Notes under the pieces: generated by a model
Seen by the model: only the letters and a program-made list of their open reading frames with translations
What the model was told of the DNA's origin: nothing
Databases searched by the model: none
Assembly: GCA_048886185.1 (NCBI GenBank)
Contig: JBHLKY010000018.1
Coordinates: 51,251-83,250 of the forward strand
Length of the DNA stretch: 32,000 bases
Direction of reading: 5' to 3'
Source: Candidatus Hermodarchaeota archaeon
GTDB lineage: Archaea; Asgardarchaeota; Heimdallarchaeia; Hodarchaeales; Hodarchaeaceae
Part shown: positions 1-32,000 of the stretch, in pieces
How the letters are laid out: each line of letters begins with the position of its first letter
Position numbering within the stretch: position 1 is the first letter of the stretch
Position numbers and translations under genes: made by a program

Positions 1-1
1 T

Positions 2-415
2 ATTCCTTCTGGTCTTGTTACAGGATCAATTAAAGACCAATCGAAAATTATGATCCCGTACATAAGATATCGGATCAAATCAACTTGCCAAAACTTGATA
101 AAAATGAGTTCCTTAATTATGACGAGATTTGATGAGGAAAGAATAGAACTACTTCAAGCACTCTTTAAACATGTCAGAATTAATACTAAAATGCCTCGTC
201 CTGCAAAAAAAGAAGAATTAGAATCTTTTTTAGCACCAACAGTAATTATAGCTTCCAAAAATGATATTTTGTTTCCAGCATCTAAAGTAATCCCACGGGC
301 GAAAGAAATTTTTCCTAATTTAGTCTATACAGAAATTCTGGAAGGAATACATGAACCTACTGAGGAGGAATACAAAATTATTCATCAAAAAGCTATAGAA
401 TTCTTCTTATCCTAA
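2..415 (+). CDS. alpha/beta hydrolase (carboxylesterase-like), C-terminal part; 5'-truncated by window edge
   Basis: Frame is open from nt 2 (IPSGLVTGSIKDQSKIMIP...), upstream of the track's ATG at 50. It carries the C-terminal hydrolase pattern PTVIIASKNDILFP (acid) and EGIHEP (His). Confidence 0.7.
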   Translation: MPSGLVTGSIKDQSKIMIPYIRYRIKSTCQNLIKMSSLIMTRFDEERIELLQALFKHVRINTKMPRPAKKEELESFLAPTVIIASKNDILFPASKVIPRAKEIFPNLVYTEILEGIHEPTEEEYKIIHQKAIEFFLS

Positions 416-600
416 TTTCTCTGGAGATTTATTATAGAATTCATAGTCACCTCATTTGAATTATAAGGGACTTCAAAGGAACAACAATCTATTCATTTTG
501 GTGTCTTTAAGTCAAATAGGCTCTTCAAATCGATAGTTTTTTCATTATCATCTTTGGTAGGAACCAAAGATATTAATACTCGTTCATTAAGAATGATCCT

Positions 601-2442
601 ATGCAGAATATTTATGGAAATTTTGGAAAGTTACTTGATATTAATTTAACAGACGGAAAATTGACTGATTATAAAATACCAGAGAGCTATTTACTGGACT
701 ATATTGGTGGTAAAGGACTCGGCGCAAGAATTCTCTGGGATTTACTACCCACTGATGGGATCACTGATCCTCTAGGGCCAAAGAATGTTTTGGTACTAAT
801 GTCGGGACCCTTAGTTGGATTAAACGTATTTGGTTCATCTCGAAATGTCGTAATGACTAAGTCTCCATTGTCTAAATATGTAGCAGAGGCTTATGGTGGT
901 GGGTATTTTCCAACTGCATTTAAGAGGACTGGTTATGATGGCATTATTGTTCGAGGAAAAAGCCCAAATCCAGTATATTTAGAAATGATTGATGGAAATA
1001 TCAGTTTAAATGATGCAACAGAATATTGGGGGAAAGGAGTGTTTGAAACGCATAATGCACTAATAAAAAAACATGGTGAACATGCTAGAACTGCTTTGAT
1101 CGGGCCTGCAGGAGAGAAATTGGTAAGGTATGCTGCAATTATAAATGACCAAAACCGTGCAGCAGCACGAGGGGGAGTAGGTGCAGTGATGGGATCAAAA
1201 CTTATGAAAGGAGTGGTTGCAAGAGGAAAGGAAACTCCAAAAGTATCCGACAAGGAACGATTTGAACAGCTAAGGGATAAATACAGGCATTTCTTTCACA
1301 ATGAAAGGAAAGTATCCGAATCATTTGGATTATATGGAACTTCTGGAGCAGTAGGTTGGTTAAACAAGAATGGAACTCTTCCTACTAAAAATTGGCAATT
1401 TGGTAATTATAAAGATCACGAAACTCTGAAAGGTAAATATATGGAAGAGAGTGGTCTGCTAATTGGAAGGGAAAGTTGTACTACTTGTACTGCGTCTTGT
1501 AAAAGAAAAATTGAGGGAGATTTCAAGGGATATAAGTTAACACCTACCGGCTCGTCTATAGAATACGAAAATATAGCTGCTTTTGGTACTATGGTGCTTA
1601 ATTCTGACCTTAAACTGGTGGGTTTAGCAACTCAATTATGTAATGACTATGGTTTAGATACTATTTCGACAGGGGCTAGTATAGCTTATGTTATGGAAGC
1701 AACAGAGAGAAATCTCGCGGAATCATTGAAAATTTCACTTGAGTGGGGAAATCCAGATCATATAATACAAGCAATTGAAAAGATAGCGAGAAGAGAGGAC
1801 TTCGGAAATGAGATGGCAGAGGGAGTGTGGAGAATGGGGGAAAAGATAGGAGGAAAAGACTTTGCAGTCCATACTAAAGGAATGGAGGTAGGGTACCATG
1901 ATCCTCGGGGCCTTGTGGGAATGGGACTTTCGTATGCCGTAAGCCCCAGAGGAGGATCACATCTGGAAGGATTTTATGACACAACAGTAGAGACAGAAAA
2001 CGCCAATCCTGATCTTGGAGCTATTACTCCTATTTCTAGATTCGATGCAATTGGAAAACCACCATTAGTGATAAATTATCAGAACGAAACTTCCTTTTTA
2101 AATAGTTTAATCACTTGTTATTTCGTCAATTCAGCACGACGTCTAAGATCAATTCTAGGAGCTGTCTTAGGAATCGAAATTAATACTCAAAACATGTTGG
2201 AAATTGGTTCAAGAGTTTTCAATATGTGGAGAATGGTTGCAGTAAGAGAAGGTTGTTCTGTGACAGATGATGACTTACCTCCTCGTTTTAAAAATGAATC
2301 ACTAACTTTTGATGAAAAAGAAAATGCTATCAACCCTGAAATGCTGAACATGATGCTTCAAGAGTATTATCAAATTCGTAATTGGGATAGTACTGGAAAA
2401 CCGACCGAAGGATTAATCAGGGATCTTAGGTTGCCTCACTAG
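601..2442 (+). CDS. aor: tungsten-dependent aldehyde:ferredoxin oxidoreductase family protein
   Basis: 613 aa. AFOR motifs: YIGGKGLG, DPLGPKN, KSPLS, GYDGIIVRG, IGPAGE, ARGGVGAVMGSK, CxxCxxxC (CTTCTASC), EYE, CNDYGLDTIS, DDLPPRF, YYQIRNWD. Confidence 0.93.
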   Translation: MQNIYGNFGKLLDINLTDGKLTDYKIPESYLLDYIGGKGLGARILWDLLPTDGITDPLGPKNVLVLMSGPLVGLNVFGSSRNVVMTKSPLSKYVAEAYGGGYFPTAFKRTGYDGIIVRGKSPNPVYLEMIDGNISLNDATEYWGKGVFETHNALIKKHGEHARTALIGPAGEKLVRYAAIINDQNRAAARGGVGAVMGSKLMKGVVARGKETPKVSDKERFEQLRDKYRHFFHNERKVSESFGLYGTSGAVGWLNKNGTLPTKNWQFGNYKDHETLKGKYMEESGLLIGRESCTTCTASCKRKIEGDFKGYKLTPTGSSIEYENIAAFGTMVLNSDLKLVGLATQLCNDYGLDTISTGASIAYVMEATERNLAESLKISLEWGNPDHIIQAIEKIARREDFGNEMAEGVWRMGEKIGGKDFAVHTKGMEVGYHDPRGLVGMGLSYAVSPRGGSHLEGFYDTTVETENANPDLGAITPISRFDAIGKPPLVINYQNETSFLNSLITCYFVNSARRLRSILGAVLGIEINTQNMLEIGSRVFNMWRMVAVREGCSVTDDDLPPRFKNESLTFDEKENAINPEMLNMMLQEYYQIRNWDSTGKPTEGLIRDLRLPH

Positions 2443-2736
2443 GGATAAAAATCCCACACTGATTAGGAATTATATCTTTTTCTTTCCATTAATCAGGAAG
2501 ATTATAGAAACTATATTTAGAATACCTCTAAACATCATAATATAATATATTCATATATTAATTTGATACTTTTGTGATTCTGCGGTTTTAAATTCTGGAA
2601 ATTTAAACTTTAGTAGACTTGGGTTTTTTTATAGTCTCCAGGGTTTTTGAATGCTTTTTATGTATATTTAGCGATAATTAAATTTAATTACTAGAATCAG
2701 AAAAGGAATATAACTTGATAATTTCAAATAAGACGT

Positions 2737-3405
2737 ATGGAATTAATCAACGTAAATAAAACAACTAAGCAGATCATTCCATCAATGCCCTTAAATGCTC
2801 TGTTGATTAGTGATCATCATTTTTTAGATAATAATTTCGGATATTTTAGTGTCAATTCTACAAAATTAACAATGGATTGCCTATCAAGATTGATTGCTAA
2901 ATTCAAACCAGATCAAATTCTGGTGTTAGGTGATTTATTTCATTATGGCCAAAAGAATAATCAATTTGTCTTTCGGATAATGAACTTTTTTAGTGAATTG
3001 GAAAAAGAGATTTTTATAATAGGGGGAAATCACGATAAAGAGTTGGTTGAAAATCAAATCAAGAACTGGTCAAAAAATAATTTTCACATTTATCCTGATT
3101 CGTTTTTGCTTTATAAAAACGACCAAGAGAAGATTTGGTTTACCCATGATGGGAATAATCCTTATTGGCTTGACAAATCAGAAGTTCCAGACTTTCTTAC
3201 AAGCCTTAAGAAGCTTTACAAATTCTCAACACAACATTGGTTAATAACTGGACATACACATCTTCCTTGCCAAATAAAAGAGAAAAAAATAGCATCATTA
3301 GGGTGCTTCAATGTTGAAGGACATAATCAGCCCTTATCATTTGGTTTCGTTAAAGAAATCGCAGACCATATACAATTTTCATTGCAGGACGCAGTAAAAA
3401 TATGA
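2737..3405 (+). CDS. calcineurin-like metallophosphoesterase
   Basis: Five metal-binding motifs in canonical order: SDHH, LGDLFH, GNHD, THDG, GHTH. Confidence 0.85.
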   Translation: MELINVNKTTKQIIPSMPLNALLISDHHFLDNNFGYFSVNSTKLTMDCLSRLIAKFKPDQILVLGDLFHYGQKNNQFVFRIMNFFSELEKEIFIIGGNHDKELVENQIKNWSKNNFHIYPDSFLLYKNDQEKIWFTHDGNNPYWLDKSEVPDFLTSLKKLYKFSTQHWLITGHTHLPCQIKEKKIASLGCFNVEGHNQPLSFGFVKEIADHIQFSLQDAVKI

Positions 3406-3690
3406 TCATTGAAATTAATTTTAAAAAACCAAAGAAAACAACATTTCTTAGAACTTTAGTAGTTTACACCTGTAACTAGTGAACACGCACAAAACCTAGA
3501 AAGAAGAATCAAATTCATTTATACAGTTGACAACAGGTAAAAAACTTCTCACCATCCATTTAATCTCTTAGAGATTTGTGTACAATGTAGACGGTAATTT
3601 TTTATACTCGTTGAGATTATCAGACAAATGAAATTAAGAATATCTAAAACCTATCATCCTCAATGCCATTAATGAAATGGTTAAAACAAA

Positions 3691-4119
3691 ATGAACACAT
3701 ACAACATAAGTAGGATATGTTTAGGTGTTTTTTATTTAATTGCGAGTATGGTCAATCTTTTTCACACAATAAACAACACTCAATATTTATGGGTTGTTTG
3801 TCTTGAAAATGTTCATTTCTCATCTTATAAAGAATTTCTTGAGCAAATTATAATTCCTAATGAAAAAAGTGTTATAATATTAATTGTTTTTTTTGAATTG
3901 GTTGTTGGTATGTTAATTTTAAGTAAAGAAATTTTCGTAAAGATTGGTTTGATGCTAGGTGTTCTTTGGGTATTATTGATATCACCATTCCTTCCCTGGA
4001 ATGATATTTTAGGCCATCTCATCCTAGGAATATTCCAAGCACTTCTACTTAAAGAAAACTATGATAAGAGCTTTTTAGAAATTATACACTCGAAAATATT
4101 ATCGGATTCCATTTTATAA
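3691..4119 (+). CDS. DoxX-like membrane protein
   Basis: 142 aa with about 4 hydrophobic segments. The pattern 'IIIPN...IVFFELVVGMLIL' resembles DoxX-family proteins. Confidence 0.55.
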   Translation: MNTYNISRICLGVFYLIASMVNLFHTINNTQYLWVVCLENVHFSSYKEFLEQIIIPNEKSVIILIVFFELVVGMLILSKEIFVKIGLMLGVLWVLLISPFLPWNDILGHLILGIFQALLLKENYDKSFLEIIHSKILSDSIL

Positions 4120-4248
4120 TATGTCTACATAACAAAATAATTATAGGTTTAGTGAGGAGAGAAACTAAAATGCATATTCATCTATTCCTGAGAGAAACAA
4201 TCTTCAATGAGAATAAAATAAGCAATAAATAATTCTAAGATCTTTTCA

Positions 4249-4668
4249 TTGATGAAAAATTTCATATTCTCATTTGATCAAGGAAAGTCAGCAATTAAGA
4301 TAATTCAACCAAAAAACCAATCTTATAATATTTCCAAAATAATAGTAGTAATAAATGCAATTGAATATCTTCCTTGGGTTGTATATTCTCTTAATAACGC
4401 TCCAAATGTCAGTATTCCATTATTAACAACATCTCCTTCCCTTTCCATTAGACTTTGATATTTGAAGATTTATGCTAGTGACACTATGGGGAATAGTGGA
4501 ACTACAGAAGTCTTTTTTACTGTTCACATTTCTGTAGATAAACCCTTTTCGACCTCGGTTTCATCCATGTTCAAATCAAAAACAACTTCAACATTAGAAT
4601 TTAACTTATTCTTACCCAGTTTTCTTTTTCTGGTCTTAATTGTCTGTAACTGAAGAAAATTTCGGTGA
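4249..4668 (+). pseudogene. degraded surface-protein remnant (Ig-like module plus C-terminal membrane anchor)
   Basis: Track ORFs 4249-4458 and 4462-4653 are in the same frame, split by TGA at 4456-4458. The joined text YSLNNAPN...L*YLKIYASDTMGNSGTTEVFFTV resembles archaeal Ig-like repeats. It is followed by an S/T-rich linker, a hydrophobic stretch, a second TGA (4651-4653) and RKFR. Confidence 0.5.
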
Positions 4669-4872
4669 ATGATTACTTTATTATCCTACTTCTCCTTGTA
4701 AAATTCCTCAATTCTCTACTTTTTTGAATATTGGTTATTAAGCTGGATACCATTCAAAGTTTGTCTTATTAGGAAAAATTTCCCACTAATTCTAAATATT
4801 CTTTTTCCAGCATTCATCAATAATTAAATTAGTTTTTTAAACCCCTTTATTCTACATCCTCCAAGATCTCCA

Positions 4873-7359
4873 ATGAAAACGACAAAAAATACATTTTTAG
4901 GATTTTCCATAATATTAGGTTTTTTATTATTCTCTTCAATTGTTTCGTCTGGATTGGGACAAGTTCCAGTAATTGAATTGGATAAGGATGCTACTTATTT
5001 CGTACCTACTAGTTTAAACGATGATTGGCTATATTATGTTAATCCTCCTGGTACTGACTTCAGAGGGTCAGAAATTTTATATAAAGGTATTTCAGGAACA
5101 CATAATGCAGAATATACTTATTTCTCAAACTACAACCAGTGGTCATATTCTTCCGTGAATTTAGAGAGAAACGAATTAGTTAATGATAATTTATTAACCA
5201 ACACAACTCGGTATGGTTACCATCCTTTCTTTAATCCAGAACCATATCCTCGTGCAGTACGAATTCAATCAACTTTCAATCCCATTTATGAGTACTCACA
5301 CAGAACTGCAATAAATCTTCATATGGGCTATTCATTCAGCTTCATGGCTGAAGCTTACACAACCTATTTCGGTTTTCTTGATACCAATGAACCTTTTCTT
5401 CTAGATATTCATATCTACGACTGTGATGCGGATGGAGGAATTCTGTTTCCTGAGGCATTCCCCTTAGAGGGGCACACGATTGGATATCTCGAGAAAAAAA
5501 TGACCTATCCGTTTATTCCACGAAATAATTCAGTAACTCCATTAAATTTCACCCTCTGGTTGGATCAAGGATCACTAGTTACATTGACTCCACATGCGTG
5601 GGAATATCCTGATTATCTACCTACATTAGATGTAAATCGTACTTATTCTGGAGAAATTGATCAAGGAAAATATATGGTACTCGAAGACAATGAAATTATT
5701 TACCCTGATAACGAGATATTCAGCATAAGAATGTTTAATCTAGAACTCGAGGAGGAAAAAAGCTATGAATTATTCGTTGATTTCATAGGCCTCGAAAGGA
5801 CAAGCTGCACTAGTGGTTACCCATTCATTTGGTTAGCAGCTGAACATATTGACATTTTTCCAAATTCAGCCTTTAATCAGAATGGGTACCGGTTTCGAGC
5901 CAAGAAAAATGAAAGTGCTACATTGATACTTTTCTCTCAAAGTTGGTCATCAGGAGAGTATACAATCTACTACCAGAATATTATGTATGAACCAGAGGTA
6001 ATTGAGGCCCATTCATTAACTTTTAATAGAAATATCGAGTTAGAGTACTATACTTACTACTATTTCACTTTAGATGCTCCACATATGCTGGCTGTGAACT
6101 ATTCTTATTATTTTTATTTTGACTTATACATTCGTGGCTCTCAACTAAATGAATGGATCTATGTTGACAATCAAAATTTCTTTAGTCCAGAGTATGGAAA
6201 CCTCGTAGGAGACTGGGTAGAAGATATCGGTAATAATTGGCGTTATTTTCCAGCAGGAACTTATGCAATTAGACCTAGTTGGTTTTGGTCATCTAGTGAA
6301 ATTCGTTTTACAAAGATTCCCATATTTTCACCTTCTACAGTTTCTGTAAACAAAAACAGTATTTTTGCCTTTGAAGTTCCTCTCACAAGAAACCGAATTA
6401 ATTTCATCAATATATCAACGAATGAGCAGGTTCTACCCAATCAGATAGTGAATTATGAGTATTCCTGGGTTGGAAAATATAATGAAATGATAAAAGACTT
6501 TTATTACTCTGGTAATGTATGGATTGGAAATCGAAATGACTCTGGGCAATGGGTAAAATGGGGATCTAACAATACTCTATTAGAGTCATTTTTACCAACA
6601 AGAGATTATGAAACTCCCATCTTACTGATCAGACCTTATTTGGCAGAAAATAGTACTGGCCATGTTCTATCCTCATTCATAGCGAGATTAACTGTTAGTA
6701 CTAATGTTCCAGACATTCAACATTACACATACAATTATTGGAATGCAATTGGTGCAGGATTCTTCATTCCCAAGGACATCATCTCATCTTCAACATCATA
6801 TACTATCAATGATGACGTGTACGCGGGATCTGAACACCTTTATGGCATCCCCTTATCCCTTCCTAGGTTTAGAATCTATAATATCACTGCTTCTTTGCTT
6901 GGTAATTTCAGTACAGGCTCCTCATTAGGGGTATTAAATGCTTCATTCGATGGGATGAACATCCATGGTGGAAATCTAAACAATCTGGCAATCTTTAATA
7001 CATTAGCTTCTGGTTATGATGGAACCAAACATTGGTATTCAGTACTCATTTTAACAGTTTCTACAAGATCATATCTATATCTTGACATTACACGAACACT
7101 TAACAACACATCTTACAGAAATGCTACTCTTAAGATCTATATAAGAGAAGTTACTAGAACTCCTTTAGACATTGATATTCCCCCTTACATATACAATTCA
7201 ACACGACTTATAGAAGAGATTCGTAAGGACGAGATGTTGGCTTCTCAAATCTTAGCCCCTGAAATGAAGAAACCCACTCCTGGATTTGAACTAATCTTCA
7301 CATTGGGCACCATTGTAAGTATTGCTAAAGTCTTTTCTTATAAACGTAGAAAGAAATAA
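4873..7359 (+). CDS. secreted cell-surface glycoprotein with PGF-CTERM-like sorting signal
   Basis: N-terminal signal peptide (MKTTKNTFLGFSIILGFLLFSSIVSSG). Body is beta-rich and Y/N/S-rich with many N-x-S/T sequons. C-terminus is TPGFE, a hydrophobic helix, then KRRKK. Confidence 0.8.
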   Translation: MKTTKNTFLGFSIILGFLLFSSIVSSGLGQVPVIELDKDATYFVPTSLNDDWLYYVNPPGTDFRGSEILYKGISGTHNAEYTYFSNYNQWSYSSVNLERNELVNDNLLTNTTRYGYHPFFNPEPYPRAVRIQSTFNPIYEYSHRTAINLHMGYSFSFMAEAYTTYFGFLDTNEPFLLDIHIYDCDADGGILFPEAFPLEGHTIGYLEKKMTYPFIPRNNSVTPLNFTLWLDQGSLVTLTPHAWEYPDYLPTLDVNRTYSGEIDQGKYMVLEDNEIIYPDNEIFSIRMFNLELEEEKSYELFVDFIGLERTSCTSGYPFIWLAAEHIDIFPNSAFNQNGYRFRAKKNESATLILFSQSWSSGEYTIYYQNIMYEPEVIEAHSLTFNRNIELEYYTYYYFTLDAPHMLAVNYSYYFYFDLYIRGSQLNEWIYVDNQNFFSPEYGNLVGDWVEDIGNNWRYFPAGTYAIRPSWFWSSSEIRFTKIPIFSPSTVSVNKNSIFAFEVPLTRNRINFINISTNEQVLPNQIVNYEYSWVGKYNEMIKDFYYSGNVWIGNRNDSGQWVKWGSNNTLLESFLPTRDYETPILLIRPYLAENSTGHVLSSFIARLTVSTNVPDIQHYTYNYWNAIGAGFFIPKDIISSSTSYTINDDVYAGSEHLYGIPLSLPRFRIYNITASLLGNFSTGSSLGVLNASFDGMNIHGGNLNNLAIFNTLASGYDGTKHWYSVLILTVSTRSYLYLDITRTLNNTSYRNATLKIYIREVTRTPLDIDIPPYIYNSTRLIEEIRKDEMLASQILAPEMKKPTPGFELIFTLGTIVSIAKVFSYKRRKK

Positions 7360-7428
7360 TTTATTTCTTTCCTCTTTTTTCTACATTTCAGAGAATATCA
7401 TAAGTTCCATAAAAAGAGTTTTTCTAAT

Positions 7429-7899
7429 TTACACAACCGCATCAATACTTCTTAACCACTTCTTCATCCGTGTCCATCTGCAAGTAATGCGACTAAGGAT
7501 AAAAGGTGAGTATAAGAAAAATAGTACAACAACCAGTTCATAATTAATACCACCAGCTATAAGAATGCCATTATAACTCAATAGGATATATGGAATACGA
7601 TAAATTATTCTTATAACTTGATATAATACAGGGCTGCCAAAATATTGAAGATCACCTACATATTCTGTAGGAAGAAGATAATAACCATATCCTTCAAAGA
7701 ATAAAGCAAAACCAAATAAAATCCCACTGATTAAAGAAGTCAAAAAGAACTCAAAAGATGTTACTTCCAAGAGAAGCGAACCAATCAATAGAATAATGCT
7801 TATGATTAGGCACACTAACCCAGTTGAAATAAGGATTTTTTGAAATCGAGTTCTTGTTCCAATAGCGGTTTCCTGCTCATTTTCTGTCTCTGTAACCAA
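7429..7899 (-). CDS. hypothetical membrane protein
   Basis: 156 aa, TTG start with GAGG just upstream, 3-4 hydrophobic segments, no recognised family. Confidence 0.6.
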   Translation of the reverse strand: MVTETENEQETAIGTRTRFQKILISTGLVCLIISIILLIGSLLLEVTSFEFFLTSLISGILFGFALFFEGYGYYLLPTEYVGDLQYFGSPVLYQVIRIIYRIPYILLSYNGILIAGGINYELVVVLFFLYSPFILSRITCRWTRMKKWLRSIDAVV

Positions 7900-8070
7900 T
7901 GAAATATCCTCTCAGGTTTTGGAATAGTAAAGGTTGTTTTCAATAATAATACATAAGATATATGCAAGAAAAATCCCTAGACTCAAAACTGTTGACATGA
8001 TAGTGAATTCAGAGAGTTTAATTAGCTGAAATAATCAGGAACGATATACAGAGATTATGGTGGTTTAGAA

Positions 8071-8385
8071 ATGTATGACTGTAAAATAACTGTGTTAAAA
8101 AGAACTGTAAATGAGGATCTCATTACGGAGTATCTTAAAGAAAAGTTCCAAGAAATACAACCATGTGAGCAATTTAAAGATGGACAAGAGTTTATTGTCA
8201 CCAAAGAAAAAAGATATAGCCCTCCAGAGGGGTTCTGTAAATGGGCATGGGCAGATATTCGGCATGATTTACTAACACTCGCCTATGGAGGGACAATCCC
8301 TCACATGAAGAATGAGAAGGCGAACATTGTCGGTTGTACGGATTATTACCGTCCCGTTTATTTTAAAATTGAACGATTAGACTAA
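8071..8385 (+). CDS. TIGR04076 family protein
   Basis: Pattern KITVLKR...PCEQFKDGQEF...PEGFCKWAW...GCTDYYRPVYFKIER, with the family's conserved cysteines. Confidence 0.85.
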   Translation: MYDCKITVLKRTVNEDLITEYLKEKFQEIQPCEQFKDGQEFIVTKEKRYSPPEGFCKWAWADIRHDLLTLAYGGTIPHMKNEKANIVGCTDYYRPVYFKIERLD

Positions 8386-8417
8386 TTCAAGAAAAAAAAT
8401 CAGAGGTTGATAATAGA

Positions 8418-8717
8418 ATGGAAGAAAAGGAATCAATTTTGTACATTGTCTTATTAGCAGCAGCAATGCTAATTATGCCTGGTTCACTAGGCCAAAACAG
8501 CCCTCTTTATGAGAGTTCATTGTTGTTGATTTTGGGAGCAACAATACTCATAGCTATTGCAATGATTTTAATAGCGGTAAAAAATATTCCCTTTTTCACG
8601 CCATATATTCCTGTAGGCCTAGGAGATAGTATCATAAAGCTATTAGCTTGGATCGGGGTATTAGTTGTTGGAATTCTGATGATTATCATCAATTTGGTGA
8701 ATACATTAGCTGGTTGA
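8418..8717 (+). CDS. small hypothetical membrane protein (about 3 TM)
   Basis: 99 aa, strongly hydrophobic, GAGGT ribosome site upstream, co-oriented 32 nt after the TIGR04076 gene. Confidence 0.6.
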   Translation: MEEKESILYIVLLAAAMLIMPGSLGQNSPLYESSLLLILGATILIAIAMILIAVKNIPFFTPYIPVGLGDSIIKLLAWIGVLVVGILMIIINLVNTLAG

Positions 8718-8742
8718 GAGGCAAAACAAATAATGACTCGAT

Positions 8743-8943
8743 TTACTCATCATTTTCAAAGATAAACAATGACTCGATTGAGGTTTTGAAAACCTTGGCA
8801 ATTTTATAAGCAAGTTTGAGTGATGGATTATACTTTCCCTTCTCTAAGAAAACTATTGTTTCCCTTCTCACACCTACTTCTTTAGCAAGTTCATTCTGAG
8901 TTAAGTCATAACGTACTCTGTATTCTTTGATCCGTGTTTTCAT
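8743..8943 (-). CDS. XRE-family helix-turn-helix transcriptional regulator
   Basis: [49 protein letters not shown] is a classic small XRE sequence. ATG at 8943 is preferred over the track start at 8976, which overlaps the upstream gene; AGAGGT lies upstream of 8943. Confidence 0.92.
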
Positions 8944-8954
8944 TATAGTTCCAC

Positions 8955-9374
8955 TTAACCTCTCTGTTCGAACCAATAATAGCCAAGATAATACAAAGTA
9001 ATTCCGATCGAAATTACAGGTCCAGTTATGGCAACAAAAATTATTTCATTGATTAAATTCATTGCATTAAAAAGAATTAAGATTAGAAGAGAAATAAAAA
9101 GAAATCTAAAACCTAAATCAGCAGCTTTTAATCTGTTTTTTTCAGATCGCTCATCGTGCTTGATAATTAATTTTCCTACTCTTCGATTTCTGAACTCTCT
9201 GATCGAATAGTATAAAATTAATGAGCCAGGAATGATGAGGAAACCACTCAATATCTGATAGAATATGTCTCCTAATGAAAAAAGCCCCATTACGCCTACC
9301 AACATAATAGCTATTCCTATCAAAGTGGGTAATACTAAAGGGAGAGAACTACGCTTTTGATTTTCAATAGACAT
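8955..9374 (-). CDS. DUF2178-type membrane protein
   Basis: 4 TM segments with the 'DER.....KA...F' motif ([17 protein letters not shown]), directly upstream of an XRE gene, which is the usual context. Confidence 0.7.
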
Positions 9375-9386
9375 ATTTCACACCTC

Positions 9387-10073
9387 TTATAAAGCAAGAA
9401 CTAATATTTCTCTATTAAACCATTTCTTTGCTAAAAAATATGTCATGAAAACAAGGATCAACAAGATCAATGCTAATAGGGCATAACCTAGGATTTTGGT
9501 AAATTGGAGATAACTCACAAACAAAAAGAATATCATCAAAATGATTAATAATCCTCCTATGGGCATTAAAACAGCCCCACCTCCCTCTGCAACTGTGGGA
9601 AACCTTGATGTTCCTATTATAAAAATAAAAGTTGTGAAAATTACGGAAAGAGGCCCAATTATAAATAGTAATAAAATTGTAGATAATTGCACCAAATTAA
9701 CAGTAAAAAGAATTATTCCTGACAATAACACTTGAGTAATTAATCCAGCAACGATACAAGCCATACTCTTACCAAGAAAAATTTCTTTCTCAGAAATTGG
9801 AGTCACAAGTAAGGGTTTAATTGTTTTCCACCTTATTTCATTAATGAAAGTATTGATCCCAACAAGAGTCGTTACAAGAACAGGTAGGATCAAGAATAGC
9901 AAAAAACGGAAAAAATCATTTTCAGGTTCAGATTCAGAAAAGGCATCTAATAAACTGGGTATAAATACTAGCATTGGTAACCCAAGGGAGAAAACCATTG
10001 GTATTAGAACACGCCTAGATCCGAAGCGGATTTTTAATTCCTTTTTACAGATTACTATGGCGATTTTAATCAT
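9387..10073 (-). CDS. ABC-2 type exporter permease
   Basis: KKELK N-terminal motif, 'EIRWKTIKPLLVTPISEKEIFLGK' ABC-2 motif, about 6 TM. ATG at 10073 overlaps the ATPase stop. Confidence 0.88.
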   Translation of the reverse strand: MIKIAIVICKKELKIRFGSRRVLIPMVFSLGLPMLVFIPSLLDAFSESEPENDFFRFLLFLILPVLVTTLVGINTFINEIRWKTIKPLLVTPISEKEIFLGKSMACIVAGLITQVLLSGIILFTVNLVQLSTILLLFIIGPLSVIFTTFIFIIGTSRFPTVAEGGGAVLMPIGGLLIILMIFFLFVSYLQFTKILGYALLALILLILVFMTYFLAKKWFNREILVLAL

Positions 10074-10791
10074 GATTTTCACCTATTACTGCAAAATAAA
10101 CATCTTCTAATGAAGAAGTTCTTAATTTCGTCTTTATCTGGGAAATTTTCCCCTCACAAAGTATCTCACCTCTGTTAATAAGTGCGATAGAGTCACATAC
10201 TTTTTCTGCTCTAGTTAAAAGGTGAGTCGTCATAAATATAGTTGTATCCTCCTTTTTCAACTTATGGATCATATTTATAACTTCTTTTGCCATTAAAGGA
10301 TCAAGACCTGATGTTGGTTCATCTAAAAAAAGGATTTTAGGATTATGCATCAAGGCTCTAGCTAAATTTACTTTCTGTTTCATACCTTTTGATAGAGTAG
10401 AAATAGGAACATTTTTCTTCTCCCAAAGATCGAAAAAATCAAATAATTCCTCAATTTTTCCTTTTCTGTCACTTTTACTAATTCCATACAGACTTCCAAT
10501 AAAATTAAGATTTTCATTAATTGTTAAACTAGGATAAAGTCCAGCATCCTCTGGTACATAACCTATCAATGGTCTAATCTTTAATCCCTCTGTTGTAACA
10601 TCATATCCCGCAACGATCGCTTTACCGTATGTAGGCGATAGTAATGTTACAAATATATTCACAGTGGTAGTTTTTCCAGCACCATTAGGACCAAGATAGG
10701 CAAAAACTTCACCTACTTCAACATGAAAATTGATATCTTTTAACGCACTGAAGCCATTGAATTTTCGGGTTAGGTGTTGTGCTTTAATCAA
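10066..10791 (-). CDS. ABC exporter ATP-binding protein
   Basis: Walker A GPNGAGKT, signature LSKGMKQK, Walker B LFLDEP, H-loop TTH. TTG start with AGGTGA upstream. Confidence 0.95.
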   Translation of the reverse strand: MIKAQHLTRKFNGFSALKDINFHVEVGEVFAYLGPNGAGKTTTVNIFVTLLSPTYGKAIVAGYDVTTEGLKIRPLIGYVPEDAGLYPSLTINENLNFIGSLYGISKSDRKGKIEELFDFFDLWEKKNVPISTLSKGMKQKVNLARALMHNPKILFLDEPTSGLDPLMAKEVINMIHKLKKEDTTIFMTTHLLTRAEKVCDSIALINRGEILCEGKISQIKTKLRTSSLEDVYFAVIGENHD

Positions 10792-10814
10792 TTTTTGTGT
10801 TCACCTAGTTTGAC

Positions 10815-10855
10815 TGTTAACTATTTCTAACATCATGTTAACTATTTCTAACATC
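10815..10855. promoter_or_regulatory. tandem palindromic operator (2 x TGTTAACTATTTCTAACATC) upstream of the ABC/XRE operon
   Basis: Perfect 20-bp direct repeat at 10815-10834 and 10836-10855. Each copy contains TGTTA-N8-TAACA. It lies just downstream of a minus-strand TTTTAAA box (10865-10859). Confidence 0.7.
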
Positions 10856-10973
10856 CTCTTTAAAAGCTTTGTTTCATGGAAAAAAGAGGGTATTAATTGT
10901 ATTCTAGACTGATTTTTTGTACAGAAAACATGGATTTAGGGAAGAAATGGGTAATGAGAAATGTTATGAAACA

Positions 10974-11282
10974 ATGACTGTGAACAAAAGTGAATCTGAC
11001 TACCAATGATCAGATGCTTGGTTATTAATGGCTGTGGTAATTGTTCAAGGATTAATATCTTCTACAAAACGCCATTCAGAAGATGTTGATTCAAGTAATA
11101 AGGTTTATCAATATGAAAACATTCAAAGAATTCTAGAAGCTGGAGATTTCATGAATCATGCAATATTTACAAGTAAGGAACTGAAAAGAGGGATAAATCG
11201 ACTTTTAGAGAGTGGATATATATAAATTATCAATAAAATGATTATACCAAGCGTTAGTACTCTTTCTTGGTGTAGTGTGTAA
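10974..11282 (+). pseudogene. pseudogene of a small conserved hypothetical protein
   Basis: One frame from ATG 10974 to TAA 11282, broken by TGA (11007-11009) and TAA (11223-11225). Reads YQ*SDAWLLMAV...GDFMNHAIFTSKELKRGINRLLESGYI*, matching a remembered W-S-D-A-W-L-L...NHA family pattern. Confidence 0.5.
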
Positions 11283-11333
11283 TCCTCATGGCATAAATTT
11301 ATCTGAACTGTGTTAAAAAAGGTGGAGGAGCTA

Positions 11334-11942
11334 TTAAGAAGGTATTGATTTTGTCTTATATTTTGTCCAAGATGTCAGCAAGGGAGCCCGTTGGTTTTTT
11401 TCTATGAACTTCACAACATTAGATCCAAGTAATGAGAAAGCTTGAGGTATCTGTTCCCCAGTTTTTGCAGAAGTTTCAATGAAATGACATTTAAAGCCAT
11501 CAGGCTCAGTAAGGTTAGTAAGGTTCTTAGTAAAGGACCTGCCTTGGCTTGGAGATATATTATTATCTATTTTATCACGTAAATCGATTTTGTTTCCAAC
11601 CACAACAATCGGTACGCGACCACGTCCATTATTAGTCCATAGTTCATTAATCCATTTTGGCATATTATAAAATGATTCGGGACGAGTGATATCATACACT
11701 AATAAACCTCCAACACAACCATTGTAATATGCCTCTCGAACCCCATCAAAACGTTGTTGACCAGCAAGATCCCAAATTTGGTAACGGACTGGAAAACCAG
11801 CAATACTGTCATCACGCATGGCGAAATCTGCACCAACTGTCAATAGATATTGAGCGTTAAATCCGTGACCGATATAGCGTTCCCTAATGGCTGTTTTACC
11901 AACTCCACCATCTCCAATTAACGCGAGCTTATATACCGTCAT
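11334..11942 (-). CDS. Rab-like small GTPase (Ras superfamily, Asgard type)
   Basis: G1 GDGGVGKT, G2 YLLTVG, G3 WDLAGQ followed by RF, G4 NKID, G5 ETSAK. No C-terminal Cys prenylation motif. Confidence 0.93.
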   Translation of the reverse strand: MTVYKLALIGDGGVGKTAIRERYIGHGFNAQYLLTVGADFAMRDDSIAGFPVRYQIWDLAGQQRFDGVREAYYNGCVGGLLVYDITRPESFYNMPKWINELWTNNGRGRVPIVVVGNKIDLRDKIDNNISPSQGRSFTKNLTNLTEPDGFKCHFIETSAKTGEQIPQAFSLLGSNVVKFIEKNQRAPLLTSWTKYKTKSIPS

Positions 11943-12249
11943 TTTTCATCTCTCAACATAAACCAGTAGATTTTCGTCGGGAAAGATTGGGAAGAATCCT
12001 TTTTTAGCTCTTCCCCGTTTTAATAGATATTACCAGCACGTAGCCATAGAAAACACGCTTTAATAAAGTAATAAGTTACATAAATATGACAACTTCATTC
12101 GACAAGTGACAGAATTGATTTTTTGTCTTTATTTCACTGATCGCATTTTCCAAGTCCTCATACGAAATATTTCTCCATAATTATATTTAGCGAATACTTC
12201 GAAATTCAAAACGATTAAAGACATATAAAACTGGTAGGGTCTTTTAACT

Positions 12250-13023
12250 GTGCTTAAATGCTTCAATGGAAGTGAAATGAGACTGGCTTTAAATCAAATA
12301 TTGTCAGAAAATGTTTTATTACATATTCTTTTTAGTTCTGTTTCTGGATTGCTGCTATGTGGGGCTGGAGGAGTTGTTCTATCACGAGATAAAAGTGCAC
12401 GATTGAATAAAATGTTTTTAGGATTTTTCATGGGAATTGGTTTGCATCAATTATTAGATGCTTTAATGACATATTTTTTATTTGGTCCAAAAAACACTAA
12501 TATCGCAAATATCGTTAGGGAATTTTCCATTATCTCACTAATTCTTGGATTAAGCTTTGGATCCCTAGTAGCACTAAATTTATATTATAAAGAGACTCTC
12601 TTTACACCTACAAAACTCCTAATATGGGCTACTTTAACCGTTGTATTAATATTATTTGGAATCATTGGTGATTATGTTACTTTGGGCGGGTACTATGGAG
12701 ACCAACCTAGTAAAACACGAGAAATCTTAGGATGGATTGGTATTACTGGATCAATTCTCATCTATTCAGGAATTATTGTATTTTTCTTACTTCTACTAAT
12801 GAGAGAAGTTGTGGATACCAAGGTTCAGAAAAAAATTATTGGAATAACAGTAGGATTTATTTTGATCAATCTAGTAGTTTTTTTATTTGATATTTCATTT
12901 GCTTTTCAACTGTTTAAAGAAGTCATCTCAGAACCAATCTTCCATCTTTTAGTTCATTCTCTAGCTCTTCTAGGTGGAATAATCACTATTACTGTCCTTT
13001 GGTCTCCTATATCTTCTTCCTAA
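12250..13023 (+). CDS. stand-alone seven-transmembrane protein (HisKA_7TM/7TMR-like sensor module)
   Basis: Seven hydrophobic segments by eye; the protein ends right after TM7 with no cytoplasmic output domain. TATAAAA at 12224-12230 fits a leaderless GTG start at 12250; ATG 12277 is an alternative. Confidence 0.65.
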   Translation: MLKCFNGSEMRLALNQILSENVLLHILFSSVSGLLLCGAGGVVLSRDKSARLNKMFLGFFMGIGLHQLLDALMTYFLFGPKNTNIANIVREFSIISLILGLSFGSLVALNLYYKETLFTPTKLLIWATLTVVLILFGIIGDYVTLGGYYGDQPSKTREILGWIGITGSILIYSGIIVFFLLLLMREVVDTKVQKKIIGITVGFILINLVVFLFDISFAFQLFKEVISEPIFHLLVHSLALLGGIITITVLWSPISSS

Positions 13024-13703
13024 AATCCGAAAACCTTGGCAGTCTTTATAGTTCGGTCAAGATACTGAATTAATTTCATTAATGGGTCTTTAAGTGATTG
13101 ATGAATATATCCAGAGTCAATAAACGTTCGTAACACATCAATCTTATTTTGAATGAGTTCAGGATCCTTAGCAGTGAACCCCTCTCCAAAAATTCTCTCT
13201 GCAATTACTTTTGGAGTAACTTTCATACTTTTAAGTTCCTCAATTATGTCTTTAATGAAAGTGAGCTCTTCTGCAGAACTAATTTCTCCATCTAGCTGTA
13301 CTCCAAATCGTAAAAGAATAGAATTCATCAACTGGTCGACCTCATTGGTTTCCGAAGCCTGTAATGGAAAAATTACACGAGACTCCATTTCTAGCGAAAG
13401 CTGCATAAACTGAGACGAACTTGTTAGATGATCAAAAAAACTAGCTATAATGCCTTGATTAATAGCAGATTTGAGACCTAAGATTACTATTAAGAAATTG
13501 TATCTATTGAAATAGAACAACATATCCTGTAATCCAATAGAAGATAATTCTGACCCCAACTCCTTAGAAAAAGCTAAAATAGCTGCAATAAATCCTGAGA
13601 AGAGGTTTTCATCAACTGTTTCTTTAATAAAGGACTTTTTATAAACTATAAGTCCACTTGGATGGATCATAATTATTGAATGAATAGGAAAATCTATAGA
13701 CAA
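13020..13703 (-). CDS. longin-like domain protein with C-terminal helical extension
   Basis: N-terminal IHSIIMIHPSGLIVY...DENLFSGFIAAILAFSKELG...I is the typical Asgard longin/roadblock-like signature. TTG start with GTGGT upstream. The stop overlaps the convergent 7TM gene by 4 nt. Confidence 0.7.
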   Translation of the reverse strand: MSIDFPIHSIIMIHPSGLIVYKKSFIKETVDENLFSGFIAAILAFSKELGSELSSIGLQDMLFYFNRYNFLIVILGLKSAINQGIIASFFDHLTSSSQFMQLSLEMESRVIFPLQASETNEVDQLMNSILLRFGVQLDGEISSAEELTFIKDIIEELKSMKVTPKVIAERIFGEGFTAKDPELIQNKIDVLRTFIDSGYIHQSLKDPLMKLIQYLDRTIKTAKVFGF

Positions 13704-13824
13704 ATGTTGACACCACAGAAATTGTTCAAGAGGAATCTTATGTTATTATAATATAGTTGATGTTTGCAATATTAGAATAAAAAAATTACTCCCAAGTTCC
13801 CTTTCAGTTGTTTTGATATTCCTC

Positions 13825-14166
13825 TTAATTATGGAGCTTATCTAAGGTCTCTTTTGCCTGTGGAATGTTTAATTGTTTCCATAGGGCTTCTAATTTGTCA
13901 GTACAGGGATAATCATTACACTCAGCACAAGTAGTTAATCCTTTCCCCATGCTACAATTTCTTACAGCACATTGAGAGCAATGAAAGAAGTTATTCTCGC
14001 TAGCATGACACCCATCACAATTAATTTGATCAGGGTTAACTACAAATCCTTCACCTGACCATTGCTTAGCAGTTTTTTCCCTTAGAACTTGGTTATTTGT
14101 TTGTTTCGCGATGAATGCTGGGCACTGTTCACAATTCAATCCACAGTAAGCAATCATTTCTGTCAT
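13825..14166 (-). CDS. DUF3795 cysteine-rich protein
   Basis: IAYCGLNCEQCPA...CDGC...CSQCAVRNC...CAECNDYPC cysteine pattern. Confidence 0.88.
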   Translation of the reverse strand: MTEMIAYCGLNCEQCPAFIAKQTNNQVLREKTAKQWSGEGFVVNPDQINCDGCHASENNFFHCSQCAVRNCSMGKGLTTCAECNDYPCTDKLEALWKQLNIPQAKETLDKLHN

Positions 14167-14408
14167 TATTAAACCTCATTTGATTTCCTTAGTTACAAAT
14201 CTAATGTATTTAAATATATGATTATAGGCAAGTATTAATTTTGCTAGATCTTACTTAATCTATCAATTATTACTTTAATAACGAGATCGCCTTTATTCCA
14301 TTCCTATTGAACCAATCTTTGCCACATTCATTTGTTTTATAATTGAATTATAAAGAAAATAAATTGAATTCCTGAATTTTAACTCAAAGTAAATCAAGTG
14401 AAATTAAC

Positions 14409-15473
14409 ATGACACCTACTAATGATGAAAACGATTTAACAGAAGACGAGAGAACAGTTTTATGGATTATCAGTGAGCTCCAAACGAGAGATAAGGATCC
14501 TAAAACAAATGAAATAACTATTTCTGAGAATTTAAAGATCACTCTTACAAGAGAAGGAATTAAGAAACTTAAAACGATCTCAGAAAAGAATATTGATTCA
14601 GATTCTGCAATCAATACCTTAATTGCAAAAGAACTAATATTTATTGATGGATCTGAACTCAAACTCACCGAAGTTGGGATAAAAATTGGAAAAGTAATCC
14701 GCTCTAAACAAATGAGTAATTGGTATAATGATAATCTAATTAGGTGCGCCACAAGTAAAGCTTACGCCCTTTTCTGTGAGAAAGTATTTGGAAAGAATCT
14801 TTTACAGTTCAATGTTCTGGATATGGATCAATTAGAAAAACTCATATCGTCATTAAATCTGAATTCCAACGATTCGGCTTTAGACCTAGGATGTGGTTTA
14901 GGAAAAATAACAGAGTACATTCATAAGAAAACGGGTGCTAAAATTATTGGGGTCGATTTTGCTGAACATCTTATCCATTGGGCAAGAGAAAACACAGTTA
15001 CAAATGATAATATGTTGGTATTTCAAGTAGGAAATATTAATGAACTGATTTTCCCCCGATCATCCTTTGATGCTATTTTTGCAATAGACACTCTCTATCC
15101 AACTAATGTAGATAACCTAGAAGTAACTATAGCTAGATTAAAAGAACTTTTAAAACCAAAGGGGCAGTTGGGGATATTTTTTGCCCAAATCATAGAATCC
15201 GAAGAACAAAAACATGCGGTAGAACCTAATCAGACCAAAATGGCCCTGGCTTTGAGAAATAATAATTTAGATTATACAGTAATTGATTTTACTCAAAATG
15301 CAAGGGATATATGGCAACGAGAAATTACTTTCGCGACTGAATTACAAGAAATGTTTGAGAAAGAAGGTAATCTCGATCTTTGTGAGGACAGGATAGCTGA
15401 TGGAAAGAGATGTATTCAGAGAATCGATAAACAACTGCAAAAAAGATATTTTTATCATGCTTCAGGTATTTGA
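14409..15473 (+). CDS. class I SAM-dependent methyltransferase with N-terminal winged-helix-like domain
   Basis: Motif I LDLGCGLG, post-II GVD, FDAIFAIDT, LKPKGQL. The N-terminal ~100 aa end in LIAKELIFIDGSELKLTEVG, a wing-like pattern. Confidence 0.8.
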   Translation: MTPTNDENDLTEDERTVLWIISELQTRDKDPKTNEITISENLKITLTREGIKKLKTISEKNIDSDSAINTLIAKELIFIDGSELKLTEVGIKIGKVIRSKQMSNWYNDNLIRCATSKAYALFCEKVFGKNLLQFNVLDMDQLEKLISSLNLNSNDSALDLGCGLGKITEYIHKKTGAKIIGVDFAEHLIHWARENTVTNDNMLVFQVGNINELIFPRSSFDAIFAIDTLYPTNVDNLEVTIARLKELLKPKGQLGIFFAQIIESEEQKHAVEPNQTKMALALRNNNLDYTVIDFTQNARDIWQREITFATELQEMFEKEGNLDLCEDRIADGKRCIQRIDKQLQKRYFYHASGI

Positions 15474-15574
15474 TCACTTATACTAATCCTTAGGTTGGAT
15501 TATTTGAATATTATGTCTCTCATCTCCTTCTAAACCTAAAACAGTTAAGGGGGATCAGAAAGTATTTGGAGATA

Positions 15575-15626
15575 TTTTTATATGAGACAAAAATCTTCGG
15601 ATTATATTCAATTTTACAAGAGAGGT
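15575..15626 (+). promoter_or_regulatory. TATA box and ribosome-binding site of the glycyl radical enzyme operon
   Basis: TTTTTATA at 15575-15582 and GAGGT at 15622-15626, 9 nt before GTG 15636. Confidence 0.5.
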
Positions 15627-15635
15627 AGACCTTAA

Positions 15636-18122
15636 GTGACAGAATCACTAGCATTTGAACAGCGTGAAATTGTCAAACAACCTTCTACGGTAAGAATTCG
15701 ACAATTACGTGATACTTATTTATCAGAACCATTAATGATCGATCCTGAGTATATTTATCGCTATATGGAAGCTCATCGTAAAACTGATGAAATGAATGTT
15801 CTGGAAAGAAGAGCTGAATGTCATGCTTATGCTTTAGAGAATATAACACCAGTTATAAGAGACAATGAGCTTATTGTTGGAAGTAAAACTAGATTTATTC
15901 GTGGGGCTATTCCTTACTGCAATTATGCTTCTGATTTCATCCGGAGAGTTTTTGAAAAAGAACAACAGGAAGCTCAGGATAGTGTGACAGATTTAGGAGA
16001 GGGAGGTGGAATTGCTAAAGGAAGGGAACTTGCTCAATCAGGAGACTTTGAGATATTTTCACATAAATTTCTAATTTCAAAAAATGACAAAGAACAACTG
16101 AAAGAATGTGCAGAATATTTTAAAGGTAAGAGTATGCAAGACATGGGTGATGCTTTATGGAAAACAACTTTTTCTGAAGCAAATTACATAGAAAAAGGTT
16201 GGGAAGCAGTATTATACACAGCTCCCCATGATCCAGCTCCTGAAGGAAGATATGTTCTTGATTACGAAACAGCATTAAATGAAGGTTTCTTAAAGATTAT
16301 TGATAGAATGCAAAATAATATCTTAAAAACACGAATTACTGACTACAAATCAGCAGAAAAAGTATATTTCTGGCGAGCTGGAATAAGAGTTCTAGAGGCT
16401 ACAATTAATTGGGCTGATAATTATGCTAAAGAAGCAGAAAGATTAGCACAAATGGAAGTGGATCCAAAAAGAAAAGAGGAATTATTAATAATTGCTAATC
16501 ATTGTAAATGGGTACCAAAAAATCCACCAAGAAACTTTAAGGAGGCTGTACAAGCTTTTTGGTTTATCTACTTAGCTGGTCATATTGAGGGAGCTCATCT
16601 TGGGTATTCACCTGGAAGATTCGATAGATATATGTACCCATTCTATAAAGAAGATACTGAAATTTCTGACGATGATGTACTGGAGCTACTAGAAGCTTTA
16701 CGCATAAAAATGACAGAAATTGAATATGTGGCTTCATTCTCATGGGAGGGACTCGGATCAGGAAATTTATTTCAAAATATGATTATTGGAGGGACAGATA
16801 AAAATGGAAGAAGAGGTGATAACGAAATATCAATGTTAATTTTACAAGCAGCTATAAATTGCCAAACAATACAACCAACTTTATCAATATGGTATGATGA
16901 TTCTCTTAGTGAGGAATTTCTTTTAAAAGCTGTCGAATGTGTGAAAACTGGATGTGGTTTCCCCGCTTGGTTTAATCTCAAAATCTATATCCAACATGAA
17001 TTACAAAAATCTGGATTACCAGTTCCTGTTATTAGGAAATATGCTGCTATGGGAGGCTGTACCGAACCAACCATAGAAGGGATGAGTTATGGAATTGTTC
17101 AACCAGGATTTATTAATCATGGGAAATTACTTGAATTAGCAATGTATGGGGGAAAAGATTTACGTACAGGATTGCAATTCACTGAAACAAAGATCCCTCA
17201 AAACTATAAAGAAGTGATTGAAGCTTATAAAACTCATTTAAAAGTATCTATTCAGAATTGGCAATCTTACTGGAACATCGTTATGGCCGCTCATCGACAG
17301 ACCTGTAATCTAATTTACTCTTCTGTTTTAATCCAAGATTGTGTAGAAAGAGGTTTATCTCTTGATGATGGTGGTGCAATTTGCAATGAAGTACCGACTA
17401 CTCTTTCAACAGGCATGGTAAATGTTGCAAATTCTCTTGCTGCAGTAAAAAAGCTTGTAGAAGATCAAAGACTGTATACAATGGCAGATGTTATAGAAGC
17501 TTGTAAAAGTAATTTTAGCAACAATGATGAAATGAGAAGAAAGGCCCTTGATGCTCCTAAATGGGGTAATGATGATGATTATGTGGATGAGATTTTTATC
17601 GATCTTTTTAATACCTACTGTGATTTTGTAAAGAATGGGATAAATTACCTAGGTAAACCATACGATCCATCAATGTTGGCAATTAGTACCCATACACCAT
17701 TTGGGAAAGTAACAGGAGCAACACCTGATGGTAGACTATCAGGAGTATCATTATGTGATGGAGTAACTTCACCATTCCCTGGAACTGACACCAATGGACC
17801 AGTTGCTACAATCTTATCAGCAGCGAAAGTTGACCATACTAAAATACGAGGTGGACTTCACAATATGAAATTCCATCCTAGTGCTCTAAAAGGAATTTCA
17901 GGTTCACAAAAATTAATTTCCTTGATTAAAACATATTTTGATTACCTTGGTTTTCAATTGCAATTCAATGTAGTTGATACCAAGATGTTAAGGGATGCTC
18001 AAAAGAATCCAGATAAATATCGTGATTTAATAGTCAGAGTTGCTGGATTTAGTGCTTTCTTTGTTGAATTAAGTAAGTCTATTCAAGACCAAGTTATCGA
18101 AAGAACAGAGTTAATGCTTTGA
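15636..18122 (+). CDS. glycyl radical enzyme, arylacetate-decarboxylase (HpdB-like) clade
   Basis: Glycyl loop RVAGF (G804), thiyl loop GGCTEP (C475, E477), PKWGNDD, TPDGR. Segments KTRFIRG, GEGGG, PEGR, SGNLF and QPTLSIWYDDSLSEEFLLKAVEC resemble remembered HpdB segments. Confidence 0.9.
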   Translation: MTESLAFEQREIVKQPSTVRIRQLRDTYLSEPLMIDPEYIYRYMEAHRKTDEMNVLERRAECHAYALENITPVIRDNELIVGSKTRFIRGAIPYCNYASDFIRRVFEKEQQEAQDSVTDLGEGGGIAKGRELAQSGDFEIFSHKFLISKNDKEQLKECAEYFKGKSMQDMGDALWKTTFSEANYIEKGWEAVLYTAPHDPAPEGRYVLDYETALNEGFLKIIDRMQNNILKTRITDYKSAEKVYFWRAGIRVLEATINWADNYAKEAERLAQMEVDPKRKEELLIIANHCKWVPKNPPRNFKEAVQAFWFIYLAGHIEGAHLGYSPGRFDRYMYPFYKEDTEISDDDVLELLEALRIKMTEIEYVASFSWEGLGSGNLFQNMIIGGTDKNGRRGDNEISMLILQAAINCQTIQPTLSIWYDDSLSEEFLLKAVECVKTGCGFPAWFNLKIYIQHELQKSGLPVPVIRKYAAMGGCTEPTIEGMSYGIVQPGFINHGKLLELAMYGGKDLRTGLQFTETKIPQNYKEVIEAYKTHLKVSIQNWQSYWNIVMAAHRQTCNLIYSSVLIQDCVERGLSLDDGGAICNEVPTTLSTGMVNVANSLAAVKKLVEDQRLYTMADVIEACKSNFSNNDEMRRKALDAPKWGNDDDYVDEIFIDLFNTYCDFVKNGINYLGKPYDPSMLAISTHTPFGKVTGATPDGRLSGVSLCDGVTSPFPGTDTNGPVATILSAAKVDHTKIRGGLHNMKFHPSALKGISGSQKLISLIKTYFDYLGFQLQFNVVDTKMLRDAQKNPDKYRDLIVRVAGFSAFFVELSKSIQDQVIERTELML

Positions 18123-19075
18123 TGACATTGATACCAGATAATAAAAGTCCATTATCCTTCAAAAATGAAGAAACAATAATTTTTAATATACAAGATTATT
18201 GTGTGGATGATGGGCCAGGAATAAGGACAGTGATCTTTTTTAAAGGCTGTTATCTTCGATGTCATTGGTGTTCAAACCCAGAAAGTCAATTATTTGAGCC
18301 AGAAATTTTTTACTCGGGACTAAAGTGCAAAAAATGTAGAAAATGTGAAAAAACATGTCCAAATTCCAGTATTGATTTTTCTAATATAGAATTCCCACTT
18401 TTTAACAGAAATATTTGTTCAATCTGTGAATCAAAGATTTGTACTAAGGTGTGTCCTGAAAATGCTTTAAGAACTGTTGGTTACCCTATTACAGTTTTAG
18501 ATTTACTTAAGAGAGTAAAAAAGAATTCATTATTATTCAGGAATTCCGGAGGTGGGATTACTCTCTCAGGTGGTGAACCACTGGCTCATATAGCCTTTAT
18601 TAGGGAATTCTTAAAGAAAACTACGGCATTAGGATTTTCTGTTGGGATAGAGACTTGTGGTTTTTTTAATTGGCAAAGGGTGATCGATATTATACCAAAT
18701 ATTGATTTTTTCTTTTTTGACTTGAAGATTATGGATTCAAAATTTCATAAAGCATTAACAGGGGTAAATAATGATAAGATTCACTTAAATCTTAAAAAAT
18801 TAAGTCAAACTGAGGCCAAAAAAATTACTATTTCTATCCCAATTGTTCCAGGTATTAATGATTATCTAGAAAACATTAAAAAAACCGTTAATTTATGTAC
18901 AGAATTTGGAATCAAAAAAATTCGGTTTCTAAAGTATCATGAATGGGGAAGAGGTAAATATGAAGAATTGGGTCGTCAATATTTGCTAAATGAAAGAATG
19001 AAACTACAAGAAAATGATCTTAAAACCTTTGAAAAATTGGCTAAAGAAGCTGGTCTACAAGTTACTATTATTTAG
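18122..19075 (+). CDS. glycyl-radical enzyme activating enzyme (radical SAM with 2x[4Fe-4S] insert)
   Basis: DGPGIRT, CxxxCxxC (GCYLRCHWCSNPE), ferredoxin-like inserts CKKCRKCEKTCP and CSICESKICTKVCP, GITLSGGEP. ATG overlaps the GRE stop (TGATG). Confidence 0.93.
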   Translation: MTLIPDNKSPLSFKNEETIIFNIQDYCVDDGPGIRTVIFFKGCYLRCHWCSNPESQLFEPEIFYSGLKCKKCRKCEKTCPNSSIDFSNIEFPLFNRNICSICESKICTKVCPENALRTVGYPITVLDLLKRVKKNSLLFRNSGGGITLSGGEPLAHIAFIREFLKKTTALGFSVGIETCGFFNWQRVIDIIPNIDFFFFDLKIMDSKFHKALTGVNNDKIHLNLKKLSQTEAKKITISIPIVPGINDYLENIKKTVNLCTEFGIKKIRFLKYHEWGRGKYEELGRQYLLNERMKLQENDLKTFEKLAKEAGLQVTII

Positions 19076-19079
19076 CATA

Positions 19080-19111
19080 TACCAACCTTTTTTTTGAAGA
19101 ATGTGTTGGTA
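19080..19111 (+). terminator. putative terminator (T8 tract inside an inverted repeat)
   Basis: TACCAAC...GTTGGTA arms enclose a run of 8 T, immediately after the activase stop. Confidence 0.35.
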
Positions 19112-19331
19112 GTACAAAGAAAGGGAAATATTCTGGTATAAATAAACAAAAAACTGAAAAATCGCAACACAGGATATTTATGGGTTAAATGCTTGTGACC
19201 ATTACATTAAGTTAAAATCCTTTTAAAACTATGAGAATTCTTAAATTCCATTAATTATCACTTAAACAGCAATTTCATCTTCTTTCTAATCCTTACAAAC
19301 CATTATGAGAAATGTTTGAACAATTCTTCTT

Positions 19332-22300
19332 TTACTTTAGAAGATCACTAGTGCCATAAATTTTTTCATAAGCTAAGATAATTTTTGAGATTAATTTCCT
19401 GATATCAATAATCTTTACTATGATTGTACCTTTCTCTGAATTTTCATTATTCATGAGCTTGTGAACAACATCTACTTTTTCACGAATCTCGTCAAGAAAT
19501 TGAACAATTAATGGAAATACATCTTGATATATCAAAATATTTAATGTTAAGTCCTCTTTACCTCCCCTTGCTTGAGGCCGCTGTAGAGTAAAACCAAAAC
19601 AGAGGGATTTTAGAAGAAGGTTTTTTGATAATAGAAAGTCAAAATTTGAAGTCATTTCTCCCTCAAAGTCTTGAATATCACCTATTACACCAAAAGATCT
19701 GTCAGACAATTCGATTAATTTGGAAAGATTATCCTTTAATATTTCGGGGATTATGATAATTGGAATTGGGCCACGTCGCTGATCAAAAAAAGCTATAACT
19801 ACCCCGATTGTATGAATATCTAGAAATTCAAATGCTTCCGTTTCGCTAACTTCAGAGATTTGATTAAGTACTAATTCTTTATCCAAACCAATCAATTCTG
19901 GTTTCCTAAAGATCCTGAGGTAGATAAGTGATCCAAAAATCGTTGAGGCAATTGAGATCCCAAAAATCATCACAATAATTATCGGATCAAATAGCCTTGT
20001 CTCTTTTTCAAAATGAAATTCTTTTATTCTATCTGGATCATTAAGTATATTATAAGTAATCCCCGTATTTCCACTGCTATCAGTTGTTTCAATATAGAAT
20101 ATTATTGCTTTAGATGTATTATTATGCTCAAATGGAATAGTTACTGAATAACTATGAATATCATTAGTCATATTGACCGAGAGGAGTGACATCTTTGCAG
20201 CTTGCCAATTAGGATTGCCATTTTGCTGAAAACTAGCTTTAATACCTAATAATGTTATTTTAGTTTCTGTTATTTCTCTAAAATAATAGTAAAGAAATAC
20301 TTCTTCAATTTCAGATCCATAATCGATAATATTTGAAAGAAATGTTATATTAGTAGGATTAATGTAATCATTAAAGCCAATAGTTGGATTCCCTACAACA
20401 CGGGGCGGACTTTTGTCTTCTACATGAAATGAAAAGGTAAAATCAACATATATCATATATTCCTTATCGTTATAATCTAGAAAACAAGCCGCTTTTACTT
20501 TGGTTATGAGAGTTTTCCCTAGATAATTATCATAAAACTCGTTTAAGGGTAGATTATAATCTAAAATCCATATTGAATCGTTAATTGGACTTCTTTGAGC
20601 ATAATAAATTATTCCTGAGGAATCATTAATCAAGAATTCTACTGTAACAATTGGATTGAGACTGTAAGTAACCACTTGAAATTCATATCTTCCTTCATCA
20701 AGGTAAATACCATTATCATCGATTATTACAGGTTGCACATTGCAACTCAGAATGTATGGACGACTTTCGACATAAATCACTTTCAGATTCACACTTTTTC
20801 CTAGATCTGTGCCATCAAAAGGAGTTATTTTACATTTCCAGTACTCTCCTGGTGATGTTTCAGATGATGGTATGAATGTTTTATTTTGAGAAGCGAAAAC
20901 TTCCTCCCATTCACTAGTTTCTAATCGGCAGAACCATTGAATCTTTGATTGGTCAGTATCTATTGGTTGATCGCTATCCTCAAACTCATAAAAAAGTGAA
21001 ATAATTTCATCTTCAATAAAAAAAACTTGTCCCACCAACGTAGATCTTATTTCTGGGATAATATGACTACAACTTGAATTAAAGATATATGAATAATTGT
21101 ACACCCTAGGGGGAACATTAAGGATGAGGATAGCTCTTGAAGTTTGCTCAATTCCATAATTTAGTCCATCCTTTGGTTTAACTGTAACAAACCAACGATC
21201 ATTTTTTACCAAATAAGTGGCTGGTACTTGGTGAGAATCATTATGGAGGGGTTGTAAAACGTCGTTTTTATACCAGCGTATTTCAGTCCCTCCTTCACTA
21301 TCACCATCACGATCATAAAAACTATATTGGACATAAAGAGTATCATTACTACGAATAAGAGCTTCAAAACGATCTTTATTACTTGAAAGTTGTAGCTCTG
21401 TAATTTCAGGGTAATGATTTGGTACACTTGAAATTATTTCATTAGATGTTCCTATATTCTCTTCTGTATCATTAGCAATTATAACATAGTGAAAAATGCC
21501 TTGACTTATCATCAAAGCATTAGTCATATATCCATTACTGGAATTTTCCATCACACACCATAATTTATTTTGTGGAACACCAGCAGCAAAAGTAATATTG
21601 ACAATGACAGTATCTACTTCCCCCCAAGGGTCGCTTACATTTACTTTGAAGGTTCCGTTTTCCCCAAGTGTTGGATAATAGACTGGAGTACATATAACAG
21701 GAGTAATAAAGTCCTTGTCAAATGAATAATACTTGATATTTGAAGGAGAGTCAATATAATTCCCATTGGAATCTGAAGAATTTGTAATTTGAAATTGATA
21801 ACATCTCTTATACAAAACTAGGGTTTTGTATAACCAATATGATCCGTTATTCATCATTGAAAATTCTGTGCCATTAATTGAGATGTGTACTGTATCCACA
21901 CTAGATAAGACATCTCTAATATCAGCCCAAAATATGCCTGTACCATTCCCCAAATCATCTACTCCATGGTCAATAATTAATGGAGGATCTGTATCATATA
22001 TTTGGGTAAAATTAACTTCAGCCCAGACTTCAGAACACCAACATTCTCTATCTTGTTGTGGTAACGCTCGTAACATTACCCCTATCTCCATTGTATTCAC
22101 TTCATCCCACGTCCATTTTGATGAAGTATTGGGATTAGTCGGGTAATTCGTAGAATGATTATTCCAGTTGTCTGAAGGTTCATTCAACGATCCAAGGAAT
22201 TTTTTATCGTATGTACGTAATACTGTGCAGGCTCGAGCATTAGTAAATGATATACTAGTTCGAACGCGAATATTTAATGTTACAGAGTTGATAATACCTG

Positions 22301-22733
22301 AAATACCAGTAATATTTTGAGATTGATATGTATCTGTGTACGAAGTGGCTGTAGAATAATCCTCAATAATAAAAGAACTGTCATTATTATCTGAGACAAC
22401 TTGCCAATGAATAACTCCTAAAGGAATTTCAGAAGGAATTTCTGTTATAGTGCCATTACTAATAGGTTTTAATACTGTTAAATTGAAGTTACTAGCTAAT
22501 TTATAACTAGGTTTCTTTCTAGCGGACGAATTTAGACAATTATTTCTCAATTTGGGTATAAATTGATAAAATTCTTGTTTATATCCATTCAAAATAGCTT
22601 TACAGCAATTATATCCAGAATTGACATTCAAAGATTCAAATGTTTCAGTGCAAAGTGGAAAGAAGAAGAATGTTATGTTTGTCATAGTACCAATAATTAG
22701 AAGAGATATGACAATTTTTTTGAGATCCTCCAC
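19332..22733 (-). CDS. large single-pass cell-surface protein: signal, Ig-like repeats, TM helix, cytoplasmic longin/uDENN-like domain
   Basis: GTG start with GGAG upstream and hydrophobic N-terminus. Repeated D.xPP-started beta modules and two D.DGD.E...I.W...V.P.DG repeats (aa 440-656). TM at aa 918-940. Cytoplasmic tail contains FDQRRGP and QARGGKE. Confidence 0.8.
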   Translation of the reverse strand: MEDLKKIVISLLIIGTMTNITFFFFPLCTETFESLNVNSGYNCCKAILNGYKQEFYQFIPKLRNNCLNSSARKKPSYKLASNFNLTVLKPISNGTITEIPSEIPLGVIHWQVVSDNNDSSFIIEDYSTATSYTDTYQSQNITGISGIINSVTLNIRVRTSISFTNARACTVLRTYDKKFLGSLNEPSDNWNNHSTNYPTNPNTSSKWTWDEVNTMEIGVMLRALPQQDRECWCSEVWAEVNFTQIYDTDPPLIIDHGVDDLGNGTGIFWADIRDVLSSVDTVHISINGTEFSMMNNGSYWLYKTLVLYKRCYQFQITNSSDSNGNYIDSPSNIKYYSFDKDFITPVICTPVYYPTLGENGTFKVNVSDPWGEVDTVIVNITFAAGVPQNKLWCVMENSSNGYMTNALMISQGIFHYVIIANDTEENIGTSNEIISSVPNHYPEITELQLSSNKDRFEALIRSNDTLYVQYSFYDRDGDSEGGTEIRWYKNDVLQPLHNDSHQVPATYLVKNDRWFVTVKPKDGLNYGIEQTSRAILILNVPPRVYNYSYIFNSSCSHIIPEIRSTLVGQVFFIEDEIISLFYEFEDSDQPIDTDQSKIQWFCRLETSEWEEVFASQNKTFIPSSETSPGEYWKCKITPFDGTDLGKSVNLKVIYVESRPYILSCNVQPVIIDDNGIYLDEGRYEFQVVTYSLNPIVTVEFLINDSSGIIYYAQRSPINDSIWILDYNLPLNEFYDNYLGKTLITKVKAACFLDYNDKEYMIYVDFTFSFHVEDKSPPRVVGNPTIGFNDYINPTNITFLSNIIDYGSEIEEVFLYYYFREITETKITLLGIKASFQQNGNPNWQAAKMSLLSVNMTNDIHSYSVTIPFEHNNTSKAIIFYIETTDSSGNTGITYNILNDPDRIKEFHFEKETRLFDPIIIVMIFGISIASTIFGSLIYLRIFRKPELIGLDKELVLNQISEVSETEAFEFLDIHTIGVVIAFFDQRRGPIPIIIIPEILKDNLSKLIELSDRSFGVIGDIQDFEGEMTSNFDFLLSKNLLLKSLCFGFTLQRPQARGGKEDLTLNILIYQDVFPLIVQFLDEIREKVDVVHKLMNNENSEKGTIIVKIIDIRKLISKIILAYEKIYGTSDLLK

Positions 22734-23032
22734 TTATTAAGACTCCAACTTCTCTCATTTTAAGAATGAATTTTTCTGACCTTATTATCAATCACACAAT
22801 TGATATAATACTCAGATATTCAAAAGTGAAATAAAAAGACAGGAAGTGTCACTTTATGTGAGAGATTTTTTATTATAAAAGATAATATATTAAAGCACAT
22901 TAGTATCATAAAATAATAATGTATGTTAGTAATAATTTAATTTAAATATAAACTAGACTGGTTTGATAAAATATCTATTTTCTTATCCATCAATCTTAGG
23001 TTAATGATCCATAATGTCTCAGAAAATATCTA

Positions 23033-23671
23033 ATGAATTATTTAGATAACTTCAAAAGTTTAAGTAAGAAGAAAAAATTGAGTAAGATGGGTATCATTGA
23101 AGAACCAAGAACTTTTTTGTATTACCAAAATCAATTTCCTGATCGCGAACCCCTTATAATGTTTGGGGGATGTATTTTTCAAAATAATGCTGATTCAACC
23201 AGTGAGGCAATTCATGACTTAAAAAAACTTTTCAAAAGCCTACTAGATTCTATAGAACAAGCCTATTTAATTCGTTTCAAGATATCCGAGGTATTAAGGG
23301 GAATAACAGGTGAACTGAATACTGAACTCACAGATCTTCAACAAAGACATCTGGAACATGCCCAAGATTATCACACTCATTTTGGGAAAAACCGTCAGCT
23401 TCGATTACTCATGATGCGGCAATTATATAAATTGGGACTTAGAAATGCTGTATGGTTTACTTCTAATAAGATCCCTCCTTTCCAGCTTTTCTTCTTGCAC
23501 TGGTTAGAAACTATTTTAAATGAATTTTTCTTGGCAGATCTATTAAACAGTCTTGCTCTTAATTTAATACCTAGATTAGGATTAAGTGCTCAAGCTCATA
23601 CGCTTTTAACAAAGTTATCAGCTGAGCTTTCGATCTACGTTCGTGACACTCAAATTCGATATACCATTTGA
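23033..23671 (+). CDS. hypothetical helical protein
   Basis: 212-aa ORF filling the space between two minus-strand genes. Leu-rich and helical; no recognised motif; start uncertain. Confidence 0.5.
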   Translation: MNYLDNFKSLSKKKKLSKMGIIEEPRTFLYYQNQFPDREPLIMFGGCIFQNNADSTSEAIHDLKKLFKSLLDSIEQAYLIRFKISEVLRGITGELNTELTDLQQRHLEHAQDYHTHFGKNRQLRLLMMRQLYKLGLRNAVWFTSNKIPPFQLFFLHWLETILNEFFLADLLNSLALNLIPRLGLSAQAHTLLTKLSAELSIYVRDTQIRYTI

Positions 23672-23850
23672 CCTTATGATTATTGGATTAAGATAAAACT
23701 CATTCAAGTAACAACGAATTTATATGCTTTCATTCGGTTCTTGTTTTGTAATAATACTATCTATTCCTTCAAGACACCAAGAGTTTTCTAATTACAAGGT
23801 AGATTTTAAACCAAATTCAAGTTTTCCATGCATCTTCAATCGATGGAATT

Positions 23851-24549
23851 TTATAGTTTTACCTTCTTCAGATCATTAGAGGTGCCTTTATGTATTGATT
23901 CAAGCTTTTTATTAGTTTCTAAGAGGATTTGTATACTCTTTTCAATTTTTTTAAGCCTATTCTCAACTTCTTTAAATTTCGATTCAAACTTCTTAGCCTG
24001 AGATTCAGATTTTTTTTGATAAGAATTTACTTTCATGAAGTGAGATTCTACTTGCTTGAATTGTTTATTAATATCATCAACCTTAACAGTTATTCCGGAG
24101 TCATCTTTTGAGACTGGAATAGTAAGCTTGGGAGGAGCTGGTGGAGGAACTTCTAGCGATTCCTGTTCGATAATAGGAGGAGGAGGAGGTTGAGATGATG
24201 CTTTTAGGGGGGAATATTCAGAAGGTAATGGTTTGGGAGTTGTAATTGGCGGGATAGAATAGGATGGACTGGGTGGGGGAGGTGTTACTGGAGGAGGTGG
24301 AGTATGGGGACTTTGTGTATGGATAGAAGGAGATTTTGGAGGAGAGTCGGAAGGGGGAAAAGGAGGAACAGATGAACGTTCAGGTGCCCTTATTGGGGGG
24401 GGAGGTTCCTTAAAAGATTCTTGAAGATCTAATGGAATAATTGGTTTTATTTCATCAGCTTCACGATCTGTAAGTGCTTCTTCAGCCCCACAATGAGGGC
24501 ATGGAAAACTCATTACATAATTCCTACATTTTTTGCAAACTGGACTCAT
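23851..24549 (-). CDS. zinc-ribbon / polyproline / coiled-coil protein
   Basis: CKKC...CPHC at aa 5-20; 39 Pro in aa 49-145; unbroken heptad repeat at aa 157-220. Confidence 0.8.
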   Translation of the reverse strand: MSPVCKKCRNYVMSFPCPHCGAEEALTDREADEIKPIIPLDLQESFKEPPPPIRAPERSSVPPFPPSDSPPKSPSIHTQSPHTPPPPVTPPPPSPSYSIPPITTPKPLPSEYSPLKASSQPPPPPIIEQESLEVPPPAPPKLTIPVSKDDSGITVKVDDINKQFKQVESHFMKVNSYQKKSESQAKKFESKFKEVENRLKKIEKSIQILLETNKKLESIHKGTSNDLKKVKL

Positions 24550-24575
24550 AATGAGTCAACTCAATTTCTGAATTC

Positions 24576-24764
24576 TTAATTCAAATTTTCTTGATTTATT
24601 ATATATGCTAGCTTTTTCACTTGGGAAAAACAATTGAATTTTGCTTTAAGTTTTCTAGCGATTTTGTCGGTTTTAATTAGTTCCCTGACAATCTTCATGC
24701 TTTTGTTATCTGGGTTAATCTTTTCAATGAATGTTACAGTTGTTAAGGTATTTAAATTTTTCAA
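24576..24764 (-). CDS. possible small basic protein
   Basis: 62 aa, TTG start after AGAGAA, co-oriented 26 nt upstream of the zinc-ribbon gene. No motif recognised. Confidence 0.3.
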   Translation of the reverse strand: MKNLNTLTTVTFIEKINPDNKSMKIVRELIKTDKIARKLKAKFNCFSQVKKLAYIINQENLN

Positions 24765-25125
24765 TTCTCTCTAAATTGAGTACAAGGAGGGGATCCTTTT
24801 TTCGTTCATAAATTCCATCATTCATGTAGACTTATTATGATGATCATTCAAAGATTAAACTCTTTTCCTCTATTTTTCATATATAAATTGGATTTATAAC
24901 CTTTGGTTTCTCTTTTACTGATTTCAAAGGCATTTGAAATGGTAATAAAATAGTATAAAGACAGTTAATAAAAAACTAGATATATTTTCATGTGATAATA
25001 ATAGCCTCAGCTCTACTTTCACTAACTTTTTAAAAACTAAACCAAACCTTAAAGTTTAGTATTGTACTAAGAATTCAACATCATTCCCTTGGTTAAGTAG
25101 GTAAAAAGAGTCCTAGGTCACAAAG

Positions 25126-25133
25126 TTTATAAG
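25126..25133 (+). promoter_or_regulatory. archaeal TATA box of the fakA-fakB-plsY operon (leaderless start likely)
   Basis: TTTATAAG preceded by purine-rich CAAAG, about 20-25 nt upstream of ATG 25152. Confidence 0.55.
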
Positions 25134-25151
25134 TATTGAATTGCGAAATTT

Positions 25152-26201
25152 ATGCAAGTAATACACGAAAAAAAAAATGAGTTGATTTTTGAGATGGTAT
25201 TTCAAGAATTCGCTCAAGAAATATATCCAGAAGTGATTACTGGAAAAGATCTTTATTATATGCTAAAACTAGCTTCCCAAAAGCTAGAAAAATATATTGA
25301 GATACTTAATGACATAAATGTATTTCCTGTACCAGATGGAGATACAGGAATTAACATGCACCAAACTTTTCAATCTATTATCAGGGAATTGAATAATTTA
25401 GAATTTTATGATCATTGTGGAAAAATTATTTGTTCTGCAGCAAAAGGAGCTTTTTTTGGCAGTATTGGTAACTCTGGTATAATTCTAGCTGAATATTTTC
25501 GTGGACTAGAACAAGAATGGAAAAATTCATGTACTATTGACGGAAAACTATTTTCTAGAGGCTTATTTGCAGCAGCAAAATATGCTTACCAAGCTGTTGA
25601 AAAACCTAGAGAGGGAACTATTCTTACAGTTGGAAGAATTATAGCAGAGACAGCAGATGAATGGATTAAGACAGTAACAAATCCTTTTGAATTATTGTTT
25701 ATTGTTTTTGAGGAAGCTAAAGCAGCTTTATTAAATACACATAGAATTTTACCGGAAGCAAATGTTGCAGGGGTTGTTGATGCTGGAGCAATTGGCCTAG
25801 TGCTAATGTTTGATGGATTTATCGAAGCTATGGTTAATAAATATCCATCTAGTGCTCTCCCATTATATACAATTGATGATGACCTAGCTCCTTTTTTGAA
25901 GCTAAAAATTGATTTCTCACTAATTAAGCATGAGTTTGAAGTAATCTTTAAAATCTCTGGTTTAAAGAAACCTATGGATAATCTTAAAGTTGAACTAAAA
26001 AAAGAAGGATCTTGTCTTCTAATTATTAGTAATGATTCAGTTTCTGAAATTAAAGTTCATATCCACTGTACAGATCCTGATAGAGTTATATCGAAAGTAA
26101 AAGATTTTGTAAGCCATATAGAAGTAGATTCAATTAAATCACTAAATGAACAAAATTACCAACTGTCAAAGCGTATCAAAATGAAAAATGGGAGTGAATG
26201 A
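25152..26201 (+). CDS. fakA: DAK2-domain fatty acid kinase catalytic subunit (FakA/YloV-like; N-terminal and middle domains only)
   Basis: LNDINVFPVPDGDTGINM, GNSGIIL, KPREGTILTV, GVVDAG, middle-domain IKVHIH. At 349 aa it lacks the C-terminal DegV-like domain of full-length FakA. Confidence 0.85.
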   Translation: MQVIHEKKNELIFEMVFQEFAQEIYPEVITGKDLYYMLKLASQKLEKYIEILNDINVFPVPDGDTGINMHQTFQSIIRELNNLEFYDHCGKIICSAAKGAFFGSIGNSGIILAEYFRGLEQEWKNSCTIDGKLFSRGLFAAAKYAYQAVEKPREGTILTVGRIIAETADEWIKTVTNPFELLFIVFEEAKAALLNTHRILPEANVAGVVDAGAIGLVLMFDGFIEAMVNKYPSSALPLYTIDDDLAPFLKLKIDFSLIKHEFEVIFKISGLKKPMDNLKVELKKEGSCLLIISNDSVSEIKVHIHCTDPDRVISKVKDFVSHIEVDSIKSLNEQNYQLSKRIKMKNGSE

Positions 26202-27094
26202 ACACGAAAATAGGCGTTGTAACTGACAGTATGTGTGATTTACCATCAAGCACTTCTGAAAAATATGGAATTATAGTTGTCCCAGGTATTGTATATGTTA
26301 ATGGAAATCCCTTCCATAGTGGTGTGGATATTCATCCTGAAGATATCCAAACCATAATAGAAGACAAAGAGAAAAAAATTCAAACAGGAGCACCATCTCC
26401 TGCTGCTTATTATATGGCCTACGAGAATCTATATGATAAGGTAGATATTATATTAAGTTTACATTGCCCTATCAAACATTCAGGAGTGTTGAACGCAGCC
26501 AAAGCAGGTGCAAGACGTTTAGAAGACTCATCTCGGGTTGTTCACTTTGAGTGTGGAGTCGCGACTATTGGTTTAGGAATTACAGCTGTAGCAACAGCAA
26601 TCAAATCACAACAAATCGAAACTAAACAGGAATTAATACGTCTAGTTCAAGAGTATTGTACAAAGATCCAGATAATAGGAACCCTAGAGTCCTTTAAATA
26701 TCTTCAAAGAAGTGGTAGATTAGGCCTAAAAGTTGCGGGTTGGATTGCTAGTACTTTATCTATAAAACCTGTTCTTTTGATGAGAAATTCTGATATATTT
26801 CTGTTAAAAAAACCCCGAGATAGAAAGGTGGCTCTTAATCAGCTTATTTATAATCTATCTAAGAAGATCGATAAAGAAATTAATCCAAAAATTATTGGAA
26901 TTAGTCACTTCGGATGTGAGGGAGAATTAAATGAAATAGAAAAGAAAATAAAAGGAATACTGCCAAATCATATGATTATTAGAGGTTATGCAGATCCAAT
27001 GGTTGCTGCTAATACTGGACCAGGATTAGTATTAATAGCCTACTTCGCTAATTTTATGGATAATTTAGATAATGGAATAAAAATAAATGCTTGA
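26198..27094 (+). CDS. fakB: DegV family fatty acid-binding protein (FakB-like)
   Basis: VVTDSMCDLP, QTGAPSP, HSG, YLQRSGRL, LSIKPVL, NTGPG. ATGA overlap with the fakA stop. Confidence 0.9.
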   Translation: MNTKIGVVTDSMCDLPSSTSEKYGIIVVPGIVYVNGNPFHSGVDIHPEDIQTIIEDKEKKIQTGAPSPAAYYMAYENLYDKVDIILSLHCPIKHSGVLNAAKAGARRLEDSSRVVHFECGVATIGLGITAVATAIKSQQIETKQELIRLVQEYCTKIQIIGTLESFKYLQRSGRLGLKVAGWIASTLSIKPVLLMRNSDIFLLKKPRDRKVALNQLIYNLSKKIDKEINPKIIGISHFGCEGELNEIEKKIKGILPNHMIIRGYADPMVAANTGPGLVLIAYFANFMDNLDNGIKINA

Positions 27095-27752
27095 AATCAT
27101 ATTTTCAGGAATATTTGGCTACTTAACAGGATCAATTTTCATTTCTTATTATTGGGGAAAAATAAATGGTATTGATTTAACAAAAGAGGGGACAGGGCAA
27201 TTAGGCGCATCGAATACAGGTCGAAACTTGGGATGGCCTGCTATGGTAGTAGTTGGGTTATTTGATATATTAAAAGCCACAATTACTCTTACAATCTTGC
27301 ATTTCTTTTTCAATCATATGGTTCCTTCTCCCCATTATGAAGTTTTATTAATAACTGGCAGTTTAGGGATTGTTTTAGGCCATATAAAATCCTTATGGAT
27401 TTGGTTAGAAAAACATGATTGGTATGGAGGAAAAGGAGGTGCACCCTTTGGAGGAATTCTTTTGTTTCTATCATTGGAAAGCTTCATTATTTTATATGTT
27501 GTATTAATGGTTTTTCTGCAACTACTAAAGCTGTTTATATTGAAAGGAGGATCATATGATAACTTCTCAACAAATGTTATTGTTGTTTTATTGTCTCCTT
27601 TTGTCATTCTTTGGTTTACAGGAAAAATTTTATACTTCATTTTAGTACTCCTAATAATTGGTACAATCATTTTCTTTGAAAGGGAGAAAATCGCTAGTGT
27701 ACTCACGATTACATTATTAAAGGGATCTAGAGAAGCAATAGACGAATCATAA
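27087..27752 (+). CDS. plsY: PlsY-family acyl-phosphate:glycerol-phosphate acyltransferase (divergent)
   Basis: GYLTGSI, GTGQLGASNTGR (motif 1), DILK, LGH...GGKG (motif 2), multiple TM helices. Overlaps fakB by 8 nt. Motif 3 is divergent. Confidence 0.85.
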   Translation: MLEIIFSGIFGYLTGSIFISYYWGKINGIDLTKEGTGQLGASNTGRNLGWPAMVVVGLFDILKATITLTILHFFFNHMVPSPHYEVLLITGSLGIVLGHIKSLWIWLEKHDWYGGKGGAPFGGILLFLSLESFIILYVVLMVFLQLLKLFILKGGSYDNFSTNVIVVLLSPFVILWFTGKILYFILVLLIIGTIIFFEREKIASVLTITLLKGSREAIDES

Positions 27753-27803
27753 TAAGCTGAACGTATCTAAAAATTTTTTAAGAAAATTCCCCTTTGTAAG
27801 AAT

Positions 27804-28607
27804 ATGAGTATTGAGCGAGCAATTTATGAAATAAAAACAAAGCACGGAACAGCCCGTCTAATAAATAAAACTGTGGATCGAAGGGGTCTTCCAGTTCTTT
27901 TTGTTCATGGATTTGGTAGTTCACCTGAAATTTGGTTTAAATATCCTGATAGCCTTGGAAAATTCTTTTTACAAAAAAAAGAGATTGATGTATGGAGTTT
28001 AGGATTGTCAAACGCTATTAGTGGTGATATTGAGGTTCTCGCACAGGAAGATCTCTACACTTCATTGAGCTTTATATTCGAGAGGAGTGAAACACTGATT
28101 CATATCATTGCTCATAGTGTCGGGGGAATCATAGTGAGATTTCTTTTATGTCCCCATTTTCAGCATTCTGATTTAAAACCTGAAGAACTTGTTCAAGGAG
28201 TTTCCCTTCTATCTGTACCAAATCATGGAACTAATAAATTTAAGAGTGATAGAATTTGGAACACAATGAGTCTTATTACTAATTATATTAGGTTTAATCA
28301 ATTATTTGTTCAAGTACTTCGATCAAGTGAACTTATTAATGCATTGAATAACCAGAAACCATGCTTGAATCCCAAAGTAAAGTGGCAAAATGCGGTCAGT
28401 TCTTTCGATAACTTAATTGAACCGGAAAGTATGAGATTTATGGAAGAAGAATTGTTAGATATAGATCTTATACAAAAAGAGTTTCCCTGTGATCATATTG
28501 TTTACCCTTTAAAATGGCTTTTTAATGACAATTATCCACCCATCCATAGATACTCACCTGTTGCTGAGTGGATATATAAGAATGCCTTCACCAAAATCAG
28601 TCAATAG
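27804..28607 (+). CDS. lipase/esterase-like alpha/beta hydrolase
   Basis: Oxyanion motif VHGF, nucleophile elbow AHSVGG (S105), PNHGT, FDNLI (Asp), CDH (His). Starts 51 nt after plsY. Confidence 0.8.
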   Translation: MSIERAIYEIKTKHGTARLINKTVDRRGLPVLFVHGFGSSPEIWFKYPDSLGKFFLQKKEIDVWSLGLSNAISGDIEVLAQEDLYTSLSFIFERSETLIHIIAHSVGGIIVRFLLCPHFQHSDLKPEELVQGVSLLSVPNHGTNKFKSDRIWNTMSLITNYIRFNQLFVQVLRSSELINALNNQKPCLNPKVKWQNAVSSFDNLIEPESMRFMEEELLDIDLIQKEFPCDHIVYPLKWLFNDNYPPIHRYSPVAEWIYKNAFTKISQ

Positions 28608-28877
28608 CAAAACTTGTGTTTATAATATTGAGTTTTTAAGATAGTGTCTTCGAATTGAACCTCCTTGACCTTGAATTAAAGAGAAAATTAAATGGCATGT
28701 AAATATTGTTTGCTACAAATTTATTATGACCGGGAAATCAATAAGAAATCTTTCATTGATGTTGTAATGGATGAATTTTCAAACGAATTTTCCAGTTATG
28801 TGTACTTAATCATAGCAAAAGATAGTTGTTAATACATAATCGTCGTAAGCATCTCTAAATATGTTTTTCTTGTTGTA

Positions 28878-29417
28878 TCATTTATATATCTGTAGAAACT
28901 CATATTTTTCGGGATTATCTTCTTTAATTGCTTCAGCAGCAAGTTTAACATCAATTTGGATAATTGGTTCTAATTGTTTCCTCAATTCTTTCGGATCCTG
29001 TGATTTTCTTGTGAACAAAAATAGAGCTTTCCACAGGTGGCCTTCAACAAGATTGATTGCTTCTTTTGTATTTATCTTGAATACTGGATCAAAATTTTCT
29101 CTAAAAGTATTCTCATCATTAGTTTCACTCACAGAGAAAATTAATAATTTCCAGATGTGTTCTCTGACTTTACCTGTGTCAATTTTGACTATTGGTTCTA
29201 GTTGTTTCCTCAATTCATCTGGATCCTGCAATTCTCTTGTTAAAGAGTATAATGTTGACCAAAAAGAGTCTTCAACTAGTTCAAATGCTTCATTTGAATT
29301 TATTTTAAATATTGGCTCATATTTTTCCCTAAAAGCCCCCTCATCACCGATTGTACTGGTTAAGGAACAAACTAACATCCAGAAATGCTTTTTGATCTTT
29401 TCTTGGTATTCTCCCAT
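28878..29417 (-). CDS. helical repeat protein (2 x 76 aa, each built of 40- and 36-aa subrepeats)
   Basis: W at aa 13/53/89/129 and P at 35/75/111/151. QDPxELRKQLEPI occurs twice; the DNA repeat has a 228-nt period (28963 vs 29191). Confidence 0.7.
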   Translation of the reverse strand: MGEYQEKIKKHFWMLVCSLTSTIGDEGAFREKYEPIFKINSNEAFELVEDSFWSTLYSLTRELQDPDELRKQLEPIVKIDTGKVREHIWKLLIFSVSETNDENTFRENFDPVFKINTKEAINLVEGHLWKALFLFTRKSQDPKELRKQLEPIIQIDVKLAAEAIKEDNPEKYEFLQIYK

Positions 29418-29731
29418 ATCATCACCGATTTGAGTCTATGGATACTAAAGTTCTTTCTTCTTGTTTTATTAAAAAAGATAATTTAAACATATTATATTTT
29501 GTCCATCATGTTAAATCTTTTCTGTCAGTAAAAATATATTTTTCGATAATATGTCTTTAAAGTATTCTAAATTAGTGTAAGCTAGTAAAAATAGTGATAA
29601 ATGCGTCACAGGTATATATCACAATTGGCTTTTTTTCCGTATTTGTTTCAAGAGATACGAAAAAAAATCAAGAACTTTTATGGATACTGGTAATCCAACA
29701 AATGGTAATACTTCAGTTCAAATTTATCCTA

Positions 29732-30127
29732 TTATTGATCATTCTCCTTTGGGTCTGATTTTTTTATTACAATAATTTGATCTGTTCCATCAGGACAACA
29801 AGAGTCGACGAATCCGATTACTTTTTGCATCCGAGCGATGACCTTTGTAACAATAGTTTTTCCCTCTGAGGTTATTGCGTAGGTTTTTATCCTCTGATCG
29901 CGGTCCTCTTCGCCCGTGTTCGTTGTTTCGAGAATAAAGCCTTTTTCCAATAATTTCTGTAGTATTTTGTAGGTGGCCCCAGGTGTAGGTGACCAATCCT
30001 CGCCTAAATCTTCTTTGACTTGATTAACAATCTCTGTCCCTGAAACATCGTTATGATTATGGAGTACTAGTAAAAATAATGCTTCTGTAGGGGTGACATC
30101 GAGGTTTTTGCCAAACATGAGATCCAC
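29732..30127 (-). CDS. PadR-family transcriptional regulator with C-terminal Cys-Cys
   Basis: SGTEI...WSPTPGATYKILQKLLEKGFI...RIKTYAITSEG is the PadR wHTH pattern. DSCCPD at aa 108-113. Start is GTG 30127 or ATG 30118. Confidence 0.85.
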   Translation of the reverse strand: MDLMFGKNLDVTPTEALFLLVLHNHNDVSGTEIVNQVKEDLGEDWSPTPGATYKILQKLLEKGFILETTNTGEEDRDQRIKTYAITSEGKTIVTKVIARMQKVIGFVDSCCPDGTDQIIVIKKSDPKENDQ

Positions 30128-30175
30128 TTATTCATAATATACCTAATTCGATATATTTAAAAATGTTTGTTATAG

Positions 30176-30214
30176 GGAATATTCCTGTGGAATATTCTAC
30201 TAAATTATTCCTGA
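30176..30214. promoter_or_regulatory. three 13-bp-period palindromic boxes in the padR/arsM divergent promoter
   Basis: GGAATATTCC-TGT (30176), GGAATATTCT-ACT (30189), AAATTATTCC-TGA (30202). A shared AT box ATATATTTAAAAA lies at 30151-30163. Confidence 0.55.
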
Positions 30215-30241
30215 TCTCTACTATATATGGATTGAAGCAGA

Positions 30242-31192
30242 ATGACAGAACAGAAAATCAAAAAATTGGATGAAAAACAGCCCAGCAGTTATTCCTGCTG
30301 CGAATCAGGTTCAAATGAAACAGAAAGCACTGTTCGTGAATCTAAAACAGCCCAGGCAGATGAAATTCGTAAAAAAGTTCGTAATCAATACGCTACAATT
30401 GCTTCAGGTAACTTTGATCCTGAAAATCCCATTACGGTGGAAGAATCGTCCAGAGAAGCAAGTGGCTATACCGAGTATTCACAAGATGAACTTTCAAGTC
30501 TCCCTAAAGGTGCAAATCTCGGTCTAGGATCTGGTAACCCAGTTGCATTAGCAAATATCCAAGAAGGGGAAACAGTTGTAGACTTGGGTTCTGGAGCAGG
30601 TATAGATTGTTTCTTAGCTGCCAAAAAGGTTGGTGAGTCGGGAAAAGTTATCGGAATTGACATGACACCTGAAATGATTGATAAGGCCCGAAATAACGCA
30701 AGACAAAATAAGTATCACACAGTTGAGTTCCGACTTGGCGAAATTGAACATCTACCTCTTGCAGACAATTCTGTTGATGTTATTGTCTCTAATTGCGTCA
30801 TCAATTTGTCTCCTGATAAATCACAGGTGTTTAGAGATGCCTATCGTGTTTTAAAACCAGGAGGCCGATTGGTTGTTTCTGATATAGTTCTTAATCATGA
30901 ATTCCCCGAAGTTGTGAAAAAAGCTCTAGATATGCCCGGGTGTGTATCGAGAGCGTGGATTAAAGAAGACTATCTAGGTGTAATTGAGGCAGCTGGTTTT
31001 GAAAGAGCGGAACTTCTCGAAGCGGAGCTTATCAAACCTCAAAAACAGCCTATTGAAGTAGGTGATGGTTTGAGAATACGAAAGCTTCGAACATACGACA
31101 AAGAGGTTGAAATCGAACTTACTCCAGAAGAGGATGAACGATTACTCAATACAATTATGAAGGGCCACATTCGAGCTTATAAACCATTTTAG
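30242..31192 (+). CDS. arsM: arsenite S-adenosylmethionine methyltransferase
   Basis: VRNQY, LGLGSGNP, VVDLGSGAGID, GIDMTPEMI, RLGEIEHLPLADNSVDVIVSNCVINL, LKPGGRL, GCVS. Confidence 0.85.
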   Translation: MTEQKIKKLDEKQPSSYSCCESGSNETESTVRESKTAQADEIRKKVRNQYATIASGNFDPENPITVEESSREASGYTEYSQDELSSLPKGANLGLGSGNPVALANIQEGETVVDLGSGAGIDCFLAAKKVGESGKVIGIDMTPEMIDKARNNARQNKYHTVEFRLGEIEHLPLADNSVDVIVSNCVINLSPDKSQVFRDAYRVLKPGGRLVVSDIVLNHEFPEVVKKALDMPGCVSRAWIKEDYLGVIEAAGFERAELLEAELIKPQKQPIEVGDGLRIRKLRTYDKEVEIELTPEEDERLLNTIMKGHIRAYKPF

Positions 31193-31348
31193 ACCTTTAG
31201 ATCTGAAATTATCACTAGGTTTTTAGAGAAATTGTCTTTGATCTTCGGATTATCTCATCCTTTTTTTCTCTTTTAAACTAAGTCAATTATTAAAGTTTGA
31301 GGCATAAATGGTTGAAATAAAATCACATAATTGAACTGAAAGAAGAAA

Positions 31349-32000
31349 TCATTGAAATAGCAGAGTTTCAGAGTTTATAGAACCAAAAATATGAATTAAA
31401 ATTCCAAGAATCTCGTTTAAATGAGCAATGATAAGCTCTTCATCAATTTTATAAGGACACCAAGCAAGGTAAAGAACATTATTCGTTTTTAGTGTTATAG
31501 ATGTCCTTCTTGCTGGTCCATACAGAATAGAGGCAAGTAAGCCTTCATGATCTTTAAGAACCACATCATTCGCTTTCAATATTTGCTTTTGGCCATTTAT
31601 CTTGAGGTAACTCTCTCCTCCTCGTGAGATGTCGAAAAATAAATCACCTTGAATCGAATCCAGATCATGCCCAGAAGTCAAAATTCTATTATTCAACTCT
31701 GATATAAACATACTATCCACTAGCACAGAAACTTGAGGAAATCTCCCACCTCTTTTTATCGTGTTAATCTGGTACTCTATGGGATAAGTTTTATTCCAGA
31801 TCTTGAAATATGCATTGTAATTCTGTATCATGCTGTCTAGATCCACATTATCATAATCTTCTCTTATTTCTCTTTCTAAGTCTCGTTTACGTTCTTCTAA
31901 TGCATTATAACTCTTCTCATTCAACACATTCTTTACTGTAAGACTTCCGAATATCGATTCAGGATATGCCTTTTTCAAATCAGGCGTGACTTGTATGTCC
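31349..32000 (-). CDS. B3/B4 domain protein (PheT editing-domain-like); 5' end at or just beyond window edge
   Basis: Frame stays open upstream of the track start (…DIQVTPDLKKAYP). Motifs LVDSMF, SGHDLDSIQG, DVVLKDHEG, GPARRT. Confidence 0.75.
   Translation of the reverse strand, partial: DIQVTPDLKKAYPESIFGSLTVKNVLNEKSYNALEERKRDLEREIREDYDNVDLDSMIQNYNAYFKIWNKTYPIEYQINTIKRGGRFPQVSVLVDSMFISELNNRILTSGHDLDSIQGDLFFDISRGGESYLKINGQKQILKANDVVLKDHEGLLASILYGPARRTSITLKTNNVLYLAWCPYKIDEELIIAHLNEILGILIHIFGSINSETLLFQ

Follow-up and report, generated by a model that had tools for sequence, protein, structure and literature searches.

In the window, a 32,000-nt stretch of the genome of a Hodarchaeales (Asgard) archaeon, there is an intact two-gene unit on the plus strand, in which the gene for an oxygen-sensitive glycyl radical enzyme (GRE; 15636..18122, 828 aa, GTG start) is followed by the gene for a GRE-activating radical SAM enzyme (18122..19075, 317 aa). 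The unit is preceded on the same strand by a conserved 5' leader (15605..15635), in which a TTATTCAA box lies some 30 nt upstream and a Shine-Dalgarno-like GAGAGGT box precedes the GTG start; by blastn and by alignment of the upstream regions, the homology shared with other Asgard copies starts at this leader, with blastn borders at 15605/15620 in five other genomes. At the 3' end, blastn homology to other Asgard copies stops at 19079, and a plus-strand run of eight T just beyond the activase stop (19088..19095) looks like a putative archaeal terminator. The TGA stop of the GRE gene (18120-18122) shares its A with the ATG of the activase gene (18122-18124), as a preliminary description of this DNA had stated, and therefore no space is left for a gene between the two. 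TTG at 18119 is an alternative activase start.

The cassette measures 3.46 kb, with sharp borders and non-syntenic flanks, and a search for flanking repeats or att-like sites at these borders returned none that was convincing. Conserved pathway context was sought by ORF clustering at 18 loci and in nine annotated neighbourhoods. The activase was the only recurring neighbour of the GRE, and no consistently linked gene of aromatic-acid metabolism or transport was found among these loci and neighbourhoods. An upstream methyltransferase gene (14409-15473) and a DUF3795 gene do not belong to the unit. Both cassette genes are under purifying selection: against congeners, the GRE has dN/dS values of 0.07-0.09 and the activase of 0.14-0.22.

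Family assignment of the enzyme and its activase

All features of the GRE superfamily are present, namely a PFL-like barrel, a C-terminal RVxG, a mid-protein Cys and an adjacent radical SAM activase, and Pfam matches the protein to PFL-like (PF02901, E 2.8e-159) and Gly_radical (PF01228, E 2e-29). The GGCTEP motif (residues 473-478) includes C475 (codon 17058-17060, this and all further codons on the plus strand) and E477 (17064-17066), and the radical glycine is G804 (18045-18047) of RVAG (801-804). The preliminary description had named GGCTEP and RVAGF (the latter located here at 801-805) and had held that R205 of a PEGR motif (16248-16250) is kept along with C475 and E477; all of these are found in the protein. 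The AlphaFold model of the GRE has a pLDDT of 86.3 and a pTM of 0.90. The activase matches TIGR02494 at 303.7 bits (cut-off 174.35) and scores under the cut-off of every substrate-specific activase model. It contains the Pfam domains Radical_SAM and Fer4, a CX3CX2C motif (C43/C47/C50) and two ferredoxin-like four-Cys motifs (C69-C79, C99-C111), and is of the three-cluster type.

The best NCBIfam model for the GRE is that of indoleacetate decarboxylase (IAD, NF033718), with 813.8 bits that do not reach the cut-off of 1100. The model of 4-hydroxyphenylacetate decarboxylase (HPAD, NF033715) gives 558.6 bits (cut-off 1150, not reached), and dehydratase and lyase models give 551 bits or less. Sequence identity is 43% to IAD versus 37% to HPAD. 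By score and by identity, IAD is a better comparison than the 'HpdB-like' of the preliminary description.

In the careful, bootstrapped maximum-likelihood tree, the clade of this GRE (support 100/99) is sister to IAD and HPAD together, within a 27-row superclade that also has support of 100/99. Both in this tree and in a quick tree the clade stands apart from HypD and dehydratase-type GREs; clustering with dehydratases or lyases of the CutC and HypD types, which had been raised beforehand as contrary to a decarboxylase, did not occur. The sequence comparison supports the earlier view of the GRE as an uncharacterised member of the arylacetate decarboxylase superclade, and no assay of any clade member was found in the literature searched. 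Tree references were checked by curated cut-offs: four IADs scored 1556-1645 bits (validated IADs overall reach 1188-1645 bits on NF033718) and three HPADs drawn from genomes (L034, L035 and P0138) scored 1551-1725 bits, L034 and L035 each being followed directly by an HpdC ORF. The trees cover IAD and HPAD references; AAD and PhdB are outside them because P0139, a candidate stand-in for AAD, had no match to the AAD structure (PDB 7E7L) and was rejected.

The clade is large and mostly bacterial, and it is also found in anaerobic protists; one of its bacterial members, P0008, comes from a cultured strain of Anoxybacter fermentans. The 120 best matches to the GRE are all at least 54% identical and span Ignavibacteria, Bacteroidota, Cloacimonadota, WOR-3, Acidobacteriota, Elusimicrobia, Synergistota, Asgard archaea and several anaerobic protists.

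HpdC, the Fe-S small subunit of HPAD, whose gene lies between those of the large subunit and the activase, is absent at the locus, where the GRE stop and activase start codons overlap. The genome-wide search for hpdC proposed in the preliminary description was run with the NF033716 profile and gave zero matches in the 96%-complete genome, and the profile scored 80.7 and 86.4 bits in two HPAD-bearing control genomes (cut-off 50). A small subunit encoded elsewhere in the genome was rejected on these results, and the earlier claim that the enzyme lacks one stands.

By their defining features, the GRE is not HpdB, IAD or PhdB. Like IAD (Olsenella uli, O. scatoligenes and Clostridium scatologenes), it is a GRE of one subunit whose gene is followed by that of its own three-cluster activase, and it has a CxE Cys loop and extension 1, the active-site cap; in contrast to IAD, it lacks extension 2 (about 20 aa, at position 627 of our protein) and about 17 residues at the N-terminus, where IAD has its long 'seatbelt'. 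The habitats also differ, the present clade being one of sediment and groundwater bacteria, Asgard archaea and protists, whereas IAD belongs to gut Clostridia and Coriobacteriia. With HPAD (HpdBC/CsdBC; PDB 2Y8N/2YAJ; NF033715 and NF033716) it shares the CxE loop, the Arg (Arg223, equivalent to R205), extension 1 and the STH segment after the barrel, but not the 17-residue insertion in the Cys loop. PhdB and AAD are likewise single-subunit GRE arylacetate decarboxylases, each with its own activase, and reportedly lack the extensions of IAD and HPAD (PMC13232127). PhdB is set apart by its published description, which gives CxQ with an essential Gln484 in place of CxE, together with His327, Tyr691 and Trp495 (PMC7079210). 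The AAD structure is a distant match (309.4 bits), aligned only from residue 216 and ranking below about 20 other GRE structures.

Substrate pocket and candidate reaction

Among 119 clade members, R205, W370 (codon 16743-16745), F/Y379 (16770-16772), C475, E477, F492 (17109-17111), L590 (17403-17405), L681 and I683 are fully or almost fully conserved, and the CTE of the Cys loop is invariant in our GRE and in all 119. R205, W370, F379, C475, E477, F492 and L590 align with Arg226, Trp392, Phe401, Cys500, Glu502, Phe517 and Leu616 of O. uli IAD (OuIAD), whose pocket roles are known from its cryo-EM structure (PMC13232127). The stacking Arg, the gating Trp and the Phe/Phe/Leu pocket of IAD thus have counterparts. 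The difference lies at His514, which in IAD hydrogen-bonds the indole N-H: His occupies this position in five of five validated IADs, and Q489 (17100-17102) occupies it in 119 of 119 clade members. The position matters for the substrate, because in OuIAD the H514A mutation causes a 66-fold drop in kcat and a 70-fold rise in Km (PMC9248008). Neighbouring pocket positions differ from IAD as well, with T589 for Leu/Ile, S591 for Asn and A682 for Ser.

The HPAD motifs GVHFI and NVETCG given in the preliminary description are correct. In the HPADs L034, L035 and P0138, VGVHFI and NVETCG/NIETCG align to QPGFI and TTLSTG of our GRE, which has G491 (17106-17108) in place of the phenol ligand His536 and L590 in place of the phenol ligand Glu637. 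The converse case, of a conserved His and Glu with hpdC elsewhere, is not what the alignment and the NF033716 search gave. The replacements are real, but a 'changed substrate pocket' does not follow from them: IAD has the same ones (Gly/Ala and Leu, the latter at the Glu637 position), and therefore the two residues do not define a new pocket. As read from the alignment, the pocket is almost that of IAD and not simply larger and apolar, and the earlier wording to that effect has to be given up in view of the invariant polar Q489.

We propose, with a probability of about two in three, that the cassette is a self-contained unit encoding a glycyl radical arylacetate decarboxylase that has no small subunit, together with an activase dedicated to it; the sister clades and the pocket are the grounds for this reaction type. 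The GRE would probably decarboxylate an aromatic acid, with an odorous volatile as the product. Residue roles can be assigned by homology to the OuIAD cryo-EM and CsHPAD crystal structures. The glycyl radical would generate a thiyl radical at C475; the substrate carboxylate would lie beside C475 and E477 would act as proton relay, both as in IAD and HPAD. R205 would stack on the aromatic ring within a hydrophobic pocket of F379, F492, L590, L681 and I683, W370 would gate the substrate channel, and Q489 would form a hydrogen bond to a heteroatom of the ring, at the O-H of a phenol or the N-H of an indole. The expected products are CO2 and a methyl-arene.

Decarboxylation of 4-hydroxyphenylacetate (to p-cresol) or of indole-3-acetate (to skatole), in either case with no small subunit, appears the most likely function. 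Either substrate assignment is an extrapolation, because His514 and extension 2 of IAD are absent, as are Glu637, His536 and the small subunit of HPAD. For HPAD, a base has been proposed that deprotonates the phenol, a role that Gln cannot fill. The genome has genes for a supply of arylacetates, with an indolepyruvate:ferredoxin oxidoreductase (IOR) alpha subunit at 658.1 bits (cut-off 650.9), four genes resembling ADP-forming acyl-CoA synthetases (ACD) and 13 aldehyde:ferredoxin oxidoreductase (AOR) paralogs.

Two other decarboxylase readings turn on the same pocket. The enzyme might be an isofunctional IAD, a skatole synthase whose Gln has taken over from His514 as the indole N-H acceptor; the Gln carbonyl could accept this bond, IAD is the best curated model, with 43% identity to validated IADs, and apart from His514 the IAD pocket is kept, as are the gene order and the lack of a small subunit. 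We consider this rather unlikely in view of the score under 1100, the sister position to IAD and HPAD jointly instead of to IAD alone, the missing extension 2 and N-terminal residues, the substitutions at T589, S591 and A682, and the strict His of the five validated IADs against the strict Gln of the clade. The preliminary description had favoured a larger, apolar pocket and the release of a volatile aromatic; on this reading the substrate would be phenylacetate or another unsubstituted apolar arylacetate, and the product toluene or a related hydrocarbon. Both HPAD phenol ligands have given way to a small or an apolar residue (G491, L590) and the pocket is lined by Phe, Leu and Ile, which fits this idea, but IAD has the same replacements and rejects phenylacetate (PMC6181972), and for an unsubstituted ring one would not expect an invariant polar Gln where the heteroatom binds. 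Moreover, PhdB, the sole known phenylacetate decarboxylase, has CxQ and is inactive as Q484E (PMC7079210), whereas the present clade has an invariant CTE. A substrate of this kind is therefore improbable.

It is more improbable still that the likeness to IAD reflects ancestry only and that the enzyme carries out another radical reaction, such as dehydration, C-N, C-S or C-O bond lysis, or decarboxylation of a non-aromatic acid. No aromatic-acid gene is linked to the cassette, and the adjacent unassigned clades P0123 and P0127-P0129 show that function may shift quickly. In PDB copies that hold no IAD structure, glycerol dehydratase (1r8w) ranks first by sequence, at 455.9 bits versus 378.7 for HPAD, and Foldseek TM-scores in the same copies are 0.85-0.92 for all GRE classes, which are not separated. 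However, the higher 1r8w score is due to indels in HPAD and not to kinship, HPAD has the top query-normalised TM-score (0.92), the clade groups with IAD and HPAD at 100/99, and the decarboxylase Arg (R205) and the aromatic/hydrophobic pocket are kept.

For the arylacetate decarboxylase proposed here, assignment of the substrate would tell who makes p-cresol or skatole, volatiles that are bacteriostatic, signalling or malodorous, in anoxic sediments. It would also provide a simpler enzyme, of one subunit, with which to make methyl-arenes, and the contribution of the Gln/His/Glu position to the disputed Kolbe-versus-HAT mechanism would become testable.

Spread of the cassette

The cassette was found in 7 of 301 Asgard genomes, and one Asgard copy, in the genome of another class, is 92% identical. 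The sharp borders, the non-syntenic flanks, this distribution and the 92%-identical copy in another class indicate that the cassette moves horizontally. In a further quick tree (138 rows, SH-aLRT support only), the Asgard group falls within a 63-row bacterial subclade, away from the eukaryote clades, and a vertical link, with the Asgard copies as sister of the eukaryotic fusions, was rejected on the same tree. The archaeal copies are a horizontally acquired offshoot of a mostly bacterial clade; the preliminary description had called the enzyme archaeal, which is true of the host and not of the clade. The cassette probably entered Asgard archaea once, from bacteria, and later moved between Asgard lineages. 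For the archaea most closely related to eukaryotes, a sharp-edged cassette with a 92%-identical copy across classes makes a clean case of recent gene flow.

Protist proteins annotated as 'HPAD-activating enzyme fusion' (Paratrimastix pyriformis, Pelomyxa schiedti and Hexamita inflata) nest in the same clade. Their GRE parts are 57-64% identical to our GRE and share the CTE...QxGF motif, but GRE and activase form one polypeptide. The fusions form their own subclades that are not sister to the Asgard copies, which argues for separate transfers from bacteria. In 2017, Nyvltova and co-workers reportedly ascribed p-cresol production in Mastigamoeba balamuthi to a laterally acquired enzyme. The attribution of p-cresol in this archamoeba to such an enzyme is also given in PMC8136499. 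When the Pelomyxa fusion was used as query, no protein named as one of Mastigamoeba was among the matches.

A wider proposal, which we put forward tentatively and as short of probable, is that the clade forms a fifth, biochemically distinct class of GRE arylacetate decarboxylases, with no small subunit and with Gln for the His/Glu ligands. In sediment bacteria and anaerobic protists, this class might be the actual synthase of p-cresol (or skatole); it would also provide the first GRE of an archaeon to which a function can be assigned, and it would be spreading as a 3.5-kb plug-in cassette over all three domains, including between Asgard classes. To our knowledge, the characterised GRE arylacetate decarboxylases number no more than four and are all bacterial. 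Archaeal GREs and untested clades are the main gap named in a 2026 review (PMC13450708). As a check for recent transfer among the four congeners, the dS of the cassette (0.5-0.64) was compared with that of the few neighbouring orthologs (0.35-1.0), and the two are similar.

The gene pair and its neighbourhood

The glycyl radical enzyme (GRE) under study is encoded by an uninterrupted ORF of 828 codons with a GTG start (15636-18122, + strand), matching the PFL-like (E 2.8e-159) and glycine-radical (E 2e-29) domains of Pfam. It has the Cys loop GGCTEP, which contains C475 and E477, and the radical motif RVAGF (residues 801-805) with the radical glycine G804. The last base of its stop codon TGA (18120-18122) is also the first base of the ATG of a radical-SAM activase on the same strand (317 aa, ending at 19075; alternatively, it may start from a TTG at 18119). 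The GRE motifs and overlapping activase start listed in the preliminary description were thus all found in the window. The activase carries a CX3CX2C motif (C43/C47/C50) plus two four-Cys ferredoxin-like motifs; it scored above the cut-off of TIGR02494, which covers GRE activases in general (303.7 bits against 174.35), and below those of all substrate-specific activase models. Purifying selection acts on both genes, with dN/dS of 0.07-0.09 for the GRE and 0.14-0.22 for the activase.

Since the stop and start codons overlap, no gene fits between the GRE and its activase. The model for HpdC, the small subunit of 4-hydroxyphenylacetate decarboxylase (HPAD), had no match in the 96%-complete host genome (NF033716), and the identical search gave 80.7 and 86.4 bits in two HPAD-bearing genomes. 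The proposed lack of a small subunit is therefore borne out at both the locus and genome levels. In two HPAD loci (L034 and L035), an 89-aa Cys-rich HpdC ORF is next in line.

Across 18 loci of the clade holding this GRE, the activase was the sole recurrent neighbour, usually directly after the GRE. A DUF3795 gene lies ~1.5 kb upstream of the cassette (13825-14166, - strand), and two such genes (L004:1432-2761) lie ~6 kb upstream of the homologue in Anoxybacter fermentans; this co-occurrence (2 of 18 loci) is probably due to chance. In Anoxybacter fermentans (CP016379), the one cultured bacterial host, BcrAD_BadFG and HGD-D genes of the 2-hydroxyacyl-CoA dehydratase type, as in aryl-lactate pathways, follow the cassette and a PLP enzyme precedes it (L004:11823-13942). 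This single, unreplicated locus possibly ties the cassette to aromatic amino acid fermentation. Two long ORFs of the window have no Pfam match (4873-7359, + strand, 828 aa; 19332-22733, - strand, 1133 aa); the length shared by the former and the GRE is a coincidence.

Family placement and active-site pocket

The top curated model for the GRE was that of indoleacetate decarboxylase (IAD; NF033718, 813.8 bits, under its cut-off of 1100), followed by the HPAD large subunit (558.6 bits, under 1150), with lower scores for dehydratase and lyase models. For comparison, we used reference proteins checked by curated cut-offs, including four IADs (1556-1645 bits) encoded by Clostridium and Syntrophomonadaceae, the IAD P0124 (1188 bits), and three HPADs (1551-1725 bits). 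The query shares 43% identity with IAD and 37% with HPAD. In a careful maximum-likelihood tree, its clade is monophyletic (100/99, ultrafast bootstrap / SH-aLRT) and sister to the superclade that IAD and HPAD form (100/99), and all three together (100/99) stand apart from HypD and other dehydratase-type GREs. A quick tree of 75 rows concurs, and the clustering with CutC, HypD or IslA types named beforehand as counting against a decarboxylase did not occur. Among 1.84 billion representatives of 50%-identity clusters, the whole family corresponds to one, P0047 (67%), and the next neighbours have at most 45% identity.

Of two other known arylacetate decarboxylases, AAD (7E7L) matches only distantly. 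PhdB identity was ruled out, as its Cys loop is CxQ and the Q484E mutant is inactive (PMC7079210), while the clade invariably has C-T-E. The nearest outgroup GRE (P0123 clade, 45% identity) is without the Trp/Phe/Gln pocket signature; its neighbours (L017:2171-11578) encode a molybdopterin oxidoreductase, amine-oxidase-like flavoproteins, and a UbiD decarboxylase, and it represents a different, likewise uncharacterised, GRE system.

In the 2026 cryo-EM structure of OuIAD, the indole ring is stacked by Arg226 within a hydrophobic pocket (Phe401, Phe517, Leu616, Leu730, Ile731), Trp392 serves as the gate of the channel, His514 forms a bond to the indole N-H, and Cys500 and Glu502 perform the chemistry (PMC13232127). 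Alignment with validated IADs placed R205, F379, F492, L590, W370, C475, and E477 of the query at these positions, and a LAIS segment where IAD has LSIS; across 119 clade members all of these show no or almost no variation. Only His514 is clearly changed, to Gln489 (Gln in 119/119 clade members, His in 5/5 IADs). This position is functionally important, since H514A lowers kcat of OuIAD 66-fold and raises Km 70-fold (PMC9248008). The HPAD motifs given in the preliminary description (GVHFI, NVETCG) are present in HPADs taken from genomes, and its alignment, with His replaced by G491 and Glu by L590, was correct. However, IAD has the same two replacements (Ala/Gly and Leu), so the pocket, though unlike that of HpdB as proposed, is in essence that of IAD, with a polar Gln that is conserved, rather than simply larger and apolar. 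Compared with IAD, the query keeps extension 1 (the active-site cap) and is without extension 2 (~20 residues) and ~17 N-terminal residues. The AlphaFold model of the GRE is confident (pLDDT 86.3, pTM 0.90); all GRE classes matched it alike in Foldseek, with HPAD at the top (query-normalised TM-score 0.92), a result that says nothing about substrate.

Likely function

Cys-thiyl/CxE-dependent arylacetate decarboxylation is the best reading, to which we assign a probability of about 0.7. It is backed by the sister relationship of the clade to the two CxE-type arylacetate decarboxylases, by the conservation of the residues for carboxylate, ring, and gate, and by the stand-alone nature of the unit, a GRE with its activase. 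The invariant Gln at the heteroatom-binding position favours a ring with N-H or O-H. Indole-3-acetate is a favoured candidate substrate by pocket likeness, and 4-hydroxyphenylacetate by the eukaryotic clade members. Nyvltova et al. (2017) reportedly ascribed p-cresol production by Mastigamoeba to a laterally acquired enzyme of the GRE-activase fusion type. Such fusions of Paratrimastix, Pelomyxa, and Hexamita, annotated as HPAD, fall inside the clade, and the p-cresol of the archamoeba Mastigamoeba is attributed to an HPAD-activase fusion acquired laterally (PMC8136499). The host genome encodes an IOR alpha subunit that scores above cut-off, together with four ADP-forming acyl-CoA synthetase homologues and 13 paralogs of AOR, one of which lies within the window; judging by these genes, it can produce arylacetates by the archaeal route.

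The literature searched yielded no biochemical characterisation of the clade. The four GRE decarboxylases listed in a 2026 review are all from bacteria, and the review points to archaeal GREs as a gap (PMC13450708). The window newly contributes an archaeal host, a sharp-edged mobile cassette with inter-class transfer, a tree position sister to IAD plus HPAD, the missing extension 2, and a link to protist fusions.

Cassette mobility and the host

The cassette gene was identified in 7 of 301 Asgard genomes, including 4 of 21 in the host genus (the host among them), one outside the host family but within its class (89% identity), one from a different class (92%), and a seventh with a more distant copy (76%). 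Nucleotide homology to the other Asgard copies starts 16-31 nt upstream of the start codon and stops 4 nt past the activase stop (15605/15620-19079 in the window), and the flanks of those copies match unrelated contigs of the host genome. In the different-class genome, the cassette (10331-13767 of L114; G214:C1:281000-300999, on a 388-kb contig) has 92% amino acid and 90% nucleotide identity with that of the window and dS of 0.35-0.42, whereas its flanking genes are 31-42% identical to host genes with saturated dS. This disparity indicates recent horizontal transfer between Asgard classes. In a quick tree of 138 rows with SH-aLRT support, the Asgard copies make up a single group embedded among bacterial sequences, and the eukaryotic fusions are not its sister; hence Asgard and eukaryotes acquired the gene from bacteria independently. 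Another GRE-activase fusion, P0278 (1186 aa, 26-kb ENA contig), groups with unfused clade members and not with the eukaryotic fusions, so fusion may have happened on more than one occasion, or may have taken place in bacteria beforehand. Sediment metagenomes contain DNA almost identical to the cassette.

The host genome comprises 4.84 Mb, with the window on contig C18. A Ras/Rab-family small GTPase (PF00071, E 5.9e-41; 11334-11942, - strand), 4 kb upstream of the cassette, is a typical Asgard eukaryotic signature protein and supports the host assignment, and a GRE cluster mate with 90% identity carries the NCBI name 'Candidatus Hodarchaeum mangrovi'. On these two grounds the host belongs to the Hodarchaeales within the Asgard archaea, and the archaeal origin claimed earlier was right. 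The host genome also has a HypD locus on contig C15 (L001:718-3867); homologues with 33-36% identity to the query, of ~790 aa as this HypD is, occur in 9 of 40 related genomes searched, and the decarboxylase cassette in 3 of 40. Elsewhere in the window (25152-27752), Dak2/FakA-like, DegV, and PlsY-like (G3P_acyltransf) genes, all in one direction, make up a bacterial-type fatty-acid kinase/acyl-phosphate acyltransferase set, here in an Asgard archaeon.

Follow-up and report, generated by a model that had tools for sequence, protein, structure and literature searches.

Folliculin (FLCN), SMCR8 and NPRL2 are the products of disease genes and act on lysosomes, where they control Rag and Arf GTPases. 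In human FLCN and SMCR8 the longin is the domain by which these GTPases are switched off. They constitute the catalytic subunits of the FLCN-FNIP, C9orf72-SMCR8-WDR41 and GATOR1 GAP complexes, respectively, each of which contains an obligate longin-longin dimer with FNIP, C9orf72 or NPRL3 as the second subunit. GAPs of this kind are a minority among longin domains, most of which function as platforms or GEFs. Asgard longins of the FLCN/SMCR8 type were already published in 2025 as soluble proteins (PMC12290439). That study reported that a GP motif, situated where the beta1-beta2 loop ends or beta2 starts, combined with an Arg, is specific to GAP longins and is absent from non-GAP longins such as the longin SNAREs. 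Together with the longin-GTPase-roadblock fusions of MK-D1 (PMC10933270), these Asgard proteins share with the protein described here their domain class, the GP and Arg residues and their phylum. However, they are soluble proteins of 250-500 aa with an N-terminal longin and no transmembrane (TM) segment, whereas the protein analyzed here (P0001) carries its longin at the C-terminus behind a TM helix.

P0001 is encoded within a 32,000-nucleotide stretch of Asgard (Hodarchaeales-type) DNA (the window) by a single open reading frame at 19332..22733 on the minus strand, the strand of all its features given below. The frame begins with a GTG start, ends with a stop codon at 19332-19334 and specifies a type I membrane protein of 1,133 aa. 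Residues 1-29 (22647..22733) are a signal peptide or anchor in which KK precedes a hydrophobic stretch (Kyte-Doolittle 2.14, window 6-29), residues 30-917 (19983..22646) constitute a sequon-rich ectodomain, and residues 918-940 (19914..19982) form a single TM helix (Kyte-Doolittle 2.36; helix 917-941 in the full-length model) that is followed by RIFRK and then by the remainder of a 193-aa tail. Hydrophobic 19-mers with a Kyte-Doolittle value above 1.6 occur at two places only, residues 6-29 and 912-942. There are 28 N-glycosylation sequons in residues 30-917, as compared with 12.7 +/- 3.1 in composition shuffles, and one in the tail; similarly, 14 Cys lie in residues 30-917, with C28 in the signal segment and one more in the tail. 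From the sequon excess outside, the Cys distribution and the positive-inside charge of RIFRK, the tail is predicted to be cytoplasmic, in agreement with the single helix and topology given in the preliminary description. At least 12 orthologues with full-length identities of 53-79%, and dN/dS values against the closest orthologue (ectodomain, 0.27; tail, 0.16), indicate that this is a real gene under selection. The sequencing runs listed as containing this DNA are sediment metagenomes, from which it may derive; none is an RNA run, and they carry no information on expression.

The ectodomain spans ~890 aa and is beta-rich. Searches of the whole protein against Pfam and NCBIfam returned no usable family, with ZirU (0.0027) far under its cut-off, and residues 436-545 resemble residues 546-662 only weakly as an internal repeat (E 0.007). 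The full-length AF2 model, built from 13 orthologues, is nearly all beta with a mean pLDDT of 44.6, a quality fit only for secondary structure and for a rough reading as a tandem beta-sandwich; Foldseek matches of this poor model are chains of Ig/FN3 modules. The ectodomain had been described beforehand as a series of Ig-like repeats. The nearly all-beta character and the Ig/FN3 matches of the poor model suggest this label weakly, and the modules are best given as unclassified and probably beta-sandwich (Ig/FN3-like). Approximately 30-48% of the ectodomain region is common to Hodarchaeales DUF2341/LamG_3 surface proteins.

The tail is far better defined. Its AF2 model, based on a 54-sequence alignment, is a longin domain with a pLDDT of 92.8, located at residues 975-1126 (19356..19811). 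DSSP assigns strands to tail residues 35-44, 48-55, 86-96, 99-111 and 119-129 and helices to 57-77, 140-155 and 161-186, giving a sheet of five antiparallel strands and the beta-beta-alpha-beta-beta-beta-alpha-alpha order that is the longin topology. The preceding juxtamembrane segment (residues 941-974; 19812..19913), composed of KPELIGLDKELV and short helices, is also conserved (at least 90% at tail residues G9 and D11) and is modeled as packing on the longin core, with a pLDDT of 96-97 over tail residues 11-40. In VIA comparisons the tail matches a Lokiarchaeal longin with a Z of 13.8, FLCN with 12.2, C9orf72-SMCR8 with 11.8, Lst4 with 11.1 and GATOR1 (NPRL2/3) with 10.4, and the top nine matches are all longins of the FLCN/FNIP/SMCR8/C9orf72/NPRL/DENN type (Z 9-13.8). 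Generic longins reach a Z of 7-8. Roadblock/LC7 domains such as MglB and LAMTOR have an alpha-beta-beta-alpha-beta-beta-beta topology that lacks the two C-terminal helices; roadblock chains reach 5.8-6.6, as compared with 10-13.8 for the FLCN-type longins, and a pair of long helices closes the model at its C-terminus. GAF chains (Z of 6.4 or less) are far under the longin matches, as are LOV chains, which have a Foldseek E of ~3e-4 but a TM of 0.33 and an rmsd of 10-13. An atlas fold search additionally recovered longin-GTPase fusions from Asgard archaea, a Heimdall cluster carrying PF11704 and, among eukaryotic proteins, C9orf72, SMCR8 and Avl9.

Sequence comparison leads to the same class by a longer route. 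P0001 does not match the Folliculin family PF11704, which represents the N-terminal domain of FLCN and SMCR8, even at an E of 10, but 24 of its 54 relatives do so below threshold (best 1.9e-4), in matches that run from beta4 through the ARGG loop and beta5 to alpha2, with PF11704 positions 47-113 spanning the ARGG loop. Only two remote soluble relatives, L017 and L018, exceed the PF11704 gathering cut-off of 23.3 bits, at 27.6 and 28.3 bits. The homology of the tail to this family is consequently transitive and structural rather than a direct family call. Against PDB sequences, neither a phmmer search with the tail nor a profile built from the 54 tails rose above chance level, and phmmer of L017 gave nothing; a profile that includes the tails picked out a single PDB sequence, that of the solved Loki longin 8yqg (7.9e-5). 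Together these results support assignment of the tail to the longin domains of the FLCN/SMCR8/NPRL2 class, as had been proposed for it from the sequence alone. The preliminary description had also named two outcomes that would speak against its reading, a tail that does not model as a longin and a tail predicted to lie outside the cell; the tail models as a longin and is predicted to lie inside.

The tail carries a GP motif at the position reported for GAP longins and a loop Arg that is a candidate for the second member of the pair. G988-P989 (19767..19772, within AFFDQRRGPI encoded at 19793-19764) correspond to tail residues 48-49 and open strand beta2 (48-55) in the model. R1056 (Arg codon 19568-19566) lies in the ARGG (19571-19560) of TLQRPQARGGK, encoded at 19589-19557, and its loop comprises tail residues 112-118 between strands beta4 (99-111) and beta5 (119-129). 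Translation bore out the positions that had been noted for AFFDQRRGPI and ARGG. Among 108 family representatives the G is present in 108, the P in 106 and the loop Arg in 106, and the R-G is invariant in soluble Asgard relatives as well. These residues appear to occupy the positions reported for GAP longins (PMC12290439), and R1056 (19566..19568) is a putative arginine finger near G988-P989.

The explanation that we regard as best, and on balance as probable, is that P0001 is a surface glycoprotein whose FLCN-type tail regulates a Rag-like or Arf-like GTPase, probably as a GAP. The variable, beta-rich ectodomain would face outward, while the constant C-terminal module (TM helix, juxtamembrane segment and longin) would lie on the cytoplasmic side of the cell membrane, where the tail would most likely bind and regulate a small GTPase that is Rag-like (or Arf-like). 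This regulation would most probably be a GAP activity exerted through R1056 beside the G988-P989 hairpin, like that of R164 in FLCN and R147 in SMCR8. The ectodomain would set the place or time of regulation, for example through contacts with partner cells or particles. GTPase binding by P0001, GAP catalysis and the passing of a signal from ectodomain to tail are steps that we infer, as is the coupling of a receptor to a small GTPase that was proposed earlier.

Likeness to the eukaryotic GAP longins extends over the fold (Z 10-12), the GP at the beta1-beta2 turn, the Arg of the beta4-beta5 loop, the sub-threshold PF11704 matches of relatives and a link to Rag-like GTPases by genome or fusion. 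The differences are that the P0001 tail is a longin only, that it has its own TM helix and a large ectodomain, and that it is tethered in the cell membrane, whereas the eukaryotic proteins are recruited to lysosomes. No DENN or d-DENN domain follows the longin, since the last helix runs to residue 1126 of a 1,133-residue protein. Several features count against the GAP reading: eukaryotic GAP longins are heterodimers with DENN domains while P0001 ends seven residues past its last helix, and P0001 has no PF11704 match, no Rag-like neighbor and a D1061 in place of the N present in 99 of 108 relatives. An alternative that we consider unlikely is that the tail binds a small GTPase without GAP activity; it would then serve as a platform for docking, as an effector site or as a longin of the GEF type, and would recruit a GTPase to the receptor or position it there, on the inner side. 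This alternative would conform to the established knowledge, restated in PMC10933270, that longin/roadblock dimers mostly serve as platforms or GEFs, and to the lack of a DENN domain or partner subunit. Furthermore, the top structural match, the soluble Lokiarchaeota Roadblock-Longin protein 8yqg (rmsd 3.1 over 141 residues), retains the GP but, in the profile alignment, lacks an Arg where P0001 has ARGG, so that the fold can exist fingerless. What such a role leaves unexplained is the near-invariance of the GP and Arg in a family in which identity to the P0001 tail falls to ~25%, and the reported restriction of the pair to GAP longins (PMC12290439).

P0001 belongs to a family in which one constant TM-plus-tail module is attached to very different ectodomains of 0.5 to 5.8 kaa, in proteins of up to 5,809 aa. 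The domain is carried by 199 genomes. The domain ends 14 or fewer residues from the C-terminus in 108 of 108 representatives, and 97 of these have a TM segment ahead of it. Eight strong copies are present in the source genome. P0001, at ~1,100 aa, is the shortest complete member and is therefore the most practical one for expression and testing. In a quick tree, which is unrooted and has long branches, a single branch with an SH-aLRT of 97 divides the tethered tails and the soluble forms. The membrane-anchored receptor layout was not found in the literature searched, and the word "transmembrane" is absent from PMC12290439 and PMC10933270; the 15 Asgard longins of PMC12290439 may include such tails. 

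The nearest relatives of the tail in other Asgard families are soluble N-terminal longins fused to Rag-like GTPases, with values of 2.5e-20 to 5e-27 for Gtr1_RagA and 2.3e-36 for LokiRagO; L013, L014 and L016 are fusions of the published kind. Six genomes of the source genus contain 38 genes of the family; eight of them lie within 3 kb of a strong Rag-like gene, where 1.1 would be expected naively. These Rag-adjacent genes fall into four paralogue classes, which do not include the class of P0001, and none of the three loci of P0001 and its orthologues has a Rag-like gene nearby. In the source genome, one 2,131-aa paralogue is preceded on its own strand by a Rag-like gene of 300 aa, with 24 bp between the two. 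Sister copies of the domain adjoin paired Rag-like genes, and one pair among the strong Rag-like genes of the source genome lies at L019:4150-5052 and L019:1876-3570. Because of the fusions in other lineages and the adjacency in four paralogue classes, we tie this longin class to Rag-like GTPases.

These data also bear on the possibility, improbable in our judgment, that the tail is unrelated to GTPases and acts as a handling module for giant surface proteins, involved in their sorting or placement, oligomerization or cytoskeleton anchoring. A constant TM-plus-tail unit at the extreme C-terminus of diverse ectodomains is typical of anchoring or sorting modules, the longin domains of SNAREs serve trafficking without GTPases, and 30 of the 38 family genes lack a GTPase neighbor. 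The longin SNAREs VAMP7, Sec22b and Ykt6 likewise combine a longin with a membrane anchor in one chain (Z 7.0-7.5), but they are tail-anchored, with an N-terminal longin, a SNARE motif and no ectodomain. Against a handling role, the conserved residues of the family appear to be those of the GAP pocket, and a GTPase connection is indicated both by the Rag-like fusions of other lineages and by the four paralogue classes that adjoin Rag-like genes. That the partners of P0001 are the GTPase at 11334-11942 and the 227-aa protein at 13020-13703 of the window, as first supposed, is highly improbable: the GTPase is genuine (Pfam Ras 5.9e-41) and the 227-aa protein has atlas leads to a Fuz/Mon1-type longin or roadblock and to V4R, but the GTPase is 7.4 kb away behind unrelated genes (a glycyl radical enzyme and its activase), it belongs to the Ras type and not to the Rag type (Gtr1_RagA E 0.031), a Ras-family gene falls within 8 kb of a random 3.4-kb gene in 19% of placements (p about 0.19) in a genome with roughly 75 small GTPases, among them at least 63 Ras-family genes and 11 strong Rag-like genes, and hhalign finds no relation of the tail family to the 227-aa protein. 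Conserved synteny of the P0001 orthologue group with a GTPase was rejected, as four orthologous loci do not show this neighborhood.

Regulation of a Rag-like GTPase by the tail could be carried one step further. As receptor GAPs, these proteins would have their FLCN-type tails clustered or re-oriented by a contact or ligand at the ectodomain, thereby setting the Rag-like nucleotide state under the membrane, a proposal that we make tentatively and that may well be wrong. The earlier statement that no eukaryotic equivalent exists was too strong, as plexins are single-pass receptors that combine an Ig-like/IPT-rich ectodomain with an intrinsic cytoplasmic small-GTPase GAP. Their GAP has an unrelated, RasGAP-like fold and acts on Rap, plexins are not known outside eukaryotes, and a Pfam search of P0001 gave no RasGAP family match.

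In the archaea closest to eukaryotes, a FLCN-type longin with both putative catalytic-pocket motifs intact forms the constant inner end of a giant surface-protein family. This suggests, as far as sequence can tell, that a GTPase switch may have been coupled straight to the cell surface before eukaryotes arose, and it offers the testable picture of an organelle-free archaeon that uses a FLCN-type switch at its cell membrane, under adhesion-like receptors. Should the receptor-GAP reading be true, the eukaryotic folliculin-Rag nutrient axis would descend from a surface-receptor pathway of the Heimdall group, with the membrane tether later passed to Ragulator on lysosomes.

One uninterrupted reading frame of 1,133 codons with a GTG start, the receptor-like gene P0001, occupies window positions 19332-22733 on the minus strand, according to the ORF list and translation. 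The window corresponds to G000:C18:51251-83250 in an assembly of 4.84 Mb that is 96% complete, and the NCBI names given to relatives put the organism in the Hodarchaeales / Heimdall group of Asgard archaea. Sequence comparison shows a genuine gene that evolves under purifying selection, with at least 12 orthologues sharing 53-79% identity over the whole length and a dN/dS against the nearest orthologue (locus L009) of 0.27 in the ectodomain and 0.16 in the C-terminal tail. Membrane-helix-grade hydrophobicity occurs in only two segments of the protein, residues 6-29, which follow KK, and residues 912-942. Between these segments there are 28 N-x-S/T sequons, compared with 12.7 +/- 3.1 in same-composition shuffles, while the 193-residue tail has one. 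Likewise, 14 of the 16 cysteines lie between the two segments, with one in the signal segment and one in the tail, and RIFRK directly follows the second hydrophobic helix. Because of the sequon distribution, the cysteine distribution and this RIFRK, we place the tail in the cytoplasm, and all three agree with the topology proposed in the preliminary description.

Pfam gave no match to the whole protein or to the tail, even at E = 1. When 1.84 billion representatives were searched exhaustively, the tail domain turned up in 146 clusters, 75 of these below 1e-30. An AlphaFold2 model of the tail, with an alignment of 54 diverse tails (A2) as input, has a mean pLDDT of 92.8 and a pTM of 0.88, and its predicted element order (strands 35-44 and 48-55, helix 57-77, strands 86-96, 99-111 and 119-129, helices 140-155 and 161-186) is that of a longin domain. 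When this model was aligned without Foldseek to 48,161 PDB representatives, the top match was the longin domain of the Lokiarchaeal Roadblock-Longin protein 8yqg (Z 13.8, rmsd 3.1 over 141 residues), followed by FLCN in the lysosomal folliculin complex (Z 12.2), C9orf72-SMCR8 (11.8), Lst4 (11.1), GATOR1 subunits (10.4 and 9.8) and DENND1A (9.1). Ordinary longins such as TRAPP, adaptor sigma, VAMP7 and Sec22 scored 7-8.4, Roadblock 6.6 or less and GAF 6.4 or less. Foldseek also ranked FLCN-FNIP2 and 8yqg first, and its LOV/PAS matches had a TM of 0.33 with an rmsd >10. The proposal that the tail belongs to the FLCN/SMCR8/NPRL2 class of longins is thus borne out by element order, PDB ranking and Foldseek. 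Additionally, an atlas fold search with the tail led to Asgard longin-GTPase fusions, to eukaryotic C9orf72, SMCR8 and Avl9, and to a Heimdall cluster with PF11704 (Pfam Folliculin) in 23% of its proteins. PF11704 itself matches 24 of the 54 tails, all below the Pfam cut-off (best 1.9e-4) and always across profile positions ~47-113, which run from strand 4 through the ARGG loop and strand 5 to helix 2; a profile built from tails plus soluble relatives finds 8yqg at 7.9e-5. Since P0001 itself does not pass PF11704 directly, we class it as a variant of the FLCN-type longins and not as a PF11704 member.

FLCN, SMCR8, C9orf72 and NPRL2 share a GP motif that begins strand 2 next to the arginine finger (PMC12290439, Traffic 2025), and FNIP2, NPRL3, adaptins, TRAPP subunits and DENND proteins lack it (PMC12290439). 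In the P0001 translation the two motifs lie on the minus strand at AFFDQRRGPI (19793-19764) and TLQRPQARGGK (19589-19557), exactly where they had first been placed, with the Arg codon of ARGG (R1056) at 19568-19566. Among 108 near-complete representatives of the tail family, G988 is kept in 108, P989 in 106 and R1056 in 106, and the flanking F983, D984, Q985, P991, A1055, G1057, G1058 and E1060 are nearly as constant. The conserved E-N after the ARGG loop has Asn in 99 of the 108 and D1061 in P0001 (19551-19553). The tail model has GP as the opening of strand 2 and R1056 in the loop that joins strands 4 and 5; from known longin topology, the two would be neighbours in the 2-1-5-4-3 sheet. Human FLCN presumably reads SLARGF around R164, a column that may match R1056. 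Aligned to the tail profile A4, 8yqg keeps GP and has KEPE in place of the family's ARGG, and this closest structure may, from its sequence, be of a non-catalytic partner type. GP and R-G are invariant across the tethered and soluble forms of the tail-type longin. We consider it somewhat probable that the tail regulates a GTPase, with GAP activity as the leading form; a non-catalytic platform or a GEF is rather improbable.

The longin tail forms the constant end of surface proteins that otherwise vary. In 108/108 representatives no more than 14 residues separate the end of the domain from the C-terminus (median 3), in 97/108 a hydrophobic helix lies within 80 residues upstream, and the longest family protein has 5,809 aa. 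The members of nine clusters are soluble; three of these clusters (P0067, P0095, P0106) have an N-terminal CPICG zinc-finger-like motif followed by a coiled coil, and another (P0098) carries an additional GP-type longin N-terminal to the tail-type one, possibly a built-in longin pair by its sequence. The window's genome holds eight strong copies and one partial copy, in frames between 542 aa (truncated at contig ends) and 4,204 aa long. The TM-tail module closes each of the eight strong copies, and a signal/anchor segment opens every copy with an assembled 5' end. Three family genes form a tandem array on contig 13 (positions 1-14305), with frames of 2,227 aa (truncated at the contig end), 1,565 aa and 1,008 aa; in the last, the tail domain is partial and has diverged (E 4.6e-11). 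No complete member is shorter than P0001 and its orthologues (1,095-1,147 aa). The Ig-like repeats first ascribed to the ectodomain are plausible from its modeling: no Pfam family matches this region, but the full-length model, although poor (pLDDT 44.6), is nearly all beta and resembles Ig/FN3 module chains such as contactin, gp130 and titin. Between 30 and 48% of the ectodomain's length is common to Hodarchaeales surface proteins that also bear DUF2341 and LamG_3.

At 1e-5 the tail profile matches 199 of 400 genomes of the phylum. Strong matches (E <1e-30) in giant frames occur in 20 of 21 genomes of the window's genus, in one other family of its order, in another two families of the class (22/31 and 10/12) and in one outlier genome; other matches are weak (1e-6 to 1e-14). 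In five genomes from four other families the domain is N-terminal in soluble proteins without a TM segment. Three of these are longins fused to a Rag-like GTPase (Gtr1_RagA 2.5e-20 to 5e-27; LokiRagO 8yl2 2.3e-36), and two tandem proteins of 380-396 aa score 27.6 and 28.3 bits with PF11704, above its cut-off of 23.3. Longin-GTPase-roadblock fusions were previously described in MK-D1 (PMC10933270). A quick unrooted tree, which carries long-branch warnings, separates the six soluble sequences from the tethered ones by one branch (SH-aLRT 97); it is compatible with a single origin of the tethered form, without proving it.

The window's genome has at least 63 Ras-family matches and, in addition, 11 strong Rag-like matches. 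Of 38 family genes in six related genomes of the genus, 8 lie within 3 kb of a strong Rag-like gene where 1.1 would naively be expected, a count that is not a clean test given the relatedness of the genomes. These eight belong to four paralogue classes, and P0001's own class has 0/3. For example, on contig 9 (locus L019, G000:C9:84000-96500) a divergent pair of Rag-like genes, of 564 aa (L019:1876-3570, minus strand, Gtr1_RagA 1e-29) and 300 aa (L019:4150-5052, plus strand, 2.1e-38), immediately precedes the gene for a 2,131-aa receptor paralogue (L019:5077-11472, plus strand). The paralogue starts 24 bp after the 300-aa gene on the same strand, so the two look like an operon. There is a class-level link of the tail-type longin to Rag-like GTPases, and the tail family as a whole points to these, although the adjacency is absent for P0001's class. 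Given this link, a GTPase-independent handling or anchoring module, which would suit a constant C-terminal module, seems unlikely.

Closer to the gene, a Ras-family small GTPase (11334-11942, minus strand, Pfam Ras 5.9e-41) lies 7.4 kb away and was first noted as a nearby Rab-like GTPase; genes for a glycyl radical enzyme and the corresponding activase separate it from the receptor gene. A Ras-family gene falls within 8 kb of a randomly placed 3.4-kb gene in 19% of trials, and four orthologous loci have different surroundings, with a Ras-like gene within 10 kb in one only. Because of this chance-level spacing and a neighbourhood not kept in orthologous loci, we assign no partner from the window. 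The 227-aa ORF at 13020-13703 (minus strand, no Pfam family), first called a second longin, does have atlas leads to a Fuz/Mon1-type longin or roadblock (TM 0.50/0.77) and to V4R-domain clusters, but hhalign found no relation to the receptor tail family. That this GTPase and this protein are the partners is very improbable. Another Ras-family small GTPase lies just outside the window (C18:50144-50662). The glycyl radical enzyme (828 aa) and radical-SAM activase (318 aa; together 15636-19075, plus strand, overlapping by 4 bases) are convergent with the receptor gene and unrelated to the finding. A 212-aa gene without family assignment (23033-23671, plus strand), divergent from the receptor gene, is the only neighbour retained; it keeps its position with 87% identity in the closest orthologous locus (L009:9050-9640) and was not seen beside the more distant receptor orthologues among the four loci compared. 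A 232-aa protein (23851-24549, minus strand) begins with a CxxC...CxxC zinc ribbon, continues with a long stretch rich in proline and ends in a coiled coil; its Pfam matches are weak and to coiled coils only.

This class of longin domain has been published for Asgard archaea (PMC12290439). The receptor layout was not described in the literature searched, and the word "transmembrane" is absent from PMC12290439 and PMC10933270. In contrast to FLCN and SMCR8, P0001 lacks a DENN domain, is self-tethered and has no known partner. Its logic is alike to that of plexins, from which it differs in fold. Plexins are receptors with intrinsic GAP activity. In P0001 an FLCN-type longin whose GP/Arg pair is intact is tethered to the membrane and faces the cytoplasm. 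As a GTPase regulator, the tail would bind, at the membrane, a GTPase that is Rag-like (or Arf-like), and would most probably stimulate hydrolysis through R1056, and the ectodomain would set where this regulation takes place.

What the first reader, a model, noticed from the sequence alone, without database searches (positions are those of the whole stretch)
25152..28607. Bacterial-type fatty-acid-to-ester-lipid module (fakA-fakB-plsY-lipase) in an Asgard-like archaeon
Seen: four co-oriented genes behind an archaeal TATA box, three of them translationally coupled (ATGA and 8-nt overlaps). They encode a DAK2 kinase, a DegV protein, a PlsY and a lipase-like hydrolase. Established: in Firmicutes FakA plus FakB convert free fatty acid to acyl-phosphate, which is the donor PlsY uses to make lysophosphatidic acid. 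Archaea normally build isoprenoid ether lipids. Inference: this is a self-contained scavenging route (lipase frees fatty acid, FakAB activates it, PlsY esterifies it to a glycerophosphate) needing neither ACP nor PlsX. It would bear directly on the lipid divide at eukaryogenesis. No PlsC is in this window, so a diacyl product is not shown; lyso- or hybrid ether-ester lipids are possible.
Basis: partly seen in the sequence, partly recalled or inferred. Interest (0 to 1): 0.9.

Follow-up and report, generated by a model that had tools for sequence, protein, structure and literature searches.

The report
Asgard fatty-acid kinase–PlsY lipid operon
An archaeon of the Hodarchaeum group, close kin of eukaryotes, carries a conserved operon that should turn free fatty acids into acyl-phosphate and pass them to a membrane PlsY-type acyltransferase, but that enzyme's acceptor pocket is altered, so the lipid it makes is unknown.

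Summary
Four co-oriented genes lie at 25152-28607: a short FakA, a DegV/FakB, a PlsY and an alpha/beta-hydrolase. The first three overlap by 4 and 8 nt and sit behind a conserved TATA element.

The DNA is native Asgard. Relatives in the same genus include Ca. Hodarchaeum mangrovi, and the cluster lies on contigs of up to 410 kb in related genomes.

The functional link is strong:
- The same gene order occurs in every relative examined that has this PlsY type.
- FakA, DegV and PlsY are present or absent together across 22 species of the genus.
- A sister family fuses PlsY and FakA into one protein.
- All four genes are under purifying selection.

- FakA lacks the FakB-binding C-domain. What remains matches the truncated S. 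aureus form that is still active in vitro.
- PlsY keeps its acyl-phosphate site, but glycerol-3-phosphate pocket residues are replaced (H177E, N180K, S35T). The acceptor is therefore open.
- The hydrolase has no signal peptide and occurs only in one subclade.

The genome has no PlsX. It does have GlpK, two G1PDH-like genes, GGGPS, CarS and five PlsC-like genes.

Asgard PlsY is already in print. I found no paper on the Fak link. This scan has noted similar cassettes in other archaeal genomes.

The parts
25122..25133 (+). BRE/TATA-like promoter element AAAGTTTATAAG, about 24 nt upstream of position 25152
   Evidence: Occurs once in the window, against 0.02 expected. Identical element at the same spacing upstream of the orthologous clusters L046, L048 and L054. 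Promoter function is inferred from conservation and the archaeal consensus; it was not measured.
25152..26201 (+). Short FakA (FakA_NL): Dak2/DhaL ATP-binding domain plus FakA middle domain, no C-terminal FakB-binding domain. The real start is probably 25182 (TTG) or 25194 (ATG).
   Evidence: Pfam Dak2 104 bits and FakA-like_M 36.5 bits. It matches positions 1-302 of the 530-position YloV model and 3-318 of the 549-position FakA model, both below cut-off. DGDTG, GNSG, EGTILT, DAG and HxH are invariant; the Zn-site Cys is Glu. Best PDB matches are FakA of S. suis and S. aureus. dN/dS 0.10-0.26.
26198..27094 (+). DegV/FakB-type fatty-acid-binding protein. Its start overlaps the fakA stop (ATGA).
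   Evidence: PF02645 155 bits; TIGR00762 183 bits against a cut-off of 99.7. PDB matches are DegV/FakB structures. The Thr, Ser and GGR-Arg equivalents of FakB T61, S93 and R170 are kept. The His266 equivalent is Asn here and His in paralogous and fused clusters. It is the only DegV in the genome. dN/dS 0.07-0.16.
27087..27752 (+). Divergent PlsY-family membrane acyltransferase. Its start overlaps degV by 8 nt.
   Evidence: PF02660 81.2 bits, above cut-off; the TIGR00023 equivalog scores 67.9 against a cut-off of 137.2, so below. The AlphaFold model (pLDDT 86.7) matches only PlsY structures (5xj7, TM 0.72/0.82). Motif 1 is GTGQLGASNTGR. H92 and GGKG are kept, with a 5-residue insert before GGKG. 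Motif 3 HRxN is replaced by EREK. It is the only PlsY in the genome.
27804..28607 (+). Alpha/beta-hydrolase of a small family with lipase/esterase-like features and no signal peptide
   Evidence: Invariant HG (35-36), H104-S105-x-G-G108, D202 and H231 across 22 homologues. Only 32 relatives among 1.84 billion representative proteins. Family members hit DUF7379, DUF676, PGAP1, Lipase_2, Palm_thioest and LCAT. The model (pLDDT 89) matches lipases and esterases at TM about 0.6. No N-terminal hydrophobic segment. A homologue (31% identity) sits divergently beside another fakA-degV-plsY cluster.

Best explanation
This is a native Hodarchaeales operon for an acyl-phosphate relay.

Proposed steps:
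1. DegV (a FakB-type protein) binds a free fatty acid.
2. The short kinase (FakA N and middle domains only) phosphorylates it with ATP to give acyl-phosphate.
3. The co-translated PlsY-family membrane enzyme transfers the acyl group to a phosphorylated, glycerol-type acceptor at the cytoplasmic face of the membrane.
4. The neighbouring Ser-Asp-His hydrolase probably supplies fatty acid by cleaving ester lipids inside the cell, either for turnover and re-acylation or from imported esters.

Shown here: gene identities, folds, motif states, operon conservation, the gene fusion, co-occurrence of the genes, and purifying selection.

Inferred: every catalytic step. The acceptor is left open because the glycerol-3-phosphate pocket of PlsY is remodelled in this clade.
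For: Family assignments and the PlsY fold.

Gene order:
- fakA-degV-plsY, in this order and with overlapping genes, is found in every related locus examined that has this PlsY type. That is 10 loci in the reference genomes, on contigs of up to 410 kb, while the flanking genes differ.
- The same order, with a canonical PlsY, occurs in another family of the class.

Gene fusion: PlsY-Dak2-FakA_M proteins of 571-598 aa, each followed by an overlapping degV, occur in a sister family. One sits beside archaeal ribosomal protein genes on a 90.8 kb contig. Four fused proteins were found among 5.8 billion clusters. Fused and unfused PlsYs form one clade with 99% SH-aLRT support.

Co-occurrence: in the genus, FakA, DegV and PlsY are all present in G000 and the same 9 of the 21 other genomes. 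All are missing from the other 12, one of which is a single-contig genome 96% complete.

Selection and residues:
- dN/dS is 0.05-0.26 for all four genes.
- ATP/Mg motifs and HxH are kept in FakA.
- The residues that bind acyl-phosphate through their side chains in the solved PlsY are kept or conservatively replaced: T41 becomes Ser, H92 is kept, and the GGKG loop is kept.

Published biochemistry:
- S. aureus FakA_NL without the C-domain is an active kinase. Its Km for FakB is 0.99 uM, against 0.09 uM for full-length FakA (PMC9136124).
- FakA/FakB alone can feed PlsY without PlsX (PMC13400652).

No PlsX was found in this genome, which is 96% complete.
Against: No biochemistry exists for any archaeal member.

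Residue changes:
- The Zn-site Cys of the FakA middle domain is Glu in this clade. C240A lowers S. aureus FakA activity more than 100-fold.
- The FakB-binding domain is absent.
- The DegV His that hydrogen-bonds the carboxylate is Asn here.
- PlsY positions S35, H177 and N180 are changed. Mutating these positions in the Aquifex enzyme costs most of the activity (PMC5700162).

Other points:
- The module is missing from 12 of 22 species of the genus, so it is accessory.
- Lipid analysis of the one cultured Asgard archaeon, a Lokiarchaeon, found only archaeal lipids (as cited in PMC13400652).
- Co-occurrence among related genomes, for genes that sit on one contig, is not independent evidence.
Confidence: 0.62

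Rival explanations
1. The acceptor is sn-glycerol-3-phosphate and the product is lysophosphatidic acid. One of the PlsC-family enzymes then makes phosphatidic acid, so the archaeon builds bacterial-type diacyl ester phospholipids from scavenged fatty acids.
For: A G3P supply exists: GlpK scores 701 bits against a cut-off of 590, and there are two GDPD genes. Five PF01553 acyltransferase genes are present. R45 and K104 of the phosphate clamp are kept. In another family of the class the same operon holds a PlsY with the canonical HRxNI motif.
Against: H177 is Glu or Asp and N180 is Lys, Ser or Thr in all 27 members of this clade, and S35 is Thr. In the Aquifex enzyme no residue tested could replace H177, N180 substitutions lost most activity, and S35T kept 17%. 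The PlsY equivalog model is not reached. No PlsC homologue reaches TIGR00530's cut-off. No clear GpsA was found.
Confidence: 0.22
2. The remodelled PlsY uses an archaeal acceptor: sn-glycerol-1-phosphate, or an ether lysolipid such as geranylgeranylglyceryl phosphate. The products would be G1P-based acyl lipids or mixed ether/ester lipids.
For: The changes fall on the residues that position the 2-OH and the phosphate of G3P, while the acyl-phosphate site is kept. An acidic residue at position 177 is conserved through the whole clade, which points to a new constraint rather than decay. The genome has two G1PDH-like genes (283 and 325 bits on the G1PDH model), GGGPS and CarS. Even ordinary bacterial PlsY accepts G1P (PMC13400652).
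Against: There is no direct evidence. Ordinary PlsY already takes G1P, so a remodelled pocket is not needed for that. The G1PDH-like hits are below the model's cut-off of 413 bits. No such lipid has been reported from Asgard archaea in the papers searched.
Confidence: 0.22
3. The module is not for membrane lipid synthesis. It may handle or detoxify free fatty acids, sense them as Fak does for regulation in S. aureus, or acylate a non-lipid acceptor. The PlsY homologue would then no longer be a glycerol-phosphate acyltransferase.
For: The module is accessory in the genus, present in 10 of 22 genomes. Several residues important in the model enzymes are changed. Fak has regulatory side-effects in S. 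aureus (PMC5539427, title and abstract).
Against: The operon link and physical fusion of the kinase to a polytopic PlsY-fold protein argue for acyl transfer at the membrane. The acyl-phosphate site is conserved. All genes are under purifying selection.
Confidence: 0.1
4. The cluster is bacterial contamination or a chimeric join in the metagenome bin.
For: The bin has 4.96% estimated contamination, and the window starts directly after a scaffold gap.
Against: No gap lies between the module and a Ras-family GTPase gene at 11334-11942 of the same stretch. GC is 0.32-0.34, as in the contig (0.34) and the genome (0.35). Orthologous clusters lie on 87 kb and 410 kb contigs of other Asgard bins, next to Arf/Ras GTPases, LRR proteins or archaeal ribosomal proteins. 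The closest bacterial PlsY is about 30% identical.
Confidence: 0.01

Closest known systems
FakA/FakB fatty acid kinase feeding PlsY in Bacillota (S. aureus, S. suis, B. subtilis; PDB 7W7H, 7RM7, 4X9X)
   Same: A Dak2-type ATP-binding kinase, a DegV-fold fatty-acid-binding protein, and a PlsY that uses acyl-phosphate. The ATP/Mg motifs, HxH, the FakB Thr/Ser/Arg residues and the PlsY acyl-phosphate site are all kept.
   Different: No FakA C-domain, so the known FakB docking site is missing. The Zn-site Cys is Glu. The three genes form one operon, which is fused in a sister family. There is no PlsX. The PlsY acceptor pocket is changed. The host is an Asgard archaeon that has the complete ether-lipid gene set.
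S. aureus FakA_NL truncation (Subramanian et al. 2022, PMC9136124)
   Same: The same two domains. The engineered form is catalytically active with FakB1.
   Different: That form is a laboratory construct with an 11-fold higher Km for FakB. Here the two-domain form is the natural state across a whole archaeal class. Short forms also occur in candidate-phyla bacteria.
DhaL/DhaK two-subunit dihydroxyacetone kinase
   Same: A Dak2 (DhaL) nucleotide-binding subunit acts on a substrate held by a separate EDD-fold subunit. Shi et al. draw this parallel for FakA_N and FakA_C (PMC10848957).
   Different: The substrate-holding partner here is DegV rather than DhaK. The middle domain is specific to FakA. 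The DhaL models score only about 19 bits.
Bacterial PlsY-DegV fusion proteins (UniProt A0A0P6X7I7 and A0A0P6XUK7, noted in PMC5700162)
   Same: A Fak component fused to the C-terminus of PlsY, read as a sign of direct hand-over of acyl-phosphate.
   Different: There the fused partner is the binding protein. Here it is the kinase, with degV as the next, overlapping gene, and the host is archaeal.
Published Asgard PlsY/PlsC homologues (Villanueva 2017; Coleman 2019, PMC6431249; Manoharan 2019, PMC6737245)
   Same: Bacterial-type acyltransferase genes in Asgard bins, discussed in relation to the lipid divide.
   Different: Those papers found no PlsX and named no source of acyl-phosphate. Coleman et al. 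thought a lipid role unlikely. Here the source is encoded beside PlsY or fused to it, and this PlsY is a separate, divergent clade.

Membership tests
FakA (fatty acid kinase catalytic subunit; NF038248, TIGR03599 YloV) | N-terminal Dak2/DhaL ATP-Mg binding domain with DGDTG, GNSG and DAG motifs | tested here: met
   PF02734 104 bits. The motifs are invariant in an 18-sequence alignment. Best PDB matches are FakA_N structures.
FakA (fatty acid kinase catalytic subunit; NF038248, TIGR03599 YloV) | Middle domain with the Cys/His metal site (S. aureus C240, H282, H284) | tested here: inconclusive
   PF21645 36.5 bits. HxH is invariant. The Cys is Glu in this clade, Cys in the fused forms and Asp in candidate-phyla bacterial short forms. 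Glu could bind a metal, but this was not tested.
FakA (fatty acid kinase catalytic subunit; NF038248, TIGR03599 YloV) | C-terminal EDD-fold domain (PF13684) that binds FakB | tested here: not met
   The protein ends after the middle domain. No PF13684 match anywhere in the genome, which is 96% complete.
FakA (fatty acid kinase catalytic subunit; NF038248, TIGR03599 YloV) | Score above the curated NCBIfam cut-off | tested here: not met
   NF038248 scores 159.5 against a cut-off of 975. TIGR03599 scores 221.6 against 396.1.
DegV / FakB fatty-acid-binding protein | DegV domain above the curated cut-offs | tested here: met
   PF02645 155 bits against 27. TIGR00762 183.3 bits against 99.7.
DegV / FakB fatty-acid-binding protein | Carboxylate-binding residues (FakB T61, S93, H266) and R170 | tested here: inconclusive
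   Thr, Ser and the Arg of the GGR motif are kept. The His is Asn in this subclade and His in the paralogous and fused subclades. Residue roles are from PMC10848957.
DegV / FakB fatty-acid-binding protein | Binds a fatty acid and is phosphorylated on it by FakA | not testable with these tools
   Needs ligand analysis and a kinase assay.
PlsY (acyl-phosphate:glycerol-3-phosphate acyltransferase) | PlsY fold and Pfam family | tested here: met
   PF02660 81.2 bits against 24.1. The model matches only PlsY structures, TM 0.72/0.82, rmsd 3.2 A.
PlsY (acyl-phosphate:glycerol-3-phosphate acyltransferase) | Acyl-phosphate site: T41 hydroxyl, H92, GGKG phosphate-hole loop | tested here: met
   Ser stands for T41. 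H99 corresponds to H92. GGKG is kept, after a 5-residue insert. Residue roles are from PMC5700162.
PlsY (acyl-phosphate:glycerol-3-phosphate acyltransferase) | G3P pocket: S35, R45, K104, N180 (phosphate clamp) and S142, H177 (2-OH) | tested here: not met
   R45 and K104 are kept. S35 is Thr, H177 is Glu and N180 is Lys; the fused forms have Asp and Ser/Thr at the last two. S142 cannot be placed.
PlsY (acyl-phosphate:glycerol-3-phosphate acyltransferase) | Equivalog score (TIGR00023) | tested here: not met
   67.9 bits against a cut-off of 137.2.
Lipase/esterase-type alpha/beta-hydrolase | Nucleophile elbow and Ser-Asp-His triad with an HG oxyanion motif | tested here: met
   HG 35-36, AHSVGG with S105, D202 and H231 are invariant or nearly so in 22 homologues. 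The alpha/beta-hydrolase model has pLDDT 89.
Lipase/esterase-type alpha/beta-hydrolase | Acts on acyl-glycerol or phospholipid esters | not testable with these tools
   There are only generic structural matches to lipases, esterases, a phospholipase A and monoglyceride lipases at TM about 0.6, plus weak Pfam hits to lipid-ester families.
Bacillota-type exogenous fatty acid incorporation pathway | PlsX and ACP to carry acyl-phosphate into acyl-ACP for PlsC | tested here: not met
   No PF02504 match. Only one borderline PP-binding hit of 25.6 bits. No KAS-type synthase.

The most novel reading that the evidence does not exclude
Hodarchaeales are the archaea placed closest to eukaryotes. On this reading they use a minimal fatty acid kinase, tethered or fused to a re-tooled PlsY, to ester-link fatty acids onto an archaeal backbone: G1P or an ether lysolipid. 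That would make heterochiral or mixed ether/ester membrane lipids, a living intermediate across the lipid divide.
Probability: 0.2. Interest if true: 0.9.

Novelty: new variant of a known kind. Interest (0 to 1): 0.66.

Why it matters
Archaeal PlsY genes have been a puzzle. Archaea have no PlsX, so no source of the acyl-phosphate that PlsY needs was known, and one study concluded that these genes probably do not work in lipid synthesis (PMC6431249).

Here the source is encoded in the same operon, and in a sister family in the same polypeptide. Among the 400 Asgard genomes sampled, short FakA and DegV are confined to the class that holds Hodarchaeales and the Heimdall groups, apart from one weak FakA hit outside it. 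These lineages are closest to eukaryotes, whose membranes are made of ester-linked fatty acids.

The cassette is small (three genes, or two in the fused form). The question of whether close relatives of eukaryotes can make ester lipids, and on which glycerol phosphate, is therefore directly testable in vitro. The naturally truncated kinase and the changed acceptor pocket also bear on how Fak and PlsY work.

Tried and rejected
- Complex prediction of short FakA with DegV gave no verdict (score 0.01). It is not used either way.
- The look-up of sequencing runs listed no RNA holder. Four sediment metagenome runs of one study hold the stretch and may be its source. This says nothing on expression.
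- Foldseek on the hydrolase model gave only generic alpha/beta-hydrolase matches, with no specific lipase family. phmmer against PDB sequences gave nothing significant.
- Flank synteny: none of the window's neighbouring genes (23033-24549 and 28861-31192) were found beside the orthologous clusters. Only the module itself is conserved.
- ATG 25152 as the true start was rejected, because it is CTG or ACG in the orthologues.
- A recent transfer from Bacillota was rejected. The closest bacterial PlsY is about 30% identical and the closest bacterial FakA 34-37%.
- GpsA: there are only weak N-terminal hits (33 bits), best read as other NAD-dependent dehydrogenases.
- The PlsY tree used a quick search, a midpoint root, and bacterial rows chosen by likeness to the query. 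The sister relation to a Bacillota PlsY-like group (89% support) is tentative.

Full report
**What is there**

Four co-oriented ORFs lie at 25152-26201, 26198-27094, 27087-27752 and 27804-28607. The first three overlap: ATGA at 26198-26201, and 8 nt at 27087-27094. A 51-nt gap holding a T-run and a TATA-like TTTTTTAAG precedes the fourth.

Pfam and NCBIfam assign them as follows:
- a Dak2 plus FakA-middle-domain kinase;
- a DegV protein;
- a PlsY-family protein;
- an alpha/beta-hydrolase with only weak family hits.

AAAGTTTATAAG at 25122-25133 occurs once in the window. It is identical upstream of three orthologous clusters, so an archaeal BRE/TATA promoter is a reasonable reading. The ATG at 25152 is not conserved: it is CTG or ACG in the orthologues. 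Translation more likely starts at TTG 25182 or ATG 25194, and the public gene call for the identical protein is 335 aa.

**Whose DNA it is**

The window is G000:C18:51251-83250, in a 4.84 Mb bin that is 96% complete with 5% contamination. It starts just after a scaffold gap, and no gap lies inside it. The module therefore shares one uninterrupted stretch with a Ras-family GTPase gene at 11334-11942. GC content matches the contig and the genome.

The closest homologues carry titles such as Hodarchaeota, Promethearchaeota or Heimdallarchaeota archaeon. One genome of the same genus is Ca. Hodarchaeum mangrovi FT_5_011, identified by matching contig length and coordinates. Orthologous clusters lie on 87 kb and 410 kb contigs of other bins. 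Contamination is rejected.

**The genes belong together**

- Gene order. All ten related archaeal loci found in the reference genomes with this PlsY type have fakA and degV directly upstream in the same order, while the flanking genes differ.
- Subtypes. There are two in the genus. One carries the hydrolase (66-85% PlsY identity to the window). A paralogous one lacks it (50-59%). One genome has both.
- Co-occurrence. Across the 22 species of the genus, FakA, DegV and PlsY are present in the same ten and absent from the same twelve. One of the twelve is a single-contig genome 96% complete. This pattern is suggestive but not independent evidence, because the genes sit on one contig and the genomes are related.
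- Gene fusion. In a sister family of the same order, PlsY and the short kinase are one protein of 571-598 aa (PF02660 + Dak2 + FakA_M), followed by an overlapping degV. One copy lies on a 90.8 kb contig beside ribosomal protein genes L5e/L18p, L19e and L32e and an Arf-like GTPase gene.
- One clade. Fused and unfused PlsYs form a single clade with 99% SH-aLRT support. It is separate from the canonical PlsYs of other families of the class.
- A second family. In another family of the class, the same order fakA-degV-plsY occurs with a canonical PlsY (160 bits, HRxNI kept).
- Selection. All four window genes are under purifying selection, with dN/dS of 0.05-0.26.

**The kinase**

The protein covers only the first ~300 positions of the ~530-550-position YloV/FakA models. 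PF13684, the C-terminal domain that binds FakB, is absent from the whole genome.

The ATP/Mg motifs (NVFPVPDGDTG, GNSG, EGTILT, DAG) and the HxH of the middle domain are invariant. The Cys of the C1H3 zinc site is Glu here, Cys in the fused forms, and Asp in short forms from candidate-phyla bacteria.

Subramanian et al. showed that S. aureus FakA_NL, which has exactly these two domains, is an active kinase with a tenfold higher Km for FakB (PMC9136124). A natural two-domain kinase is therefore plausible. How it docks DegV is unknown.

**DegV**

The protein scores well above the family cut-offs. It keeps the Thr, Ser and GGR-Arg that hold the fatty acid carboxylate in FakB. The His is Asn in this subclade. 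It is the only DegV in the genome.

**PlsY**

The predicted structure matches only the Aquifex PlsY crystal structures. Li et al. (PMC5700162) define the residues of the two substrate sites in the Aquifex enzyme.

| Site | Residue in Aquifex PlsY | State in the window's PlsY |
|---|---|---|
| Acyl-phosphate site | T41 | Ser |
| Acyl-phosphate site | H92 | kept |
| Acyl-phosphate site | GGKG loop | kept, after a 5-residue insert |
| G3P pocket (phosphate clamp) | S35 | Thr |
| G3P pocket (phosphate clamp) | R45 | kept |
| G3P pocket (phosphate clamp) | K104 | kept |
| G3P pocket (phosphate clamp) | N180 | Lys |
| G3P pocket (2-OH) | H177 | Glu |
| G3P pocket (2-OH) | S142 | cannot be placed |

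The acidic residue at position 177 is kept in all 27 clade members: Glu in the unfused forms and Asp in the fused forms. That looks like a new constraint rather than decay. Other families of the class have the canonical motifs. An earlier first-stage note on this same gene (e1-5455205) pointed to the same motif changes, and my alignments agree with it.

The acceptor is therefore open. Ordinary bacterial PlsY already accepts both G1P and G3P (PMC13400652).

**The hydrolase**

It belongs to a very small family: 32 relatives among 1.84 billion representative proteins. HG, HSxGG, Asp202 and His231 are invariant. It has no N-terminal hydrophobic segment. Structural matches to lipases, esterases, a membrane phospholipase A and monoglyceride lipases are only generic. 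Family members touch Pfam families that act on lipid esters, including DUF676, PGAP1, Lipase_2, Palm_thioest and LCAT.

A 31%-identical homologue sits divergently upstream of a more distant fakA-degV-plsY cluster that has the same PlsY type. The association therefore recurs in a second arrangement. The hydrolase is nevertheless absent from the paralogous and fused clusters. A role in freeing fatty acid inside the cell is plausible but is the weakest link in the model.

**The rest of the genome**

| Function | Result |
|---|---|
| PlsX | none found |
| KAS-type synthase | none found |
| ACP | one borderline hit |
| PF01553 (PlsC-family) acyltransferases | five, none reaching the PlsC model cut-off |
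| G3P supply | GlpK above cut-off, two GDPD |
| G1P and ether-lipid genes | two G1PDH-like genes, GGGPS, CarS |

Both glycerol phosphates and the full ether-lipid route are therefore available.

**Distribution**

Among 400 Asgard genomes sampled:

| Gene | Other genomes of the window's class | Genomes outside the class |
|---|---|---|
| Short FakA | 66 of 82 | 1 of 317 (weak hit) |
| DegV | 70 of 82 | 0 of 317 |

Two families of the class have six or more DegV copies per genome. One family splits the kinase further, into separate Dak2 and middle-domain genes. The Fak system is thus a trait of this class, not a recent import into one bin.

**What is already known**

PlsY and PlsC in Loki-, Thor- and Heimdallarchaeota are published (PMC6737245, PMC6431249). 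Two bacterial PlsY-DegV fusions were noted in 2017. Four literature searches found no paper that links Fak or DegV with Asgard archaea.

This scan's own earlier notes describe similar cassettes in other genomes: a Hodarchaeales genome (e1-2455270), a Heimdall-group genome (e1-2454467) and DPANN genomes. I confirmed the Heimdall-class cases on my own loci. I did not test the DPANN claim.

**Verdict**

The best-supported mechanism is an acyl-phosphate relay from a minimal Fak to a PlsY-family acyltransferase (confidence about 0.6). The acceptor, and hence the lipid made, is undetermined. I class it as a new variant of a known kind of system.

Noticed in passing
Related genomes G002-G032 (family f4), e.g. 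G006:C1:1635858-1636502 and G006:C1:57714-58013: In one family of the class the short kinase is split further. A Dak2-only gene gives open frames of about 214-260 aa, and a separate middle-domain gene about 100-120 aa at a distant place. Many genomes have two Dak2 copies.
   Followed up: partly
Class-wide search: DegV is strongly expanded in two families of the class: six or more scored copies per genome and up to 29 candidates. The window's genus has one or two. DegV was found in none of 317 Asgard genomes outside the class.
   Followed up: partly
L043:1458-5152 and L111:8655-12364: Downstream of the fused plsY-fakA and degV genes, a radical SAM gene, a DUF1786 gene and an Arf/Ras-like GTPase gene are conserved in the same order in two genomes.
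   Followed up: no
L112:5001-7206: A short FakA (317 aa, no C-domain) from Candidatus Nealsonbacteria overlaps a FabF-type ketoacyl synthase gene, with no DegV or PlsY nearby. It was seen on many contigs.
   Followed up: no
L141:4036-4848 and L048:8013-8825: Unrelated Abhydrolase_1-type hydrolase genes also lie next to, or 1.5 kb from, fak-plsY clusters in two relatives. The two are not homologous at any useful level (19% identity).
   Followed up: partly
window:15636-19075: A pyruvate formate-lyase-like glycyl radical enzyme (828 aa), with its radical SAM activase gene overlapping its end.
   Followed up: no
window:29732-31192: A PadR-family regulator gene lies divergent from a SAM-dependent methyltransferase gene. 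First-stage notes read the latter as ArsM.
   Followed up: no
window:28861-29433: Two overlapping ORFs on opposite strands (190 aa on + and 179 aa on -) with no family hit and no counterpart beside the orthologous clusters. Which one is real, if either, is unclear.
   Followed up: no
L103:5001-5950 and L108:5001-6007: In an Acidimicrobiales and an Actinomycetes bin, a DegV-like stretch starts about 450 bases after the end of the PlsY match. These may be the PlsY-DegV fusion type noted in PMC5700162.
   Followed up: no
G000:C4:191326-192207: A paralogue of the hydrolase (40% identity) lies elsewhere in the genome, away from the module.
   Followed up: no

Follow-up and report, generated by a model that had tools for sequence, protein, structure and literature searches.

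In bacterial PlsY, as seen in the crystal structures of the Aquifex aeolicus enzyme (5XJ5–5XJ9; PF02660, TIGR00023), the phosphate of the acceptor G3P is clamped by S35, R45, K104 and N180, and the 2-OH is contacted by S142 and H177 (PMC5700162). The acyl-phosphate donor is held by H92, T41 and the backbone amides of K104–A107, and N37 is a proposed oxyanion stabiliser. Single mutants of this enzyme are poor with G3P: 17% for S35T, 9.5% for N37Q, 4% for V106G, 1% for H177E (with a 30-fold higher Km) and at most 5% for N180 mutants (PMC5700162). The B. subtilis and E. coli PlsY enzymes use G1P and G3P about equally (PMC13400652). The PlsY donor, acyl-phosphate, is the product of the FakA/FakB system of Firmicutes (S. 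aureus, S. suis, B. subtilis YloV/DegV; 7w7h, 7rm7, 4x9x), and a FakA/FakB–PlsY coupled assay has already been published (PMC13400652). In S. aureus, the FakA_NL form, from which the C domain is absent, is still catalytically active (PMC9136124), and the C240A mutation lowers FakA activity about 200-fold. PlsY and PlsC homologues have already been reported in Asgard archaea (Villanueva 2017; Coleman 2019, PMC6431249; Manoharan 2019, PMC6737245; Rieche 2026, PMC13400652). They are bacterial-type lipid genes, patchy in metagenome bins, and their function is acknowledged as unknown, as holds for the gene described here. Those papers handled 'PlsY' as one entity and noted that PlsX is missing, and gave no source of acyl-phosphate (PMC6431249, PMC6737245, PMC13400652).

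We found a 221-aa open reading frame for a PlsY-like protein in the window, that is, the whole stretch of 32,000 nucleotides that was analysed (Table 1). Its match to the PF02660 profile scores 81.2 bits (cut-off 24.1) over profile positions 1–161 of 164, and the genome has no other PF02660 gene. The AF2 model (pLDDT 93.3, pTM 0.90) has the seven-transmembrane PlsY fold, and its only Foldseek matches with E ≤ 0.001 are the Aquifex structures 5xj5–5xj8 (TM 0.73/0.80; 26% identity). On the other hand, the protein scores 67.9 bits against the PlsY equivalog model TIGR00023, which is below the same-function cut-off of 137.2, and the remaining PlsY equivalog models give 35 bits or less (cut-offs 163–419). 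Its close homologues all come from Asgard bins. Contamination by a bacterial contig was rejected, as the same window also encodes a Ras-family GTPase and further genes typical of Asgard archaea.

Table 1. Features of the locus, with positions in the window
Feature	Position	Strand	Evidence or detail
Truncated FakA-like fatty acid kinase, Dak2 ATP-binding and FakA middle domains, 349 aa	25152..26201	+	PF02734, PF21645
DegV/FakB-like fatty-acid-binding protein, 298 aa	26198..27094	+	PF02645 155 bits; TIGR00762 183 bits
Putative PlsY-fold acyltransferase, remodelled acceptor pocket	27087..27752	+	PF02660, TIGR00023, Aquifex alignment, AF2 model, Foldseek
Motif 1 GTGQLGASNTGR, residues 35–46	27189..27224	+	T36 for S35, Q38 for N37, S42 for T41; N43, R46 kept
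Motif 2 / phosphate-hole loop GGKGGAP, residues 114–120	27426..27446	+	K116 kept, G118 for V106
Motif 3 replacement FEREKIASVL, residues 197–206	27675..27704	+	E198 for H177, K201 for N180, S204 for R183
Alpha/beta-hydrolase, lipase/esterase-like, AHSVG pentapeptide	27804..28607	+	Weak Pfam matches DUF7379, Abhydrolase_6, DUF676

The residue equivalences were taken from a HMMER alignment of the PlsY-like protein to Aquifex PlsY 5xj5, in the numbering of the Aquifex paper. The motif order is that of bacterial PlsY, and N42 (invariant), R45 (R46), H92 (H99) and GGKG with its lysine (K104, here K116) are retained, whereas S35→T36, N37→Q38, T41→S42, V106→G118, H177→E198, N180→K201 and R183→S204 are changed. 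The original prediction had correctly described the replacement of the motif 1 Asn by Gln38 and of the motif 3 His and Asn by Glu198 and Lys201, as well as the retention of GGKG and Arg46, but the S35T and V106G substitutions had been missed. It had also placed these Asn and His residues at the acyl-phosphate site and concluded that the acyl-donor residues are rewired. The crystal structures reverse this assignment: H177 and N180, together with S35, bind the G3P acceptor, and N37 contacts neither substrate (PMC5700162). The donor site is essentially kept, as H92, the T41 hydroxyl and the G102–A107 loop correspond to H99, S42 and G114-G115-K116-G117-G118-A119, with V106→G as the single change. 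H99, S42 and the GGKG loop are invariant across the clade.

It is the acceptor pocket that is rewired. Half of the G3P phosphate clamp is kept (R46 and K116), but S35 and N180 are replaced by T36 and K201, which are invariant in the clade. Among the 2-OH ligands, H177 has become E198, and the oxyanion Asn37 has become Q38. The counterpart of S142 is an invariant N163 in the MAFFT alignment but V164 in the HMMER alignment; a 9-residue insertion there leaves the register uncertain, and N163 is probably the residue in place of S142. This insertion, ahead of the S142 region, is one of two clade-specific insertions near active-site loops; the other, of five residues, lies just before GGKG (WLEKHDW region, residues 103–112) and is predicted from the model to form a short helix. 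The GxE tail motif of bacterial PlsY is absent from the Asgard protein.

The 24 clade sequences compared, which share 48–85% identity with the query, all have T36, Q38, E198 and K201. Such invariance down to about 50% identity indicates purifying selection on the new pocket. The canonical N, H and N at the three signature columns occur in 148, 144 and 141 of 154 neighbouring PlsY representatives, respectively, and none of the 154 has Q, E or K there. Nor are Q, E and K among the alternatives given for these sites in a tabulation of 7,288 PlsY homologues (PMC5700162). The T/Q/E/K pocket is thus not chance drift. The original prediction's proposal of a conserved Asgard subfamily signature held for the subfamily but not for Asgard archaea at large: among 400 Asgard genomes, the clade is confined to the genus of the window, where it occurs in 10 of 22 genomes. 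A signature common to all Asgard PlsY was rejected, as families f4 and f6 have the canonical GSGN, GGKG (GGKS in f4) and H-R-x-N-I motifs; these canonical proteins have no Fak neighbours. P0048, a related protein, has lost the lysine of GGKG. Where 'PlsY' was previously handled as one entity, we distinguish at least five sequence types in Asgard archaea: canonical, E/K Fak-linked, D/S-T Fak-fused, DegV-paired GGQG and 404-aa GGQG. The E/K type has a kinase of its own and a remodelled acceptor pocket.

These distributions bear on whether the protein could be an ordinary G3P acyltransferase, whose pocket was re-solved in a divergent lineage by compensated, functionally neutral substitutions that leave the specificity unchanged. 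The PlsY fold and the intact donor site would suit such an enzyme, E198 and K201 are three residues apart and could pair to preserve net charge and polarity, and nearly every genome of the genus has GlpK and GlpD-type genes to provide G3P. However, a combination found in none of the 154 neighbours and not listed for the 7,288 homologues (PMC5700162) does not look like a neutral solution within easy reach. The protein reaches half of the equivalog cut-off, and the change coincides with the two clade-specific insertions. We consider an ordinary G3P acyltransferase quite improbable.

The PlsY-like gene closes an operon of overlapping genes, in the order truncated FakA, DegV/FakB and PlsY-like. 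The FakA stop overlaps the DegV start, and the DegV stop overlaps the PlsY-like start, which falls 8 nt within the DegV gene. The genome has one Dak2 gene and one DegV gene, both in this operon. The truncated FakA matches PF02734 (104 bits) and PF21645 (36.5 bits) and aligns to 7w7h and 7rm7, and DGDTG and the H303-x-H305 of the middle domain, motifs shared with Firmicutes FakA, are invariant. Unlike the Firmicutes proteins, it lacks the entire C-terminal FakB-binding domain: the YloV/FakA models (530–549 positions) align over their first ~300–320 positions alone, the ORF stops past the middle domain, and no match to FakA-like_C (PF13684) was found anywhere in the 96%-complete genome. The Asgard kinase thereby matches the active FakA_NL fragment. 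A further difference is that the equivalent of Cys240, from the Cys-His-His triad, is Glu in all seven unfused archaeal FakA proteins, although the fused forms retain the Cys. The DegV protein scores well above the TIGR00762 cut-off of 99.7 bits and aligns over its full length to the DegV/FakB structures 1pzx, 3fys, 4x9x and 6dj6. It is a separate DegV-fold carrier with the G-R (R174) motif, as in Firmicutes. However, the FakB His, which we take to be the carboxylate-binding residue, appears to be Asn. A complex prediction for FakA_NL, DegV and the PlsY-like protein scored 0.00, which is below the mark and bears neither way on binding.

The linkage is strongly conserved. The FakA-DegV-PlsY order is kept in 6 of 6 diverged relatives and 10 of 10 genus members, DegV is present in exactly those 10 of the 22 genus genomes that bear the E/K PlsY type, and a sister family has a PlsY-Dak2-FakA_M fusion of 585–602 aa followed by DegV. 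The Asgard genes are operonic and translationally coupled to the acyltransferase gene, or fused to it in the sister family, and the PlsY-like gene sits with FakA/FakB and not with PlsX, unlike bacterial plsY. To our knowledge, bacterial fak genes are not typically placed in an operon with, or fused to, an acyltransferase gene. No PlsX was found in the genome. In six related genomes of the closer subclade, homologues of the lipase-like hydrolase (79–86% identical) lie directly 3′ of the PlsY-like gene, and other clade members have a different alpha/beta-hydrolase one gene upstream. The cassette is missing from 12 of the 22 genus genomes, one of them a 96%-complete, single-contig genome, and it is therefore accessory and dispensable. 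In a literature search covering journals outside subscription, we found no prior description of an archaeal Fak-PlsY cassette or of the E/K pocket.

That the gene is always linked to those of a fatty acid kinase, with no PlsX found in the genome, points to acyl-phosphate as the donor. It is highly improbable that the donor site is rewired for another donor with the glycerophosphate pocket intact, or that the protein is dead and serves as a membrane anchor or receptor of the kinase. The changes V106→G118 and T41→S42 are small donor-site changes in this direction, an anchor role would also agree with the FakA fusion of relatives, and the related P0048 lacks the GGKG lysine. Yet the crystal structures assign H177, N180 and S35 to G3P and not to acyl-phosphate (PMC5700162), H99, S42 and the GGKG loop do not vary within the clade, and strictly invariant polar pocket residues would be unexpected in a mere anchor.

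As for the acceptor, the genome contains GlpK (701 bits, above the cut-off; found in at least 19 of the 22 genus genomes) and a GlpD-type gene, as well as two G1PDH-like genes and a GGGPS-like gene for archaeal ether-lipid precursors, so both G3P and G1P can be made. No convincing GpsA was found in the genome; the matches are Rossmann-fold matches only, and two of them are 3-hydroxyacyl-CoA dehydrogenases. The argument that G1P must be used for want of a G3P source was rejected, as GlpK is above the cut-off and a GlpD-type gene is present. The original prediction had also offered G1P stereochemistry as a reason for the altered pocket. This is weakened by the use of both isomers by ordinary B. 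subtilis and E. coli PlsY (PMC13400652) and by the capacity of this genome to make both. Five PlsC-like genes in the genome are candidates for a second acylation.

Since canonical PlsY accepts G1P unchanged, stereochemistry alone does not account for the remodelling, and this favours a pocket tuned to another phosphorylated or hydroxylated molecule, still with a Fak-made acyl-phosphate as the donor. Candidates would be geranylgeranylglyceryl phosphate or a similar archaeal lyso-lipid, a glycerophospho head group and other phospho-polyols, and the enzyme would then make a lipid that combines ether and ester bonds or is unusual in some other way. Of the six positions that contact G3P, four or five have a different, clade-invariant residue, and each of these changes cripples G3P use in Aquifex PlsY (PMC5700162). 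The pocket has an extra Lys, Glu for His and longer side chains at four positions; canonical H/N PlsY proteins occur in other Asgard families without Fak genes, so that the change tracks Fak linkage; and the genome makes archaeal ether-lipid precursors. Nevertheless, the clamp keeps its charged half, R46 and K116, E and K could simply restore the hydrogen bond and phosphate contacts of H and N, and the gene context points to no specific alternative acceptor. PlsY chemistry concerns a primary hydroxyl beside a phosphate, for which free glycerol phosphate is the best fit. An acceptor other than free glycerol phosphate is thus somewhat unlikely. It is unlikely, too, that the cassette lipid falls outside both textbook classes, with scavenged fatty acids esterified to a backbone of archaeal type (G1P, or an ether lyso-lipid, for example GGGP) by an enzyme with its kinase at the membrane. 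Were this so, a Hodarchaeales-type Asgard archaeon would have chimeric ester/ether or G1P-ester lipids, made by an acyltransferase with its kinase tethered to it, or fused as in the sister family.

We prefer, at a probability of roughly 50%, to regard the PlsY-like protein as the membrane acyltransferase of a self-contained, accessory free-fatty-acid cassette, fed by Fak and with glycerol phosphate (G3P and/or G1P) as the most likely acceptor. Its catalysis and its use of acyl-phosphate are both predictions from sequence. The lipase-like hydrolase may free fatty acids, DegV/FakB would bind them, and the two-domain FakA, a natural 'FakA_NL', would phosphorylate them to acyl-phosphate. The PlsY-like protein would receive this acyl-phosphate in the conserved phosphate hole and use it to acylate a phosphorylated polyol in the rebuilt pocket (R46 and K116 kept; T36, E198, K201 and probably N163 in place of S35, H177, N180 and S142). 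With glycerol phosphate, the product would be a lysophosphatidic-acid-type ester lipid. The PlsY fold and the kept donor site (H99, GGKG with K116, A119 and S42) support an acyltransferase, and the Fak operon linkage is an independent argument that acyl-phosphate is still the donor. A supply of Fak-made donor is supported by the conserved gene order, the fusion, the co-occurrence of DegV, the single adjacent genes and the absence of PlsX, and its production by a FakA without the C domain is supported by the active S. aureus FakA_NL (PMC9136124). Because E and K together are charge-neutral for H and N and half of the clamp is kept, a phosphate-bearing acceptor is still expected. Several observations count against this preferred reading. 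By simple extrapolation from the Aquifex single mutants, the pocket should bind G3P badly. The low TIGR00023 score, Glu for Cys240 in FakA, the apparent Asn in the FakB-like protein and the dispensability of the cassette also weigh against it.

Of all known organisms, Asgard archaea are the most closely related to the eukaryotic host lineage, and the shift from ether-lipid to fatty-acyl ester membranes is an open question. Asgard PlsY homologues have long been cited as hints of bacterial-type lipids, against which two objections stood: there was no PlsX, and no function was shown. The first objection is answered for one lineage, where the acyltransferase is encoded together with a minimal, dedicated fatty acid kinase; in a sister family the two form one protein. 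The second is sharpened, as the enzyme is not a plain PlsY but one whose acceptor pocket was rebuilt and then frozen by selection. As the cassette is accessory (found in 10 of the 22 genomes of one genus, and as a fused form in a sister family) and eukaryotic GPATs are not PlsY-type, the finding bears on archaeal lipid flexibility and not directly on eukaryotic lipid ancestry. The role of an Asgard PlsY is now directly testable through three small genes.

By profile and by fold, P0001, the PlsY-like protein of the window, belongs to the PF02660 superfamily. It matches the Pfam PF02660 profile (G3P_acyltransf) with 81.2 bits (cut-off 24.1) and Aquifex aeolicus PlsY (5xj5) with an E value of 1.4e-7 in phmmer, and the only significant structural neighbours of its AlphaFold2 model (143-sequence alignment as input; pLDDT 93.3, pTM 0.90) are five PlsY crystal forms (TM 0.73/0.80). 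Against the PlsY equivalog TIGR00023, P0001 reaches only 67.9 bits (cut-off 137.2). Because it scores below the equivalog and lacks the defining features of the G3P pocket, annotation as a proven G3P acyltransferase is unwarranted.

Features of the window around the PlsY-like gene and elsewhere
Feature	Position	Strand	Length	Remarks
Ras-family small GTPase	11334-11942	-		PF00071, 140 bits; typical of Asgard genomes
FakA-like protein	25152-26201		349 aa	Dak2 and FakA middle domain, without C-terminal domain; profile matches
DegV/FakB protein	26198-27094		298 aa	Profile matches
P0001, PlsY-like protein	27087-27752	+	221 aa	Open ORF; start 8 nt inside preceding gene
Alpha/beta-hydrolase	27804-28607			AHSVG pentapeptide; downstream of PlsY-like gene
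ORF	28861-29433	+	190 aa	Open opposite the 179-aa ORF, same stretch
ORF	28878-29417	-	179 aa	No confident Pfam match; three ~55-60-aa internal repeats (…DP[DK]ELRKQLEPI[IV][KQ]ID…)

Unlike canonical PlsY, whose fold and donor site it retains, P0001 differs in the features of the G3P pocket. In the phmmer alignment to Aquifex PlsY, S35 is replaced by T36, N37 by Q38, T41 by S42, V106 by G118, H177 by E198, N180 by K201 and R183 by S204, while N42 (N43), R45 (R46), H92 (H99) and G102-G103-K104-G105 (G114-G117) are kept. The changes to Gln38, Glu198 and Lys201 and the retention of GGKG and Arg46 were correctly read in the original prediction, which overlooked S35T and V106G. The equivalent of S142 is either the invariant N163 (MAFFT) or V164 (HMMER), the register being uncertain because the position lies just past a 9-residue clade-specific insertion. 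In PlsY crystal structures, the acyl-phosphate is held by the backbone amides of K104-A107, H92, two helix dipoles and T41, whereas G3P is bound through a phosphate clamp (S35, R45, K104 and N180) and, at its 2-OH, by S142 and H177; N37 touches neither substrate and is probably an oxyanion stabiliser (PMC5700162). These roles of the changed and kept residues indicate that the donor site of P0001 is kept and its acceptor pocket rebuilt. This is the opposite of the original prediction of a conserved glycerophosphate pocket and a rewired donor site, which took H177, N180 and N37 for acyl-donor residues. Donor rewiring of that kind, or a dead anchor, is highly improbable and ranks behind both the fatty-acid route and the change of acceptor considered below.

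On G3P, the Aquifex variants S35T, N37Q and V106G retain 17%, 9.5% and 4% activity, N180 variants 5% or less, and H177E 1% with a 30-fold higher Km (PMC5700162). In P0001, the replacement of H and N by E and K is a charge-neutral swap. That the pocket was compensated neutrally and the function left unchanged is improbable, and this reading likewise ranks behind those two. That the same donor serves a different acceptor is the main rival, unlikely as it is: substitutions affect four or five of its six G3P contacts, and since canonical PlsY already uses G1P and G3P without preference (PMC13400652), stereochemistry alone does not explain the rebuilding of the pocket. Since R46 and K116, which make up the charged half of the clamp, survive, the acceptor is still likely to bear a phosphate.

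The T/Q/E/K signature is genuine, occurs rarely and is maintained by selection. T36, Q38, E198 and K201 are invariant in the clade, together with R46, H99, G114, G115 and G117. Among 154 neighbouring PlsY representatives, the columns of Q38, E198 and K201 hold N in 148, H in 144 and N in 141 sequences. Q, E and K occur there in none of them and are not among the alternatives given by Li et al. for N37, H177 and N180, conserved at 88%, 91% and 89% in 7,288 homologues (PMC5700162). Among 5.8 billion proteins searched, 22 homologues form a tight set at 50-99% identity, every one from Asgard bins labelled, among others, Hod-, Heimdall-, Hermod-, Thor-, Odin- and Promethearchaeota; after a gap, bacterial PlsY follows with E values no better than 1e-9. 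When 1.84 billion representatives were searched exhaustively with a profile, only seven exceeded 100 bits, ahead of about 5,470 ordinary PlsY at 82 bits or less. The expectation of a conserved Asgard subfamily signature is borne out by its invariance in the clade but proved too broad, the E/K type (T36, Q38, E198 and K201) being confined to the window's genus among 400 genomes. As a separate observation, Arg45 of the phosphate clamp is kept in only 82 of the 154 representatives, the others having I, V, L, A or M. Examples are the Clostridia/Bacillales-type P0032 and P0035, both retaining H177/N180. The R45A variant of Aquifex PlsY has 1% activity, and this large R45-less subgroup may deserve a separate look.

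We found that the FakA-like, DegV and PlsY-like genes overlap by their stop and start codons, with both partners upstream of the PlsY-like gene. This order is conserved in 6/6 diverged relatives from public assemblies, with an 8-nt overlap in each. DegV lies directly upstream in all ten gene-bearing genomes of the genus, as does FakA further upstream wherever the fetched flank extends far enough. In the closer subclade, hydrolase homologues (79-86% identical) lie directly downstream; the AHSVG of the window's hydrolase resembles the AHSMG pentapeptide of family I.4 lipases from Bacillus. P0050 and P0051/P0196 (585-587 aa) are natural PlsY-Dak2-FakA_M fusions followed by DegV, a Rosetta-stone arrangement that ties the acyltransferase to the kinase. 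Compared with S. aureus FakA, the window's kinase lacks the C-terminal domain and has Glu at the position of Cys240, but keeps the H-x-H pair, which is invariant. The catalytic Cys240 is replaced by an invariant Glu (residue ~263 of the window's protein) in 7/7 unfused archaeal proteins of this two-domain form (FakA_NL), while the fused forms keep Cys; the Cys-His-His site may have become Glu-His-His in the unfused proteins. In the window's DegV, Asn appears to stand in place of the FakB His near the GPG motif. The FakA_NL form of the S. aureus enzyme retains catalytic activity, its Km for FakB being ten-fold higher (PMC9136124), and by analogy a two-domain kinase in the cassette is plausible, with the Glu and Asn replacements as caveats for the kinase pair.

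When 400 genomes of the phylum were surveyed with profiles, several PlsY types could be told apart. The Fak-linked E/K type (297-375 bits) occurs in 10 of the 22 genomes of the window's genus, exactly those with DegV; GlpK is found in at least 19. The fused type (113-117 bits; D at 198, S/T at 201) occurs in both genomes of a sister family and shares with the E/K type a 5-residue insertion before GGKG. Families f4 and f6 have canonical PlsY (GSGN, GGKG or, in f4, GGKS, and H-R-x-N-I) with no Fak genes nearby; f7 has a divergent type beside DegV genes (GGQG, without motif 3), and f20 a ~404-aa type that carries an additional membrane domain and often stands in tandem arrays. In a maximum-likelihood tree, the E/K type, the fusions and P0048 form a supported group (SH-aLRT 96), which in turn groups with the f7 type (96). 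Separate clades are formed by canonical Asgard PlsY and by the 404-aa type (99 each). Distribution, tree and common insertion thus suggest that the cassette acts as a single accessory unit, gained and lost together. At one f7 locus (L052, G084:C8:16000-22500), two divergent PlsY-like genes are each convergent with an adjoining DegV gene, and FakA is absent within 3 kb; as these PlsY-like genes group with the E/K and fused types, the DegV-PlsY linkage is wider than the E/K clade. The metagenomic P0048/P0195 (244 aa) has GGVG, without the GGKG lysine, and its motifs 1 and 3 read GTEK and D-W-K-K; it looks like a degenerate or re-purposed paralogue. The f20 proteins (L054, G270:C6:55000-65000; also L050, L053 and L058; ~400-417 aa) combine a PlsY-like N-terminal half, having GT[KRG]N, mostly GGQG for GGKG and no motif-3 His/Asn, with an extra membrane domain of ~190 aa. 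One contig carries four copies in tandem, and two L054 copies read GGKG and one GGRG.

In the window's genome (G000; 4.84 Mb, 96% complete), PF02660, DegV and Dak2 are each represented by a single gene, namely the three neighbours. Since neither PlsX nor FakA-like_C was found in it and the Fak pair is single, acyl-phosphate can come only from this pair. The genome also encodes five PlsC-like acyltransferases, a GGGPS-like protein, two G1PDH-like proteins, an authentic GlpK (701 bits) and a dehydrogenase of the GlpD type, so that both G3P and G1P would be available. The G1PDH-like paralogues (G000:C11:104271-105353, L002:1453-2535; G000:C6:183265-184266, L003:919-1920) score 283 and 325 bits with NF002022, under its 413-bit equivalog cut-off. 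An 89-aa ORF (G000:C3:104208-104393, L060) with a PP-binding/ACP match of 25.6 bits, barely above the Pfam cut-off, is a possible acyl carrier protein in this PlsX-less genome. Bacterial contamination of the contig was rejected, as the window has the Ras-family GTPase and other typical genes.

As the best-supported reading we propose, with a probability of roughly 0.5, a self-contained fatty-acid route. In it, DegV would bind free fatty acid, for which the adjacent lipase-like hydrolase is a possible source, and FakA_NL would phosphorylate it to acyl-phosphate, from which the PlsY-like enzyme would transfer the acyl group to a phosphorylated polyol, most probably glycerol phosphate.

PlsY/PlsC homologues in Asgard bins are well known, with their function stated as unresolved and PlsX as missing (PMC6431249, PMC6737245, PMC9385802, PMC13400652). 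In the searchable literature, we found no link of Asgard PlsY to fatty acid kinase and no mention of the E/K pocket. The cassette overturns nothing; it offers a concrete three-gene system for testing what Asgard PlsY homologues do, a long-standing question.
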